DNA from: an uncultured Acidobacteriota bacterium | GTDB lineage: Bacteria; Acidobacteriota; Vicinamibacteria; Vicinamibacterales; SCN-69-37 | Length of the DNA: 64,000 nucleotides | Direction of reading: 5' to 3' | NCBI GenBank assembly: GCA_963730485.1 | Contig: CAVSRY010000009.1 | Location: forward strand, 9,214-73,213 | Part shown: in pieces, positions 1-64,000 of the stretch | How positions within the stretch are numbered: the stretch's first letter is position 1 | Layout of the letters: every line of letters starts with the position of its first letter | Position numbers and translations under genes: made by a program | The notes under the pieces: model-generated | What the model was told of the DNA's origin: nothing | The model's input: only the letters and a program-made list of their open reading frames with translations | Database searches by the model: none

Positions 1-675
1 CGTGGTCGGTCTCGGCGGCGGCACGACGCCAGGCGCCATCAGCCTCCACCCGGGCGCGTCACATCGACATCGTGGAGTTGTCCGAGAGCGTGCGTCTCGC
101 CGCCGCCGCAGTTCGCGCACGTGAACTACGACATCCTGCACCGGCCGAACGTCCGGCTGCGCGTTGACGATGGCCGCGACTACCTTCGGCTGACGGACGA
201 TCGGTACGACGTAATCACAGCCGATGTGATTCATCCGACAGTGGCGGGCGCGGGCATCCTCTATTCGCGCGAGTACTTCAGTCTCGTCCGCCGGGCGCTT
301 CGCGCCGACGGTCTGGCCATGCAGTGGATCGGCAACCGGCCGGAAGAGCACTACAAGGTGCTCATGCGCACGTTTCTTGAAGTGTTCCCGTACACGACGC
401 TATGGCAGGGCGGCACGCTCATGGTCGGGAGCCTGTCGCCTCTTCGGGTGAGCCAGAGCACGATCGATGAACATCTGCGGAGTCCGCGCGTGCGGGCGGC
501 ACTGGCGGCCGTCGGACTCCCGTCGGCGGACGCGGTGCGGCGTATGTACACGGCTGGACCGGACGCGCTGCGGCGATTCGTCGGGCCCGGCGAGATCCTG
601 ACCGATGACCGGCCGCTACTCGAGTTCTACAGTCGTTCAGAGGCGGCGCGCCAAATCCAGATCTGTCGTCGCTGA
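1..675 (+). CDS. spermidine synthase-like (polyamine aminopropyltransferase family) protein, 5' end outside window; frame broken twice in the first ~120 nt
   Basis: ORF 121-675 carries ...YDVITADVIHPTVAGAGILYSREYF...GLAMQWIG, typical of a SpeE-like C-terminal half. Other frames upstream read VVGLGGGTTPGA (SAM-binding G-loop) and HIDIVELSESV, so the gene runs to nt 1 through two frame changes. Confidence 0.6.
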   Translation, partial: RGRSRRRHDARRHQPPPGRVTSTSWSCPRACVSPPPQFAHVNYDILHRPNVRLRVDDGRDYLRLTDDRYDVITADVIHPTVAGAGILYSREYFSLVRRALRADGLAMQWIGNRPEEHYKVLMRTFLEVFPYTTLWQGGTLMVGSLSPLRVSQSTIDEHLRSPRVRAALAAVGLPSADAVRRMYTAGPDALRRFVGPGEILTDDRPLLEFYSRSEAARQIQICRR

Positions 676-750
676 GCGGGAAACCCGAGGAAGTGTTTCA
701 GTAGACCACGAGTGTCAGACGCGCCGTGGGCAGGCGGGTCAGCCCCGGCA

Positions 751-2157
751 TCACGCCGTCTTCTTGGTGCTGCGCCGTGGGCGAGTCGACTGTCCGCGCG
801 GTGCACGCTGGCGGCGCTTTCTTGGAGCTTCGACCGCGGGCGCAGCGTTACCGGGTTCGATCTCGGCAGTCTCGGAGCCGGTATCAGCAGGATCCTCGTC
901 CACGGAGATCAGCGGCACGCCGAGCTCGGCGGCCGCGGCGGCGACGGCAGTTTCCTCAGATGCCACGTCAGGTGAGGCCTCAGCGGAGCCTGGCGTTGAG
1001 GGGGTGGCGGTTGTGCTGCCCTGGAACACGCGAATGACACCCTGGCGGTCGCGATCGACGCGCACGATCCCTTCTCGATGCGCCGCGCGCAGGAGATCGG
1101 TCAGGTTGCCGAACCCGTAGGACCGCTCGTCGAAGCTGGCCTCGGTCTGGCGAATCGCCTGCTTCACGTTTCTGAGATACAGCGGCCAACGTCTAACCAC
1201 GGCGTTGGACAGGATGCGTCGAAATTCGCGCAGACCCTCAGCCGCGGTTCCAATGACGACGGTCCGTCCCTGCGACGGAGACGGCTGGCTTTCGTCGGCG
1301 GCGCGATGTCCGTTGCCGTTCGGGCCGGGCGCTTCGGCGGGTGCCGCGTCGGCCTCGTCGGCAGCCGGCTTCTCGACTGGGATGGCGCTGCCGTCCGCGA
1401 GCTCGACGAGCAGTCCGCCCTTGCCGCTGTGAATCTTGACGACGCCGACCTTCTCGAGCTTCTGCACGAAGTCGCGGAACGAGCCTGCGCCGTAGGTCCG
1501 CTCGGAGAACGTCGAGTCGAGCTGGAGCAGCGTGCTCTTCAGCAGGCCGAGCTGCGGGGACACTTCGCGTTCGGACAGCACTTTGAGCGCGCGCGTCACG
1601 AGCGGCAGCGCCTGCTCGATCGGCGCGCGATCGCGGCCCGAGGACCGGCGCGCTCCCCCGCCTGCGGCCGGCGCGCTGCTCGTCACACCCGGCAGGTTCT
1701 CGTAGGCGATGAACTCGTGGCAGTTGCGCTGCATGATGCCGCTCGTGAACTGCCGGCCGCCGACGACGAACACTTTCTTGTCGTACTGCTTGAGCTTCTC
1801 GACGAGGCTGATGAAGTCGCTGTCGCCGCCGACGATCACGAACGCGTTGATGTGCGGGTGCGTGAACGCCATCTCGAGGGCGTCGAGGGCGAGGTTGATG
1901 TCGGCGCCGTTCTTGTCGCCGCCCGGCGTCAGGCTCCGCTGCACCATCCGAATGGCGTGCTGCGTGAGCGCGCGGCTGTATCCGCCGGCTCTCTGCCAGT
2001 CGCTGTAGGCGGTCTTCGAGACCACCTCGCCGCGCTCCTTGAGCGCTTCGAGCACCAGGCCCGCGTCGAATGCGGCGTTCAGCGTGTTCTTGACGCCAAT
2101 CTCGATGTTGTCGAAATCGATGAATACGGCTATGCGGAGACGTTCAGAATCGGCCAC
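751..2157 (-). CDS. NYN (LabA/DUF88-type) nuclease-domain protein with two OST-HTH/LOTUS domains and an Arg/Lys-rich tail
   Basis: ORF 751-2250 is intact. It reads RIAVFIDFDNIE...GADINLALDALEMAF...FVIVGGDSDFISLVEKLK (NYN), then two ...SFSERTYGAGSFRDFV.../...SFDERSYGFGNLTDLL... LOTUS-like modules, then PRKRRQRAPRG...KKTA. The ORF-track N-terminus (2158-2250) is translated repeat hairpin, so I place the start at GTG 2157 (VADSERLRIAVF). Confidence 0.75.
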   Translation of the reverse strand: MADSERLRIAVFIDFDNIEIGVKNTLNAAFDAGLVLEALKERGEVVSKTAYSDWQRAGGYSRALTQHAIRMVQRSLTPGGDKNGADINLALDALEMAFTHPHINAFVIVGGDSDFISLVEKLKQYDKKVFVVGGRQFTSGIMQRNCHEFIAYENLPGVTSSAPAAGGGARRSSGRDRAPIEQALPLVTRALKVLSEREVSPQLGLLKSTLLQLDSTFSERTYGAGSFRDFVQKLEKVGVVKIHSGKGGLLVELADGSAIPVEKPAADEADAAPAEAPGPNGNGHRAADESQPSPSQGRTVVIGTAAEGLREFRRILSNAVVRRWPLYLRNVKQAIRQTEASFDERSYGFGNLTDLLRAAHREGIVRVDRDRQGVIRVFQGSTTATPSTPGSAEASPDVASEETAVAAAAAELGVPLISVDEDPADTGSETAEIEPGNAAPAVEAPRKRRQRAPRGQSTRPRRSTKKTA

Positions 2158-2158
2158 G

Positions 2159-2262
2159 TTTGGGTCTTGAGTCCTGGGTCTTGGGTCTTGGGTCCTGAGG
2201 CGTGTGGACTCGAGGCCCAAGACGACGCCGACCCAAGTCTCAAGACTCAAGACCCAGGACTC
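2159..2262. repeat. heptad-repeat hairpin, word GGGTCTT / AAGACCC
   Basis: Left arm: tgggtct tgagtcc tgggtct tgggtct tgggtcc tgagg. Short loop. Right arm: cgaggcc caagacg ... cccaagt ctcaaga ctcaaga cccagga ctc. It fills the spacer between the GNAT stop (2270) and the NYN start (2157). Confidence 0.85.
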
Positions 2263-2269
2263 TTAGAGT

Positions 2270-2736
2270 CTACAACTCCTTGCGCATCAGGACGAAATGG
2301 CAGGGCTGGATCGTCGGGCGATGGACGTACGGCGCCGTGCCGACGTCCACGTATCCGAGCCGCCGGTACCGCGGCAGCAGGTCGTGGCGGAGATTGACGA
2401 CGCGGATGTCGATGGACCGGCCGCCGGCGTCGCGGATATGGCGCTCGGCCGCGTCGATGAGCTGACGTCCGAGACCGGCGCCCTGTCGTGCCGGATCGAC
2501 CGCCAGCATGCCGAACGATCCGCGGTCGCCATCGATTTCGACGTAGACGCACCCAACCGTCGCCTCGCCCTCGGCCGCGACGAGCAGCATGCCCCGCTGC
2601 GCATGTGCGCGAGCACATCCTGCGGGCTCGTCCGGTCGCCGAGCACGAAGAAGCGCTCGACCTCGTACGCCTGATTGACGATTCGAGCGACCGCGTCGGC
2701 GTCCGTCTCACCGGCATGGCGAATGCTGATCGGCAT
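2270..2736 (-). CDS. GNAT family N-acetyltransferase (one frame break near 2590-2600)
   Basis: The N-terminus [30 protein letters not shown] lies in ORF 2287-2868. The C-terminus ...[25 protein letters not shown]... (acetyl-CoA motif A, Q/RxxGxG) lies in ORF 2270-2590. Confidence 0.7.
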
Positions 2737-2867
2737 CGGCGCTATTGTTCGACGTTTTCTGCCGCTTGCACAGCGTTGCACGGCCCGATGCAGCGAGCCC
2801 GAACGGAATCCACGATCGCCTTGACGCCAGTCCGGCCGCACCCTACGATCGGGAGCTTGGCCCGCCA

Positions 2868-5281
<2,414 letters not shown>

Positions 5282-5305
5282 ACAGCTCGGGTCGGAAGTA
5301 GACGT

Positions 5306-5470
5306 CCGTACGACGGGTACGACAGGTCCAGGAACCTGAATCGTCATCTTCCTTAGTTCTAGATCTCCCCAGATGCGATCTCGGAATCGACGCTCGAGAT
5401 CGCGTAGCTCGAAGAACAAGGAAGATGACTGAATTCAGGTTCCCGGACGTGTACCGTGACCTGTCGTACC
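5306..5470. repeat. long imperfect inverted repeat (about 50-nt arms) with a nested 9-bp hairpin in the loop
   Basis: Left arm: ccgtacgacgggtacgacaggtccaggaacctgaatcgtcatcttcctt. Right arm: aaggaagatgactgaattcaggttcccggacgtgtaccgtgacctgtcgtaccgg. The loop contains gcgatctcg...cgagatcgc. It lies between convergent gene ends at 5281 and 5474. Confidence 0.85.
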
Positions 5471-5473
5471 GGT

Positions 5474-5984
5474 CTATCGAAGTCGATAACCCTGCTGCCC
5501 GGGAGATCGACCGTCGATTCGCAGCACCTTGACCGTCTTATTCGTCACTGGCACCTGAACGAAGGTGATCGCGCCCGGGGTACGGCTGACCTGATCGATC
5601 GCCATTTCGCTGGAGTACACGATCTTCGGGCCGCTGGGCGTGTCGGCGCGGAAGACCTTGCCGATCCAGTGCTGGCGGAACTGCGCCTCGGTCATCTGGC
5701 ACACGTCGCGCACGACCGCGTCACGCTCGCGCGCGATCGGCGCGCGAATGAGGAGCGTGACCCGCGTGCCGGCAGACCAGAATTCGCGGTCGCCGAGCAA
5801 GATGCGACGAAGCTCGGCAACTGAGAGATTGTCCACGGCGACTGACGGGTTCACGACCACGGCGATATCGGTCGGCGTCTGGCTGCCGGCGCCGGCCGTC
5901 GCGCACACGATGACGAGCGCAACGAGGGCGAGCCGGCGCGCGAAGCCGGCCGAAACGTCCGGTGTGTCGAGTGCGCGTGGCCAT
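5474..5984 (-). CDS. short PstS-family/PBP-like substrate-binding lipoprotein (frame break in the signal peptide)
   Basis: ORF 5474-5908 reads ...IAVVVNPSVAVDNLSVAELRRILLGDREFW...GAITFVQVP. Upstream, ATG 5984 gives MATRTRHTGRFG, then a frame hop gives FARRLALVALVIVCATAG (lipobox-like). The ATG shares one base with the upstream porin stop (TGATG). Confidence 0.5.
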
Positions 5985-7159
5985 CAGAACGTGAAACACA
6001 CCTGAAAGAAGCCGCCCTGGTTGCGAACCGAGTTCTCGCCGCGCGTCCAGGTGCGGTACTCGCCCTTCAACGCCGTCAACGCCGATGCGTCGTACCGCAC
6101 GCCGACGGTGGTTCCGTCGAGCCTCGGGACGGTCTGAAAGACCAGGTCCGCGTCGTCGACGCCGATGTGCTCGAACCGGACGTACGGCTTCCACAGACCT
6201 CCGAACTGCGGCAGGCGGTAGGCCGCCTGGACGTAGTACGCATGGCTCCAGGTCTCGACGGCCGCCAGGCGCCTCGTGCCGGATCGCGGCGACCTCGGCG
6301 ATGATCTCGGGATCCTCCTTCTGCCACGCGGCAAAGCCGGAGACGATCTGCTCGTCGAAGTCCCCGGCGGCCGTCGTCACCTTGTCGCCGTACACCGAAC
6401 CGCCGAACTCGAGGCCGAAGAGCCGATCGGGCTTCGAAAATGCGTTGGCGAGCCACGCGCGGTGCGCCGTTGACGTCGCCGGCATCGCCGCCCCGGCTGA
6501 TGGCGGTCGCCCGCCCGTTGCCGAGGCCTGCCTTGTAGTTGAGGTTCCAGCCTTGCGCGGGTACCGACCCCTCGACGAGTGCACCCACGAAGTGCACCGG
6601 CAGGAGCCGCCCGCCGAACTGAATCATCTCCGGCCGGGCGATCGTCGTCTGCAGCCACTGCCCGTGATGGAACGCGGTGTTCCAGTAGTTGATGGGCGTG
6701 TGATACCGGCCGAACGAGACCTTGAGACGGTCGCTCTGATCGAAACGCAGGATCATGCGCTCGACCTCGGCGTTGAAGCCGGTGACCGCTGGGCTGCCCG
6801 TGCCGGCGTCCGGGCGCGCGCGTGAAGCTGATCTCGCCGAAGAACGTGACGCGCGGCGAGAGCTCCGACGCCATGTGGAGCGCGAGCTGGCCGAGCGTGA
6901 ATCCGGTCGGCCCTTCGGGATTCTCTGTCTTGGAAAAATTGACGTCGCCGAAGCCGGAGAGCTTCAGGCTCGGATACTGACGCTGATCGGGCGTCGCCTC
7001 TTCGGCTTGAGGGGTTGGCGCGGTCTGAGCGCCCTGAGTTCCCTGCCCCCCTGCACCCATGACGTGCGCGCCCTGCGCGAGCGCCGGAGCGGCGCACACT
7101 GCACTCACAACAACCGCCGTGCAGAGGCAACGCCATGCGTGTCCGAATGGCATGGTCAT
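5984..7159 (-). CDS. outer-membrane beta-barrel porin, possibly phosphate-selective O/P-like given its neighbour (about 3 frame breaks)
   Basis: Signal peptide MTMPFGHAWRCLCTAVVVSAVCAAPALAQG. Alternating beta-strand pattern (LKLSGFGDVNFS, VTFFGEISF, LKVSFGRYHTPINYW, GWNLNYKAGLGNG, YYVQAAYRL). C-terminal ...GGFFQVCFTF. Assembled from ORFs 6377-7159, 6076-6756, 5721-6584 and 5984-6334. Confidence 0.5.
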
Positions 7160-7164
7160 CGATT

Positions 7165-8497
7165 CTAAATGATCGTGCCGTGGGGCACGATGCCGTTCTT
7201 CGGGATGATCACGATGCCGTCACGGATGTAGTAGAGCGGGTGATCGACGTGGTCGGGCTTGCCGCGCGGCGAGATGATCACGTCGTTGCCGATGCGCGCG
7301 TTCTTGTCGATGATCGCGTTCTCGATCGAGCGTGTTCGAGCCGATGCCCGATGCGCGGGTGTCCCATCGCTTCGTGCTCCGCGATCGACGACTGCCGACT
7401 CGTAGAAGTCGCTGCCGAGCATGATCGTCCGGTGCAGACGAGCCCCGGGCAGCACGAGGCTGCGGATGCCGACGATCGACTGGTGGATGTCGGCGTGCGA
7501 TGATGATGCAGCCGTCCGAAATGATCGCGTGATCGATCTGCGCGCCGTTGATCTTCGACGCCGGCAGGAAGCGCGGGCGCGTGAAGATCGGCGCCGTCAT
7601 GTCGAAGAAATTGAACCGCGGCAGCTCGGACGTCAGATCCAGGTTCGCCTCGAAGAAGGCCCGGATCGTCCCGATGTCCTCCCAGTAGCCCTGGAACACG
7701 TGCGCGACGACACGTTGCGATCCGAGATCGCGCCGGGAATGATGTGCTTGCCGAAATCCGTCGAGGTCGTTGTCGAGCAGCGTCGATCAGGACGTCGCGG
7801 TTGAACACGTAGATGCCCATCGACGCGAGGAGCAGGTCCTCGTCGCCCGGCGCGCAGGCCGAGCGCGCCGGCACAGCGCCGGCGGCATCGATCAACTCAT
7901 CGAGCACGGCCGGGTCCTTCGGCTTCTCGACGAAGCGCGTGATGCGCCGGTCGTCGTCGACCTGCATGATGCCGAGACCCGTCGCGTCGCGGCGCAGCAC
8001 GGGAATCGTGGCGACGGTGACCTCGGCGCCGCATTCGAGGTGCTGCGCGATCAGCGGCCGGAAGTCCATGCGATAGAGCTGGTCGCCGCTCAGGATCAGC
8101 ACGTAGATCGAAATCGTGGTTCAAGAGATGGACGAGGTTCTTCCGGACGGCGTCGGCCGTGCCCTGGTACCAGGACGTGTCGTCGTAGGTCTGCTCGGCG
8201 GCGAGAATCTCGACGAAGCCGCTGGAGAAGTGGTCGAACTTGTACGACTGCGGCGATGTGCCGGTGGAGCGACGCCGAGTTGAACTGCGTGAGCAGGTAG
8301 ACGCGCTTGAGCTCCGAGTTGATGCAGTTGGAGATCGGGATGTCGACGAGCCGGTATTTGCCGGCCAGCGGCACGGCCGGCTTCGCGCGCTGCTTGGTCA
8401 GCGGGAAGAGACGCGTGCCCGCGCCTCCACCCAGAATGACGGACAGCACCCGGCTGCTGTTCTGGGACATCATCGCGGTGCCTGGCGTCGAAACCAT
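7165..8497 (-). CDS. glgC: glucose-1-phosphate adenylyltransferase (several frame breaks)
   Basis: [43 protein letters not shown]; [13 protein letters not shown]; [22 protein letters not shown]; ...[21 protein letters not shown] box lies 5-10 nt upstream of ATG 8497. Confidence 0.9.
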
Positions 8498-8518
8498 TCG
8501 GTTCCTCCGAGTTGCTCG

Positions 8519-9240
8519 CTAAGGATAGTCGGAAAGACGGCCGACGCTCCGCTCCGCCGTCAGCCACTGCCCTTCCCCGGCCAGGTATTCCAGGTAGTCG
8601 GCACAGACGTCGTTCGGCGGAGAGTCGGCCGTGCGAAACGCCTCGGCGGGAAACGTGGACGTCAGCGCCAGGCATCGCATGCCGGCCGCCCGCGCGGCCG
8701 CGACACCGACCGGGGCGTCCTCGAACGCCAGGCAGGCCGGACGGATCAACGCCGAGGCCGTCGGCGGCGCGCAGGTAAACGTCAGGAAACGGCTTGCCGC
8801 GGGGCACCTCGTCGCTGAGAGCCACCGCCCCGAAAGCGCTCCGCCAGACCCAGCTCGCCGAGCGTATGGACGACGTTCTCGCGGGGCGCCGACGTGGCGA
8901 CCGCCGCCGGGATGCCCTGGCTCTCGAGCGCATCGAGGAGCTCCAACAGGCCTCGGATGGGCTGCAAGCCACCGCGCGAGAGCGCGCGATACATCTCTTC
9001 CTTTTCCCAGGCGAGCGACGTCACCTCCTCCGCCGAGAGCGGGCGCTCGAAGAGGATCGGCATGATTTCAGCGTTGCGCTTGCCGTCGATCCGCCGGCGC
9101 GTGGCCTCGGTGATCGGCGGCAAACTGTGCCTCTGGACGAACGCCTGAAAGGCCCGGGCGTGCCAGTGCATGTTGTCGGCCAGCGTGCCGTCGAGGTCGA
9201 ACACGACGGCCCGCGGCCGGAACGACTCGGTATCGATCAG
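8519..9240 (-). CDS. HAD-IA family hydrolase (beta-phosphoglucomutase-like); frame break ~8790; start uncertain
   Basis: AVVFDLDGTLADN (HAD motif I) ...AAVATSAPRENV... then ...LAFEDAPVGVAAARAAGMRCLAL. This is the C-terminal part of ORF 8782-10419 plus ORF 8519-8749. Confidence 0.7.
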
Positions 9241-9618
9241 CCCCTCCCCTTCGGACGCGAGGCGTCCTTGCGGTCTATCGGGTCGAGCATCAATCCGTTC
9301 AGTATCCAGCTCACGACGCTGACGACGAGCGCACCGAACAGCATCGACCAGAAGCCCGCGATCTCGAGGCCGGGCACGAGCGCCGCGGTCAGCCCGAGAC
9401 ACAAGGCGTTGACCACGAAGATGAATAGCCCGAGCGTGACGAGAGTCAGCGGAAACGTGAGTACCAGGAGCACCGGCCGGACGAGCACGTTGATCCCGCC
9501 GAGAATCAGGCCCGCGATGAGCGCCGTCCCTGGCCCCGCCAGCAGGACACCCGGAACGAAGTAGGCCGCCGACGACGATGGCGATACCGTTGAGGAGTAT
9601 CCGGGCAAGAACCCGCAT
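9237..9618 (-). CDS. small multi-TM membrane protein, PF04020-like ('phage holin family 4'/YvlD-like); frame break ~9565
   Basis: MRVLARILLNGIAIVVGGL (other frame) then ...LIAGLILGGINVLVRPVLLVLTFPLTLVTLGLFIFVVNALCLGLTAALVPGLEIAGFW.... Confidence 0.5.
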
Positions 9619-9714
9619 GACGACAGGGTAGCTGAAGACGCCCGATCGCGCTTCAATCGCCCGTTCCTGCGATGTATAGTGTCTGTTCGCGACCCATTTC
9701 CGAGAGGACACACC

Positions 9715-10407
9715 ATGCGTCTCGTCTACGGTTCCGCGTTTGCTCTTGCCATTCTCGCGTTCGTGCCAACGGTCTACGGTCAGGACGCAGCCCAATCCGT
9801 TGCCAACGGCGGGATCTTCGTCCCCGGATGGCAGGGGAAGATCGACGCCAACGAGGTGAAGGCGGGCCAGGCGCTCAACAACGCCCGGCTGGCTCCTGAA
9901 GGCAACGGGATGAAGGTCACGACCGGTCCGGCCGTGAACTACTGGAATCCGAAGAATGTCGCCCAGGGCAACTACACCGTGAAGGCGACGTTCAACGAAC
10001 CGCTGTACATGAACCTGAACAACCACCCGCATCCGTACGGCGTCTTCATCGGCGGCAACGACATGGGCACGGACAACCAGAGCCTGGTCTACTGCGCCGC
10101 CTACGGCAACGGCAACTTCATCGTCCGCGGATTCGGTCCGGCGGCGTTCCAGATGAACGGCCGTGGCGCACCAGCGCCGTCCGTCAACAAGGCCGCGGGC
10201 CCGAAGACGCCGGTGACGCAGGAAATCGCGCTGACGGTCAAGGGTGACTCGCTCGAGTGCGCCATCAACGGCACCGTCGTCGGCACCTACCCGAAGGCCG
10301 ATCTCGTCGCCGCCGGCAAGCTCAAGTCCACCGACGGTGTCTACGGCATTCGCTTCGCTCACAACACCGAAGCGATCGTGACGGGCTTTGCGATGACGAA
10401 GAACTAG
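9715..10407 (+). CDS. secreted protein of unknown function, probably concanavalin/LamG-like jelly-roll (DUF1080-like)
   Basis: Intact ORF. ATG 9715 is preceded by gagagga. Signal peptide MRLVYGSAFALAILAFVPTVYGQ. The sequence is beta-rich (NYTVKATFNEP..., GVYGIRFAHNTEAIVTGFAM). The fold assignment is a guess. Confidence 0.45.
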   Translation: MRLVYGSAFALAILAFVPTVYGQDAAQSVANGGIFVPGWQGKIDANEVKAGQALNNARLAPEGNGMKVTTGPAVNYWNPKNVAQGNYTVKATFNEPLYMNLNNHPHPYGVFIGGNDMGTDNQSLVYCAAYGNGNFIVRGFGPAAFQMNGRGAPAPSVNKAAGPKTPVTQEIALTVKGDSLECAINGTVVGTYPKADLVAAGKLKSTDGVYGIRFAHNTEAIVTGFAMTKN

Positions 10408-10462
10408 AGAACGTTCCAAGGTTCCAGCGTTCCTCGTTCCACGGTTCTGGTTCAGGTTCTAG
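10408..10462. repeat. single-arm degenerate heptad array, word (C)GTTCCA
   Basis: gaacgttcca aggttcca gcgttcct cgttcca cggttct ggttcag gttctag. This is the same word family as the left arm of the 15963 hairpin, but no inverted partner is nearby. Confidence 0.8.
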
Positions 10463-10471
10463 GTTTGACGA

Positions 10472-10510
10472 CGCGGTGAGGCGCAGAGCGCTTCACCGCG
10501 TTTTTCTTTT
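10472..10510 (+). terminator. Rho-independent terminator
   Basis: 13-bp stem cgcggtgaggcgc / gcgcttcaccgcg, loop aga, followed by tttttctttt. It lies downstream of CDS 9715-10407 and overlaps the stop of the convergent MFS gene. Confidence 0.8.
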
Positions 10511-11762
10511 GGCGCGGGCCCAGGTCGTCAACAGCAGCGACAGCCCGACGACGAGCATCCCGCTGACGGCGATCGCGCTGGCGCTCGGCCAGTGCGGAAA
10601 GAATTGCAGCGAGAGCGCGCCGACGGCCGGGCCGGCGCAGATCCCGGCGCCGAGCGCCGCCTCGTGAAAGCCGCCGTGCTCGGCCTTGGCCTCGCCGACG
10701 TCCATCGAATAGAAGAGCGACGAGTAGTACATCAGCCCGCACGTCACGCCAAAGGCGATCTCGGCGGCAATCACCATCCAGACGCGTGGGCGCGAGCAGA
10801 ACCACCATGAAGCTCGCGGTCATGAGCGCGAAGCCGCCGGCGAGCCAGCGGAATCGGTAGTGCCATCCGGTCCAGTGCCAGAGCGCGAAAAACGCGAACA
10901 TACGCGCGAAGAGCCACGCCGATCCCACGAGACCCATCTCACCGGGCGTCATCGCGAAACGGTTCGCGAGGCTGGGCATCGTCGCGAGCAGCGTGTAGAT
11001 CGCCACGTAGGAAAACGGGTTCGCGATCCAGGCCAGCCGAAGGAACGTCTGCGGCGGCACCGGCTGCGAGTACGCGCGGGCCTCGGGATGCACGACCACT
11101 TCCTGAGGCGGATCGGTGCTCAGCGCCTCGATCGCTGCGGCACGCCGCTCCAGGCGTCCGGTCGCGTACCACGCGATCGCAAACACGGCCGCGGGCAGGA
11201 GGAAGAGGGCTTTGGCTCCCAGCCAGTCGTAGATCGCTCCACCCGTGAAGTACGCCGTCGCCGACGCAATCGACCACGTGCAGTTGTAGGCGCCGACCGT
11301 GTGCGGCACGCGCGAGGCCGGCTCATCGTGCGTGATCAGCGCTTCGACGGCCGGCCAGACGAAACACACCGACAGCGTGTAGCCGACGACCACGACGAGG
11401 TGCAGCCACACCCAGGGGGCGACGGACGCGACGAGCATGCACGCGACCAGTCCGGCAAACCCGATGCGAAGACTTCGATGAAGGCCGTGGCGCTCCGCGA
11501 AGCGCCCGCCCTGCACGGACGCAAAGACGTAGATGCCGCCGTGAATCGCCGCGACCGTGAGATTGCCGCGATTCTCGAAGCCGAAACGATCGCGGAGGAA
11601 GAAGAAGAGGTAGTTGAAGTAGTACGACGTGGCCAGTGAGCCGAAGGCTGTTAACGCGTAGTAGCCGGTCTTCAACCGGCCGGACGATATCGTCAATCGG
11701 AATGCCTCACGCCAGCGCGATTTGATTCTACTCGGTCGGTCCCGGGTTACTATTCGCGCCAA
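10493..11762 (-). CDS. MFS transporter (frame break ~10790; start uncertain, TTG 11762 or TTG 11696)
   Basis: Twelve-TM-like hydrophobic pattern: ...YYFNYLFFFLRDRFGF...GGRFAERHG (MFS loop 2-3 motif-like) .... The C-terminus is in ORF 10493-10777. Confidence 0.6.
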
Positions 11763-11804
11763 GACACCGGGTTTCTTGAACTCCCTCAGGACACCCGGTG
11801 TCTT
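11761..11804. repeat. 12-bp perfect palindrome hairpin related to the GAAACCGGGTTTC family
   Basis: aagacaccgggt - 20 nt - acccggtgtctt. The left part, caccgggtttcttgaac, matches aaccgggtttcttgaac at 25538-25554 (16/17 by eye). Confidence 0.8.
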
Positions 11805-11821
11805 CGATTCAGGAGGGTGTC

Positions 11822-12675
11822 ATGACCGGATTTCGAACGTTCATCGGCGGACTGGCGGCCGCCGTCTTGGCGGTGACGGCTGGCGTTCGCGCACCATTTC
11901 CCGACGGCGTTCTTGCCGCCCAGGCGCCGGCAACTGCGACGCCCGCGGCCCAGTCCACGCTGCCAGCCCGCGCTCGTCGGGTGCCCCGAGCTCTCCGCGG
12001 CGCTCCGGGGCGTCGCGGCCAACGACGCGCGCCTTCGCGACTTCTCGCAGCTCAACCGGTACCGTGACGCGAACCGCACCGTCGGATCGGTCGACGTGGT
12101 GTTCATGGGCGATTCGATCACGGACGTGTGGCCGCAGGAGCGATTCGGTGCGTTCTTCCCGGGCAAGCGCTACGTGAGCCGTGGCATCAGCGGGCAGACC
12201 ACGCCGCAGATGCTCGTGCGCATGCGGCCCGATGTGATCAACCTGAAGCCGAAGGCGGTCGTGATCCTCGGCGGGCACGAACGACATCGCCGGCAACACC
12301 GGCCCGATGACCGACGAAGACATCCAGAACAACCTGATGTCGATGAGCGAGATCGCGGCGGCAAGCGGCATCAAGGTCGTCCTGTCGAGCGTCCTGCCGA
12401 CGAGCAACTATCACGTCGCGGCGAACGGCGTGCCGCAGACGACGCTGCGCCCGATGGCGCGGATCAAGGCGCTGAACGACTGGATGCGGCAGTACGCGCA
12501 GGCGCGCGGCCACATCTATCTCGACTACGTGCCGGCGATGGTCGACAGCACCGGGTTGATGAAGTCGGAGCTCACGAACGACGACCTGCACCCGAACGCC
12601 GCCGGATACGCGATCATGGCGCCGTTGGCGCAGGCGGCGATTGATCGGATCAGACGGTTCGTCGAAGTGATCTGA
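11822..12675 (+). CDS. SGNH/GDSL-family hydrolase, secreted (2 frame breaks)
   Basis: AGGAGGG lies 4 nt upstream of ATG 11822. Signal peptide MTGFRTFIGGLAAAVLAVTAG. VVFMGDSITDVW (block I GDS). Removing one extra G near 12273 restores LGGTNDIAGNTGPMTDED (block III). ...DDLHPNAAGY (block V DxxH). Confidence 0.8.
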
Positions 12676-12719
12676 GTTAGCATCGATGCCGTTGACTGAC
12701 TGGACCTTCTCGACCGATA

Positions 12720-13150
12720 CTACGCTTCTGAGCTCGCTGTTCGAGGTCGCGCCAGCGCAGCGCGCGCCTTCATCGGGCCGGAAATCAACGCGGCCGGGGC
12801 GAGCACGGGACGCGTGACGTCGCCGACGCTGCGGATGCGCACGCGCGAGCCGCCGGCCGATCGCTGGATGTCGTAGCGGACGGTGCCGGAGAACGGCCCT
12901 TCGATGATTCGAAGGGCGAGCACATGCGGAAAGTGGACCGCCTCGACCTCGGTGGTCCACGCGAGCTCCTGACCGAGAAACGCGCCGACGCGCCTGACGC
13001 GCGCGCCGGGCTCGAGCGCCGGGTCCACGAGCTCGACACCGGTGACCGCCTTCACCCAATCCGGCTCGCGCTCGGGATCGAACATGACGCCCGCGATGTC
13101 CGCGGGCGACGCGGCAATCTCGATTTCGGCAGAAACGTCGATCTGAAGCC
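12720..13150 (-). CDS. SRPBCC (polyketide cyclase/dehydrase-like) family protein; start not resolved
   Basis: ...IDVSAEIEIAASPADIAGVMFDPEREPDWVKAVTGVELV...FSGTVRYDIQRSAGGSRVRIR... lies in the 3' part of ORF 12720-13559. There is no canonical start near the expected N-terminus. Confidence 0.5.
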
Positions 13151-13186
13151 GATTCGTCCTGCGAAAAGAATGACGAACGTCAGCTC

Positions 13187-13230
13187 GTTCCTCGGACCTG
13201 TCTGTACCTGTCGCACCTGTCGTACCCGTG
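13187..13230. repeat. dispersed repeat, GTTCC-GGACC-(CCTGTCG)n type, single copy orientation
   Basis: gttcctcggacctgtctgtacctgtcgcacctgtcgtacccgtg aligns by eye with 26859-26900 and with the right arm of the 5306-5470 inverted repeat. Confidence 0.7.
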
Positions 13231-13233
13231 ATC

Positions 13234-14647
<1,414 letters not shown>

Positions 14648-14669
14648 CGGGCTGAATGGAACGGTCCGG

Positions 14670-14948
14670 TCAGCGCTTGGCGGCCGGATGCGGATGGTGC
14701 ACCACGGCGGAACGGGCGCCGCAACGCACGGTGATGTCGAAACCCGCGGGCTTGGCCGTGCAGGCGAGATCGATCGCCTCGGAGGGCGCGGCGCCCAGCC
14801 CATCGATGGCCGCGGCCAGCGCCGTCGCCAGCGTGTCTCGCTCGGTCTCCGGAATGCCGGCGAGGTCGACGTATCGCCCCACCACATCGTTCGCCAACCC
14901 GCGAAACCGCGGATCGGCCGGCACTCGAAGTGTGAACTCAGAAGACAT
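14670..14948 (-). CDS. hypothetical 92-aa protein between ribF and cysS
   Basis: ATG 14948: MSSEFTLRVPADPRFRGLANDVVGRYVDLAGIPETERDTLATALAAAIDGL...FDITVRCGARSAVVHHP. It is intact and in the same orientation as its neighbours. It faintly resembles the N-terminal half of RsbW/SpoIIAB-type HATPase proteins but has no ATP-binding motifs. Confidence 0.4.
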   Translation of the reverse strand: MSSEFTLRVPADPRFRGLANDVVGRYVDLAGIPETERDTLATALAAAIDGLGAAPSEAIDLACTAKPAGFDITVRCGARSAVVHHPHPAAKR

Positions 14949-15010
14949 CGGCCGGACGATTCTAGCAGTTCGGGGTCCGTCGTCAGGGCGTCGGGGTCGG
15001 GCCCACGTCG

Positions 15011-15953
15011 TCAAATCGCCATCTGGCCGAAGAGCGCGTCGGCGTCGGCGCAGTCGCGAGCAATCTGGGCGCGCAAGGCGTCCAGACCGTCGAAGCGCAC
15101 CTCGGGTCGCAGCCATTTCACGAAGGCCAGCCGGATGTCTTTCCCGTAGAGGTCGTAGACCCCGTCGAGCAGATGCGTTTCGATGGTGACCGGTCCCTCC
15201 CCGATCGTCGGGCCGAACGCCGATGCTCGTCACCGCGCGGTGCCACGTATCATCGATGACGACCATCGTCACGTAGATGCCGTGCGCCGGCACGAGCTCG
15301 TTCGCCGTCTCGAGGTTCGCCGTGGGAAAGCCCAGGGTCCGGCCGCGGCCGTCGCCGTGCATCACGCGACCGTCCACGAAATAGTGGTGCCCGAGAAGGG
15401 CGCCGGCTTCGTCCACGCGCCCCTCGGCCAGCAGGTGTCGAATCCGCGTGCTCGACACCACGAAGTCCTTGTATCGAACGGGCTCGATCTTCTCGACGCG
15501 GAAGCCCCGGTCTTCGCCGAGCGCACGAAGCAGCGTGAACGTGCCGGAACGGTCCCGGCCGAACAGGAAGTTCGTCCCGACCCAGACTTCCGCCGCGCCA
15601 ATCCAGTCCACGAGCACCGTCTCGACAAACAGCTCCGGCTCCCATCGCGAGAGCTCCTTCGTGAAGCGGACGATGGCGACCGCATCGAGACCGGCGCGCT
15701 CGAACGCCTCGAGCTTCTGATCGAGCGTCATCAGAAGCGGCGGCGCCTTGTCCGCGCGCAGCACACGGGGTGGATGGGGATCGAAGATCATCGCGACCGA
15801 GGTGCCGCGACACTCACGAGCTTCGCGGCGCACTTCGTCCACGAGCTTCTGGTGGCCACGATGGAGACCATCAAAATTGCCGAGCGCGACGACCGGATGC
15901 GGCCACCTGGGCCGCTGATCGTCGGGGAAAGACACGACCTGCATCGGGGACAT
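15011..15953 (-). CDS. ribF: bifunctional riboflavin kinase / FMN adenylyltransferase (frame break ~15205)
   Basis: VVALGNFDGLHRGHQKLV...FDPHP...; GHHYFVDGRVMHGDGRGRTLGFPTANL. The C-terminus IETHLLDGVYDLYGKDIRLAFVKWLRPEVRFDGLDALRAQIARD...LFGQMAI* is in another frame, with its stop at 15011. Confidence 0.9.
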
Positions 15954-15962
15954 GGTACGACA

Positions 15963-16091
15963 GGGTTCCACGGTTCCAGGTTCCAGGTTCCAGGGTTCTG
16001 GTTCAGGGTTCAACGTTCTGGGTTCAGTGTCCTCGCGCGTGAACCGTGAACCGGGAACCGTGGAACCCTGGAACCCTGGAACCCTGGAACC
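15963..16091. repeat. heptad-repeat hairpin, word GGTTCCA / TGGAACC
   Basis: The left arm 15963-16027 has about 9 units (gggttcca cggttcca ggttcca ggttcca gggttct ggttcag ...). The loop is tgtcctcgcgcg. The right arm 16040-16091 has about 7 units (tgaaccg tgaaccg ggaaccg tggaaccc x3 tggaaccg). Confidence 0.9.
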
Positions 16092-16097
16092 GCTACG

Positions 16098-16874
16098 TCA
16101 CTTCAATCGAGAGCCCGTCGTACGCCAGCGCCATGCCCGGCGGCAGTTCGGCGGACGTCAGCGGCATGACCCAGGTCGTGTGCGATGTGCGTGAAGTAGG
16201 TCTGCCGCGCGCCAATCTCACCCGCCGTGGTGATGGCTTCGGCCAGCGTGAAGTGCGTCGGGTGCGGCCGGCGCCGCAGCGCGTCGAGCACGAGCACGTC
16301 GAGGTCCCTCGAGCAGCGGTCGCGAGGATGCGGGCACGTCGTTGCAGTCGGTGAGGTACGCGAACCGCCCAAAGCGAAACCCGAGAATCTGCCAGCGGCC
16401 GTGCCGAATTGGCACAGGCACGATCCCGGCCGCGCCCAACTGGAACGGACCGTCGATGGTCCTGAGATCGAGCTGCGGCACACCGCCGCCGGCCGGCGCA
16501 CCGGCGTCGAACGCGTAATCGAACGTCCGGCGGATAGCGTCGAGCGTCCGGGCATCGGCGTACAGCGGCATCGACCGGCGGGTCATGTGATTGAAGCGAC
16601 GGATCTCGTCGAGCCCCATGATGTGATCGGCATGGGCGTGCGTCACGATGAGCGCGTCCACGCGCCGGATGTCGTGCGCGAGCGCCTGCGACCGCAGGTC
16701 CGGAGTCGCGTCCACCAGGACGCGTGTATCGTCATCGAGCTCGAGGTAGAGGGACGGGCGGAAACGCGTGTCGCGAGGATCGGTGGAACGGCAGACGTCG
16801 CAGTCGCAGCCGATCATGGGCACGCCGTGCGACGTGCCGGTGCCGAGGAACAGAACACGCACGAACGTTCGCAT
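16098..16874 (-). CDS. MBL-fold metallo-hydrolase (PhnP/phosphodiesterase-like); 2 frame breaks
   Basis: MRTFVRVLFLGTGTSHGVPMIGCDCDVC...ALIVTHAHADHIMGLDE (HxHxDH) ...FAYLTDCN...THFTLAEA.... The C-terminus ...TSAELPPGMALAYDGLSIEV* has its stop at 16098. Confidence 0.7.
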
Positions 16875-17824
16875 GCTAGCATGGCCGCCCGCATGCCTCG
16901 CCGGCGCTCCGCGCACGCGATCGACACCGCCGACGCGTCGCGGCGAAGGCGCCCGCGCGGGCGCGGCCTTCGCGCGTCTCGTCGAAATCATGGCGACGCT
17001 GCGTTCGCCGCACGGCTGCCCGTGGGATCGGCGGCAGACACATCGCAGCCTTCGGCCGTACCTGCTCGAGGAGACGTACGAGGCACTCGACGCGATCGAA
17101 CGCCGGGACTTCGCGGCCCTGCGTGACGAACTTGGAGACGTGCTGTTCCAGGTCGTGTTTCACTCCGAGGTCGCGGCTGCAGCCGGGCGCTTCGAAGTCG
17201 CAGACGTGATCCGCCAGGTGACGTCGAAGCTGATTCGACGGCACCCGCACGTCTTCACGGCCTGCGGGCGTCCCGCTCGGCCGGAGCACGCTTCGCTCGC
17301 CCAAACGCGTGCTCGAGGAGTGGGAACGGATCAAAGCCAGAGAGCAGTCCGCCGCGAAGGCGCGCGTGGGCCTGCTCGCCGGCGTGCCGCGCTCGCTGCC
17401 GGCCCTTCTCCGCGCGCACAAGATCGGCAAGCGAGCGGCGACGGTGGGCTTCGATTGGCCGCACGCGGCGGCCGTCATGGACAAAATCGAGGAGGAAGTC
17501 CGCGAACTTCGAGACGCGTTGTCGGAAGGACGCGCGCGCACCGCGGAGGAGCTCGGCGATCTGCTCTTCGCGCTGGCGAACCTCGCGCGAAAACTCGGCG
17601 TTGAGCCCGAAGCCGCCCTGACCGGCGCAAACGACAAGTTCACGCGCCGGTTTCACGACGTCGAACGGCTGCTCACCCGTCAGGGCCGCAGCGTGCACGA
17701 CGCGACCGCGGAGGAATTGGACGCGGCGTGGAACGAGGTCAAGCGTGCGTCCGCCACACGCGCATCGTCCAGGCCCGCCCGCGCATCGAGCGCACGGTCA
17801 GCGACCGCCCGTCGGTCTCGATGA
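16873..17824 (+). CDS. mazG: nucleoside triphosphate pyrophosphohydrolase MazG (frame break ~17300; exact start and stop uncertain)
   Basis: FARLVEIMATLRSPHGCPWDRRQTHRSLRPYLLEETYEALDAIE...LGDVLFQVVFHS. The second MazG domain reads ...FDWPHAAAVMDKIEEEVRELRDAL...ELGDLLFALANLARKLG. Confidence 0.85.
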
Positions 17825-20177
17825 CCGCCGCGCCATCGCGGTCGGTCCGAAACACCCGGGCGCCGATGGCGCCGAGCCGTTCGACGACCTCCGGGGCCGG
17901 GTGACCGAAGGGGTTGGCCCGTCCCGCGCTGATGAGCGCAACCTGCGGAGCGAACCTCTCGATGAACCCGGCGGACGACGACGTGCGGCTGCCGTGGTGG
18001 GCGACTTTCAGGATTCGAAGAGGCGCGCGGTCCTCCGTCAAGCGATTGGCCGCGAGGACGCGCTCGGTCTCCGCGCCGACGTCGCCGGTGAGAAGGAGCT
18101 CCACATCGCCGTAGCGCAATCGCAGGACAAGGGAGTCTTCGTTCCGCACACGCTGCCGCTCCCAGTCCGGCAGCGGCGGGTTCAGCACCTCGATCGATCA
18201 CGTCATCGATCCGCAGGCGATCGTGGCGTTGCAACTCGCGCCAGACGGGCGATGCTTGCATGAGGCGCCGCCGCTCTGCTTCTCTCGGCACGGGAACACC
18301 TTCCCAGATCTCTCGAGGCTTGAACGTGGACGCCACGGCTGCGGCGCCGCCGATGTGATCGAGGTCCGCGTGAGTGATCGCGAGCCAATCGAGACGGCGA
18401 ACACCGCTGGCCCAGAGGGCCGGACTGACGATTCGATCACCGGTGTCGAACCGGGCGCCCGCGCCTCCTGCGTCGACGAGCAGCGATTGCCCGCCGGGGA
18501 ATTGCACGAGAATGGCGTCCCCCTGGCCCACGTCCACCATCGTCACTCGAAGCCATCCAGCCGGTGGTTGCTTCAGCGCGGTCGCCGGCTCGAACGCCAC
18601 GACGAACACCATGACGGCAAACGCGACTCCAGCCGCACGGCGGGACGTGCTTCGTGAGGCCGCAATCCACGCAAGGCCCGTCAGGTAGAAAGCGGCTACG
18701 GAAACTCCCGCCGGCGGCGGCACGCGCCACGACAGCCAGGGCGCGATGTCGACGAGCGTCGAGGATCCGAGCAGCACGCCCGTCGCAGTCCGAGCGACGG
18801 CGCCTGCCAGCCCCGCTCCGCTCTCCCACACGCCAAGCACGCTGATTCCGACGATGCCCGCGACCTGCACGATGGCAATCATCGGAATCGCGACAATGTT
18901 CAGGACAAACCCTGCGATACCAACCCGGTTGAACAGCGTCGCCGCGACGGGCAAGAGCGTGAGTTCAGCGGCGAGTGTCGCGCCACACAGTCCGACGAGC
19001 CATCGGCGTCCCAACGCGGGCGTGGTCAGTCCCGGCCAGCGCGCGTCGTGCCAGGCCACAATCCGGCCGGCGCCGACGATGATGCCGAACGTCGCGCCGA
19101 AGCTCAGCCACGCGCCCGCGTCGATGACGGTGAGCGGGTCGGCCAGCGTCACGATGACCGCCACGACCGCCAGGACGTTCAGAGCCGGCGGCACCAGGCC
19201 GATCGACGCCGATCGCCAGGTACACCAGCGCGACCGCGACAGCCCGCGTCACGGACGGATCGCCGCCGACGATCCACCCGTACGCGACGACGCTGGCCAT
19301 CGTGAGGCCGGAGATGAGACGAGCCGATCGCACGACGAGTCGCAGGCCGAGATAGATGCCAGCCGTCAGCAGCGCGACGTTGCCGCCGGAGATCGCAATC
19401 ACGTGATACGTGCCGGCGACCTGCAAGCGACGCTCGAGTGGATTGTCGAGCCACGACCGGTCGCCGATCAGAATAGCGACGACGACGGCGCCGGTGGGAT
19501 CGTCTGGATCCGGAAAGAGGCTGGCGACCCGTTGGCGCACGCGCGCGCGCACCGCCGCGGCCCACTCGTCCCACCATCGCCCCGGCGCGACGTGAACGAC
19601 GAGTGCGCTCTTGACGCTACCCGTGAGCACGAACGGGCGACGGAGTACTTGCCACCGCTCAGATGGGCCACCAGGATTCAGCCATACCTGTGGCTGTCGG
19701 AGCGTCATCGGCGCGCGAATGGAACGGCCGGCGGTCCAGTCACGTATCAATCCGGCGGCAAGGTCGCCGCCGACATATGCCTGAATGCGTCCGCCGACAA
19801 CATGAGACCCGCGGTCGTCGTCGATGCTGTGGACATCGATGAGCAAACGAACTCCGGGATCGATCGCGGTCGCGTCGTCGACGAGCCGCCCGTTCACGAT
19901 GACCGATGGTCGTCGCGGATCGGCTTCCGTTCCGCTCCAGAGCGCGAGTGGCGCGTGGAGCACGCGGTCGCGCGCGGTCGCACCGTGCGCCATCGATGCC
20001 AGGACTGCGGCAGCGACGACAAATGCAGGACGCCAGCAAGCGCGCCGGCACGACAGCGGCCAGGCTCGCGATCGCCAGGGCCGCCGATAGGCACGCTGCG
20101 GCGGAGGGTTCGGGCCGAACCACACCACACGCGACGCCCGACAGGACGGCGACGGCCAGCACCAGCCCGATCTTCAC
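17739..20177 (-). CDS. comEC: DNA internalization-related competence protein ComEC/Rec2 (at least 3 frame breaks)
   Basis: The competence domain reads ...LQVAGTYHVIAISGGNVALLTAGIY.... The C-terminal MBL domain reads VTMVDVGQGDAILVQFPGGQSLLVDAGG...ITHADLDHIGG...KVAHHGSRTSS. Assembled from ORFs 19740-20177, 18965-20128, 17680-19194 and 17739-18188. Confidence 0.85.
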
Positions 20178-20396
20178 GCCACTGCACTCCGTGCAAGAGC
20201 CAGGCTCACGCCGATCGGCCTGGGCTCACGCTCCTGACGCGATCGGCCGAAAACTCTGTGGAGATTCCGCAAATCTTGGCTGGCAGTTTCTGCAAGGCGG
20301 CTGGCGGGGCGGGTGTATCCTTACGTGTATTCTCGAATCGGCCTGATCGGACGGGCGGTCAGTGCCGAGAGATGCAATCCATTGAAAGGGGAGATT

Positions 20397-21167
20397 ATGC
20401 GTTCAGGTGTGAGCCGGGTTGTGTACGCATCGTTGGCGGCGTTCGGTCTATCCCTCGTCCTGTCGGGTTCTGCACAAGCCCAGTCGGCCCTGCCGACCGG
20501 TGAACAGTCTGTAGCCTCTACCGCGATGAACCTCGACTACGACGCGGCCGTGGCGAACATCGCGCCGAAAGCACGGACCGGCGCGAGCTTCCTTCGCCAA
20601 GTCCAGGCCGTCCAGGTCAACGACAACGAGGATCGGGCATTGCCGTCGGCGTGCTCGGCATGCTCACCTGGCCGTCCATCGACATCATTGATGAGTCCGA
20701 CGATCACATCAAGAGCCGCACGGGCTGGGGCGTTGGTGGGTGGATTGGCGGCAACCGCAATGGCCGCGTCGGCTTCGTCGGAGAGTTCATCTATGGCGTC
20801 CGAAAGGCGACATCCAAGGAAGAGGGCGAAGAGGACTTCGACGTTGATTTCGAGATCTTCCAGATCGCCGCGCCGTTTCATATCAACTTCGGGATTCCGC
20901 AGCCGCAACAGCGTAGGCGGGTATATCGTCGTCGGGCCGTCGTTCACCTTCAACCTCGGCCAGAAAGGCAACGGCGTGGACTTTCCGAGCGCCGACGAGT
21001 TCGGCGGCGTCGACATCGGAATCATCGGTGGAGCGGGCATCGAGTTCTACCGCGTCGCTATTGAGGGTCGCGGCAACTGGGGACTGAACGAGATTTCGGA
21101 CGAGGGCGACTTCGAGAAGATCAAGACGACCACATTCGAACTGCTCTTCAAGTTTGCATTCAACTAA
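20397..21167 (+). CDS. outer-membrane beta-barrel protein (OmpA-N/porin-family-like); 2 frame breaks
   Basis: aaaggggag lies upstream of ATG 20397. Signal peptide MRSGVSRVVYASLAAFGLSLVLSGSAQAQ. ...GWGVGGWIGGN...VGFVGEFIY...IGIIGGAGIEFYR...TFELLFKFAFN*. Confidence 0.55.
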   Translation: MRSGVSRVVYASLAAFGLSLVLSGSAQAQSALPTGEQSVASTAMNLDYDAAVANIAPKARTGASFLRQVQAVQVNDNEDRALPSACSACSPGRPSTSLMSPTITSRAARAGALVGGLAATAMAASASSESSSMASERRHPRKRAKRTSTLISRSSRSPRRFISTSGFRSRNSVGGYIVVGPSFTFNLGQKGNGVDFPSADEFGGVDIGIIGGAGIEFYRVAIEGRGNWGLNEISDEGDFEKIKTTTFELLFKFAFN

Positions 21168-21193
21168 GGCTTAGGGCTCAAGGCTTAGGGCCC
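21166..21193. repeat. 14-nt (2 x 7) direct tandem repeat
   Basis: aaggcttagggctc aaggcttagggccc, immediately after the OMP stop codon. Confidence 0.7.
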
Positions 21194-21206
21194 GGGCCAG
21201 TACGTC

Positions 21207-21241
21207 GAGGGGCCGACCGTCAGGTCGGCCCCTTTTCTTTT
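21207..21241 (+). terminator. Rho-independent terminator
   Basis: gaggggccgacc gtca ggtcggcccc followed by ttttctttt. Confidence 0.85.
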
Positions 21242-21247
21242 CCAGCC

Positions 21248-21647
21248 TCAGTCGTCGTCTGGACGACGCGCGCGGTGCTTCTTCGCGGCGCCGCGGTGTT
21301 TCTTCTCAGTCAATCGACGCTCGCGCGCGGCAGTCGTCGGCTTGGTCGGCCTGACGCCGGCGCGGACGTCTGCTCGCGCTCTGAATGAGCGCGTCGAGCC
21401 GCGCCCGCGCCGCCTCCCTATTTGCCGCCTGCGTCCGGTGCTCGCGCGCCTGCACGATGAGCACGTCGTCGGTCGTCATCCGGCTCCCCGCCAGCTGCCG
21501 AAGACGCGCTTTCACGTCGTCCGCCAGCGTCGACCGCGCCACGTCGTAGCGCAACTCCACGGCCGTCGACACCTTGTTGACGTTCTGGCCGCCCGGGCCG
21601 GAGGAGCGGATGAAGTGTTCCGTAATGAGAGAGGCGTCGGTAGCCAT
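21248..21647 (-). CDS. arfB: alternative ribosome-rescue factor ArfB (peptidyl-tRNA hydrolase, GGQ); frame break ~21360
   Basis: MATDASLITEHFIRSSGPGGQNVNKVSTAVELRYDV.... The basic tail RPTKPTTAARERRLTEKKHRGAAKKHRARRPDDD* is recovered in another frame, with its stop at 21248. Confidence 0.85.
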
Positions 21648-21685
21648 TTGCTATTGATTATTGGCAATTTGCTATTTGCGGATTG
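21648..21685. repeat. left terminal inverted repeat (TTGCTAT-type heptads) of the four-helix-bundle cassette
   Basis: The reverse complement of ttgctattgattattggcaatttgctatttgcggattg matches 22208-22245 at 33/38 positions without gaps (hand alignment). The heptad array continues to about 21710. Confidence 0.8.
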
Positions 21686-21807
21686 AACATTTTGACATTT
21701 GTTATTGCGGGGAGTGGCAGGAATTGGAAGCGATTCCTCGTTTCGGCAAGGTTCTCAGCTACCGTCTGCTGCCATGACATGGCAAGAGGCTTGCTCCGCT
21801 GACCGTC

Positions 21808-22199
21808 GTGAATGCACAGGAACTCCGAGATCGATCGGCAACGTATGCCGCTGCAGTGTCGCGGTTCTCTCGGCCTCTGCTGACTTCACTAGCCAGCCGT
21901 GATGCCGCGTTGCCAGGTGTCCCGCGCCGCAGCCTCGGCCGCGGCAAACTATCGCTCCGCATGTGTTGCCAGGTCGCATGCCGAGTTCCGCGCCAAGCTC
22001 GGCATCGCGCTCGAAGAATGTGACGAGAGCCTCTATTGGCTGGAATTTCTCAGGGACTCAGAACTGTCAAACGGAGACGGACTCGCCAAGCTGCTCAAGG
22101 AAGGAAAGCGAACTCGCGAAGATACTGGCCGCCTCGAAGCGAACTAGTGCGCGGCGTGCACAAGCGGCGAGACGGTTTCGCCCTCGCAATAGCCAATGA
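21808..22199 (+). CDS. four-helix-bundle protein (23S rRNA intervening-sequence protein family, TIGR02436-like); 2 frame breaks
   Basis: ...AQELRDRSATYAAAVSRFSRPLL... / ...QVSRAAASAAANYRSACVARSHAEFRAKLGIALEECDESLYWLEFLRDSEL... / ...ELAKILAASKRT.... These are the family's characteristic ANYRAA..ArS..EF..KlgI..EE.DEs.yWLe pattern. Assembled from ORFs 21808-, 21899- and 21963-22199. Confidence 0.75.
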
Positions 22200-22267
22200 C
22201 CAATAACAAATCCACCAATAGCAAATAGCCAATAACCAATAGCAATTGGCGATTGGCTATCGGGCTA

Positions 22268-22273
<6 letters not shown>
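22186..22273. repeat. right CAATAGC-type heptad array (contains the right terminal inverted repeat 22208-22245) ending in a local hairpin over the carB stop
   Basis: gcaatag ccaatga ccaataa caaatcc accaata gcaaata gccaata accaata gcaattg gcgattg gctatcg ggctatt agccc. The word orientation flips at about 22245. gggcta-t-tagccc spans the carB TAA. Confidence 0.8.
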
Positions 22274-25529
<3,256 letters not shown>

Positions 25530-25536
25530 GTGCAAT

Positions 25537-25577
25537 GAAACCGGGTTTCTTGAACAGTGTCTAAGAAACCCGGTTTC
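25537..25577. repeat. GAAACCGGGTTTC-family palindrome hairpin (15-bp stem)
   Basis: gaaaccgggtttctt - gaacagtgtct - aagaaacccggtttc. It occupies the whole carA-carB spacer, and the carA stop TAG (25561-25563) and last codons lie inside it. Confidence 0.85.
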
Positions 25578-26697
25578 TTGTCTCCATCACGTTCATGAAC
25601 TCGCTGAACAAATAGTCGGCGTCGTGTGGTCCCGGCGACGCCTCGGGATGGTACTGCACGCAGAACACCGGACGCGAGGTGTGCTTCAGCCCCTCGATGG
25701 TGCCGTCGTAGAGGTTCAGGTGCGTGACCTCGACGTCATGCGGCACGGTGTCGGGATCCACGGCAAATCCGTGGTTCTGCGACGTGATTTCGATCTTGCC
25801 CGAACGCAGCTCTTTCACCGGGTGGTTCGCGCCGCGGTGCCCGAACTTGAGCTTGAAGGTCTGCGCGCCCATCGCCAGACCAAGGATCTGGTGGCCCAGG
25901 CAGATACCGAACGTCGGCACGTTGCTCTCGATGAGCGCGCGCGCGTTCGAGATCGCGTAGTCGAGCACCGCCGGATCGCCGGGACCGTTGCTCAGGAACA
26001 CGCCGTCGGGCTTCGTCGCGAGCAACGCGGCCGCCGGGGTCTTCGCCGGATACACGCGCACGTCGCAGCCGTAGGCCGAGAACCGCCGCAGAATGTTCCA
26101 CTTCATGCCGAGGTCGTACGCGGCGATGCGGAGCCGGCGCGTGCGTCTTCCGGTCGCCGGCGCAACTGCGAACTCATCGTCCTCTTTCGGCGCCACGAAG
26201 TCGAAGGGCGTGTCGCACGTCACACCCTGCACGAGATCGGCGCCTTCCATCTGGGGGATGCCGCGCGCGCGCGCGACGAGCTCTCAGGGTCCGGCTTGCC
26301 GGTCGCGACGACACCGCGCATGACGCCCGACGAACGCAGCAGCTTGGTGAGCGCACGCGTGTCGATGTTCGAGATGGCGACGACATTGTTGCGGACGAGG
26401 TACTCGCGGAGCGTGCCCTTCGGAGCGCCAGTTGCTCGCGATGGGCGATTCGGAGCGAATGATGAAGCCCGCGACCTGGATGCCGCGCGATTCGACGTCC
26501 TCGTCCGTGATCCCGTAGTTGCCGATTTCGGGACACGTCATCGTGACGATCTGACCGGCGTAGGACGGGTCGGTCAGGACCTCCTGGTATCCGGTCATGC
26601 TCGTGTTGAACACGACTTCGCCGGATGTCTCGCCGGGCGCGCCGGCAGACAACCCCCGAAACCACGCGCCGTTCTCGAGCGCTAGCACCGCTTCCAA
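25561..26697 (-). CDS. carA: carbamoyl-phosphate synthase small (glutamine amidotransferase) subunit (at least 2 frame breaks)
   Basis: I propose start TTG 26697, preceded by GGAGAAGA. The sequence reads (M)[50 protein letters not shown]..., and the GATase part reads ...[20 protein letters not shown]...[13 protein letters not shown].... Confidence 0.9.
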
Positions 26698-26854
26698 TAT
26701 TCTTCTCCCGGGGGGCTTCGCCCCCGCGGACCCCCTTACGCGCTCACTCGCGGGGGCCCCAACGCCCCGCTCCGTTCGCGCGGGCTCACTCGCTTCGCTC
26801 GTTCGCTCCAATGTCGATCAGGGTTGCCCAACGAGAAACGATGACCAGCGATAG

Positions 26855-26900
26855 TTCGTTCCTGGGACCGGTCGTACCTGACGTACCCGTCGCACCTGTG
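26855..26900. repeat. dispersed repeat, GTTCC-GGACC-(GTACC/GTCG)n type
   Basis: gttcgttcctgggaccggtcgtacctgacgtacccgtcgcacctgtg is related to 13187-13230 and 5437-5470. It abuts the stop of the PEGA gene (26904). Confidence 0.7.
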
Positions 26901-26903
26901 CTC

Positions 26904-28774
26904 TTATTCAACCGCGCGCAGCGTCGTCGTCAGCGCCGCGGTACGTCCCGCGTCCACGCGCACACGACCCGTCGCGGACCGGTATCCGCCAAGTTCCAAT
27001 GTGACCTGATGATCGCCCGGTCCGACGTCGGCCAACCGCAATGGCGCAAGGCCGACGAACCGGCCGTCCACGATGACGCGCGCGCCGCGCGGACGCGAGT
27101 CTACATCGATTGCGCCGCGTGTGGAGGTGCTCGCCACGGTTGGCGTCGATTCCAAGCCCGGCGCGAGCGTGACATCGAGCGTCCGGACGGGCGCCGTCGG
27201 CGCGAATCGTCACACGCTCGGTGCGCGGGACATGGCCGGGACGAGCCACGCGCACGGCGTACGTGCCGGGCGCCAGGCCCTTCGCCACGACCGGGGTCTC
27301 GCCGAAGTGCCGGCCGTCAATCGTCACGAGCGCGCCGGACGGCTGAGATCGCACGACAAGGCGGCCAGCGGCGACAGCCGGCCTGGCGTCACGTGCGGCG
27401 GGCGGGTCAGACCGCTCCCGTTCCGCTGGTGCGACCGGCGGCGTCACTGGAGCGGGGGTCGGCGCCGGTGCGGGCCTCGGCGCGTCCGTCTCGGCAGGGG
27501 GCGCGGGCTCGGGCTGAACGCGGCACCCGGGCGACGATACTCGTGGGCTCGGCGGCCGGTTGGACGGGCGCGGCGAACCAGGTCCGCGCGACCAAGAGCC
27601 CTCCACCGACGCCAAACAGCAGACCCGCCGCGGCATAGACGAGCGTCTTCACCAGCACCGCTGAACGGCGGGGCTGCGGAGTGGCGGCGAGTGTCGAAGA
27701 TACCCGCCGGCACTTCGTAGGACGGAGATGCGAGCGCCGTGTCGAGCCACTCGTGTGCCTGCGCCGCTGCCGGCACGATCATCGCACGTGAGCGAGTCTC
27801 GATGGGTGCAATGACCGGCGCGACCTCGTCCGCCTTCGCGGTTGCCACCGGCGTGGCGACAACCGGCTCGACTGGCTCCTCCGGGCAGGAACTCGTCGGC
27901 TGACCGCGCCGCAAGAAAGACCTCGGAGGCCTTTTCCGCGTCTTCTCGAGAGAAAGACCTCCGAGGTCTTTCTTGCTCTCTACGATGGCCGGCGGCGACC
28001 GGCGCCTTGGACGGGGCCGTGGATGAGCGCTGGCCGACCTCGTCGAGCGCGCCAATCAGGGCGTCGGCTGAGCTGAAGCGCTGCTCAGGCGAATCGGCCA
28101 GGGCGGTCGACAGGACCTTCCGGAGCCGCACGCGATGCTCTGGCGCCATTTCCTTCGCGAACACGCCATCCTGCTCGCCACTTGCGGCCGGCCGCCGGCC
28201 GGTCAGCAGTTCGTGCGCAATCACGCCGAGCGAAAAAACGTCCGCGCGCGCGTCCCACGGCCGCACTACCCCGCTCCGGCGCGACGTACGGCCGTCGCAG
28301 CAGAGGATTGCTCATCCCCGCGGTTTCGAGCGCCTGGACGATGCCGAACCCGGTCACGCCCGCGAGCCCGTCTTCATCCTCGTGGACGAAGACGTCACGC
28401 GGATGCAACGCGCCGTGAAGGATTCCGGCTCCGCCCGCCGACACGAGGGTCGCCGCGAGCGGGCGGAGGATGCGGAGGGCCCGGTCGATCGGCATGGGCA
28501 TCGCGCGGCGAAGCACGATGTCGAGCGTCTCTCCAGGCTGGAACGCCATCACGACGTACGGCGTCGTGCCCTCGAGTCCGACGTCGAGCAGCGGAACGAT
28601 CAGCGGATGGACCGGCGGAGTGGACTGCAACCGGCGCAGCGCATCGGCAAGCCGGACGATTTGTTCAGGGAGGACCTCGAGCCGGAAGACCTTGATCGCA
28701 ACGAGCCGGTCACGCGGCGAATCGAACGCACGAAACACCGGGCCGAGAACGCCACTGCCGGTCTGGTGAAGCAC
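26904..28774 (-). CDS. Hanks-type pseudokinase - linker - TM - two PEGA domains (several frame breaks; could be two adjacent genes)
   Basis: The kinase fold reads GSGVLGPVF...VAIKVF...YVAPER...ADVFSLGVIAHELLTGRRP...RFSSA, but HRDLKPxN is replaced by HGALHPRD and DFG by GFG. A TM segment (LVKTLVYAAAGLLFGVGGGLLVA) follows. The PEGA domains read RLVVRSQPSGALVTIDGRHFGETPV...GTYAVRVARPGH and AIDVDSRPRGARVIVDGRFVGLAPL...GDHQVTLELGGY. Confidence 0.6.
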
Positions 28775-28969
28775 GCGATACGTGCCGAACGCAGCAGGCG
28801 CGCTGAAATTGCCGGACTCGTCGAAGTGCAGCGCGGTGCCTCCCTCTGGTCCTAAACGCCCGAGGACTCGGTAATCCTAACACGCCGGTTCGCATTGTTT
28901 TGTCGAGGGCGGCGTCGCGTGCGAGCGCGAACGAAACGACCGCGTGTCGGGTGTAGTAGATTCCTTGGG

Positions 28970-30633
28970 ATGGCCCAGCGCCCGGAGGCGACGCTTTCGC
29001 ACGGCCTCGTCCGTCGTGCGATCGATTTGCGCCGCTGCCCGTGGGTGCGGCCGATCGTCGCCGACTACGCCGACCGGTTCGCGTACGCTGTCGTCCCTGT
29101 TCGCCGGAAATCCGGCGGATACCGACGCGTGGCGCGCCACGATTGCCCGCGTTCAGGCCGCGCCGCGCGATCGCGCGCTCGTCGCCGGCGTGCTCGCCGA
29201 CCAGCTCGATCGCCGGGGGGCACCTGCCCAGGCGCGGCAGGCCGCGGCGGCCCTCGCCGACCCTTCGAGCGTGGCCATCGTCACCGGCCAGCAGGCCGGG
29301 GCATTTGGCGGGCCGCTCTACACCGTTCTGAAGGCGGTCACGGCCATCCAGCTGGCGCGGCACGTCCACGCCGAGCACGGGGTGCCGGTCGTGCCCGTCT
29401 TCTGGGTGGACGCCGAAGATCACGACTGGGAAGAGATTCGGACTGCCACGACGCTCGACGCGGACTTCAACGTGGCCGAAGTGACGTTGCCGTCACCGCC
29501 CGGCGCGGGCTCGCATCCTGTCGGCTCGCTGGTGCTGGACGAGAATGTCGACCAAGTGGTGGCCGCGTGGGCCGCGACGCTGCCGGCCACGGAGTTCACT
29601 CAGGAACTCGTCGCGTCGCTCAAACGGCACTACCACCCTGGCGCCACGATCGGCGCGGCGTTCGCCGGCTGGATTGATGAGCTCCTGGGACGACATGGCC
29701 TCGTCGTCTTCGACGCGGCCGACCCGCGCGTCAAGCCGGCCGTCGCGAGCTTGTTCGTGGCGGAGCTTGGCGCGCCGGCGCGAACGTCGTCGCTCGTCAA
29801 GGGCGCCGGCGCGTCCATGGCCGCGCTCGGCCATCCGCCTCAGGTCGAACCTGCCGATGACGCGGTCAATCTGTTCTATCTGGACGAGTCGGGACGACGC
29901 CCGATCAAGATTCGTGACGGCGGGTACGCGATCGGCACGGCCATTCGGGCGCCGAAGGAGCTCGAGGCCGAGGCCGCCGCGCATCCCGAACGCTTCAGTC
30001 CCAACGTCATCCTGCGGCCGATCGTCCAGGACAAGTTGTTCCCGACGATCTGTTACATCGCAGGCCCAAGCGAGCTCGCCTACCAGGCGCAGCTCGGCGG
30101 CGTGTATCGCGCGTTTGGCGTCGAACCGCCGCTCCTTCACTCCCGGGCGAGCGCCACCATTCTCGATTCACCGTCCGCGCGATTCCTCGAGAAGCACGAC
30201 GTCGCCGTTCGAGTCCCTTCAGGCGCAGGACGAGTCGGTGCTCAACCATCTGCTCGAGCGTCAACTTCCCGCATCAATCGACCAGCTCATTCACGCGACC
30301 GAACGGCACATCAGCGAGCAGACCACGGCACTCCGCGAGGCGGTCAAGGCGGTCGATCCCACTCTCTCGGGCGCGGTCGACACGACCGCCGCGAAGCTGA
30401 CGGAAACGATCCATCACCTTCAGAGCAAGATTGTTCAAGCCAGCAAGAAGAAGGACGAGACGCTGCGCCGCCAGTTCAAGCGCACGCGTGACCTCGCCTT
30501 CCCGGGTGGACATCCGCAGGAACGTCTGCTCAACGTCGCGTTCTTCGCCAACCGCTACGGCGAGGCGTTCGTCGATCGCCTGCTGCAGGAATTGCCGGTC
30601 TCGGCGGCCTGTCACTACCTCGTCACGTTGTAA
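28970..30633 (+). CDS. bshC: bacillithiol biosynthesis cysteine-adding enzyme BshC (frame breaks ~29090 and ~30200)
   Basis: ...VAIVTGQQAGAFGGPLYTVLKAVTAIQLA...VPVFWVDAEDHDWEE...FSPNVILRPIVQDKLFPTICYIAGPSELAYQAQL...LRRQFKRTRDLAFPGGHPQERLLN.... Confidence 0.8.
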
Positions 30634-32100
30634 GACGCCGCCGAGCGGCATCGGCGAGCACCGCGCGCGAGGCGGCCAACTGCGCGCTGTCCGTCTCGAG
30701 ACTCTTCCGCGCGTCCTCGAGGGCGGCAGCGACCACCTGCGGCGACGGTCCCCCGAGCGTCCGGCGCACTTCGACAAAGTTTTCTGGGCTGAGGATGCGG
30801 GCGAGATCGTCCGCCGCGTATTCGATGCGGTGCCCACGCGCCCGGGCGGCGGCCGCGAGGAGCGCCGCCGGCTCGTCTTTGGCGGCGCTGGGCGCCGTCG
30901 CGCCCACGACGCACGACGTCGCTCACGATCTCGTGCGCCTCGCCGAACGACAGTCCGTGATCGCGCACGAGCACGTCGGCCAGCTCGGTCACCGTCACCC
31001 ACGCCGCGCCGGCGCGCTCGCGCATCCGTGCGACGTCGAACTCGGCCTTCGCCATTGTCGCTGCCAGCAGCGACACGGCGCGGGTCGCATCCCTGAACGC
31101 GCCGCGCACGAGCGGCTGCAGATCGTCCTCCGTATCGACGATGTCTCCGAACGGCGTGTTGTGCGGTACCTGCGCGACCGCGCCCAGCTCGCCGAGCGCC
31201 TTCGAGAACAACGCGCGCGCGTGCTCGAGGGCCACCGGGTTCCGCTTCTGCGGCATGATGCTGCTCACCTGCACGAACCCGTCCGGCAGCCGCAGATAGC
31301 CGATCTCCACGGTGGCCCACAACAACAAGTCCTGCGTGAAGCGCCCGAGGCCGATCACCAGCACCGAGGCCGCGCTCAGGGGCTCGAGCAGATAGTCGAC
31401 GGCGCCAATGCTGCCGTAGGTATTGCCCGTCGGTCCCGAGAAGCCGAGAAGGTCACTCGTACGGTCGCGGTCGATTGGAAACCCCGTGCCCGTGATCGCG
31501 CACGCTCCCAGCGGATTGCGGTTCACGGTCGCGTACGCGGACCGAAGACGGACCGTGTCTCGTTCGAGACTCTCGATGACGGCCATGCAGATAGTGCGCC
31601 ACGGTCGTCGGCTGCGCCGGTTGACCGTGCGTATGGGCGGGAAACACCGAATGCGTGTGCTGATCCGCCACGTCTATCAGCGCCTTCCGCAGCTCGACCA
31701 CGGCCTCGGCGAGCGTCAGAATCCACTCGCGGAGCAGCATCCGGTACATCGTCATGTCGATGTCGTTGCGGCTGCGCGCGGTATGGAGCCGGCCGGCGAC
31801 CTCCGGCCCGCAGGCCTCGGCCAGAAGACGGTTTACATAGAAAAAGAGATCTTCGCAGGATCCGTCGTAGCCCGCGCGTTCGAGCGCGTCACGATCGATG
31901 GCGCCGAGCGCCTGCCGAATCGCGTGCGCGTCGTCGGGCGTCACGATGCCCCGTTCAGTCAGCATCGCGAGGTGCGCGTAGTGAATCGCCATCAACGGCT
32001 CGATGAACAGCGCCTTCGCATCTTCGAAGTTTTCGCGGAGCACGAGCCGGAGGTATTCGAGGGCGAAGGACATCGGGCGAGCCGAAAGTATGCGCCGCAT
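30623..32100 (-). CDS. argininosuccinate lyase family protein (fumarate-lyase superfamily); 2 frame breaks
   Basis: ...RLHTARSRNDIDMT...THGQPAQPTT...VSSIMPQKRNPVALE (GSSxMPxKxN signature). The N-terminus is atypical for canonical ArgH, so only the family is called. Confidence 0.65.
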
Positions 32101-32106
32101 CCTCGC

Positions 32107-34546
32107 ATGTCAAGCGCCATCGGGCGGAATTGCCGTACACTGTTTTCGGACGTGGCGACCCGTCCGACTTCCCGGCGCCCCGCCCGGCGCGCACCGAAGC
32201 CCACGACGCTCTTCGGGCGCATCCGCGCGATCTTCACGCCTCCGCTGAAGCCGTGGGTGCAGGTACTCGCTCGTGGCGAGCGCGTTCGTGATCACGTTTG
32301 TCGCGGTCGTGGTGTCCTGGCTGTGGGTCTCGTACGGCCGGATGATCGACGCGCGCCTGTCCGGCGAACAGCGCCCGGTGCCACGGATCTTCGGGCGCGC
32401 GTTCGAGCTCAAACCTGGCCTCGGGCTGTCGCAGGCGCAGCTCGTCCAGCGCCTCAATGACGTCGGCTACGCCGAGCGCGCCGCGCCGAAGGCGCCCGGC
32501 GAGTTCGGCGTCAGCAACACGACGGTCACCGTCGTGCCGCGCAACCTGGAACGCGGACAAGCGGCGCTCGTCCGCGTGGACTACGCACGCGCCAACTCTA
32601 CGGTGATCACCCGACTCACGGGCGGCGACGGCAAGAAAGTCGAACGCGTCGTCGCTGGAAGCCCCGCTCCTCGCCGCGCTCGCCGCGGGCGAGCGTCGCC
32701 GATACGTGCCACTCGCGAGCATCCCGCGACAGCTCATCGAGGCCGTCCTCACGACGGAAGACCGGCGCTTCTACGACCATCCCGGCGTCGATCCGATCGG
32801 CATCCTCCGCGCGTTCGTGACGAATCTCAGAGAGGACCGGTCGTATCTGGTCGGCGGCAGCACGCTCACGCAACAGATCGTCAAGAACACGTTCCTGACG
32901 CCGGCGCAGACCCTGCGCCGCAAGGTCCAGGAACAGTTCATGGCGCTCGTGCTCGAGTCGCGCTTCACGAAGGACCAGATCCTCGAGCTGTATCTCAACG
33001 ACATCGTGATGGGACAGCGCGGGCCGTTCGCGATTCACGGCATTCCCGAGGCCGCGCGCGTCTTCTTCGGCAAGGACGTGCGCAACGTCACGCTCGCCGA
33101 GGCCGCGACGCTCGCCGGCATCATCCAGACGCCGTCCCGCTTCTCGCCGTTGCGGAATCCGGAGCGCGCCCGTGAACGCCGCAACGTCGTGCTCGCGGGC
33201 ATGGCCGAGGCCGGCGTGATCCCGGCCGACGACGCCAAGTCGGCGCAAGGCGAGCCGCTCATCGTCGCCAGCCGCGCGTTCGACAACGAAGCGCCGTACT
33301 TCGTCGACTACGTCAGCTCGCTCATTGACGAGAAGTACGGCGGGCTGTTGAAGCGCGATGCCGCCGTGGACATCTACACGACGCTCGACGTGCACCTGCA
33401 GCGGCTGGCGCAGGAAGCGCTCGTCGAGGGCATGGCGCAGGTGGACAAGCAGCTGGCGGCCCGCAAGCGGCGCGGGCAGGCGCAGGCGGCGCTCATCGCC
33501 GTCGATCCACGGACCGGCGAGATCCTCGCGCTCGTCGGTGGCCGTGCCTACAGCTCGTCTCAATACAATCGCGCCATCCTCGCCCGGCGGCAGCCGGGTT
33601 CCGTCTTCAAGCCGTTCGTCTATCTCGCGGCGTTCGAATCGATGGCAGAGGAGGGACGCGCGGATCTGACGCCCGCGTCCATCGTCGTCGACGAGCCCAC
33701 CGTGTTCCAGGACGGCGACAAGGAATACGCGCCCGCCAACTACCAGGACGAGTACGACGGTCCGATCACGTTGCGCCGGGCGCTTGCCCACTCCCGCAAC
33801 GTCGCCACCGTGAAGGTCGCCGAGACGGTCGGCTTCGACCGGGTCGCGGCGCTGTGGAAGCGGACCGGCGTCGGCGCGACCGCCCGCGCGTTCCCGTCGA
33901 TCGCGTTGGGCGTCTTCGAAGTCACGCCGCTCGAGATGACCGAGGCCTACACGTTGTTCACGAATGGAGGCTCCGTCCGGCCCCTTCAGGCGGTCTCACG
34001 GATTGTCCTCGACGGCAAGACACGAGCAGACCGAGACACTTGCCACTCGTTCGGTCGCCCGCCCGGATGTCACCTACCTCGTCACGAGCATGATGCAGAG
34101 CGTGCTGAATTCAGGCACGGGCGCTGGCGCGCGAGCGCAGGGCTTTGCCCTCGACGCCGCGGGCAAGACCGGCACGACGAACGACCTGCGGGACGCCTGG
34201 TTCATCGGGTTCACCCCCGAGCTGCTCACGGCGGTCTGGGTGGGTTTCGACGACAACCAGCCTATTGGGTTGAGCGGGTCGCAGGCCGCGCTCCCGATGT
34301 GGACGGCGTTCATGAAGCGGGCGCTGGCTGGGCGGCCCAACATCAAGTTCGAGGCGCCCGACGGCATCGAGTTCGCCTCCATCGACGCGGAGACCGGACA
34401 GCTGGCCACTCCGAACTGCCCGCGGGTCGTGAACGAGTCGTTCATTACCGGAACGGCCCCCACCAAGTCCTGCGAGGTCCACGGCGGCGGGTGTCGGGTC
34501 GATCCTGTCGCGGCTCGGTGGACTTTTCCGGCGGGTGATCCGATAG
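32107..34546 (+). CDS. class A penicillin-binding protein (PBP1A-type transglycosylase/transpeptidase); at least 3 frame breaks; ends approximate
   Basis: GT51 motifs: TTEDRRFYDHPGVD, GGSTLTQQIVKN, RKVQEQ. TPase motifs: GSVFKPFVY (SxxK), HSRN, KTGTTND. N-terminal TM segment ASAFVITFVAVVVSWLWV. Confidence 0.85.
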
Positions 34547-34573
34547 CCGGGCAGCCGCTTTTGCCCTGTTTGC

Positions 34574-34579
34574 TATACT
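34574..34579 (+). promoter_or_regulatory. candidate -10 hexamer TATACT for hrcA operon
   Basis: TATACT lies 5 nt upstream of CIRCE and 36 nt upstream of the hrcA ATG. No convincing -35 box is visible. Confidence 0.3.
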
Positions 34580-34584
34580 TTGGG

Positions 34585-34611
34585 CTAGCACTCTCTCCAG
34601 GAGACTGCTAA
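34585..34611 (+). promoter_or_regulatory. CIRCE operator (HrcA binding site)
   Basis: CTAGCACTC-tctccagga-GACTGCTAA compared with the consensus TTAGCACTC-N9-GAGTGCTAA (8/9 + 8/9). It ends 4 nt before the hrcA ATG. Confidence 0.85.
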
Positions 34612-34615
34612 GAGC

Positions 34616-35649
34616 ATGATTGCCAGACACCGACGGATTCTCGCCAGCCTCGTCGCGGGCTACATCGAACAGGGAGAACCTGTGTCGTCGGCGTGGCTTG
34701 CGGGCCATAGCGCGCTGGGCCTTTCCTCGGCGACGGTCCGGCACATCCTGGCTTCGCTCGAGGAACAAGGACTCGTCCGGCAGCCGCACACGTCGGCCGG
34801 CCGCATTCCGACGGATTCCGGCTACCGGCTGTACGTCGACACGCTCCTCGAATCGCGCCGCAAGGCCCGTCCCAGCGCGGAGGTCGAGGCCAGGCTGCGA
34901 CGCGTGGCGACGGTGAGCACCCTGCTCGAACATGCGTCGCACGAGCTGTCGCGGGCGTCTCAGCAGGTCGGCTTCGCGATCGCACCGCCGAACCCGACGA
35001 TCCGGCTGCATCACCTGGACTTCGCGGTGCTCGAAGGCACGCCGCGTGCTGGTCATCGTCGTCGGCACCGGCGGCCACGTGATTCACAAGGTCATCGAAA
35101 CGGACGAACCGTACGGCGCCAGCGTCGCTGACACAGGCCGCCAACTACATCAACAGCGAGTTCTCGGGCATGACGCTTCCCGAAGCGCGCGAAACGATCG
35201 TCCGGCGGCTCCGGGAAGAGCGCCTGCTCTACGACCGCCTGATGAAGCGCTCGCTCGAACTGGCTCAGCAGGGACTCGAACACGCCGAGCCGGAAGAACG
35301 TCTCCATGTCCAGGGCGCGTCGTTCCTGATGGAAGGCCTGGTGGACGCCGCCGACCGTGAAGACATGGTCGAGGCGCTCCGCGTGCTCTTCCGGATGATC
35401 GAAGAGAAGGATCACCTCGTCGAGCTGCTCACGCGGTCCATCGAAGCATCCGGGCTGACGATCATCATCGGGTCCGAACATCCGTCGCCCAACCTTCGCG
35501 CCTTCAGTCTCGTCGCCTCGACCGTCCAGGACGGCGACCGAACGACGACCGTCGGCGTCATTGGCCCAACGCGCATGCGCTATCAGCGAGCGATCTCGAT
35601 CGTCGATGGCGTGTCGCAGGCCGTCAGCCGGGTTCTCGAGAGTCAGTAA
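34616..35649 (+). CDS. hrcA: heat-inducible transcription repressor HrcA (2-3 frame breaks)
   Basis: MIARHRRILASLVAGYIEQGEPVSSAWLA...SSATVRHILASLEEQGLVRQPHTSAGRIPTDSGYRLYVD.... The C-terminus reads ...TVGVIGPTRMRYQRAISIVDGVSQAVSRVL. Confidence 0.9.
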
Positions 35650-35655
35650 CGCCCA

Positions 35656-36159
35656 ATGCAGAACGACGAGACACCAGTCAGTTCCGTGGATACCCCTTCG
35701 GCCGCAACCGGTGACGAAGTCGTTCGTCGCGAACGCGACGACTACTACGACCGGCTGCTCCGGCTCACGGCTGAGTTCGACAACTATCGCAAGCGGACGG
35801 ATCGTGAGCGTCGCGAGCGGGCCGAAGCCGCCGGCATGGACGTCATCCGCGACTTGTTGCCGGTGCTCGATGACCTCGAGCGCGCGCTCGCGGCACCGAT
35901 CGACTCGAACGGCGAACGCCAGCGTTCGCGAGGGCATCGAGCTGATCCATCGTCAACTGCTCGACGTGGTTCGTCGCCGGGGCGTCGAACCGTTCGACGT
36001 CGTCGGGCCAGATCTTCGATCCGGAGTGGCACGAGGCCGTCGCCAACGAGCCCGCCCATGGCCGGCCGGACGGCGAGATCACCGCCGAAGTGCGGCGCGG
36101 CTATCGCGCCGGTCAACGACTGGTGCGCGCGCCCGATGGTCAAGGTGGCCAAGGCGTGA
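35656..36159 (+). CDS. grpE: nucleotide exchange factor GrpE (several frame breaks)
   Basis: ...DYYDRLLRLTAEFDNYRKRTDRERRE...VIRDLLPVLDDLERAL...GIELIHRQLLDVVRRRGVEPF...FDPEWHEAV...GYRAGQRLVRAPMVKVAKA*. Confidence 0.85.
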   Translation: MQNDETPVSSVDTPSAATGDEVVRRERDDYYDRLLRLTAEFDNYRKRTDRERRERAEAAGMDVIRDLLPVLDDLERALAAPIDSNGERQRSRGHRADPSSTARRGSSPGRRTVRRRRARSSIRSGTRPSPTSPPMAGRTARSPPKCGAAIAPVNDWCARPMVKVAKA

Positions 36160-37282
36160 GCTCGCCGGGACTACTACGAAGTCCTCGGCGTCGAGCGGCG
36201 CGCGGACGAGCAGGAAATCAAGAGCGCCTACCGCAAGCAGGCCCTGAAATACCACCCGGATCGCAACGCCGGCGACAAGGAGGCCGAGGAACGCTTCAAG
36301 GAAGCGGCCGAAGCCTATGCCGTCCTCGGCGACGGGGAGAAGCGCGCGCGCTACGATCGCTTCGGCCACGCGGGGGTGCAGGGTGCCGGCGGCCAGGGTC
36401 CGGGCTTCAACGCGGACATCTTCGCGGACTTCTCGGACATCCTCGGCGACTTCTTCGGGTTCGGCGGCGGCCGTCGCGCGGGTCCGAGCCGAGGCGCCGA
36501 TCTTCGCTACGACCTCGAGATCTCGTTCGAAGAGTCCTTCGCGGGCACGGAGAGCACGATCCAGATCCCGCGCGAGGAGACGTGCGAGACGTGCAAGGGC
36601 ACGCGCGCCGCGAAGGGATCGTCAGCTGAGACCTGCCCTCAGTGCCGCGGCACCGGCCAACTGCGCTTCCAGCAGGGCTTCCTCGTCGTCGCCCGGCCGT
36701 GCGGCCAGTGCGGCGCGACCGGCCAGATCGTCCGCAATCCCTGCCCATCCTGCCGCGGCACCGGGCGCGTCGCCCGCGATCGGCGCGTGACGGTTCGGAT
36801 TCCGGCGGGGATCGATGACGGTCAGCGGCTCCGCCTGCACGGCGAAGGCGAGCACGGCGCGGTTGGTGGTCCGACCGGCGACCTCTACGTGGTCATCCAC
36901 GTCCGTCCGCATCCCGTGTTCCGCCGGGAAGAGGATGACCTCTTCGTCGAGGTACCGGTGCCCTATCCCACGATGGCGATGGGCGGATCGTTCAAGGTCG
37001 AGGGGCCCGCCGGGCCGCTCACCGTTGACGTGTCGGCGGGAACGCCGAGCGGTTCGGTCATCAGCGTTCCGCGGCAAGGGCATGCCGAGCGTGACCGGCC
37101 GCGGGCGCGGCAGCTTCCACGTGCGCGTCGTGGTCGACGTGCCCAAGAAGCTCAGCAAGGATCAGAAGAAGCTCGTCACCGAGCTCGGTCACACGATGCC
37201 CGTCGAGACCATCGAGGCCACGCCGCCCGATACCGACAGGGACAAGCCGTTTTTCGAGAAGGTGAAGGACCTGTTCGGCTAA
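36156..37282 (+). CDS. dnaJ: molecular chaperone DnaJ (frame breaks ~36170 and ~37080)
   Basis: GTG 36156 overlaps the grpE stop (GTGA). J domain: DYYEVLGVERRADEQEIKSAYRKQALKYHPDRN. G/F region. Four CxxCxG zinc motifs (CETCKGT, CPQCRGT, CGQCGAT, CPSCRGT). C-terminus ...KLSKDQKKLVTELG.... Confidence 0.9.
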
Positions 37283-37290
37283 GCCGATTC

Positions 37291-37441
37291 GCCATTTGTT
37301 ATTGGTTATTGGCTATTTGTTATTGCATTGGCATTTGCTATTGCCGGTACTGTGGTCGAGCCGTCGGCGCAACCGTCGCAATAGCAAATGACCAATGGCA
37401 CAATGCCCAATAACAAATAACCAATAACAAATAGCAAATGG
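37291..37441. repeat. heptad-repeat hairpin, word TTGNTAT / CAATAGC (ORF-less relative of the 21648/22208 inverted repeat)
   Basis: Left arm: gccattt gttattg gttattg gctattt gttattg cattg gcattt gctattg c. The loop is about 33 nt. Right arm: gcaatag caaatga ccaatgg cacaatg cccaata acaaata accaata acaaata gcaaatg g. It fills the dnaJ-prmA spacer, and the prmA ATG (37438) lies in the last heptad. Confidence 0.9.
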
Positions 37442-38327
37442 ATCGCCTGTTTCCCGCGCTGGAAATCGAGTGGCCCGCGCCGGTCGACTCGAGCGCATCG
37501 ATCAGTTGATCGCAGCGCTGGATGACGAAGGACCGACTGCGGTCGAAGAGCGCTCATTCGGGCGTTGCGGTGTTCTTTCCGAGCGATGACCGGCGCAATC
37601 GCGCGCTCGAGATCGCTCGCGCCTTCGCTCCAGAAGCCAGCGTCACGTGCCGTCTCCATCTCGGACGAAGCCTGGGCGGAACGCAGTCAAGCGTCGCTCA
37701 CCGCGATCCGTGTCGGCCGCGTTGTCGTGACGCCCCCGTGGGCGCGTGCGGATACGGCGTCGTCGGACGAAGACATCGTCGTCACGATCGTGCCGTCGAT
37801 GGGGTTCGGGACGGGCCATCACGCGTCCACGCGTCTCTGTCTGCAGCTGCTTCAATCCGTGGCGTCACGACGCCCAGTCGGTGCTCGACGTCGGCACCGG
37901 TTCGGGCGTCCTCGCCATTGCGGCCTGGCGTCTCGGGGCGGCACGTGTGATCGGAATCGATGTCGATGCCGACGCTCTGACATCCGCTCGCGAAAACGTC
38001 GAGCTCAACGGCGCGGACGCGGCGGTGGAACTGCAGGTCGTCGATCTCGCTGACGCCTCGGACCAGTTCGGCGGCGGCTTCGACCTCGTCCTCGCGAACC
38101 TCACCGGCGCGATGCTCGAGCGGTTTGCGTCCGCGCTCGGATCGCTCGTCGCGCCAGGCGGGTCGCTCATCGTCAGCGGGTTTCAAATCGGAGAGGACGA
38201 CAACGTGCTGCGGGCATTCGAAGGCGCGCGGTTCACGATGTCGGATCGTGGTGATGAGGATGGTTGGGTGGCGTTGCGCCTTTCAGGCCCCAGGCCTCAA
38301 GACTCAAGCCCCAAGCCTCGCGCCTAG
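37438..38327 (+). CDS. prmA: ribosomal protein L11 methyltransferase (at least 3 frame breaks)
   Basis: ...IRVGRVVVTPPW...IVVTIVPSMGFGTGHHASTRLCLQLL...VLDVGTGSGVLAIAAWRLGAARVIGIDVD...NVELNG.... The last ~13 codons ([13 protein letters not shown]) are translated heptad repeat. Confidence 0.8.
38281..38320. repeat. single-arm heptad array, word (A)AGACTC/AGCCCCA (same family as 2159 and 41571)
   Basis: ggcccca ggcctca agactca agcccca agcctcg cgcc. It lies inside the 3' end of the prmA ORF and abuts the convergent rsmE stop. Confidence 0.75.
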
Positions 38328-39046
38328 CTCCACCCCCAGTGCGTCCACAGCGCGGCCAGGGCGACGGTGGGTGCCGCCTCCGCTCGAAGGATGCGCGGTC
38401 CAAGCGAGATGAACACTGCGCCCGCGGCCCGGCCGCGCTCCAGCTCGCCTGGCGCCCATCCCCCTTCCGGACCGACGAGCAGCAGGACTCGTTCGGCACG
38501 CGGCAGCGTGGTCACAGATCGCGCGGCGGCTGATGCCGGCTCCACGCACATGACGACCAGATCGAAGCCACGCGCGGACAGCAGCGCGTCGAAGGGCGAC
38601 ACGTCGCCGATCTCCGGCACGACGGCCCGGCCGCACTGACTGGCGGAGGCGCTCGCGACACGGCTCCACCGGTCGGTCGATCGGTTCTTCCACGCTCGCT
38701 CGGAGACGGCGACGTGGGCGGACACGAACGGCACGATGCGGGAGGCGCCCAGCATGGTCGCGTCACGGACCACCTCGTCCAGCTGGGTCCCTTTCAGCAC
38801 GGCGACGCCAAGCGTGAGATGCACCGGCGGCTCGGCGAACGCCCGTTCGTTCGTTCAGCAGATCGATCGTGACACCGGACCGCGCGGCGGACGCGATGCG
38901 TCCCAACCATTCGCGCCCCTGACCGTCAAACACCACGACGTCATCGCCGGCCGACAGGCGCAGCACGCGCGTCAGGTGGTGGACCTCGGTCGCCCGTCAC
39001 GAGTACGGACGGCGGTCTGAGCGCCAGGCGCGTGGACGCGATGCAC
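38324..39046 (-). CDS. rsmE: 16S rRNA (uracil1498-N3)-methyltransferase RsmE (at least 2 frame breaks; start GTG 39046 proposed)
   Basis: (M)HRVHAPGAQ...EVHHLTRVLRLSAGDDVVVFDGQGREWLGRI...HLTLGVAVLKGTQLDEVVRDATMLGASRIVPF...LLLVGPEGGWAPGE...ISLGPRILRAEAA. Confidence 0.8.
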
Positions 39047-39085
39047 GCGCAGATTGTGAACCAGATCGATATACTTTCACCGGTC

Positions 39086-40078
39086 ATGGTCTTTCGCGGC
39101 CAAACGCTCGGCAAGTACCGATTGCTCGAGCCCGTCGGCAGTGGCGGCTTCGGTACGGTCTATCTTGCCGAGGACACCTGGATCGACAAGCGCGTCGCCA
39201 TCAAGGTCCCGCACAAGCAGAACATGGACTTCGGCGAGCTGCTGCGCGAGCCTCGCCTGCTCGCCTCGTTGAACCATCCGAATATCGTCGGCGTGACGAC
39301 TGCCGAGAAGCAGGACGGCGTGTTCTTCATCGTCATGGAGTACGTGCCGGGCGAGACGCTCGAGACGATCATCGACGAGCGCGGCCCGCTCGAGCTCGCC
39401 ACGGCGCTCGACTACACGTGCCAGATCGCCAACGCCGTCGAGCATGCGCACAAGAGCGGCGTCATCCACCGCGATCTCCGGCCGGCGAACGTCTTCGTGA
39501 CCGACCGCGGCCTGCTCAAGGTGGGCGACTTCGGCACGTCCCGATTCCTCGAGATCGCCGCCCACGGCACGACCGTCATCGGCAGCCCGCCCTACATGGC
39601 GCCCGAACAGTTCGAGGGCCGGGCGGTGTTCGCGTCCGACCTCTACTCGCTCGGCGTGACGATGTATCAGATGCTGACGGGCGGCCTGCCGTACGACACG
39701 CCGGCGCCGAGCGACCTCGAGCGCCTTCGCCGCGGTGAGCTCGTCTCGCCTCCCCGCACGCGCAACCCGGCGATCCCCAAGGTGATCGACGACATCGTGA
39801 TGCGCGCGCTTGCGGGCGGACGTCTCGGCCCGGTATCAGCGGGCCGAGGACCTGCTGACCGATATCCTGAATGCGCGCAGCGAGCTCGTCCGCGCGTCAC
39901 GCCGGCCGCCGTGGCGGCGCCGGCTGCGGCCGAGGGCGCCCGTCCGGCGGGCACCCGCCGGCCGGCGACGTCGCGGCACCGGACGCGCGAAATCGGCGGC
40001 GGACGGTTCTGCTGGCAGTGCCGGAAGCCCCTGCCGACACGCGGCGGGCGGTGCCCGTTCTGTGGCGAGAACCAGTAA
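39086..40078 (+). CDS. Hanks-type Ser/Thr protein kinase with C-terminal zinc-ribbon (two compensating frame breaks ~39810-39990)
   Basis: [21 protein letters not shown]...VAIKV...[11 protein letters not shown]...VGDFGTS...[10 protein letters not shown]...[15 protein letters not shown]. The off-frame stretch reads [13 protein letters not shown]. The C-terminus is [23 protein letters not shown]. Confidence 0.8.
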
Positions 40079-40159
40079 GTAATACTGGTAAGATCGAGTC
40101 CGGCAGGGTTCCAGGCGGCGGCCTCGGCAATCCGGCCCGGTTCCCTTTAGGAGTCGCAC

Positions 40160-41132
40160 ATGGCTTTCGACCGCACCGCGAAGGTGTGGATCAATGGCAA
40201 GATCGTCGATTGGACGGACGCCACCATCCACATCGCCTCACACGTCGTCCACTACGGATCGGCGGTCTTCGAGGGCGCACGCTGTTACAAGACCCCCAAG
40301 GGCTCAGCGTTCTTCCGGCTGGACGCGCACATGCGGCGGCTGTACGACTCGGCCCGGATCTACCGGATGGACTACGAGCTCGACCGCGAGACGTTCACGC
40401 GCGGCGTGATCGACGTCGTCAAGGCGAACGGCGCTCGACGCGTGCTACATCCGCCCGATCATCTATCGCGGGTACAACGAGCTCGGCGTCAATCCCCTGC
40501 ACGTGTCCCGTTGACGCCGCGATCCTCGTCTGGCAATGGGGCGCGTACCTCGGCCCCGAAGCGCTCGAGAAGGGCGTCGACGTCTGCGTGAGCTCGTGGG
40601 CCCGCAGCGCGCCGAACACGTTTCCGGCGATGGCGAAGTCGGCCGCCAACTACGCGAACTCCGCGCTGATCAAGATGGAAGCGGTGCTCGGCGGCTTCGC
40701 CGAGGGCATCGCGCTCGACCCGTCAGGCCACGTCAGTGAAGGCAGCGGCCAGAACCTCTTCCTCGTGCGCGACGACGTCGTCTACACGCCGCCGGTGGGC
40801 GCGTCGGTGCTGCCCGGGCATCACGCGCGACTCGGTCGTCACGCTCGCGCAGGATCTCGGATACCAGGTGAAGGAGCAGGACCTGCCGCGCGAGATGCTC
40901 TACATCGCCGACGAGCTGTTCTTCACCGGGACGGCCGCCGAGATTACGCCGATTCGCTCCGTCGATCGCATCCAGATCGGACCGGGCCACCGCGGTCCCA
41001 GTCACGACCGCGCTGCAGAACGCGTTCTTCGACTACGTCAACGGCGTGGTGCCGGACCGTCACAACTGGCTGACGCCGGTCGAGATTCCGGCGCGCCAGG
41101 CAGAGGCGACGGCCGCTGGTCGGAAGTCGTAG
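40160..41132 (+). CDS. ilvE: branched-chain amino acid aminotransferase (at least 4 frame breaks)
   Basis: AGGAG lies upstream of ATG 40160. [43 protein letters not shown]...[19 protein letters not shown]...[19 protein letters not shown]...[18 protein letters not shown]...; stop TAG at 41130-41132. Confidence 0.85.
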
Positions 41133-41172
41133 AACGGCGCCGAGCCGGACGCCGTACTCGGCAGGACTCGCC

Positions 41173-41587
41173 ATGCTCAGCCGGCGCGAGTTGAGCCGCG
41201 CCGAGCTCACCACCAAGCTGATCGATCGCGGCTTCGCGTCGCGACGAGGTCGACGCCGCGGTCGAACGCCTCGCCGACAACCGTTCGGTGGACGACCGCC
41301 GGGCGGCCTTTGCGCACGTGCGCACCGCCAGCCGGCTGAAGGGCCGCGGGCGGCTGCGCATTCAGCGCGAGCTCGAAGCGCGCGGCTTCTCGCGCGAACT
41401 GACCCGCGAGGCCCTCGCCGAATTCCGCCGGACGAGGACGTCAACGCCATCAAACGGTTCATCGAGCGAAAGAGCCGGACCATCGACGACTCGCCCGCAG
41501 GCCGACGCCGGCTGTTCAATCAGCTTGCTGAGGCGGGGCTTCTCATCGGCGATGATTGCGAAAGTCTTAAAGAGTCTTGGGTCTTGA
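41173..41587 (+). CDS. recX: recombination regulator RecX (at least 2 frame breaks; N-terminus may extend upstream)
   Basis: ...[23 protein letters not shown]...[35 protein letters not shown]...[11 protein letters not shown]...[20 protein letters not shown]. The last codons lie in the following hairpin arm. Confidence 0.75.
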
Positions 41588-41662
41588 GTCTTGGGTCTTG
41601 GGCTGCCTGGCCCGGCCGATGCTCCGGTATCGACCCAAGCCGCAAGACTCGAGCCCCAAGCC
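41571..41662. repeat. heptad-repeat hairpin, word GGGTCTT / AAGACCC
   Basis: Left arm: agagtct tgggtct tgagtct tgggtct tgggc. The loop is about 28 nt. Right arm: gacccaa gccgcaa gactcga gccccaa gcc. It lies between the recX stop (41587) and the alaS ATG (41683). Confidence 0.9.
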
Positions 41663-41682
41663 GATACAATCTCTTCACTCAC

Positions 41683-44388
41683 ATGACCGGTCACGAGATT
41701 CGTCAGGGTTTTCTCGACTACTTCGCGCGCCAGGGACATCGCATCGTTCCATCGTCGTCGCTGATTCCGGCCGACGATCCGACGTTGCTCTTCACCAACG
41801 CCGGGATGAACCAGTTCAAGGACCTGTTCCTCGGCAAGGAGCGACGCGACTACCGGCGAGCCACGACGGCGCAGAAGTGCATGCGCGTGAGCGGCAAGCA
41901 CAACGACCTCGACAACGTGGGGCCGTCCGACCGGCATCACACGTTCTTCGAGATGCTCGGCAACTTCTCGTTCGGCGACTACTTCAAGACGGACGCGATC
42001 GCGTTCGCGTGGGAGCTCCTGACGACGGTCTGGAAGCTCGAACCGGACCGGTTGTTTCCGACCATCTTCAAGGGCGAGGCCGGGCATTCCGCGCGACGAC
42101 GAGGCGTTCGACGCTGTGGACGAAGTTCGTGCCGGCGTCGCGCATCACCGAGCTCGGCCTCGCGGACAACTTCTGGCAGATGGGCGAGACGGGGCCCTGC
42201 GGCCGCTGTTCGGAAATCATGTATTTCCGCGGCAACGCACATCCCTGCGATCAGCCGGTCTGCAAGGGCATCGAGTGCGACTGCGAGCGGTACGTCGAGG
42301 TCTGGAACAACGTGTTCATGGAGTTCGACCGCGGCGAAGGCGGCACGCTGACGCCGCTGCCGGCGAAGTCGATCGACACGGGCATGGGCCTCGAGCGGAT
42401 CACGTCGGTCATTCAGGGCAAGCTGTCGACCTACGACACGGACTTTTTCCAGCCCATCCTCCGGGCGATCGCGGACCGCGCCGGCCGCACCTACACCGGC
42501 ACGACGAGACCGCTCGACCACCCGGACGTCTCGATGCGGGTCGTCGCCGATCATCTGCGCGCGATGACGTTCCTCATCGCCGACGGCGTCCTGCCGTCGA
42601 ACGAGTGGCGTGGCTACGTGCTGCGCAAGATCATGCGGCGAGCCATGCGGCACGGGAAGAAGCTCGGTCTCAGCGAGCCGTTCCTGCACGCGCTCGTGGA
42701 CGTCGTCGTGCGCGAGATGGGCGCGAGCTATCCGGAGCTCGTCCGCCAGCGCGACGCGATCGTCCGTACCGTCCGCGCCGAGGAGGACCGATTTGATGCG
42801 GTGCTCACGAGCGGGCTGCCCCGCCTCGAGGAACTGCTGGATCGCATCAAGGCGTCCGGCGCTTCCGTCGTGCCGGGCGACGCGGTGTTCCGCCTCTACG
42901 ACTCGCTCGGTGTCCCGCTCGATTTCGCGGAGGACCTCGCCGGCCAGCGTGGGCTCGTCCATCGATCGCGAAGGCTACGAGACGGCCATGGAGGCGCAGC
43001 GGGAGCGCGCCCGCGCCGGCAGCACGTTCGAGTCGAAGAAGGGCGTCTCGTTCGAGTATGCGAGCGACGCCGAGCGGCGTCGTGTCGAGGCTGTGGGTGA
43101 TGGGTTCGAGGGCTATCACGACGACCGAAGTGCCCGATGCGACGGTCGTCGCCCTCTTCGATGACGCCCGCCGGCAGGTCGAGCGGCTCGAACGCGGGAC
43201 GACTGGATTCGTCGTGCTCGACCGCACGCCGTTCTACGTCGAGTCCGGTGGCCAGGTCTCCGACACCGGCCAGCTCGTCACGTCTGACGGACGCGCCTGC
43301 AGCGTCACCGGCATGTCACGCCTCGCGCCTGGCGGCGCCCGCGGCACATCGCGTCGCGGTCGCGGCCTCTCTCACGCCCGGCGTGAGGGTCACGGCGCGC
43401 GTTGACGCGGGCGCTCGCGACGCGACGCGGCGCAATCACACGGCCACTCACCTCCTCCACGCGGCGCTCCGGCAACGGCTCGGCACCCACGTGCGTCAGG
43501 CCGGCTCGCTCGTCGCGCCGGACCGGCTCCGATTCGACTTCTCGCACTTCGAGGCGCTCACCGACGACGACACGCGGGAAATCGAGCGCGTGGTCAACGA
43601 GCACGTCTACGGCAACACGCCGGTGAACACCGAGGTGCGGAGCACCGAGGACGCGATTCGTGACGGCGCGATGGCGCTCTTCGGCGAGAAGTACGGCGAT
43701 CGTGTCCGGGTCGTCACGGTTCCCGGATTCAGCGTCGAGCTGTGCGGCGGTACTCACGTCACGGGCGACCGGCGACATCGGTCCGTTCGTGATCACCGAG
43801 GAGTCCGGCGTCGCCGCGGGCGTTCGCCGAATCGAGGCGCTGACGGGCGCCGGCGCAGTCGCATATCTGCAGGCCCGCGACGCGGCACTCACCCGCACCC
43901 AGGCGGCGTTGAGCGTGCCCGCTACCCGAACTGGCGGACGCGGTCGCTCGACTGCAAGCGGAGGTGAAGCGCCTCACGCGCGAGAACGCGCAGCTGAAGA
44001 CGAAGGTGGCGATGGGTGGCCCGCGAGCCGATCAGGACGACAGCGTCGCGATTGGCGACGCGCGGCTCGTCGCCCGCCGCGTCAGCGGGCTCGAGAAGGA
44101 CGCGCTGCGCGGCCTGGCCGATTCGCTCCGCGACAAACTGAAGACCGGCGTCGTCGTGCTGGCCGCGGAGAACGACGGGAAGGCGCAGCTGCTGGTATCG
44201 GTGACGAAGGATCTCACCGGCCGCGTCAAGGCCGGTCAGCTCGTCAAGGAACTGGCGCCGCTGATCGGTGGAGGCGGCGGCGGGCGGCCGGACTTCGCGG
44301 AAGCGGGGGGCAAGGACCCTTCGGGGATCGATCAGCGTCCTCGCGCGCGCCAAAGAACTGGTCGACCAGCGCGCTCGGTGCCGGATAG
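41683..44388 (+). CDS. alaS: alanine--tRNA ligase (many frame breaks; stop approximate)
   Basis: [51 protein letters not shown]...[16 protein letters not shown]...[18 protein letters not shown]...; ...[10 protein letters not shown]...[10 protein letters not shown]...; editing domain [12 protein letters not shown]...CGGTH; C-terminal ...[22 protein letters not shown].... Confidence 0.9.
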
Positions 44389-44413
44389 GTCGAACCATTG
44401 CGGATCTGCGATC

Positions 44414-44559
44414 GCGATTGGGGATTGAATTGATGAGATTGAGGGATTCGGTGATTGCGGATCGAGATCGGTCGGAAGGCCGGTGGGTTTCAATCCTCAA
44501 TCCGCAATCGCCCGATCATCAATGCAATCATCAATTTCAAATTACAAATCCTCAATTCC
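44414..44559. repeat. heptad-repeat hairpin, word GATTGNN / NNCAATC
   Basis: Left arm: gcgattg gggattg aattgat gagattg agggatt cggtgattg cggatcg. The loop contains ggaaggccggtggg. Right arm: tcaatcc tcaatcc gcaatcg cccgatc atcaatg caatcat caatttc aaattac aaatcct caattcc. Arm pairing is imperfect. Confidence 0.75.
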
Positions 44560-44579
44560 GTGGCAGAGGTCTTTCTCCA

Positions 44580-44969
44580 TTGACTGAATCGATCCGCCTC
44601 GACGTCTGGCTCGACGTCGCGTGTCTGTTCAAGACGCGATCCGAGGCTCAGCAGGCCTGCAAGGGCGGCAAGGTGGACGTCAACGGGCGCTCGGCCAAGC
44701 CGCACCGGGACGTGAAGGCCGGAGACATCGTCGAAATCACCAGGACGCTGGGACGGAAGCAGCGGGTGGTCGTGCGGGCCGTGTTCGACCAGCACATCCC
44801 CAAGGCGCAGGCCCGCTCGCTCTACGAAGACACGACCCCGCCGCCATCGCCGGAGGAACAGGCCCTGCTGGACCTTCTGCGGGTCGCCAGACCGCACCAC
44901 CGGCGCGACCTGGGCACAGCGGACCGGCGGGAACGTCGCCGGATCCGGTCGGAAAAGCAGGGCGACTGA
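44580..44969 (+). CDS. RNA-binding S4-domain protein (Hsp15/HslR-like)
   Basis: TTG 44580: (M)TESIRLDVWLDVACLFKTRSEAQQACKGGKVDVNGRSAKPHRDVKAGDIVEI.... The length (about 129 aa) and basic C-terminus fit Hsp15-type proteins. Confidence 0.65.
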   Translation: MTESIRLDVWLDVACLFKTRSEAQQACKGGKVDVNGRSAKPHRDVKAGDIVEITRTLGRKQRVVVRAVFDQHIPKAQARSLYEDTTPPPSPEEQALLDLLRVARPHHRRDLGTADRRERRRIRSEKQGD

Positions 44970-44977
44970 GAACGGAG

Positions 44978-45010
44978 GAAACCGGGTTTCTCCTCAAGAA
45001 ACCCGGTTTC
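44978..45010. repeat. GAAACCGGGTTTC-family palindrome hairpin (14-bp stem, 5-nt loop)
   Basis: gaaaccgggtttct cctca agaaacccggtttc lies 9 nt after the S4-protein stop and is followed by TATACT (45014-45019). Confidence 0.85.
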
Positions 45011-45083
45011 TTCTATACTCAAGTGTTCGCGGTCCGCTCATGGACCGCTTCTGGCGGGCTCGGCCCGCAGGTAAGGACAGCAC

Positions 45084-45344
45084 GTGGCTACGCGACATGC
45101 ATCGGCGATGAAGGCTCATCGCCAGACCCTCAAGCGCACCGCGCACAATCGCGAACTGCGGTCGAAGCTCCGGACCGGGTTGAAGGCGATTCGCAGCGCG
45201 GTCACCGCCGGCGAGACGGACAAGGCGAAGACCCTGCTCCGCGAGACCTACTCGCTCGTGGACAAGATGTCGGGCAAGGGCATCATCCACGACAACGCGG
45301 CCGGCCGCTACAAGTCGCGGCTGGCGAAGAGCCTGGCCAAGTAA
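45084..45344 (+). CDS. rpsT: 30S ribosomal protein S20
   Basis: Intact 86-aa ORF: (M)ATRHASAMKAHRQTLKRTAHNRELRSKLRTGLKAIRSAV...GIIHDNAAGRYKSRLAK. Confidence 0.9.
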   Translation: MATRHASAMKAHRQTLKRTAHNRELRSKLRTGLKAIRSAVTAGETDKAKTLLRETYSLVDKMSGKGIIHDNAAGRYKSRLAKSLAK

Positions 45345-45346
45345 GA

Positions 45347-45401
45347 AAAGGGGTCGGGACGCTTTTTACGTCGAACGTAAAAAGCGTCCCGACCCCTTTT
45401 T
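45347..45401. terminator. bidirectional Rho-independent terminator (perfect 25-bp palindrome with A/T tracts on both sides)
   Basis: aaaaggggtcgggacgctttttacg tcgaa cgtaaaaagcgtcccgaccccttttt, between convergent rpsT and holA. Confidence 0.9.
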
Positions 45402-46437
45402 CAGCGCCAGCCCCGGGACGCCGGGAGCCGGCGTCCGGTCAGCTCGACCACGAGTCGTTCCAGGAGCACGCGCTCCTCGCCTCCTGAGCTCTTCAAGCGC
45501 CAGATCCGTCCGAAGCAGAGCGTCCATCGCCGGCTTCACGCGGGACGCGTCGCCCTCCGCCAGCCGTGAGGACACCCACCATCGCAACTGCCCGAGCAGT
45601 TGATGCGGCGAGTCGCCGCGGTCGAAGCGGCGCCCGGTCTCGACGAGGGCCCGCGCAGGGTCGCCGTCGGCGATGGCGTTGATGACCGCCCAGTCGTCGT
45701 CCACGGTCTGCTCATCGGCGACCACTTCCATCACATCGTCCGCCGAGATGCGCTTACGGCCCTCGGTGAAGAGCAGCAGCCGTTCAACATCGCCGCGCAG
45801 CTTCGTGATGTCGTGCCCGGCCCGCGACACGAGCAGGCGGGCGGCGTCGGCGTCGATGGCGCGCCCCGAGCGCGTCAGTTCCTCCTGAAGCCACTCCTGC
45901 GCCGTCCGGCGTCCCTCACGGCGCGCCGCGGCGCCGTCCGCGGCAAGTCCGCCGAACTCCACGATCGTCGCCTTCGCGATGAGCTTCTTCGTCAGGCGCC
46001 GCGACCGGTCCATGTCCGCCGCCACGAACACGAGCACGGTGGTATCGACGGGCGCGTCCAGATACTCCTCGAGCGGCTCGAGGTCGGGCGCCTCGCCCGA
46101 CGCGTCCTCGCTCGGCTTCCTCCTCGATCCCTTCGACAGGCTTCCCTGCCCTCTTCGGCTTCAGCAGGCGCTCCGCACGCAGCACGATCACGAGACGCCG
46201 ATCGCCGAGCATCGGCAGCCCGCGGGCCGACGACACGATATTCACCGGCGACCCGCTCGCCTCGCCCGCATACACGTGGTCGACGGCGAACGGCCGGTCG
46301 GCAGGATCGACCGTGCTTTCGATGGCGTCCACCATGCGATCGACGAGCTTCACGTCTTCGCCAACCAGCACATAGACCGGCGCAAGGCGGCGATCCGCCA
46401 CGTGCTTCTTGAGCGTGGCGAGGTCGATGGCAGGCAC
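45401..46437 (-). CDS. holA: DNA polymerase III subunit delta (at least 2 frame breaks)
   Basis: MPAIDLATLKKHVADRRLAPVYVLVGEDVKLVDRMVDAI...MLGDRRLVIVLRAERLLKPKR...; ...AIDADAARLLVSRAGHDITKLRGDVERLLLF.... The C-terminus ...LKSSGGEERVLLERLVVELTG...* is recovered in another frame. Confidence 0.8.
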
Positions 46438-46442
46438 GAGCG

Positions 46443-46990
46443 TTAGAACGCCTCGAAGATGGCGGTGACGACGTCGCGCGCGAAGCGCTTCGCGAGCCGC
46501 TCCTTCGCGTTGGGGTTCTGGGTGAAGAACGCGGTGACGTCGGTCAGGTTATTGTCGGTCGTCACCTGATATTCCTCGGCCACGCGGAACGAAGGATTCG
46601 ACCACAGCACGTTCTCGTTGTCGCGCATGTTCTTGAACTCGACGCTGGCGGTGACGATGATCGCAAACGCGGACGGCAATCGCTCCGGCGTGTAGGCGGT
46701 CGCGCGAAGCTCGACGGCGATCACGGTGCCGGTCAGCAGCCCATCCACACCCGACTCTTCCGGCTGCACGCGGTATTTCCCCTTGCTCTGGAATTCCGCG
46801 CGCACGGCGTCGCCGATCACGCGCTCGATCTCGGGCTCGATCGACTGATTCACGAAATACGGCACGCCGATGATGGTGATGTCCGCAGGCAGCGCGTTGC
46901 CACGGCCCGCCAGGGCGTAGCCGCATGACGAGGCCGCCAGACCGGCGACTGCCACACCGAAGGCCAGCGACAGCGAGACCAATCGGTCCG

Positions 46991-46994
<4 letters not shown>
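46443..46994 (-). CDS. lptE: LPS-assembly lipoprotein LptE
   Basis: Intact [35 protein letters not shown] has a lipobox and the LptE-like CG(Y/F)xL(R/A)G start. It sits between leuS and holA as in the classical leuS-lptE-holA arrangement. Its ATG overlaps the leuS stop (ATGA). Confidence 0.7.
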
Positions 46995-49548
<2,554 letters not shown>

Positions 49549-49569
49549 AACAGTAGGTAGGTTGACCTT

Positions 49570-50484
49570 TTACCTTAGCACGCTGATTGTGGCGTCCAGG
49601 CACGCCCGCAACGCGTCGAGGTGGTAACCGCCCTCGGTGACCCACGCCGTTCGTCCATGGCAATGTCGATCGGCCGCGTCTTTCAACAGGCCTGCGAGAC
49701 GCGAGTATCCCGACTCGGTGAGGCGCATGCCGGCGAGGGGATCGCGCGTGTGCGCGTCGTACCCGGCGGACACGAGAAGGATCTCCGGTTTGAACGCGTC
49801 AATCGCCGGAATCACCCGGCTCTCATACGCTCGGAGATAGACATCGTCGGTCGCACCGGCGGCAAGCGGCACGTTGAGCGTGGCGCCACGTCCCGCGCCC
49901 ACGCCGGTTTCTTCTGCGGCGCCGGTGCCCGGATAGTACGGAAACTGGTGACTCGAAATATAGAGGACCGTCGGGTCGTCGTAGAACGAGTTCTGCGTTC
50001 CGTTACCGTGGTGTACGTCGATGTCGACAATCGCGACGCGCTCGACGCCGCCGGCTCGAAGGGCCGCAGCCGCGACAGCGATGTTGTTCAACAGGCAGAA
50101 GCCCATGGCGCGGTCGGCTTCGGCGTGATGTCCGGGCGGACGGACCAGCGCAAACGTCGAGATGCCCGCGTCGTAGGCCTCGCGAGCGGCATCGACCGCG
50201 GCGCCGGCACCAAGCAGCGCGATCTCATGAGACTCCGGACTCGTAAACGTGTCCGGGTCGAGCATGGCCGCACGACCCGCCGTCTTCTGCAGCGCGTCGA
50301 GATAGTCGACGCTGTGAATACGGGTCAATTCCTCAACCGTGGCGGGCCGAGGGGGCCGCACCGTGCCGCCAGCTTGGGAGAAGGCCTCGGCCGTGGCGTC
50401 GAACACGCCGGCCCGCTCCGGACCTTCCGGGTGTCCGGGTGGGGTCGTGTGTTCGGCGAAACGGGGGGAGGAGTAGAGAATCAT
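49570..50484 (-). CDS. histone deacetylase-family (acetoin utilization/acetylpolyamine amidohydrolase-like) protein
   Basis: Intact ORF. ...FALVRPPGHHAEADRAMGFCLLNNIAVAA...VAIVDIDVHHGNGTQNSFYDDPTVLYISSHQFPYYPGTG.... I place the start at ATG 50484 (MILYSSPRF), because the ORF-track extension to 50541 is translated tandem repeat. Confidence 0.8.
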   Translation of the reverse strand: MILYSSPRFAEHTTPPGHPEGPERAGVFDATAEAFSQAGGTVRPPRPATVEELTRIHSVDYLDALQKTAGRAAMLDPDTFTSPESHEIALLGAGAAVDAAREAYDAGISTFALVRPPGHHAEADRAMGFCLLNNIAVAAAALRAGGVERVAIVDIDVHHGNGTQNSFYDDPTVLYISSHQFPYYPGTGAAEETGVGAGRGATLNVPLAAGATDDVYLRAYESRVIPAIDAFKPEILLVSAGYDAHTRDPLAGMRLTESGYSRLAGLLKDAADRHCHGRTAWVTEGGYHLDALRACLDATISVLR

Positions 50485-50486
50485 GT

Positions 50487-50520
50487 GGTCCGAGGGTCCG
50501 AGAGGTCCGAGCGGTTCGTG
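50487..50520. repeat. 9-nt tandem repeat (GGTCCGAGN) x about 4
   Basis: ggtccgagg gtccgagag gtccgagcg gttcgtgag lies in the 59-bp divergent spacer between the HDAC-like and MBL genes. Confidence 0.75.
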
Positions 50521-50543
50521 AGACGTTAGGATATGCGACAACG

Positions 50544-51435
50544 ATGACGCTCAGAATCCCCGTGATCGCGCTGGCAGCGATCGTTTCGTTCGCGCAAGGC
50601 CGGCCGTTCGATCGTGTCCGATCCGCCCATCACGTGCGACTCCTGCGAGGCGTGGAATGCGCCGCAGGCGCCGTTTCGCATCTTCGGGAACACGTACTAC
50701 GTCGGCACCGCCGGTCTCTCCGCGGTGCTCATCACGTCGGCCAACGGCCTTATTCTCCTGGACGCTGCGCTCCCGCAGTCGGCGCGATTGATCGATCAGA
50801 ACATTCGCGCGATGGGTTTCCGCACCGAGGACGTGAAACTGATCGTGAACTCGCACGCCCACTACGACCACGCCGGAGCCATTGCCGCACTCCAACGCGC
50901 GTCGGGCGCCGTCGTCGCGGCGAGTCCGTCGAGCGCCCGCGCGCTGGAGCAAGGCAAGCCGGTCTCCGACGACCCACAGGCTGGATCGAGTGCCTTTCCG
51001 CCGGCGAAATCCGTTCGCGTCGTGACTGACGGCGAGGTGTTGCGCATAGGCACGCTCGCGATCACCGCGCATTTCACCCCTGGCCACACCCCGGGCAGCA
51101 CGACGTGGACGTGGCGGTCCTGCGAGGGTTCGAGGTGTCTGAACCTCGTCTATGCCGACAGTCTGAACTCAGTGTCGTTGCCCGGCTTCCGGTTCACCGG
51201 CGACGCGACGCATCCGAGCCGCGTCGAGTCGTTCCGCCAGAGCATCGCGAAGGTGGCGGCTCTGCCCTGTGACATCTTGGTCACGGTTCATCCAGAGTTC
51301 GCCGGCATGTCGAAGAAGCTGGCCCTCCGCGCACAGCAACCGGAGACCAATCCCTTTATCGACACCAACGCCTGCCGCGTCTACGCGGCGACGGCGTCGA
51401 AATCGCTCGACCGCCGCATCGCTGAAGAGCAGTGA
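50544..51435 (+). CDS. subclass B3 metallo-beta-lactamase-like protein (frame break in signal peptide ~50600)
   Basis: MTLRIPVIALAAIVSFAQ (signal, other frame) then ...PFRIFGNTYYVGTAGLSAVLITS..GLILLDAAL...IVNSHAHYDHAGA (HxHxDH) ...TAHFTPGHTPGSTTW...ILVTVHPE.... This resembles L1/FEZ/THIN-B-type enzymes. Confidence 0.7.
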
Positions 51436-52037
51436 CCGCGTATGGAATCATGCTGAGATTCTGGGCACTCGTCGTCCTGTTTGGATCATTGACGATCTCC
51501 GGCTACTACCGCGTTCAGGCGAGGAAACTGAGCGGCGTGATCGAACGGAGACGCGAGGGCGGGCTTGTCCTGGCGGCGCGCGCGGCGGGCGGCCTCGGGG
51601 CATTCGGCTCCGTCCTTGCGCATGCACTGGTTCCGGGGGTCATGGGCTGGGCGACATTCACGGCCCCGGAGTGGGTGGCCTGGACCGGCGTCGTGACGGG
51701 AATGTTCGTGATCCCCGGAACGTACTGGGTCTTTTCGTCAATCGGCCGCAACGTCAGCGAGACCGTCCTGACCAAAGCGAGGCACGACCTGGTTCAACAC
51801 GGTCCGTACCGCTGGATACGGCATCCGCTCTACACGGTGGGCACTCTGCTGCTGTTCGCGCTCGGGCTGATACTGACGAGCTGGCTGGTCTTGCTCTTCG
51901 CGCTCGTCGCCTTCGTCGTGTTCAGATTTGTCGTCGTGCCGATTGAAGAGCGACAGCTGATTGCAAAATTCGGCGAAGACTATCGCGCATACAGACGCCA
52001 CACCGGCGCCATGCTTCCGCGAGTGTTGCCAACCTGA
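51432..52037 (+). CDS. isoprenylcysteine carboxyl methyltransferase (ICMT/PEMT-like) family membrane protein
   Basis: Intact ORF. ...HDLVQHGPYRWIRHPLYTVGTLLLFALGL...EERQLIAKFGEDYRAYRRHTGAMLP. GTG 51432 overlaps the MBL stop (GTGA). Confidence 0.75.
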   Translation: MTAYGIMLRFWALVVLFGSLTISGYYRVQARKLSGVIERRREGGLVLAARAAGGLGAFGSVLAHALVPGVMGWATFTAPEWVAWTGVVTGMFVIPGTYWVFSSIGRNVSETVLTKARHDLVQHGPYRWIRHPLYTVGTLLLFALGLILTSWLVLLFALVAFVVFRFVVVPIEERQLIAKFGEDYRAYRRHTGAMLPRVLPT

Positions 52038-52061
52038 CGTTCTGTGCTTTTGCCTTTTGCC

Positions 52062-52718
52062 TTACTCCAACATTCCCTTCGCCCGCTCCTCCAGCCGCGC
52101 AAGCGCGCGTTCCAACTCCTGCCGATGTCGCTCGATCGCCGACTCGTCGGCCTCCGTCGGCACGTCCATCGGATCGCCAATCGCGATCGCGACGTCGGAG
52201 CCGGGCTTCGGGACCTGGTGGCGATCCCAGCTGTTCACGCTCCAGAAAGACGCCGCCTCGATGTGAAAGGGCACGATCGGCTGGCCAGTCGCGCTGGCGA
52301 GCCAGATGGCGCCCGGCTGGGCCACGCGCTCCGGGCCCCGCGGACCGTCAATCGTGAACGCCGCAGGACGACCGGCACGCATCTCGCGCCGCAACTGCGC
52401 CAACGCGCGCGCACCACCGCGCGAGGTCGACCCGCGGGCCGTGTCGTAGCCGAATCTCCGAATGATTCGCGCGATCCATTCCCCGTCGAAGTTCTCGCTC
52501 GTGATGACGACGATTCCGCGATCGCGGAAGTAGAGGGTCGCGGTCAGAATCCGTCCGTGCCAGAAGGCGAAAATCGGCTGGCGCCCCTGCCGGGCGATGT
52601 CGTCGAGCACCTCTCGTCCGCGCTCGCGCCAGTTGTACGTCCCGCCCAGCGCTTCGATTACGGGGACGCCAACCGCCGAGATCGCGGCGACCTGCCAACG
52701 CCTGGATGTGGACAACAT
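52062..52718 (-). CDS. DUF374-type lysophospholipid acyltransferase family protein
   Basis: Intact ORF. ...QPIFAFWHGRILTATLYFRDRGIVVITSENFDGEWIARIIRRFGYDTARGSTSRGGARAL...AFTIDGPRGPER.... ATG 52718 overlaps the ETF-QO stop (TGATG). Confidence 0.6.
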   Translation of the reverse strand: MLSTSRRWQVAAISAVGVPVIEALGGTYNWRERGREVLDDIARQGRQPIFAFWHGRILTATLYFRDRGIVVITSENFDGEWIARIIRRFGYDTARGSTSRGGARALAQLRREMRAGRPAAFTIDGPRGPERVAQPGAIWLASATGQPIVPFHIEAASFWSVNSWDRHQVPKPGSDVAIAIGDPMDVPTEADESAIERHRQELERALARLEERAKGMLE

Positions 52719-54374
52719 CACATGCCGATGTAGCGAGGGCCCTCGCCGCCCTCCGGCGGGACCCAGTCGATGATCTGGTACGGGTCCATGATGTCGCACG
52801 TCTTGCAGTGAACACAGTTCGACGGGTTCAAATGCAGGCGCTTGCCGCCCTGTCCGTCATCCACCATTTCGTACACGTGCGCCGGGCAGAAGCGCGTGCA
52901 GGGGTTCGCATATTCGGCGACGCAGCGAGTCCGACAAATGTCGAGATCGTGCACGATGAGATGCGACGGCTGGTCCTCGCGATGACGGGTGCCGGAGTAG
53001 TGCACGCTCGTCACGCGATCGAAGGTCAACGTGCGATCGATGGTCGCGGCAGGCCTGGGATTATCGCCGGCGGCGATCGGATCCGTCGCGTTTCCTCATA
53101 TGCTCGTGACCGGCTCGCGATGGAACGGGATCTCGAAACCACCAGCCGCCGCTCACGAGCGACCATCCAGCGAACGCGAGGCCCGTGACGAGATGCTTCT
53201 CGAACATCTGGTGCACGTTTCTCACGGGATACAGTTCACGCCGAACGCCGCCGGCATCGATCGCATCCTGGTAGCCCTTCAGCGCGCCTTCTGACGTGTC
53301 GCCGGACCGGACGGCGCGGAACGCCGCGTCGGCCGCGAGCAAGCCAGTGCGCATGGCGAGGTGAATCCCCTTCAGCCGCATCGAGTTCAGGAACCCGCCG
53401 GCGTCGCCGGCGATCAATGCACCATCGAGGTGCACCTTCGGAATCGTGTGCCAGCCGCCCTCGGGTAAGGCCTTGGCGCCGTAGCGCACCCGTGCCCCGT
53501 CCTTCAGGAGCCCGGCCACGAGCGGATGTTGTTTGAACGTCTGGAACGCGAGGTACGGGTCGAACATCGGGTCCGGGTAGTCCAACCCCACGACGAGTCC
53601 GACCGACGCGAGGCCCTGCTCCAGCCCATACACAAAACCACCGCCGAATTCGCGTGGCGACAGCGGATAGCCCAACGTGTGGATCACCGCACCAGGGGCG
53701 AGGCGGCCAGCGGGCAGCTCCCAGAGTTCCTTCAGCCCGAGCGCGTAGACCTGCGGCAGACGTCCACGACCGAGATCGTGGTCCTTGATGAGGGTCTTTG
53801 TCAGATTGCCCCGAACGCCGTCACAGAAGATCGTGACCTTGGCTCGAACGTCGACGCCTGCCTGAAACGAGGTCCCCGGCTCGCCGTTCCGATTCAAGCC
53901 AAGGTCGCGGGTCCGGACGCCTGTGACACGCGGTCCATCGTGCAGCACCTCCGATGCCGAGATGCCCGTGATCAAATCCACGCCGCCGGCCTCCGCAACG
54001 CCTGCCAGCCATTTCACGAACGCATTGAGCGAAATGACGTAGTGCCCGTGATTGACCAGCGGAGGCGGCGTCCAGGGAAAGCGCCAACGGCGTTGGCGCG
54101 TCAGGAAGTACACCGCGTCGGTCGTGACCGGACACGAGAGGGGCGCACCGCGCTCCGCAAAGTCCGGCACGAGGTCCCGGAGCGCCGACGGATCCAGGAC
54201 CGCGCCTGAGAGCGCGTGCGCGCCTGGCTCAGGCGCCTTATCGAGCACGGCGACCGAAAGCGGCTCGCCACCCTCGGTCTTCTGCAATGTGGACAAACGA
54301 ATCGCGGCCGACAAGCCCGCGGGACCGCCACCGACGATCAGGACGTCGACATCCAGCTGTTCGCGTTCAGCCAC
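52718..54374 (-). CDS. electron-transfer flavoprotein:ubiquinone oxidoreductase (one frame break ~53060-53090)
   Basis: DVDVLIVGGGPAGLSAAIRL (FAD) ...VTIFCDGVRGNLTK...GGGFVYG...LIAGDAGGFLN.... The C-terminal 4Fe-4S part reads ...CPAHVYEMVDD...LHLNPSNCVHCKTCDIMDP...IDWVPPEGGEGPRY. Confidence 0.9.
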
Positions 54375-54394
54375 GCACGAATCATAGCGGGGGT

Positions 54395-55270
54395 TTATCT
54401 GCCGAAATAGCCTTCACGCGCGCGCACTTCGAAGTTGCCAGGTTTCGTCACCTTGACGGAGATGTCGTGCCAGCCTGACGCCGCGACGTCGGTTGGCGTG
54501 AAGTACAGCACGTAACTGTGCCGGAAGTCCTCGATGGCACGTTGGAACGCCGTGACGATGCCGCCCACGTTCTGCGTCGGCTGGTAGAGCGAGCCGCCGG
54601 TGCGCGCCGCGGCCGAAGCCAGCGCTCCGATCGCTCCCACTGACGGCAGGTCGGTGCCCGACGGTCTCACAAGCGCAATGTGCACGATCGAATCCGTATG
54701 GCTCGCCAGTTCGGGCAGCGCGCCGTAGCCGAGGATGCTCGACGTGTCGTAGCCGTCGGTGAACACGAACACCAGGTGCCGCCGGTCCGATCTGAGCGCG
54801 CGCGCCAGCGCGAAGGCGAGCGCGTCGGCGAGCGACGTCGTGTCGCCCAGCTGAATCTGTTGCACTGGAGGCCGCTCGGACGGTGCCTGCATCGCCAGAA
54901 TCTGCCGGACCTCCGCATCGAACGTGATCAACCGAATCTGCTCATTCGGCTGAAGCTGACCGACGATGGCCTGCACCTCACTGCGGAACAGCGGCAGGCT
55001 GTTGATCACGCTGCTGCTGGTGTCCACGACCAGCGTGACGTCGATCGGAACGGAGTCCGACGACACCAACCCCAAGGTCTGCGTGACGCCACGATCGGTC
55101 AGTGCGAAGTCCGATGATTGCAGCTCTCCCACCGTGCCGCCACCGGCGCGGACGGACACGTAGACCGGCACGACACCGGTGCTGGCGCTGAACACGGGTC
55201 CCTGCGCGCGTGGTGACGCCGATATCGCGATCGCGACGCCCGCGGTCAGGGCGACGAAGGTGCGCCTCAT
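54395..55270 (-). CDS. secreted VWA-domain protein (VWFA-related acidobacterial-type)
   Basis: Intact ORF. Signal peptide MRRTFVALTAGVAIAISASPRAQG. ...IDVTLVVDTSSSV (MIDAS DxSxS) ...ITFDAEV...GDTTSLADAL...LVFVFTDGYDT.... Confidence 0.7.
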   Translation of the reverse strand: MRRTFVALTAGVAIAISASPRAQGPVFSASTGVVPVYVSVRAGGGTVGELQSSDFALTDRGVTQTLGLVSSDSVPIDVTLVVDTSSSVINSLPLFRSEVQAIVGQLQPNEQIRLITFDAEVRQILAMQAPSERPPVQQIQLGDTTSLADALAFALARALRSDRRHLVFVFTDGYDTSSILGYGALPELASHTDSIVHIALVRPSGTDLPSVGAIGALASAAARTGGSLYQPTQNVGGIVTAFQRAIEDFRHSYVLYFTPTDVAASGWHDISVKVTKPGNFEVRAREGYFGR

Positions 55271-56406
55271 CGGAGCGCCTCTCTGAGCTGACGGACCAGG
55301 CGGGGGTATTCAGAGAAATCACCGACGTAGTACGTGCGCCAGGGATCCGAGGGCGCGACGTCGGCGACCAGAAACTCCTCCGCAGCCGCCTCGGCCTCGG
55401 ATAGCTGATCGCTCTTCACGAGGAGCGCGACCAGAAGAGACGTTGCAGACTGTGCCCGCGGGACGAAACCGAGCGCGGCGCGGTAGGCGACTGCGGCCTC
55501 TTGCGTCCGCCCCAGGGCTCCCAAGGTCCACCCTGAGAATAGGTGCCCCAGATACCGTACGGGCACATTCTTGGTGAGCGACGGCAACCGGTCGAAATGC
55601 CCGAGCGCGGCGTCAGACTGGCCTTGCCGCAAGCGGACGTGGCCCAGCCGCAGGGTCGCTTCGGCAGCCAGCGTCTCGTGTGACGTCAGGCGCTCGAGCA
55701 GCCCAGCCGCTCGCTCCAGGTCGGCCGTGCGTTCGGCCAAGCGCGGCCCCCCGGCCTCGAGCCGCTGGGCGGCGATTGCGTCCCATCCAGTCGTGCTCTG
55801 AGAAAGGGTCGCCGATAGCCGGTCCGGCGTGTTCGCCGCCGACCTCTCCGCCCCGAGGGCCTCCGCCATCTGAAAGTGGGGGTCGTCCGGGAACCGTGTG
55901 CGCGCGAATCGAATGTGCGCGGTCGGCGCCGCTCCAGGCTTGCCGGACGCCGTGGTCTGGCCAACCCCCTCGACGAGGAAGGTCCATCGACCAAGCCCCT
56001 CGGAGATGGCGATTGACGCGCGCAGCCACAACGCCTCGATCGCACGCGGCGGCTGACGGCTCAACACGCCCCGCGCCCAGTTGAGCATCGCCGGCAGCAC
56101 GCCCTGCCGGACACCCGCGTACTCGAGGGCGTAGAGCGCCGCAGCGAGCTGCCGCCGCTCTACCTGCGGCTGCCCGCTGGCGGTGATCCAGCGCTCAGCG
56201 TCCTCGAAATTGAAACGCGCCAGCTTCGGCGGACTGCCGACCGCCGCCTCGTAGTCACCCTTCAGGTACTGGTCGAGTGCTTCTCGTGTGGTGGGACCGC
56301 GCGGAACCGATCCGGACTTCGCCGGCGCAGGTGGCGTCTGGGCAACGCTGACAGGTGCCAGGGCGAGCAGCCCTGCGACAAGCGCGCATGCCACGACGAC
56401 CCGCAT
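55267..56406 (-). CDS. secreted helical-repeat (TPR-like) protein of unknown function
   Basis: Intact 379-aa ORF. Signal peptide MRVVVACALVAGLLALAPVSVAQ. Ala/Leu-rich helical repeats, e.g. ...LRLGHVRLRQGQSDAALGHFDRL...GRTQEAAVAYRAALGF.... Its stop overlaps the VWA gene start (ATGA). Confidence 0.5.
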   Translation of the reverse strand: MRVVVACALVAGLLALAPVSVAQTPPAPAKSGSVPRGPTTREALDQYLKGDYEAAVGSPPKLARFNFEDAERWITASGQPQVERRQLAAALYALEYAGVRQGVLPAMLNWARGVLSRQPPRAIEALWLRASIAISEGLGRWTFLVEGVGQTTASGKPGAAPTAHIRFARTRFPDDPHFQMAEALGAERSAANTPDRLSATLSQSTTGWDAIAAQRLEAGGPRLAERTADLERAAGLLERLTSHETLAAEATLRLGHVRLRQGQSDAALGHFDRLPSLTKNVPVRYLGHLFSGWTLGALGRTQEAAVAYRAALGFVPRAQSATSLLVALLVKSDQLSEAEAAAEEFLVADVAPSDPWRTYYVGDFSEYPRLVRQLREALR

Positions 56407-56420
56407 GACCGACTCGTCAT

Positions 56421-56489
56421 CCTTTCAGCGCCCGCTTGAACGGCTGGCTTTCAGCGCCGCTTCAACGGCTCGCTTTCAGCGCCGCGACC
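56421..56489. repeat. about 25-nt direct tandem repeat x2.6 spanning the etfA stop codon
   Basis: cctttcagcgcccgcttgaacggctgg / ctttcagcgccgcttcaacggctcg / ctttcagcgccgcgacc. The last copies encode the etfA C-terminus (AALKASR*) on the minus strand. Confidence 0.8.
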
Positions 56490-57430
56490 ATCGCGGGCAC
56501 GACCTCGAAGAGGTCCCCAACGATACCGTAGTCGGCCACCTCGAAGATCGGCGCTTCAGGATCTTTGTTGATCGCCACAATCGTCCGCGCGCCCTTCATG
56601 CCGACGATGTGCTGAATCGCGCCGGAGATGCCGAGCGCGATGTACAGCCGCGGCGCCACAGTCTGTCCCGAACTGCCAATCTGACGGTCCATGGGCAGCC
56701 AGCCGGCGTCACAGACCGGCCGGGACGCCGCGACCTCGGCGCCAAGGCCTTCGGCGAGCGCGCGCGCAAGCTCCAGGTGCTCCGGCGCTTTGATGCCGCG
56801 TCCGACAGCCACGATGCGGTCGGCCTGCGACAAGTCGACGGTCTGGCGGGCTTCGCGAATCGCGGGCTCGGGACGCTGTCGAACCTTGGATGAGTCCACA
56901 TCCGCATCGACACGCGTGACGGCCGCCGCGGCAGTCGCCTTTTTCGCTTCGTCAGCGCGAAATGCGCCGACCTGGCAGGTGACGAGACCGGGCGGCGGTC
57001 CGTCGAGGACGACGTCGGCGTTCAACTTACCGCGGAACATCGGCCGCGTGAAGCGGACGCCGTCAGCGGCGGCAGCAATCGCAGTGCAATCGGTGACGAG
57101 GCCGCGGCTCAGCCTCGCGGCAAGGGCCGGCACGAAATCCCGGCTGCGATACGTGTGGGAAAACACGACCCACTCAACTGAACGCTGCGAGATGAATGCA
57201 GCGAGCGCACCCACGAAGGCGTCGGCCGTGTACTCCACCAGCGCCGAATGCACGAGCGCCGTCACGTTCGCGACGTCGTACGCGGACACCTCGCGACAGG
57301 CATCCTCGATGTCGTGACCAGGGACGACGACTTCCACTGGGCCGCCGAATCGACTCGCTGCAACGATGGCCTCGACCGAAACCGGGTGCAACCCATGCTC
57401 ACGTGTTTCGGCAACGACAAGAATTGCCAT
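56462..57430 (-). CDS. etfA: electron transfer flavoprotein subunit alpha
   Basis: Intact 322 aa. MAILVVAETREHGL...; ...IVAVGRGIKAPEHLELARALAEGLGAEVAASRPVCDAGWLPMDRQIGSSGQTVAPRLYIALGISGAIQH..GM.... Confidence 0.9.
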   Translation of the reverse strand: MAILVVAETREHGLHPVSVEAIVAASRFGGPVEVVVPGHDIEDACREVSAYDVANVTALVHSALVEYTADAFVGALAAFISQRSVEWVVFSHTYRSRDFVPALAARLSRGLVTDCTAIAAAADGVRFTRPMFRGKLNADVVLDGPPPGLVTCQVGAFRADEAKKATAAAAVTRVDADVDSSKVRQRPEPAIREARQTVDLSQADRIVAVGRGIKAPEHLELARALAEGLGAEVAASRPVCDAGWLPMDRQIGSSGQTVAPRLYIALGISGAIQHIVGMKGARTIVAINKDPEAPIFEVADYGIVGDLFEVVPAMVAALKASR

Positions 57431-57432
57431 GG

Positions 57433-58200
57433 TCACCGACCCTCGATGACCCGAGCGCGGTCGCGCAGGGTGCGCACAAGTTCCACCGCAGCCTCTGCCG
57501 GCGTTCCGCCGATCATCTCTGTCTTCTTGGCCCGTTCCGGCACGAACAGACGGACGATGCGCTGGGAGGGCGTGCCGGGCGAGGCGGGGACCGTCCGGAT
57601 GTCCTTCTTCTTCGCGCCCATGATGCCCTTGAGGGTCGCGTAGCGCAGCTGGTTGATGCCGCTCTGGATCGTGAGCACGGCCGGAAGCGGCAGTGTGAGC
57701 CACTGCGACCAGCCGTTCTCCAGCTCCCGCTTGACCCTGAGCGTCGTGCCGCTCACCTCGATAGCCATCACGATCGATGCGTGCGGTGCGCCGAGCCACT
57801 CAGCCAGCATCACGCCGACCTGGCCGGCGCCCTGGTCGTCGGACTGGAGCCCGGTGAGCACGAGATCGGCGGTGTCGTCCCTGAGGGCGGCGGCGAGCGC
57901 GTGTGACGTCGTGTTCGAGTCGGCGGCGGCGAGGTGATCGCCGGCGACGTGGATGGCGCGATCGGCGCCGCGGGCGAGCGCCTCACGAAGGACCTGGGTG
58001 ACACGCGCGGGACCGGCCGAGACCGCCACGACCTCGCCGCCGTGCTGCTCTCGCAGACGCAAGGCCGCCTCGAGCGCATAGGCGTCCGGCTCGTTCAGTT
58101 CCCAGCCGGCTTGCGCCTCATCGATCCACGAACCCGCCCGATCGAGTCTGACCGGCGACTCGCGGGTCACGACCTGTTTCAGGCAGACGGCGATGCGCAC
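57433..58200 (-). CDS. etfB: electron transfer flavoprotein subunit beta
   Basis: In-frame GTG 58200, 255 aa. (M)RIAVCLKQVV...LNEPDAYALEAALRL...VVAVSAGP...LVLTGLQSDDQGAGQVGVMLAEWLG...LRYATLKGIMGAKKK.... Confidence 0.9.
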   Translation of the reverse strand: MRIAVCLKQVVTRESPVRLDRAGSWIDEAQAGWELNEPDAYALEAALRLREQHGGEVVAVSAGPARVTQVLREALARGADRAIHVAGDHLAAADSNTTSHALAAALRDDTADLVLTGLQSDDQGAGQVGVMLAEWLGAPHASIVMAIEVSGTTLRVKRELENGWSQWLTLPLPAVLTIQSGINQLRYATLKGIMGAKKKDIRTVPASPGTPSQRIVRLFVPERAKKTEMIGGTPAEAAVELVRTLRDRARVIEGR

Positions 58201-59438
58201 TACTCGTATCGCTTGAGGACGAGGGTCCCGTTGGTGCCGCCGAAGCCGAACGAGTTCGAGAGGGCGTAGCGAATGGCCAGCGGCCGTTTGGTCTTGGCGG
58301 CGTAGTCCAGATCGCACGCCGGGTCCGGAGCTTCGAGGTTGATCGTTGGCGGCGCGATCTGGTCCCGAACCGCCAGCGCGCAAATGCCGGCCTCGAGCCC
58401 TCCTGCGGCACCGAGCAGATGCCCGGTCATGGATTTGGTCGACGACATGACCAGCTTGTACGCATGATCGCCGAAGACGGTCTTCACCGCGAGCGTCTCG
58501 GTCGGATCGTTGATGGGGGTCGAGGTGCCGTGCGCGTTGATGTAGTCGACATCGGCCGGCGTGATGCCGGCCTTCCGCAGGGCCATGCGCATCGACCGGA
58601 CGGCGCCGTTCGCATCCGGCGGCTGCGCCGTCAGATGATAGGCGTCGCCGGACAGACCGTAGCCGACGACCTCCGCGTAGATCGTCGCGCCGCGTCGGCG
58701 CGCCGTCTCGAGCTCTTCGAGGATGAGCATACCGGCGCCTTCACCCACGACGAAACCGTCACGATCCTTGTCGAACGGACGGCTCGCGTGCGCCGGATCG
58801 TCGTTGCGCGTGGACAGCGCCCGCATGGAGGCGAACCCGCCGACGCCCATTGGTGTAATCGAGGCCTCCGAGCCGCCCGCGATCATCACGTCGGCATCGC
58901 CCCGCCGGATGATCTCGAACGACTCCCCGATGGCATGCGCCGAGGCGGTGCACGCCGTGCACGTCGCGAGGTTCGGACCACGCGCGCCAAACCGGATCGA
59001 CACCTGTCCGGCCGCCAGATTGATGATCGACGCGGGAATGAAGAACGGCGAGATGCGGCGAGGACCGCCGTTGATGAGCTCGAGGTGCTCGCGCTCGATC
59101 GTGCTGAACCCCCCGATGCCAGACGCGATGAAGACGCCGACCGTGTCGGCGTTCTCCGGCGTGATCTCGAGGCGCGCGTCCTTGACCGCGAACTCCGCGG
59201 CCGCCACGGCGAACTGGATGAAGACGTCCATCTTCTTGACGTCTTTCCGGTCGAGGTACTGCAGGGGGTCGAACCCCTTGACCTCACCCGCAATGCGCGC
59301 CGAGAAGTCCTTCGCGTCGAAGTGCGTGATGGGCCCGATGCCGTTTTGGCCGGCAAGAAGGGCCGCCCAGTTCGCCTCGGTTCCGATGCCGACCGAGGAA
59401 AGCAAGCCGACGCCGGTGACGACTACTCGCCTCGTCAA
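58200..59438 (-). CDS. fabF: beta-ketoacyl-ACP synthase II
   Basis: Intact 412 aa. MTRRVVVTGVGLLSSVG...ATCTACTASAHAIG (active-site Cys) ...NAHGTSTPINDP...KSMTGHLLGAAG...SNSFGFGGTNGTLVL. Confidence 0.95.
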   Translation of the reverse strand: MTRRVVVTGVGLLSSVGIGTEANWAALLAGQNGIGPITHFDAKDFSARIAGEVKGFDPLQYLDRKDVKKMDVFIQFAVAAAEFAVKDARLEITPENADTVGVFIASGIGGFSTIEREHLELINGGPRRISPFFIPASIINLAAGQVSIRFGARGPNLATCTACTASAHAIGESFEIIRRGDADVMIAGGSEASITPMGVGGFASMRALSTRNDDPAHASRPFDKDRDGFVVGEGAGMLILEELETARRRGATIYAEVVGYGLSGDAYHLTAQPPDANGAVRSMRMALRKAGITPADVDYINAHGTSTPINDPTETLAVKTVFGDHAYKLVMSSTKSMTGHLLGAAGGLEAGICALAVRDQIAPPTINLEAPDPACDLDYAAKTKRPLAIRYALSNSFGFGGTNGTLVLKRYE

Positions 59439-59444
59439 TGCGGC

Positions 59445-59684
59445 CTACTTCTTCTTGGCGTGGCCCTCGATGTACTCGATGGCTTCCTTCACGCGGGTGA
59501 TCTTCTCGGCATCCTCATCCGGGATCTCGATGCCGAATTCCTCTTCGAAGGCCATGACGAGTTCGACCGTGTCCAAAGAGTCGGCGCCAAGATCGTCGAC
59601 GAACGAGGCATCCGGCGTCACTTCCTCTTCATCGACCCCCAGCTGCTCGACAATGATCTTCTTGACCTGATCCGCAACCGCCAT
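59445..59684 (-). CDS. acpP: acyl carrier protein
   Basis: Intact 79 aa. ...[30 protein letters not shown] (DSLD phosphopantetheine site). Confidence 0.95.
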
Positions 59685-59698
59685 TCAGTCCTCCTGCG

Positions 59699-60439
59699 CT
59701 ACATGTACATGCCGCCGTTAACGGCGAGCACGTGTCCCGTAATATACGCTGCCTCGTCGGACGCAAGGAACGCGACCGCCGCGGCGACATCCTCCGGCGT
59801 TCCGAGCCGTTTGAGCGGAATCCGCTCGGCCCAGTCGTCGTGGGTGCTGCCTGCGAGCCCGCGCGTCATGTCCGTGTCGATCAAGCCCGGGGCCACGGCA
59901 TTGACCGTGATATTACGCGACGCGACCTCCAGGGCAAGCGCTTTGGTGAAGCCAATCAAGCCGGCCTTGGACGCCGCGTAGTTGGCCTGACCGGCGTTGC
60001 CGGACTGCCCGACGACCGACGTCACGTTGATCACGCGCCCCGATCGCTGCTTGACCATCGATTTCAGGACCGCCTGGGTGCAGCTGAACGCCGCCGTGAG
60101 GTTCGTCGAGAGCACCGCGTCCCAGTCGTCGCGCTTCATCCGCAGCATCAACTGGTCGCGCGTGATCCCGGCATTGTTCACGAGGATATCGATCCGCTCC
60201 AGGCGCTCCAGGATGCTCGCGATCGCGGCCTGCACGGCCGCCGCGTCGGTCACGTCGAGCGTCATGCACTCGGCACGTCCGCCGTCCTGGACGATCTCGG
60301 CCACGACGGCTGCCGCATGGTCGCCGCGCGCCGCCGCCACGACGATGGCGCCTCGCGCGGCCAGCCCTCGCGCGATCGCCCGGCCGATGCCGCGGGACGC
60401 GCCGGTGACGAGGGCCACGCGGCCCGTCATCGTGGTCAT
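59699..60439 (-). CDS. fabG: 3-oxoacyl-ACP reductase
   Basis: Intact 246 aa. ALVTGASRGIGRAIA...NNAGITRD...NVTSVVG...YAASKAGLIGFTK...VNAVAPGLIDTDMT...GHVLAVNGGMYM. Confidence 0.9.
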   Translation of the reverse strand: MTTMTGRVALVTGASRGIGRAIARGLAARGAIVVAAARGDHAAAVVAEIVQDGGRAECMTLDVTDAAAVQAAIASILERLERIDILVNNAGITRDQLMLRMKRDDWDAVLSTNLTAAFSCTQAVLKSMVKQRSGRVINVTSVVGQSGNAGQANYAASKAGLIGFTKALALEVASRNITVNAVAPGLIDTDMTRGLAGSTHDDWAERIPLKRLGTPEDVAAAVAFLASDEAAYITGHVLAVNGGMYM

Positions 60440-60470
60440 GACAACCTGACTACTTCAGCACACTTCGCGG

Positions 60471-61472
60471 TCAGAGGCCAACTCCAAGCGCGTCCGTCAC
60501 ACGCTCGACGACGCGCCCCTCGACGAGCCTGACGGCCATCGCGATGCCGCTCTCGACCGCCCGCGCCGACGATCGGCCGTGGCCAACCAGCGTCAGACCG
60601 CGCACGCCGAGCAGCAGGCCCGCGCCATACTCGGCGTAGTCCACGCGCTGGCGGAACCGTTCGAACGCGCGGCGTGACAGGAGTGCGCCGATCTGCGAGA
60701 CGAGCGCGCCGCCAAGCTCCTCACGGAGCATTTCCGTCAGCGCCTCGACGAGCCCCTCACCAACCTTCAGCGCGACGTTGCCGGTGAAGCCGTCGCACAC
60801 GATCACGTCGGCGCGGCCCGTGAACAGCTCGCGCGCCTCGATGTTCCCGATGAAATTCAGGTCCGCCTTCCGCAGCCGCGCGTGCGTCTCTCGAATGAGG
60901 TCGTTGCCTTTTTCGGCCTCTTCGCCAATCGACAGCAACCCGACACGGGGCCGCTCGAGCAACAGCGACGCCGCCGCGTAGGCCGATCCCATCGTCGCGA
61001 ACTGGACGAGATGGTCGGGGCGGCACTCGAGGTTGGCGCCGGCGTCGAGCAGGACCGCGGCGCCGGCGAGCGTCGGCATGGTGACGGCGAGCGCGGGGCG
61101 ATCGACGCCCGACACGACGCCGAACGCCGCGTGGGCGGCCAGCACGGTCGCCCCCGAGTGGCCGGCGCTGAACATCGCGGCGGCGTCACCAGCGGCGACT
61201 GCGTCGACGGCAACGCGAATGGACGACCGGCGCTTTCGCCGCAGGGCAGGCAGCGGCGACTCGTGCATGGCCACGACGTCCGGCGCGTCGAGCACGCGAA
61301 TGGAGGCGCGGGCCGCCGGATCGTACCGCGCGAGCTCGGCATCGAGAATCGCTTCCGGGCCGACGAGCAAGACACCAATGCTCGCACGCGCCGCCGCCAG
61401 CACGGCCCCTTCGACGGCCGCGCCGGGAGCCCGATCCCCGCCCATCGCGTCAACGGCGATGACAGTGGACAT
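60471..61472 (-). CDS. plsX: phosphate acyltransferase PlsX
   Basis: Intact 333 aa. VIAVDAMGGDRAPGAAVEGA...GLLSIGEEAEKGNDL...FIGNIEARELFTGRADVIVCDGFTGNVALK...GAGLLLGVRGLTLVGHGRSS. Confidence 0.9.
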   Translation of the reverse strand: MSTVIAVDAMGGDRAPGAAVEGAVLAAARASIGVLLVGPEAILDAELARYDPAARASIRVLDAPDVVAMHESPLPALRRKRRSSIRVAVDAVAAGDAAAMFSAGHSGATVLAAHAAFGVVSGVDRPALAVTMPTLAGAAVLLDAGANLECRPDHLVQFATMGSAYAAASLLLERPRVGLLSIGEEAEKGNDLIRETHARLRKADLNFIGNIEARELFTGRADVIVCDGFTGNVALKVGEGLVEALTEMLREELGGALVSQIGALLSRRAFERFRQRVDYAEYGAGLLLGVRGLTLVGHGRSSARAVESGIAMAVRLVEGRVVERVTDALGVGL

Positions 61473-61486
61473 GGGTGGACATGGGA

Positions 61487-61605
61487 CAAGTTAGAAGTTA
61501 GAAGCCAGAAGTCAGAAGTGACTGACGGCCTTCGGCCGTGCATGTCTTCTCGGAACCGCAAGTGGCCAGTAGCTTCTGACTTCTAACTTCTAACTTCGAA
61601 CTTGT
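61487..61605. repeat. heptad-repeat hairpin, word AGAAGTN / NACTTCT, with an internal GGCC-TTCG-GGCC mini-hairpin
   Basis: Left arm: caagtt agaagtt agaagcc agaagtc agaagtg actg. The centre contains acggccttcggccgt. Right arm: cagtagc ttctgac ttctaac ttctaac ttcgaac ttg. It fills the rpmF-plsX spacer. Confidence 0.9.
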
Positions 61606-61611
61606 CGGAGC

Positions 61612-61794
61612 CTATTCTTCTTCGACCGCCCTGACCTGCCGGCCGCGGTAATACCCGCAGTTCTTGCAGACGATGTGCGGCAGCTTGAGCTCGTGACACT
61701 GTGGGCACTCACTCGTGCCGATGGGCTTGAGCGCATCGTGCGTGCGGCGCTTGGCGGTGCGTGTCTTGGAATGGCGACGTTTAGGATTAGGCAT
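61612..61794 (-). CDS. rpmF: 50S ribosomal protein L32
   Basis: Intact 60 aa. [23 protein letters not shown]...[20 protein letters not shown]. Confidence 0.95.
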
Positions 61795-61815
61795 CGGAAA
61801 TCTTCGTCCTGAAAT

Positions 61816-62340
61816 CTACTGTCTGCCGGTCAACCGCTTCAACGCGTCCAGACGCGGGTCCGTCCACTCCGTCTGACACGTGCACGTCTCGCGGTTGCGA
61901 TTGATTCCGCAGACCGGACACAACCCCTTGCAATCCGGCCGGCACAGCGGCTTCATCGGCAGCGCCAGGTAGAACTGCTCGCGCATCAGCTCGGCGAGAT
62001 CGAGCGTTTCGTCCTTGTAGAACGACACGCCGAGATCCTCATCGGCGACTTCCTGTTCGCCCGCGCCCGCATTCGCGACCGCCGGCAGGAACAGGGCATC
62101 GAACGCCGCGTCGAGCGGGATATCGAACGGCTCGAGGCACCGGCTGCAATCCAGCTGCAGCGTCGTCGCCACCCGCCCGGTCACCCGCACCTTCGTGGCG
62201 TCCTTGTGAATCTCCACGTCGAGATCCACCGGCGCCCCGAGGCGAAACTCTTCCTCGACCGGGAACTCGGACGGCTCGAAACGCCGCGTCAGCCGGTCTG
62301 TGCCAGTACGGAGCCGGCTGACATCGTAAAGCATGCTCAT
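61816..62340 (-). CDS. yceD: YceD/DUF177 family protein (23S rRNA accumulation protein)
   Basis: Intact 174 aa. ...LDCSRCLEPFDIPLDAAFD...PLCRPDCKGLCPVCGINRNRETCTC.... It occupies the conserved position upstream of rpmF. Confidence 0.8.
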   Translation of the reverse strand: MSMLYDVSRLRTGTDRLTRRFEPSEFPVEEEFRLGAPVDLDVEIHKDATKVRVTGRVATTLQLDCSRCLEPFDIPLDAAFDALFLPAVANAGAGEQEVADEDLGVSFYKDETLDLAELMREQFYLALPMKPLCRPDCKGLCPVCGINRNRETCTCQTEWTDPRLDALKRLTGRQ

Positions 62341-62439
62341 GGTGCCGAACCCGACAGGCCGGGCAAACCGTCATCTTACCATCCCCTGAAGAACGGCGAT
62401 GGCTGAAATCGCCCCGGTTTCAGGCCCTGGCCAGGCCGT

Positions 62440-63933
62440 TCAGGGCCGGCGCCGGTAGACGTGCACCGGGGCAGAAAACCCGTCCAGCTCGTCGTAGGCC
62501 GTTCCGTCAAGCTCGAGGGTCCTGCCTGACAGCCTGACGGCCTCCTGATGGATGAGGCTGCCTCCATCCAACCGGACGACATAGCCAGGCCGCTCACGTT
62601 CAACGCGGGAGAGGTCGGCCGGCTGGCGAATGCGTATCGCCTGCTCCTCGAGCAGCCCGCTATAGAAGACCAGCGGCAGGTCCAGGAAGGTCTTCTCGTC
62701 GGTATCCACAACGAGGCCGTTCGCGCCTGGGACGACCGTCGAACGCACGAATGCGGCGGCAGACATCACGGCTCGACGATTGGTCGACGCCGGACTGATC
62801 GGTCGGATGACGTTCGGAACGAGGCCATCGTGTCTGAAGGTGACCCAGCCGATCGACGACCGGGACTCCCAGCGCGAGAACAGCCGCGGCCCGAGCGAGC
62901 GAACGCGCTCGCACTACTCCCCCACCACCGGGTTGCCACACGGTGGCCGTCCCACACGAAGACGAGCATCAACGCGAGCGAGACGGCCATGAAGCGCGTC
63001 AACGGAACGAAATCGCCGAAGATCGTGGTTCGAACGGCGTAGTACAGGATGGGCGCTGAGAGCATCACGATGACCCAGCGAACAGTCCGGCGCTCGCGCC
63101 AGACGGCCACGATACCCACGAAGCTGAACGCCGCCACGCCCGGTGTCAGTGTCACCAACGCCATCACCGGCCAGAACCCGATGCCTTGCGCTCGAAGCCA
63201 CAGCTCGCGCCAGAACCCGCCGTAGGTTGCCGCCCAGCGGCTGTGTTCGCCGTTGATGTAGTCAAACGGAAACGTCGGGTCGCCATGCATTTGGTAGTTG
63301 CCGATCATCCACATGACCGGAAACAACAGACACGCCGCGACGAAGCCGCCGAGCTGACGCCGGCTCAGCGAAGTATGCGAGCCGATCAGGAGCACAGCGG
63401 CCGCGAGGACGGGTGGATACATCCATGCGTCGTAGCGGACGGCTTCGGCGAGGTTGAGCCAGACGGCGGCCCACACGAGACCGCGCGAGCGGCCGGTCTC
63501 CAGCGCGGAAGCGAACGCAGATAGGGCCGAAAGCATCAGAAAGATGGCGACCGATTCGCTGGCGGCCGTCGTCGAGAACTGGATGATGAAGCCCCCAGAC
63601 CGCAAGGCCCAGGCACGCGACGACACCCGCCTGCCATCCGGCGAGGCGACGAGCCAGCCGGTAGAGCGGCACGACGGTCAGCACGCCACAGAGCAGACTG
63701 ACGATCCGGCCGGCGATTTCGCGGTCGGCGAACGCCGTGGCCAGTCCGACCAGGTAGAGGTGCAGCGGCCCGTACTGGCCTGCGCCGTCGCCGAAGGCCG
63801 TGATCAGATGCGGATTCGCCATCCAGCGCTCACCCATTTCGGTGCGCGAGATGGCGTCCCCGTAGAGATTTTCGTTGAACGGCAGGAGGCGCAGGCGCGG
63901 AAGCGCGACCACGGCCATCATGCCGGCGGTCAC
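62440..63933 (-). CDS. multi-TM glycosyltransferase, GT39/ArnT (PMT_2)-like (at least 2 frame breaks)
   Basis: The N-terminal loop reads ...NENLYGDAISRTEMGERW...GPLHLYLVGL.... Many TM segments follow (ORFs 63262-63933 and 62766-63626). The soluble C-terminal part continues in-frame upstream of ORF 62440-62769 (...WVTFRHDGLVPNVIRP...). The family call is tentative. Confidence 0.5.
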
Positions 63934-64000
63934 TATCCAGGCGCGTGGCTCGCGGGCAGGGGTGTTCAGGGACTACACGCTCCAGGATCGCGGGACGAAC

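Follow-up and report, generated by a model that had tools for sequence, protein, structure and literature searches.

The 64,000-nt stretch of Vicinamibacterales (Acidobacteriota) DNA analysed here, referred to as the window, carries a palindromic element, hairpin C, in the spacer between a gene for an MBL-fold protein and ribF (Table 1). The element extends from 4-11 nt past the stop codon of the MBL-fold gene to 8 nt short of the ribF ATG; its left arm is made up of about nine GGTTCCA-like units and its right arm of GAACC-type units of 7-8 nt each, with a 13-nt loop between the arms. The RNA fold of positions 15959-16094 has an energy of -89.3 kcal/mol on the plus strand, against -51.0 (sd 4.8) for shuffled sequences, and of -82.1 kcal/mol on the minus strand. 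Units and folds alike confirm the proposal of the initial annotation, made from the letters of the window, that the whole ribF spacer is a single inverted repeat of arrays with a period of 7 or 8 nt.

The existence of heptamer hairpins is likewise confirmed elsewhere in the window, where the same architecture recurs with different words, as had been claimed: five more compact hairpins, three single arrays and one split pair, the type example bringing the array loci to 10. Period-7 arrays, detected with TRF at all of the listed loci, number 11 in the window against 0.02 expected from 100 block shuffles, and every other period is at background. Arrays hold 4-10 units, with no preference for four, and heptamer stems measure 27-62 bp. 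When compared with shuffled controls, the check that had been suggested for a structural role, the six compact paired loci fold at z-scores of about -4 to -12 on both strands; the single arrays B, D and H do not fold alone (z 0.3 to -2.7). The ten loci are placed between Pfam-supported ORFs or at the last codons of an ORF; just two are read as ORF tails, array H as 14 aa at the C-terminal end of prmA and hairpin J in its first units. Many genes of the window (carB, alaS and ribF among them) are split between frames. No tRNA, tmRNA or rRNA was found in the window, and an Rfam search returned nothing at the gathering threshold; relaxing E to 1 gave only spurious miRNA-like matches far below threshold.

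Table 1. Heptamer-array elements of the window and the genes around them. Fold z-scores are for the two strands.
Feature	Positions	Strand	Units	Fold z	Context
Hairpin A	2159-2263	-	GGGTCTT/GAGTCCT, complement AAGACCC	-5.7 / -6.8	GNAT gene stop (2270-2272) to NYN/OST-HTH gene GTG (2157)
Single array B	10408-10467		GTTCC-type		Between convergent genes; canonical terminator (10470-10502) directly after
Hairpin C (type example)	15961-16092	-	GGTTCCA / TGGAACC; arms 15961-16027 and 16041-16092	-8.0 (plus), -9.3 (minus), for 15959-16094	MBL-fold gene stop (16098-16105) to ribF ATG (15953)
Single array D	21166-21200		AAGGCTT/AGGGCTC		Starts at stop of outer-membrane beta-barrel gene; then terminator (21207-21240)
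Left arm E	21644-21700		TTGCTAT-type		Arm of ~620-nt IVS-like element; overlaps arfB start codon (21645-21647, minus)
23S_rRNA_IVP (four-helix-bundle) gene remnant	21899-22147	+			Loop of E/F; PF05635, E 7e-11
Right arm F	22187-22262		ATAGCAA/CCAATAA		Ends ~6 nt before carB stop (22268-22270, minus)
Hairpin G	37285-37443	+	TTGNTAT / ATANCAA	-11.6 / -9.1	dnaJ stop (37280-37282) to prmA
Single array H	38281-38322		CAAGCCC/CAAGACT		Convergent prmA/rsmE junction
Hairpin I	41570-41664	+	GGGTCTT/GAGTCTT	-5.2 / -4.1	Between recX and alaS
Hairpin J	44412-44561	+	GATTGNN / NNCAATC; most degenerate of the six compact hairpins	-4.8 / -3.8	alaS to S4-domain gene
Hairpin K	61483-61608	-	AGAAGTN / NACTTCT	-8.2 / -9.5	rpmF stop to plsX ATG (61472)

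Placement of the hairpins between genes

The initial annotation held that the hairpins fill the spacers between genes, and they do: in all six compact cases (A, C, G, I, J and K) stops or starts lie close to the stem or inside it. Hairpin A reaches from 6-8 nt past the GNAT stop to 2-4 nt short of the GTG of the NYN gene, 12 nt separate the end of hairpin K from the plsX ATG, and the prmA ATG (37438) falls within the right arm of hairpin G. Hairpin I begins at the recX stop (41568-41570) and stops just short of a conserved TACAAT box, which sits 12 nt upstream of the alaS ATG (41684). The left arm of hairpin J overlaps the final alaS codons and stop (44426-44428), and its end lies ~20 nt upstream of the TTG start of the S4-domain gene (44580). 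Tight operons were said to be interrupted in this way; the filling of their spacers stands, but recX and alaS need not be one operon, because alaS has its own conserved TACAAT box.

Such geometry would fit translational coupling, in which a terminating ribosome would melt the base of the stem and free the occluded start of the next gene. At A, C, G and K a gap of 0-11 nt separates the stop from the 5' foot, the start is within the 3' foot or 0-12 nt away from it, and a free Shine-Dalgarno region is absent; the same arrangement is seen in relative L023, where the first unit bears a TAG and the last is followed within 0-2 nt by the recX ATG. The coupling is a reading of the geometry. Hairpins I and J leave ~20 nt with promoter-like or Shine-Dalgarno-like sequence before the start, relatives cope with hairpin-less spacers of 2-18 nt, and unpaired arrays also lie between co-directional genes. 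We consider coupling quite improbable.

As had been noted, no heptamer hairpin is followed by a U-tract, and the three canonical terminators are confirmed: a T-run terminator scan of the first 20 kb found only that at 10470-10502, and folding shows T-run terminators at 21207 and 45346. Strand asymmetry was scored as chirality, G-first versus C-first, which is independent of strand; the order of the arms along the transcript was dropped as meaningless for palindromes, because the same arm is 5' on either strand. The G-rich arm is 5' in 22 of 26 hairpins (p = 5e-4), a chirality common to the three canonical terminators and to two other perfect hairpins in the window, and found also in the GGGAATC pairs of Xanthomonas. 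A greater stability of the sense strand over the antisense strand was unsupported (13 versus 8, p = 0.38), and RNA-level selection is therefore not demonstrated.

The chirality shared with terminators would fit terminators or attenuators that lack a U-tract, or structures that, like REPs, bar 3' exonucleases and so set how stable the upstream and downstream cistrons are relative to each other. Hairpin I, in a 3'-UTR position exactly between the recX stop and the -10-like alaS box, would suit such a role, as would arrays B and D, directly upstream of canonical terminators, and the lack of arrays in the window's divergent (promoter) spacers, which is the case in Xanthomonas too. Yet the U-tract is missing, the heptamer stems, at 40-60 bp, are much longer than terminator stems, and at G, A, K and C the downstream start is in the stem or at most 12 nt away, so near that efficient termination would silence ribF, prmA, plsX and the NYN gene. 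A terminator or barrier function appears unlikely to us.

An IVP gene between heptamer arrays

The repeats that the initial annotation placed at 21648 and 22208 are real, but they are the two arms (E and F) of one ~620-nt element that encloses the remnant of an IVP gene. The remnant encodes 82 aa, against 107-138 aa in relatives; being so short, the window copy may be defective. The E/F arm duplex has an energy of -51.3 kcal/mol and its orthologue in relative L164 one of -75.9 kcal/mol. L164 carries the same IVP gene at the same locus, between arms that lie 530 nt apart and co-vary: the window builds its arfB-carB arms on TTGCTAT, L164 on TTGGTCA, and the native duplexes (-51 and -76 kcal/mol) are more stable than those of crossed arms (-40 and -46 kcal/mol). 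These energies support the conclusion that the long-range arfB-carB stem persists while its word changes. It had been proposed to check whether a hairpin outlasts its word; at arfB-carB it does.

L165-167 carry more IVP genes flanked by inverted heptamer arrays, and a weaker case is seen in L023. Plasmid IVP genes of Cyanobacteriota, Chloroflexota, Spirochaetota and Bacteroidota are embedded in arrays of period 7 or 35 in 10 of 10 cases, and IVP genes are associated with heptamer arrays in five phyla. Within the window, a PF05635 ORF occupies the loop of one of the seven paired elements (21644-22262), and not that of hairpin C or the other five compact hairpins. Two further split pairs lie in relatives: the interior of that in L109 was read from its translation as an IVP gene, a reading dropped because Pfam finds nothing there, and the gene inside that in L001 is an orphan without relation to IVP.

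Paralogous families within the window

Alignment of the arms reveals collinear copies. The right arm of hairpin G matches arm F at 57 of 67 positions (score 80; unit-shuffled null 33, sd 6), and the left arm of hairpin C matches array B at 46 of 54 (score 64; null 37, sd 6.5). Judged by these alignments, the hairpins form paralogous families in one genome with the order of units preserved (G with E/F, C with B), and hairpin G is a paralogue of the IVP element (21644-22262) that lacks the ORF. The words had been taken as independent between loci, which the collinear G/E-F and C/B pairs contradict. The loops of A and I are unrelated, and at least five unrelated word families occur in the 64 kb. 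Of the traits of a MITE, the elements show inverted termini and copies (G and E/F) that are collinear at 85-89% identity; no target-site duplication was visible by eye in this one window, and no transposase was found among the ~30 window ORFs scanned.

Distribution and turnover in relatives

Relatives identified through PlsX and AlaS are Vicinamibacterales MAGs; among GTDB representatives the best match to an AlaS fragment is 80%. More than 20 distinct words are represented among the period-7 arrays of the relatives' loci, and outgroup loci are almost free of such arrays, which makes hairpin C one copy of a palindromic dispersed-repeat class found across the Vicinamibacterales. Our search of the literature on repeats in Vicinamibacteria or Luteitalea returned nothing.

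Individual copies are short-lived and change in length. The ribF hairpin is confined to relatives with at least 96% RibF identity and missing at 84% or less; in L085 (96% RibF identity) it has 5+5 units, against about 9+7 in the window. At rpmF-plsX, L168 (a 98% relative) has one unit fewer per arm, the hairpin is degenerate in an 89% relative, and at 88% there is an 18-nt palindrome, CGGGGACGGCCGTCCCC, which resembles the conserved apex of hairpin K, a mini-hairpin (ACGGCC-GAA-GGCCGT) kept in relatives. An array at the position of array D in L164 likewise differs in copy number, and in relatives of 84% identity or less the orthologous spacers are short and empty. The arrays are young, fast-changing dispersed repeats that gain and lose units, and the differences in unit number between relatives of 96-98% identity bear out the earlier idea that slippage homogenises each locus.

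Among relatives, roughly half of the arrays lack a partner, and some of these lie between co-directional genes. A rule that unpaired arrays mark convergent gene ends and pairs mark operons, true of the window (3 and 6 loci), therefore fails among relatives. An apparent case of direct arms in L172 was judged unreliable, as its contig begins within the array and repeats its own end. Selection on structure, which the initial annotation had suggested because words vary under a constant architecture, is not demonstrated for the RNA: orthologous spacers are empty, about half of the relatives' arrays are unpaired and a sense-strand bias is lacking. Nor are the loci separate inventions of one structure; they fall into paralogous families.

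We considered whether the hairpins might be assembly or sequencing artefacts of a noisy long-read MAG, a reading to which the split frames of carB, alaS and ribF lend some weight; given these splits, some of the differences between 7-nt and 8-nt units may be indel errors. Independent short-read assemblies of relatives (L085, L168/L169, L023 and L001) nevertheless have hairpins, partly at the same loci, and their presence in the close relatives L085 and L168/L169 shows that the hairpins are not produced by assembly. As regards the existence of the hairpins the artefact reading is refuted, its probability being practically nil; the exact unit lengths alone are uncertain.

Rapid turnover, empty orthologous spacers and differing unit numbers would also be in keeping with neutral by-products, in which arrays grow by polymerase slippage in non-coding DNA, inverted pairs arise and stay complementary through template switching at small hairpins already present, and the repeats have no function and stop only where coding sequence begins. 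A six-unit perfect run, (ACGGGGA)x6, in L084, a seed palindrome at the rpmF-plsX junction of L001 together with the conserved apex, the many unpaired arrays, the lack of a sense-strand bias and the finding of no regulatory role for the Xanthomonas repeats (Rehm 2015, PMC4692102) all agree with it. It is harder to reconcile with the collinear paralogues at unlinked loci, which require copying beyond local growth, or with a 22:4 chirality common to terminators, which symmetric slippage does not predict; nor does it predict the association with IVP across phyla, and against it stands the co-variation, from the window to L164, of arms separated by 530 nt. A wholly neutral origin seems to us somewhat unlikely.

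Comparison with known repeats

Paired inverted heptamer arrays in a GC-rich bacterium had been thought undescribed, but they are already known in Xanthomonas, where 70-75 convergent GGGAATC array pairs occur per genome (Rehm 2015, PLoS One, PMC4692102). The paired arrays of the window therefore have a precedent and extend that kind. The GGGAATC / GGGGA(C/T)T repeats of Xanthomonas/Nostoc and those of the window are both tandem heptamers found outside coding sequence in a GC-rich bacterium. The window and Xanthomonas agree in that pairs are favoured between aligned ORFs (all six compact pairs lie between co-directional genes) and rare between divergent ones, the sense strand carries the G-rich array behind a stop and the C-rich array ahead of the next ORF, and length varies among related genomes with the repeat type kept. 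The differences are that Xanthomonas uses one word genome-wide, against at least five word families in the window and more than 20 words in relatives, and that the filling of whole spacers, paralogy with preserved unit order and an IVP gene in a loop, all seen here, are unreported for Xanthomonas.

A G-quadruplex has been proposed for the Xanthomonas repeats, for which four units and a G3 tract are characteristic (PMC4692102). Window arrays have 4-10 units and several words without a G-tract, and do not conform to four units of GGGNATC with a G3-4 tract; GGGGATT / GGGATTC units are present in hairpin J only. An action at the DNA level, as a G-quadruplex, i-motif or cruciform affecting replication, supercoiling or protein binding, could draw on the many G-rich-arm words that consist of a G3 tract plus 4 nt (GGGTCTT, GGGCAAA, GGGATCC, GGGCTTG, GGGAGTT) and on a chirality and placement like those of the Xanthomonas class. 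We nonetheless regard it as very improbable: GGTTCCA, the word of the type example, TTGNTAT (G) and AGAAGTN (K) lack regular G3 tracts, the 40-60 bp duplex of paired arrays should outcompete a quadruplex, and four units are not favoured among the 4-10 found.

The analogy with the short tandemly repeated repetitive (STRR) sequences of cyanobacteria, which the initial annotation drew, stands. Both are intergenic tandem heptamers of variable copy number, with several word families per genome; the hosts are heterocystous cyanobacteria in the one case and Vicinamibacterales in the other, and STRR are mainly direct arrays, whereas inverted pairs dominate the window (7 of 10 loci). The words STRR1 and STRR2 were reportedly described by Mazel and colleagues in 1990; presumably TTGGTCA, the L164 word, coincides with STRR2, and ACTGGGG, a word of L043, with the complement of STRR1. 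The window elements further resemble the REP/BIME/REPIN sequences of Enterobacteria and Pseudomonas in being multicopy extragenic palindromes that fill co-directional or convergent spacers. REP/BIME/REPIN sequences are transcribed with the operon, and REPs are stabilisers of mRNA 3' ends. They have one genome-wide consensus of ~20-40 nt and a RAYT transposase, in contrast to the window elements, which lack a common consensus and have tandem-repetitive arms. The TAACTGA repeats of Beggiatoaceae, cyanobacteria and Bacteroidetes are direct, present in 2-6 copies upstream of starts, and only a single inverted case is reported (MacGregor 2015, PMC4679880). They share with the window elements the form of intergenic heptamers adjoining start codons and a scattered phylogenetic distribution, but almost all are direct repeats of one word, as opposed to the mostly inverted pairs of the window.

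The 21644-22262 element resembles the intervening sequences (IVS) of 23S rRNA genes. In Coxiella and Leptospira these consist of terminal inverted repeats around an S23p/IVP ORF and are regarded as selfish (PMC4990558), and the stem of the Coxiella IVS contains two to three tandem GACAGAT heptamers, variable between strains, where RNase III cuts and so excises the IVS (Warrier 2016, PMC4990558). A long stem around a PF05635 ORF, with heptamers in the stem, is common to the 23S IVS and the window element, and ORF-less hairpin forms occur in both settings. The 23S IVS are situated in helix 25 or 45 of 23S rRNA, and the window elements between protein genes; the arms in the window are longer (35-65 nt) and composed wholly of heptamers, and their cleavage is predicted. 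RNase III cutting is extrapolated here from a single experimental system, the Coxiella IVS.

Discussion

The interpretation that we favour, tentatively and as plausible more than probable, is that the hairpins are IVS-like palindromic elements built from heptamers, which probably act as RNase III substrates or 3'-end stems. The compact hairpins would be the non-autonomous form of IVS-like elements. In a transcribed spacer, the long near-perfect duplex might be cut by RNase III or serve as a stem protecting the 3' end, and either the cut or the protecting stem would separate the two cistrons. Insertion into tight junctions may be tolerated because stop and start come to lie at the two feet of one stem. 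The elements would spread through copying and then grow or shrink in place via replication slippage, and the complementarity of their arms might be maintained by selection or by intrastrand template switching. Any function of the hairpins is dispensable, given that relatives only a little more distant have empty spacers at the orthologous positions.

A wider proposal would unite STRR, the Xanthomonas GGGAATC pairs, the Vicinamibacterales hairpins and the 23S IVS stems as the cis-acting stems of one widespread selfish IVS-like class, in which forms with an (Avd-like) IVP gene would be autonomous, and the abundant ORF-less copies would be cut out of operon transcripts by RNase III and be propagated or kept complementary by IVP acting in trans. 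We hold a class of this breadth to be distinctly unlikely.

Heptamer repeats have been known since 1990, in the form of STRR, and are the most over-represented long simple sequence repeats in bacteria. In these genomes the arrays have the character of palindromic elements that are dispersed by copying and also expand in place, and heptamer arrays are consistently tied to a PF05635 gene in at least five phyla and in the Coxiella IVS. If the link to IVP is true, two orphan phenomena, heptamer repeats and IVP/IVS elements, would become one, and, were the proposed processing correct, operon junctions in these genomes would routinely be broken by RNase III-type stems. Hairpins of this kind occlude start regions, lengthen ORFs, as in the prmA tail, and break short-read assemblies, and they thus bear on gene calling and on the quality of MAGs in a major soil lineage.

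Inverted heptamer arrays occupy gene junctions

The inverted pair C, with core word GGTTCCA / TGGAACC, and five further compact pairs of the window are real. The left arm of C (15961-16027) consists of about nine GGTTCCA-like units, followed by a 13-nt loop and a right arm (16041-16092) of complementary GAACC-type units of 7-8 nt each. Folded as RNA, 15959-16094 reaches -89.3 kcal/mol on the plus strand and -82.1 kcal/mol on the minus strand, where dinucleotide shuffles reach about -50. The initial annotation had made a structural role depend on this comparison, and the compact pairs beat the shuffles on both strands; the single arrays at 10408, 21166 and 38281 show no self-folding. One detector found 11 period-7 arrays in the window against 0.02 in 100 composition-preserving shuffles, with periods 4-6 and 8-12 at background level, so that the signal is specific to period 7. 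No Rfam family matches any heptamer array or hairpin of the window. The highest TRF score in the window (105) belongs to a 25-nt tandem repeat at 56422-56485 (2.5 copies, 92% identity), at the junction of the minus-strand ORFs 55267-56406 and 56462-57799.

Heptamer arrays of the window, with flanking genes identified from Pfam and RNA folding z-scores
Element	Type	Position	Upstream	Downstream	Strand	z (+)	z (-)
A	compact pair	2159-2263	GNAT stop	NYN/OST-HTH start	-	-5.7	-6.8
B	single array	10408-10467					
C	compact pair	15961-16092	MBL-fold gene stop	ribF ATG 15953	-	-8.0	-9.3
D	single array	21166-21200					
E	arm of split pair	21644-21700					
F	arm of split pair	22187-22262					
G	compact pair	37285-37443	dnaJ stop	prmA	+	-11.6	-9.1
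H	single array	38281-38322					
I	compact pair	41570-41664	recX stop	alaS	+	-5.2	-4.1
J	compact pair	44412-44561	alaS stop	S4-domain gene	+	-4.8	-3.8
K	compact pair	61483-61608	rpmF stop	plsX	-	-8.2	-9.5

Several long conserved genes, carB (22268-25461), alaS (41577-44428), ribF (14670-16013) and that at 16103-16991, appear as overlapping ORFs in different frames, reflecting either an indel-noisy assembly (long-read MAG) or pseudogenes; because genes are broken in this way, the exact unit lengths of the arrays may be affected by indel errors.

The proposal that the hairpins fill their spacers is borne out, with 0-11 nt between stop and 5' foot and the stop of J lying within its arm. Between 3' foot and start there are 0-12 nt in A, C and K and about 20 nt in I and J, and an arm of G contains the prmA ATG (37438). 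A T-run follows none of the heptamer hairpins and is present after the canonical terminators at 10470, 21207 and 45346, as the initial annotation had stated. Its operon argument needs some qualification: B and D each lie directly upstream of a canonical terminator, array H reads, at 38283-38327, as 14 residues appended to the conserved PrmA end, and hairpin I stops just short of a TACAAT box that is conserved 7-14 nt before the alaS ATG at all loci of relatives, and its position is therefore 3'-UTR-like. This -10-like box (41665-41686) occupies the same place in related loci L004-L023 and in all Vicinamibacterales loci, without a Shine-Dalgarno sequence, suggesting that alaS is transcribed from a promoter of its own, as an mRNA with little or no leader. 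The prmA stop overlaps that of the convergent rsmE (38283-38327). Adjoining hairpin K, a 10-nt tandem duplication at 61465-61485 (GTGGACATGG, two copies) copies the plsX start codon; L168, a relative at 98%, carries a 9-nt counterpart giving three extra codons.

Copying within the window and turnover among relatives

The words had been thought to differ independently between loci. Judged by alignment, paralogous heptamer families exist in the window instead. Both arms of G align collinearly with E and F (51/57 and 63/74 identical, with the variant units in matching order); G-right against F reaches a local score of 80, compared with 33, sd 6, for shuffled F units. Array B is likewise collinear with the left arm of C (46/54; score 64 versus 37, sd 6.5), and A and I share 25/26 in their left arms. 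Families with conserved unit order therefore require copying between loci.

Orthologous spacers differ among relatives. At ribF, the hairpin recurs in L085 (96% RibF identity) with its core word unchanged but 5+5 units; in L084 (98%) a single arm is present, the one next to ribF, as a perfect (ACGGGGA)x6; and in all relatives at or below 84% there is no hairpin, and the genes either overlap or lie about 2-60 nt apart. Upstream of ribF in L084 (1-400) a GNAT acetyltransferase gene, not the MBL-fold gene, abuts the single arm; either the hairpin site has been rearranged or has received an insertion, or this short contig is chimeric. Between rpmF and plsX, each arm is one unit shorter in L168 and L169 (98% PlsX), L170 and L171 (89%) have 140 nt with two or three recognisable units, and L001 (88%) has 18 nt (9983-10000) that are themselves a small palindrome, CGGGGACGGCCGTCCCC, resembling the apex mini-hairpin ACGGCC-NNN-GGCCGT, which is conserved between the window and both L168 and L170. 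The dnaJ-prmA junction is tight in L004, L009, L010, L012 and L013 and carries arrays of a different word in L014; in L023 the recX-alaS spacer is 17 nt and a hairpin lies instead upstream of recX. These differences argue for young elements that appear and vanish at junctions permitting them and that evolve by adding or dropping whole units; in at least one case the element appears to have expanded outwards around a seed hairpin.

A second, non-heptamer palindrome family occurs in L004 (~18200-18310) and L009 (~17330-17450), with termini GGGGACGGG...CCCGTCCCC and inner segments TTTTCCACAG...CTGTGGAAAA; the bidirectional terminator of the window at 45346-45400 (AAAAGGGGTCGGGACGC...) and the 18-nt L001 palindrome look related to it.

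The nearest PlsX, AlaS and RibF proteins come from soil metagenomes and from MAGs of Vicinamibacterales (Acidobacteriota). A scan of related loci totalling 1.9 Mb shows period-7 arrays as the commonest short tandem repeat, essentially in Vicinamibacterales loci only, with highly varied words (GGGCAAA, GATCAGG, GGGATCC, AGCTGAT, GGGCTTG, GGGAGTT, CCCTAAT, CAATCCG, ACTGGGG, TTGGTCA and others), comprising some 25 compact inverted pairs and about as many unpaired arrays. A clean short-read case, L023 8966-9077, has GATCAGG x8 and CCTGATC x6 around a 6-nt loop and extends from the preceding gene's TAG to the recX ATG. Split pairs in L001 (5814-6511) and L109 (3551-4204) have a common word, GGGCAAA/TTTGCCC, form duplexes of -80 and -65 kcal/mol, and enclose ~600 nt each. 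Their interiors are unrelated: L001 has an orphan of 181 aa whose start resembles a signal peptide, L109 a stretch with no Pfam match.

A palindrome presents the same arm 5' on either strand, so that arm order is a property of the DNA. G exceeds C in the 5' arm of 22 of 26 scorable hairpins (binomial p 5e-4); two of the four with opposite chirality are probably orthologous. The canonical terminators and perfect hairpins of the window all have this chirality, as do the Xanthomonas repeats, in which, on the sense strand, the G-rich array comes after the stop, and paired arrays converge (PMC4692102). Possibly this is because a C-rich arm is then never open to Rho in single-stranded form. Near-perfect non-heptamer hairpins at 27911-27976 and 44967-45021 (arms of 24-25 nt, z ~ -6) begin with their G-rich arm and lack a clear T-run.

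Heptamer arms enclose IVP genes

The arms E and F lie 530 nt apart, form a duplex of -51.3 kcal/mol, and enclose a PF05635 gene remnant (21899-22147; Pfam E 7e-11), annotated 23S_rRNA_IVP or "four helix bundle protein"; the element fills the spacer from carB stop to arfB start exactly. Relatives (proteins P0123, P0124) have an IVP gene at the same locus. In L164 the arms have the word TTGGTCA, versus TTGCTAT in the window, and are mutually complementary, the native duplex reaching -75.9 kcal/mol and window/L164 crosses -39.5 and -46.2; a hairpin kept while its word changes, as the initial annotation had envisaged, is thus seen at the carB/arfB locus. In L165-L167 the IVP gene is flanked by arms GAATTGC / GCAATTC (-42 kcal/mol), and L023 (14952-15284) is a weaker case of an array-flanked IVP gene.

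Outside the lineage, all ten sampled plasmid-borne IVP genes (Nostoc, Anabaena, Planktothrix, Gloeocapsa, Pseudanabaena, Chlorohelix, Treponema, Bernardetia) lie within period-7 (or 5x7) arrays, mostly inverted, as in N. punctiforme (GTCGGAG x4 / CCGACTT x5, -95 kcal/mol, z -8.3) and Planktothrix (z -10.8). The arrangement (window, L165-L167, L023, L173-L182) extends over Acidobacteriota, Cyanobacteriota, Chloroflexota and Spirochaetota, with a weak case in Bacteroidota. Plasmid IVP genes and arrays also occur inside defence or CRISPR operons (L176, Planktothrix p1; L175, L178, L180, L179, L182), for example flanked by drmD on one side and an MmeI-type enzyme on the other (DISARM), by DUF1156 and Swt1/HEPN genes, by helicase and N6-methylase genes or by cas2 and cas1, or lying beside cas1.

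Possible function and relation to known repeats

Taken together, the elements are spacer-filling heptamer palindromes, paralogously dispersed and slippage-evolved, one family carrying an IVP ORF. In the Coxiella 23S rRNA intervening sequence (IVS), a terminal inverted-repeat stem encloses an S23p/IVP ORF and carries two or three tandem GACAGAT heptamers, the count depending on strain and the first repeat being the experimentally demonstrated RNase III cut site (PMC4990558). E/F has the same build, a heptamer-bearing stem around an IVP ORF, and we infer that the elements are IVS-like. Their transcript duplexes of 27-62 bp would, by this analogy, fall in the substrate class of RNase III; cutting would part the cistrons, and leftover half-stems would protect the 3' end. 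Insertion into tight junctions would be tolerated because stop and start sit at opposite feet of the stem, keeping them adjacent. The sense strand has no stability advantage over the antisense (13 vs 8, p 0.38), orthologous sites are frequently empty and unpaired arrays are numerous, all of which speaks against a selected RNA function; the main rival to an IVS-like role is accordingly that slippage plus template switching yields such elements as neutral or selfish by-products. Action as a terminator or stabiliser, translational coupling and a G-quadruplex are further alternatives.

Paired arrays had been considered undescribed in a GC-rich genome, a claim that falls to the published GGGAATC pairs of Xanthomonas, the nearest described class: each genome has 70-75 convergent pairs lying between aligned ORFs, and no function was found for the class (PMC4692102). 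The present elements differ in phylum, in having multiple word families per genome, in stems that fill the entire spacer and occlude starts, in paralogy with conserved unit order, in signs of growth from a seed hairpin, in their terminator-like chirality and in their IVP/IVS connection. We found no statement of the IVP-heptamer link in the searchable literature, and this association across phyla is the newest lead.

Follow-up and report, generated by a model that had tools for sequence, protein, structure and literature searches.

The spacer between arfB and carB raises the question of why a small gene for a four-helix-bundle protein is enclosed there by an inverted pair of heptad arrays, and whether gene and arrays form one unit. 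The locus was analysed within a 64,000-nucleotide stretch of DNA from an uncultured Acidobacteriota bacterium (the window, to which all positions refer). A preliminary description of this DNA had proposed that the ORF and its arms constitute a cassette, that an ORF-less hairpin at 37291-37441 uses the same heptad word, and that the two represent a two-tier family analogous to an autonomous element and its MITE.

The inverted repeat itself is well defined. The reverse complement of 21648-21685 matches 22208-22245 at exactly 33 of 38 positions without gaps, as had been counted earlier by hand, and a repeat finder lets the match grow to 42 nt at 88% (21643-21684 and 22209-22250). With one indel allowed, the two arms are complementary over ~70 nt with 55 Watson-Crick pairs (Table 1). 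The resulting stem is the second-longest inverted repeat in the window with arms at most 700 nt apart, and the sole one of at least 40 nt with >80% complementarity and a loop of >100 nt. Minimum-free-energy and centroid folds of both strands predict the arms to be paired end to end. The left arm adjoins the start codon of arfB (CAT at 21645-21647), and its inner half, ATTTGCGG-ATTGAA-ATTTTGACATT-GT-ATTGC, is kept in all four orthologous loci (the window, L162, L163 and L001). The outer right arm has an alternative pairing in a local hairpin (ATAGCCAATAACCAAT agca ATTGGCGATTGGCTAT), with 8 nt separating this hairpin from the carB stop codon. Both arms are A+T-rich (GC 0.38-0.44), unlike the G+C-rich stem and T-run of a terminator; a consensus scan of 21500-22400 found neither a Rho-independent terminator nor a sigma-70-type promoter, and no Rfam RNA family was found within the window. 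Between the left arm and the gene, the inner region holds a small GGAAT...ATTCC hairpin as well as the previously reported perfect palindrome TGCCATG-a-CATGGCA (TGCCATGaCATGGCA, 21770-21784), composed of two 7-nt arms and one central base; it is kept in L162 and L163 and reduced to GCCATGGC in L001. This region may be a promoter or operator.

Table 1. Features of the cassette in the arfB-carB spacer and of its ORF-less sister hairpin
Feature	Position	Strand	Basis or remark
Left (5') arm, ~10 degenerate 7-nt units (ATTTGCT / ATTGATT / ATTGGCA ...)	21643..21712		complementarity, alignment, best period 7
Non-repetitive 5' inner region, left arm to start codon	21713..21807	+	alignment of four orthologous loci
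Four-helix-bundle gene (PF05635 / TIGR02436, Avd-like fold), ~390 nt, GTG start	21808..22199	+	HMM, orthologue, model
Right (3') arm, complementary array (CAATAGC / CAATGAC / CAATAAC ...)	22182..22250		pairs with left arm
Local 16-bp hairpin, outer right arm and next 16 nt	22225..22260		repeat finder
Left arm of ORF-less sister hairpin, dnaJ-prmA spacer	37291..37346		homologous to cassette left arm
Right arm of ORF-less sister hairpin	37377..37441		~85-88% identical to cassette right arm

The ORF does lie in the loop of a long stem, between arfB (NF006718, 126 bits) and the 3' end of carB, and it is the single gene between the arms, with scores of 48.5 bits for PF05635 (cutoff 33.8) and 62.5 bits for TIGR02436 (cutoff 24). 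A three-frame reconstruction of the gene covers positions 4-107 of the 109 in the TIGR02436 profile, and its last codons (…RPRNSQ*) extend into the right arm. The gene is antisense to both arfB and carB, hence its own expression needs its own promoter. A six-frame HMM search found no second PF05635/TIGR02436 copy in the window. Compared with an intact orthologue (L162/P0121, 129 aa, 93.3% DNA identity), the window copy has one extra G at 21909 and one extra C at 22109, which break its reading frame into three. Both insertions probably stem from faulty assembly, since carB and dnaJ are frameshifted too. A pseudogene was considered and rejected as the default reading, as the orthologue is intact at 93% identity while the window's own carB is spread over at least five ORFs and its dnaJ is broken; in a relative, carB is intact (1084 aa). 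A further intact orthologue of the cassette ORF is P0001, and a pN/pS of 0.25 at a pS of 0.55 (window against L001) indicates, at the level of sequence, that the ORF is under purifying selection and functional.

An AlphaFold2 model of the protein (pLDDT 96.6) has four helices. Foldseek matched it to 2RLD (TM 0.76-0.90), 2GSC (TMt ~0.8), the Avd protein of diversity-generating retroelements (DGRs; 4DWL) and a DGR ribonucleoprotein (8UB7). 2RLD has five chains, implying a pentamer, and Xcc0516 is a homopentameric toroid as cited in PMC4990558. The cassette protein shares a homologous four-helix-bundle fold with Avd (TMt 0.65-0.75 for 4DWL and 8UB7), a relationship noted in PMC10053308; sequence similarity to Avd was below the detection limit of a profile search against the PDB. 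Unlike an avd gene, the cassette gene has arfB and carB as immediate neighbours and no adjacent reverse transcriptase, in the window as well as in the orthologous contigs, and the direct repeats of 21400-22500 are heptad units only, with no TR/VR pair. Pfam recognises no domain other than PF05635, PADLOC and PHROGs returned nothing, and the loop contains neither a transposase or recombinase domain nor a further family-supported ORF. By analogy with Avd, the four-helix-bundle protein most likely binds nucleic acid. A single-sequence search places it in a family of 4341 clusters at 50% identity; structures of PF05635 members have been solved, and we know of no function assigned to them outside DGRs.

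Whether arms accompany this gene elsewhere was addressed with 80 homologous loci from among the matches listed, a broad sample at 36-56% identity to the query and not its nearest relatives. In the test suggested by the preliminary description, the family proves to be systematically flanked by inverted arrays: 70 of these 80 loci, from at least 10 phyla, exceed the 95th percentile of the controls, and their flanking inverted repeats are built from 7- or 8-nt units. Over the loci listed, scores for the best inverted repeat between upstream and downstream flanks have a median of 42, whereas controls average 19.3 with a 95th percentile of 24. A period of 7 fits best in 46 arms and a period of 8 in 24, and autocorrelation peaks at lag 7 or 8 in the flanks only. 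Period-7 arrays reach 174 per 100 kb within 250 nt of the genes, compared with 7.7 elsewhere in the same loci and 0.8 in control loci. The arms bracket the ORF tightly, with a median length of 34 nt, and 69 of 70 measure 22 nt or more, long enough for RNase III to act on. Arrays of 7-nt units, mostly in inverted pairs, enclose every one of the 13 plasmid-borne genes examined. Five of them are on the Nostoc plasmid pNFSY06, each with inverted arrays of 4-5 units (near-perfect for four of the five) and a private word; the other eight come from further plasmid loci. Of 15 annotated cassettes, ~10 lie inside an operon and point the same way as the genes on either side, and cassettes were found inside defence and CRISPR operons too. 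Where examined, the arms abut the stop or start codons of the neighbours, so closely that a promoter or terminator of the cassette's own would not fit. No match to 23S rDNA occurred in any of the 80 loci listed. Inverted arrays of 7- or 8-nt units around the gene are a rule for the PF05635 family across many phyla, which speaks for arms and ORF forming one unit.

The ORF-less hairpin at 37291-37441 is indeed made of the same heptad arms as the cassette stem. The right arms agree at 22 of 25 positions (22184-22208 and 37376-37400) and at 30 of 34 (22215-22248 and 37407-37440), the left arms at 21 of 23 and 12 of 12. Set against the right arm of the ORF-less hairpin, the cassette left arm agrees at 29 of 38 positions, nearly as many as with its own partner. 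On the cassette right arm, the best ungapped block of the ORF-less left arm gives 32 of 38 matches against 33 of 38 for the cassette's own left arm, and the gapped score of 63 is the same for both. The arms of the two elements cross-match because they are homologous copies of one arm sequence, not by chance. These comparisons bear on the suspicion that 33/38 is no better than any two CAATAGC arrays would give. A random reordering of the right arm's 7-nt units speaks against it (best 38-nt block 25.4 +/- 2.0 matches; at least 33 in 2 of 1000 shuffles); the nearly equal matches across elements are a caveat that homology explains. The 30-nt loop of the ORF-less hairpin (37347-37376) has no similarity to the cassette interior. 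At least five other ORF-less heptad hairpins occur in the window.

Both elements are old residents and not recent copies, as they occupy orthologous sites: in relatives as distant as 79% protein identity the cassette still sits between arfB and carB, and in L180 and L181 the hairpin still occupies the dnaJ-prmA spacer, with nearly invariant arms. The hairpin was kept in these two while the cassette arms of L001 diverged, and concerted evolution between cassette arms and hairpin was not seen. Recent transposition was not seen among identical proteins on 13 and 18 contigs, which always had the same neighbours. Unit number and orientation showed no polymorphism in 15 contigs (8 and 7 population samples of two cassettes). 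No target-site duplications were found, and beside repetitive arms these cannot be read. When metagenomes were scanned with the CarB C-terminus, 80 loci came up; neither arfB nor the gene lay within 2.5 kb in any of them, and hence no empty site was obtained.

Two bodies of published work resemble the cassette. The first is the ORF-bearing intervening sequence (IVS) of 23S rRNA, known from Leptospira, Coxiella burnetii and Brucella (Ralph & McClelland 1993 as cited in PMC4990558). Like the cassette, it carries a PF05635 ORF in a 400-700-nt element whose terminal inverted repeats form a long stem, which in Coxiella is of 28 bp and is cut by RNase III (PMC4990558). The cassette differs in its seat, the carB-arfB spacer instead of helix 9, 25 or 45 of 23S rRNA, and in its arms, which are ~70 nt long with 7-nt units throughout. 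The second is the intergenic heptamer repeats: GGGAATC arrays of Xanthomonas with 70-75 inverted pairs and GGGGA(C/T)T of Nostoc/Anabaena (PMC4692102), TAACTGA repeats of Beggiatoaceae (PMC4679880) and cyanobacterial STRR. In common with the cassette arms, these consist of 7-nt units near gene ends, often form convergent stem-loop pairs and keep their location between relatives. The published studies name no linked gene and suggest G-quadruplex or translational roles, whereas the cassette arrays are tied to one protein family and a cassette architecture. The prevailing unit type of cassette arms, GATTNNN, has GGGAATC as its complement, and one GGGAATC array runs across the start of XCC0516, the PF05635 family member that has been crystallised. 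Moreover, the Coxiella IVS has 2-3 tandem heptamers immediately upstream of its S23p ORF, their copy number varying by strain (PMC4990558). The Coxiella heptamers and the XCC0516 array are examples of the arrangement so far unnoticed in published data.

Taken together with the IVS, the locus is best explained as an IVS-type cassette outside rRNA, whose arms would form a stem open to RNase III and keep the cassette as a loop outside host RNA; we consider this explanation about evenly poised between right and wrong. Once the spacer is transcribed, the arms would zip into a stem of ~70 bp, leaving the cassette looped out of the host RNA. At the arfB-carB locus this would most plausibly happen when transcription reads through from carB into arfB, a direction in which the cassette is antisense; that expression of the gene itself would call for a separate promoter weighs against this explanation. 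For the 23S rRNA IVS, excision by RNase III without religation is established; the cassette stem would be a comparable substrate by analogy. Insertion into an operon spacer or an rRNA helix would for this reason do little harm, and in sense-oriented copies cutting of the stem might release a small mRNA. The arm repeats may arise by replication slippage, with selection or template switching keeping the arms complementary, which would place a one-base unit change in every unit of both arms. Such a change separates paralogues 3 and 4 of pNFSY06, whose two arms are made up entirely of AATTCGC and AATTCGT units, respectively, and the orthologous cassettes of the window and L001 have different words, yet 55 Watson-Crick pairs each. 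In the lineage of the window, the cassette would be an old, vertically inherited resident.

Looping-out alone does not account for the ORF-less arrays that share a cassette's word. A possible but distinctly less probable explanation is that the protein recognises the heptad word of its own gene and acts in trans on ORF-less hairpins, as in RAYT/REPIN systems. This is the two-tier model of the preliminary description; action in trans could mean binding, stabilising, regulating or propagating the hairpins, with the gene as their single-copy partner. RAYT/REPIN systems were reportedly described by Nunvar in 2010 and by Bertels and Rainey in 2011. They likewise combine a single-copy gene with a flanking hairpin repeat that is also dispersed without an ORF, and several paralogues per replicon, each with its own repeat family, recall pNFSY06. 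They differ from the cassette in that its protein is a four-helix bundle only, lacking HUH/Y1 transposase features, in its tandem 7-8-nt units instead of 20-30-nt REP palindromes, and in that mobility was not found.

ORF-less hairpins or arrays with the arms or word of a cassette in the same genome were observed in the window, L005, L062 and L030 as well as on pNFSY06, and of 26 ORF-less arrays, 5 carry their own cassette's word, whereas matches to foreign cassettes run at 0.7-3% (p ~0.001). Each paralogue of pNFSY06 has a private word, and 13 of ~29 other arrays on this plasmid reuse the word of one of the five; two of its ORF-less loops, when compared, showed neither mutual similarity nor coding potential. 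Action in trans is further favoured by the fold, since Avd works in a nucleic-acid-protein complex, and by the ~10-fold excess of heptad arrays elsewhere in gene-bearing loci over control loci. It is also favoured by arm conservation that exceeds the needs of pairing: beyond complementarity, arm sequence is kept between relatives that are ~55% different at synonymous sites. A model in which any stem will do does not predict a kept arm sequence.

Several observations oppose action in trans. Pfam, PADLOC and PHROGs reveal no catalytic or DNA-binding domain beyond the bundle, and recent copying was not seen. One word, for example GATTGCG, can flank proteins that are only 50-60% identical and come from different phyla. 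In L001 the cassette arms drifted to ATTGGTC while the dnaJ hairpin kept ATTGGYT/ATTTGTT, without co-variation, and most other hairpins of the window use unrelated words (TTGGGTC, GGTTCCA, AAGTCAG) although there is one gene in 64 kb. Co-variation of protein and word was rejected more generally, as the correlation is limited to proteins with more than ~70% identity, that is, to co-inheritance. The two-tier proposal thus stands in so far as ORF-bearing and ORF-less forms co-occur; its MITE-like mobility, though conceivable, gained no support from the searches for target-site duplications, a transposase and new contexts. The ORF-less copies do share terminal sequences with the ORF-bearing element, as in a MITE/autonomous pair. 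Unlike such a pair, the copies are few, both forms are orthologously conserved, and neither a transposase nor a recognisable target-site duplication is present.

The arms might instead pre-date the ORF, being a terminator- or REP-like hairpin after carB into whose loop a possibly mobile ORF inserted, so that they would be target and not cargo; we hold this to be rather improbable. An ORF that enters hairpin loops parallels the seat of the IVS in rRNA helix loops, and the ORF-less heptad hairpins of the window, the sister hairpin with common arms and a different loop, and the Xanthomonas inverted pairs described without a linked gene (PMC4692102) are all compatible with an arms-first history. 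Gene-less relatives often have an ORF-less heptad or octad hairpin right after the carB stop codon (L082 CACGAAG, L084 CACAAAG, L092 GCAAGGAC), but these three lack arfB-carB synteny and hence provide no true empty site. The concern that the arrays pre-date the ORF is thus fed by these relatives and countered by the family-wide rule; for the arfB-carB locus alone, a carB hairpin may conceivably have existed before the ORF. Against insertion into ready-made hairpins, the ORF-less copy in L005 matches its cassette including 14 non-periodic inner bases and shares such sequence inside the arm up to the ribosome-binding region of the cassette. Closely related cassettes keep their word across replicons and genera, and the arms travel with the ORF: TAATTCG is common to the cassettes of Dolichospermum and pNFSY06 (#4), GATTTTA to those of Gloeocapsa and Chlorohelix in the same operon, and the L036 and L064 cassettes have a matching word. 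The classical IVS, too, brings its own extended stem into an rRNA tetraloop (PMC4990558).

A role of the arms in DNA, as cruciform, single-stranded hairpin, G-quadruplex or recombination substrate, with RNA pairing incidental, appears very unlikely; cassette inversion or deletion, or a replication-linked structure, would be examples. Among arm mismatches, 77 are G:U-compatible in the sense and 72 in the antisense direction, and 273 are of other kinds. There is no excess on either strand, and hence no signature of RNA-level pairing selection, which counts against the looping-out explanation. For the complementarity of the arms as such, a cause in DNA (quasi-palindrome correction, cruciform or ssDNA hairpins) fits equally well. 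The complementarity is symmetric, the homogenisation of one-base unit changes over both arms suggests DNA template switching, and a G-quadruplex role has been proposed for GGGAATC arrays (PMC4692102). Nevertheless, most words are too G-poor for quadruplexes, the population samples of the two cassettes show no polymorphism in orientation or copy number, and the position of the arms, exactly between the stop and start codons of the neighbours, suits a transcript-level role. That two unrelated AT-rich simple repeats came to lie beside a small gene by chance is virtually inconceivable: any two arrays of the CAATAGC word family give 25-29 of 38 matches, but the unit-order shuffle, the locus survey, the lag-7/8 autocorrelation, the plasmid genes and the period-7 array densities refute it.

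IVS stems and heptamer repeats were known before; the family-wide tie of PF05635 genes to inverted 7-8-nt arrays appears to be new. A literature search found no paper tying heptad arrays to this family, although its coverage was incomplete and an earlier description is possible. Because arrays surround these genes, gene calls wrongly run on into the repeats at the N- or C-terminal end, and the arrays may likewise explain the 'CRISPR-linked' label given to family genes in repeat-based screens. With the IVS-type cassette, the classical rRNA IVS would be one particular form of a far more widespread element, and the cassette layout would link this protein family to the excess of intergenic heptamers, a concrete and testable connection. 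In a tentative wider reading, the four-helix-bundle proteins would be trans-acting partners of intergenic 7-8-nt arrays, one paralogue per word, and the IVS, Xanthomonas and cyanobacterial arrays would form one, possibly mobile, system. If true, such a partnership in trans would account for the surplus of heptamer repeats between bacterial genes, a long-standing puzzle.

The arfB-carB spacer of the window (620 nt) is made up of a left array, an interior and a right array (table), and is best classed as an S23p/Avd-like cassette of the IVS type that lies outside rRNA and has heptad arrays as its arms. Like the intervening sequence (IVS) of 23S rRNA it holds an S23p-type ORF within a stem, one difference being its location outside rRNA. 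The window is G+C-rich overall (66.6%), with A+T-rich islands at 21648-21720 (GC 0.38) and 22181-22267 (GC 0.44). The 33/38 arm match of the preliminary description proved exact on recheck, while a repeat finder extends it to 42 nt (88%); allowing one indel, the arms pair over ~70 nt (55 Watson-Crick pairs) and are predicted to be paired end to end in minimum-energy and centroid folds of both strands. The match exceeds word-level likeness, as shuffling the unit order of the right arm reached 33/38 in 2/1000 trials (mean 25.4).

Positions of window features and loci carrying related cassettes
Feature	Position	Strand or orientation	Remark
arfB	21306-21647	minus	NF006718, 126 bits
Left array, 7-nt units	21643-21712		
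Interior of cassette, between arrays			469 nt
Right array	22182-22250		reverse complement of left array
carB stop codon	22268	minus	
Further ORF-less hairpins in window	2160-2262; 15961-16092; 41572-41662; 61485-61606		
Single arrays in window	10410-10465; 38283-38320; 44490-44509		
JGI contig			comEC-to-carB order kept; protein P0001, identity 86%, intact
L162, relative			comEC-to-carB order kept
L163, relative			comEC-to-carB order, right side only
L001, relative			comEC-to-carB order kept; identity 79%
L190, Planktothrix			cassette in drmD-MmeI
L193, Anabaena cylindrica		antisense	cassette between cas2 and cas1
L184, pNFSY06	321-707		cassette ~6 kb upstream of MmeI/DISARM drmA

As described previously, the interior encodes a single PF05635/TIGR02436 (four-helix-bundle) protein, and a six-frame profile search found no second family copy in the 64 kb. 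The gene is spread over three frames, alignment with its intact orthologue (P0121 of L162; 129 aa, DNA identity 93.3%) placing single-base insertions at 21909 and 22109. Since the essential genes carB (22268-25535, at least five ORFs) and dnaJ (36376-37282, two ORFs) are likewise split, and carB is intact in a relative, these insertions are probably assembly errors, and gene decay was set aside; arfB, another essential gene, is missing the basic tail at its C-terminus. The assembly appears to carry frequent 1-nt indel errors, so frameshifts in the window should not be taken for pseudogenes. The ORF is under purifying selection (pN/pS 0.25 against L001; pS 0.55), and AlphaFold predicts its product with high confidence as a four-helix bundle (pLDDT 96.6), nearest to BT_0352 (2RLD) and Xcc0516 (2GSC) and more distantly like Avd of diversity-generating retroelements (4DWL, 8UB7).

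The gene order comEC - OMP - arfB - gene - carB is common to the window and the loci of four relatives, so the cassette is old in this lineage. Arms occur in every orthologous locus and stay complementary despite differences in length and word (the repeat unit), several units being lost in L163 and the word being ATTGGTC/GACCAAT in L001. In more distant relatives, found via CarB (48-87% identity), both arfB and the gene are missing downstream of carB, and no true empty site was recovered from them.

The proposal that genes of this family are systematically flanked by inverted arrays was borne out by a family-profile scan (one genome per species), which yielded at least 80 loci; the 80 form a broad sample at 36-56% identity to the query rather than its nearest relatives. 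The listed loci span Acidobacteriota, Bacteroidota, Verrucomicrobiota, Planctomycetota, Chloroflexota, Patescibacteria, Desulfobacterota, Nitrospirota, WOR-3, Bipolaricaulota and others, and none of the 80 lies in 23S rDNA. The best inverted repeat between 300 nt upstream and 300 nt downstream of the gene had a median score of 42, and 70/80 listed loci exceeded the 95th percentile (24; mean 19.3) of 406 controls of the same geometry shifted inside the same loci. Among the listed loci, autocorrelation peaks (lags 7, 8 and 14) were confined to the flanks, the best period of the arms was 7 in 46 and 8 in 24, and median arm length was 34 nt, with the arm stopping ~41 nt upstream of the gene and resuming ~18 nt downstream. 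Period-7 arrays are ~200-fold denser around family genes than in control loci. In this subfamily the 5' arm typically reads (G)ATT followed by 3-4 variable bases, with a G+T-rich composition (mean 0.63); gene orientation was ruled out as the source of this bias, because the reverse complement of a hairpin keeps its polarity.

In three GTDB loci (L005, L062, L030), hairpins that have the cassette's own arms but no ORF are found within 3 kb, and arrays in GTDB loci share the word of their own cassette in 5/26 cases, against 0.7-3% for foreign cassettes. One Verrucomicrobiota and one Desulfobacterales MAG (L044, 851-953; L045, 110-151, 3328-3373 and 3935-3985) have ORF-less hairpins and arrays of a common CAACGTT/CAACATC-type word, the nearby cassettes using other words. 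In L173, an SRP-RNA-like sequence (...CCAGGACCGGAAGGTAGCAAGGGTAG..., ~2330-2440) with a T-run at its end immediately precedes a four-helix-bundle gene, which is flanked by a ~22-nt repeat, TAATATTTTGGCAGGTAATATT, in place of heptads.

On plasmid pNFSY06 of Nostoc flagelliforme (239 kb), all five genes annotated "four helix bundle protein" lie between inverted arrays of 4-5 units, near-perfect in four; in the fifth, two unit variants are intermingled and the 3' side is more complex. The word is private to each gene (CAGGGAG, AAAATTC, GCAATTC, TAATTCG, GATTGGA/GCA). The units of two ~70% identical paralogues differ by one base (AATTCGC vs AATTCGT) in every unit of both arms, which rules out independent point mutation and requires array turnover coordinated between arms. 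Of 41 period-7 arrays on the plasmid, ~29 are not beside such a gene, and 13 of these reuse one of the five words, two as ORF-less hairpins with mutually unrelated, non-coding loops of ~130 nt. A second repeated module, ...CCCAATACTGCTCGGTTAAGCATTTTTAACTCGG..., lies between GGGGAAA/CCCCTTT arrays (L183, 47120-47310; L185, 3430-3700), with no four-helix-bundle gene at either site. Eight more plasmid genes (Chlorohelix, Bernardetia, Gloeocapsa, Planktothrix, Dolichospermum, N. punctiforme, A. cylindrica, Treponema) sit within 7-nt arrays. In Chlorohelix (L187), a ~100-nt module, itself a GATTTTA/AATCCAAAATC hairpin, is directly repeated on both sides of the gene (220-400, 770-900), giving hairpin - ORF - hairpin rather than arm - ORF - arm.

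In ~10/15 annotated cases the gene and its two neighbours share one orientation, and in three, including the window and the cas2/cas1 spacer, it is antisense to both; where examined (for example L165, Gloeocapsa, Dolichospermum), the arms reach the neighbours' stop and start codons. Defence operons host cassettes (DUF1156-Swt1 HEPN twice, DISARM drmD-MmeI, cas2-cas1), in agreement with an earlier report of 18 family genes within cas loci (PMC3936711). The Chlorohelix and Gloeocapsa plasmids (L187, L189; 401-769), from two phyla, have the order DUF1156 - four-helix-bundle gene - Swt1-family HEPN and the common word GATTTTA/G; the cassette either moved along with the defence-like operon or is one of its functional components. 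The appearance of the family as "CRISPR-linked" in large screens (PMC10910872, Fig. 6B; PMC3936711) may be due to cassettes lying in or near operons for DISARM and CRISPR adaptation. Two proteins present on 13 and 18 contigs never differ in neighbours, orientation or arrays; cassettes are thus stable over short times.

The heptad arms that the cassette was said to share with the ORF-less sister hairpin (37291-37441, dnaJ-prmA spacer) are indeed copies, with unit variants in identical order (left arms 21/23 and 12/12 identical; right arms 22/25 and 30/34), and the cassette interior bears no likeness to the 30-nt loop. L180 (the contig of L001) and L181 both keep the hairpin at the orthologous position, with nearly invariant arms and an unconserved loop, so it is an old, sequence-constrained element. 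At least four further ORF-less hairpins with tandem 7-8-nt units and G+C-rich loops of 20-45 nt occur in the window (TTGGGTC, GGTTCCA/GAACCGTG, GTCTTGG, AAGTTAG/CTTCTAA); no four-helix-bundle gene in the window has these words. A perfect 26-nt palindrome with a 3-nt loop (45346-45400, AAAAGGGGTCGGGACGCTTTTTACGT) and a 24-nt, 96% palindrome (27911-27976, GCAAGAAAGACCTCGGAGGCCTTT...), both lacking a heptad basis, may be bidirectional terminators, and a 25-nt unit repeated 2.5 times (56422-56485, 92% identity, CTTTCAGCGCCGCTTCAACGGCTCG) is not related to heptad arrays.

To the observed anatomy and generality of the cassettes, their private words and ORF-less relatives, the purifying selection on the ORF and the conservation of the arms, a mechanism may be added, in which pairing of the arms would loop the cassette away from the host transcript and expose it to RNase III, as happens with rRNA IVSs. 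Such processing would explain the tolerance of cassettes in rRNA helices, operon spacers and defence loci, arms of at least 22 nt in 69/70 cases, and sense-oriented copies that need no promoter of their own. Nevertheless, a G:U test of arm mismatches gave no strand-specific signal for RNA pairing, and both the conservation of arm sequence past pairing needs and the words common to cassettes and ORF-less arrays count against it. These weak points keep alive, as a possible though doubtful alternative, the model of the preliminary description, with the protein tied to its own word in a RAYT/REPIN-like manner. Against it, a protein-word code is absent, many window heptad hairpins have unrelated words, the protein lacks a catalytic domain, and sister hairpin and cassette arms do not co-vary in the L001 genome, where the former did not share the word change of the latter. 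The interpretation in that description has partial support: its structural claims stand, the cassette of the window being one instance of a family-wide architecture, while mobility and an action of the protein on the hairpins are hypothetical. Entry of the ORF into a carB hairpin already in place is possible, if unlikely, at the window locus; ORF-less heptad/octad hairpins immediately past the carB stop in L082, L084 and L092, CarB relatives that lack the gene, favour it, but it leaves arms travelling with the ORF between replicons unexplained.

In the literature, no paper was found tying short tandem arrays to this family, and an earlier description may exist; unremarked instances are present in two papers. 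The Coxiella burnetii 23S IVS, with a 28-bp terminal stem cut by RNase III, has 2-3 tandem GACAGAT heptamers, variable in copy number between strains, just upstream of the S23p start (PMC4990558). In Xanthomonas campestris, 186 GGGAATC arrays, 70 in inverted pairs, were read as G-quadruplex formers (PMC4692102); array #15 of the supplementary table lies between bccP (XCC0517) and XCC0516, across the start of the latter, a crystallised member of the family. The same table places arrays next to groES/groEL and prmA (XCC0512/0513), the latter also a neighbour of the sister hairpin, which may be coincidence. Tandem heptamers were the commonest intergenic periodic repeat, of unknown function, in a survey of 7,006 genomes (bioRxiv 10.1101/309039), and there is a realistic prospect that the present cassettes will open up the broader question of the nature of intergenic heptamer repeats.
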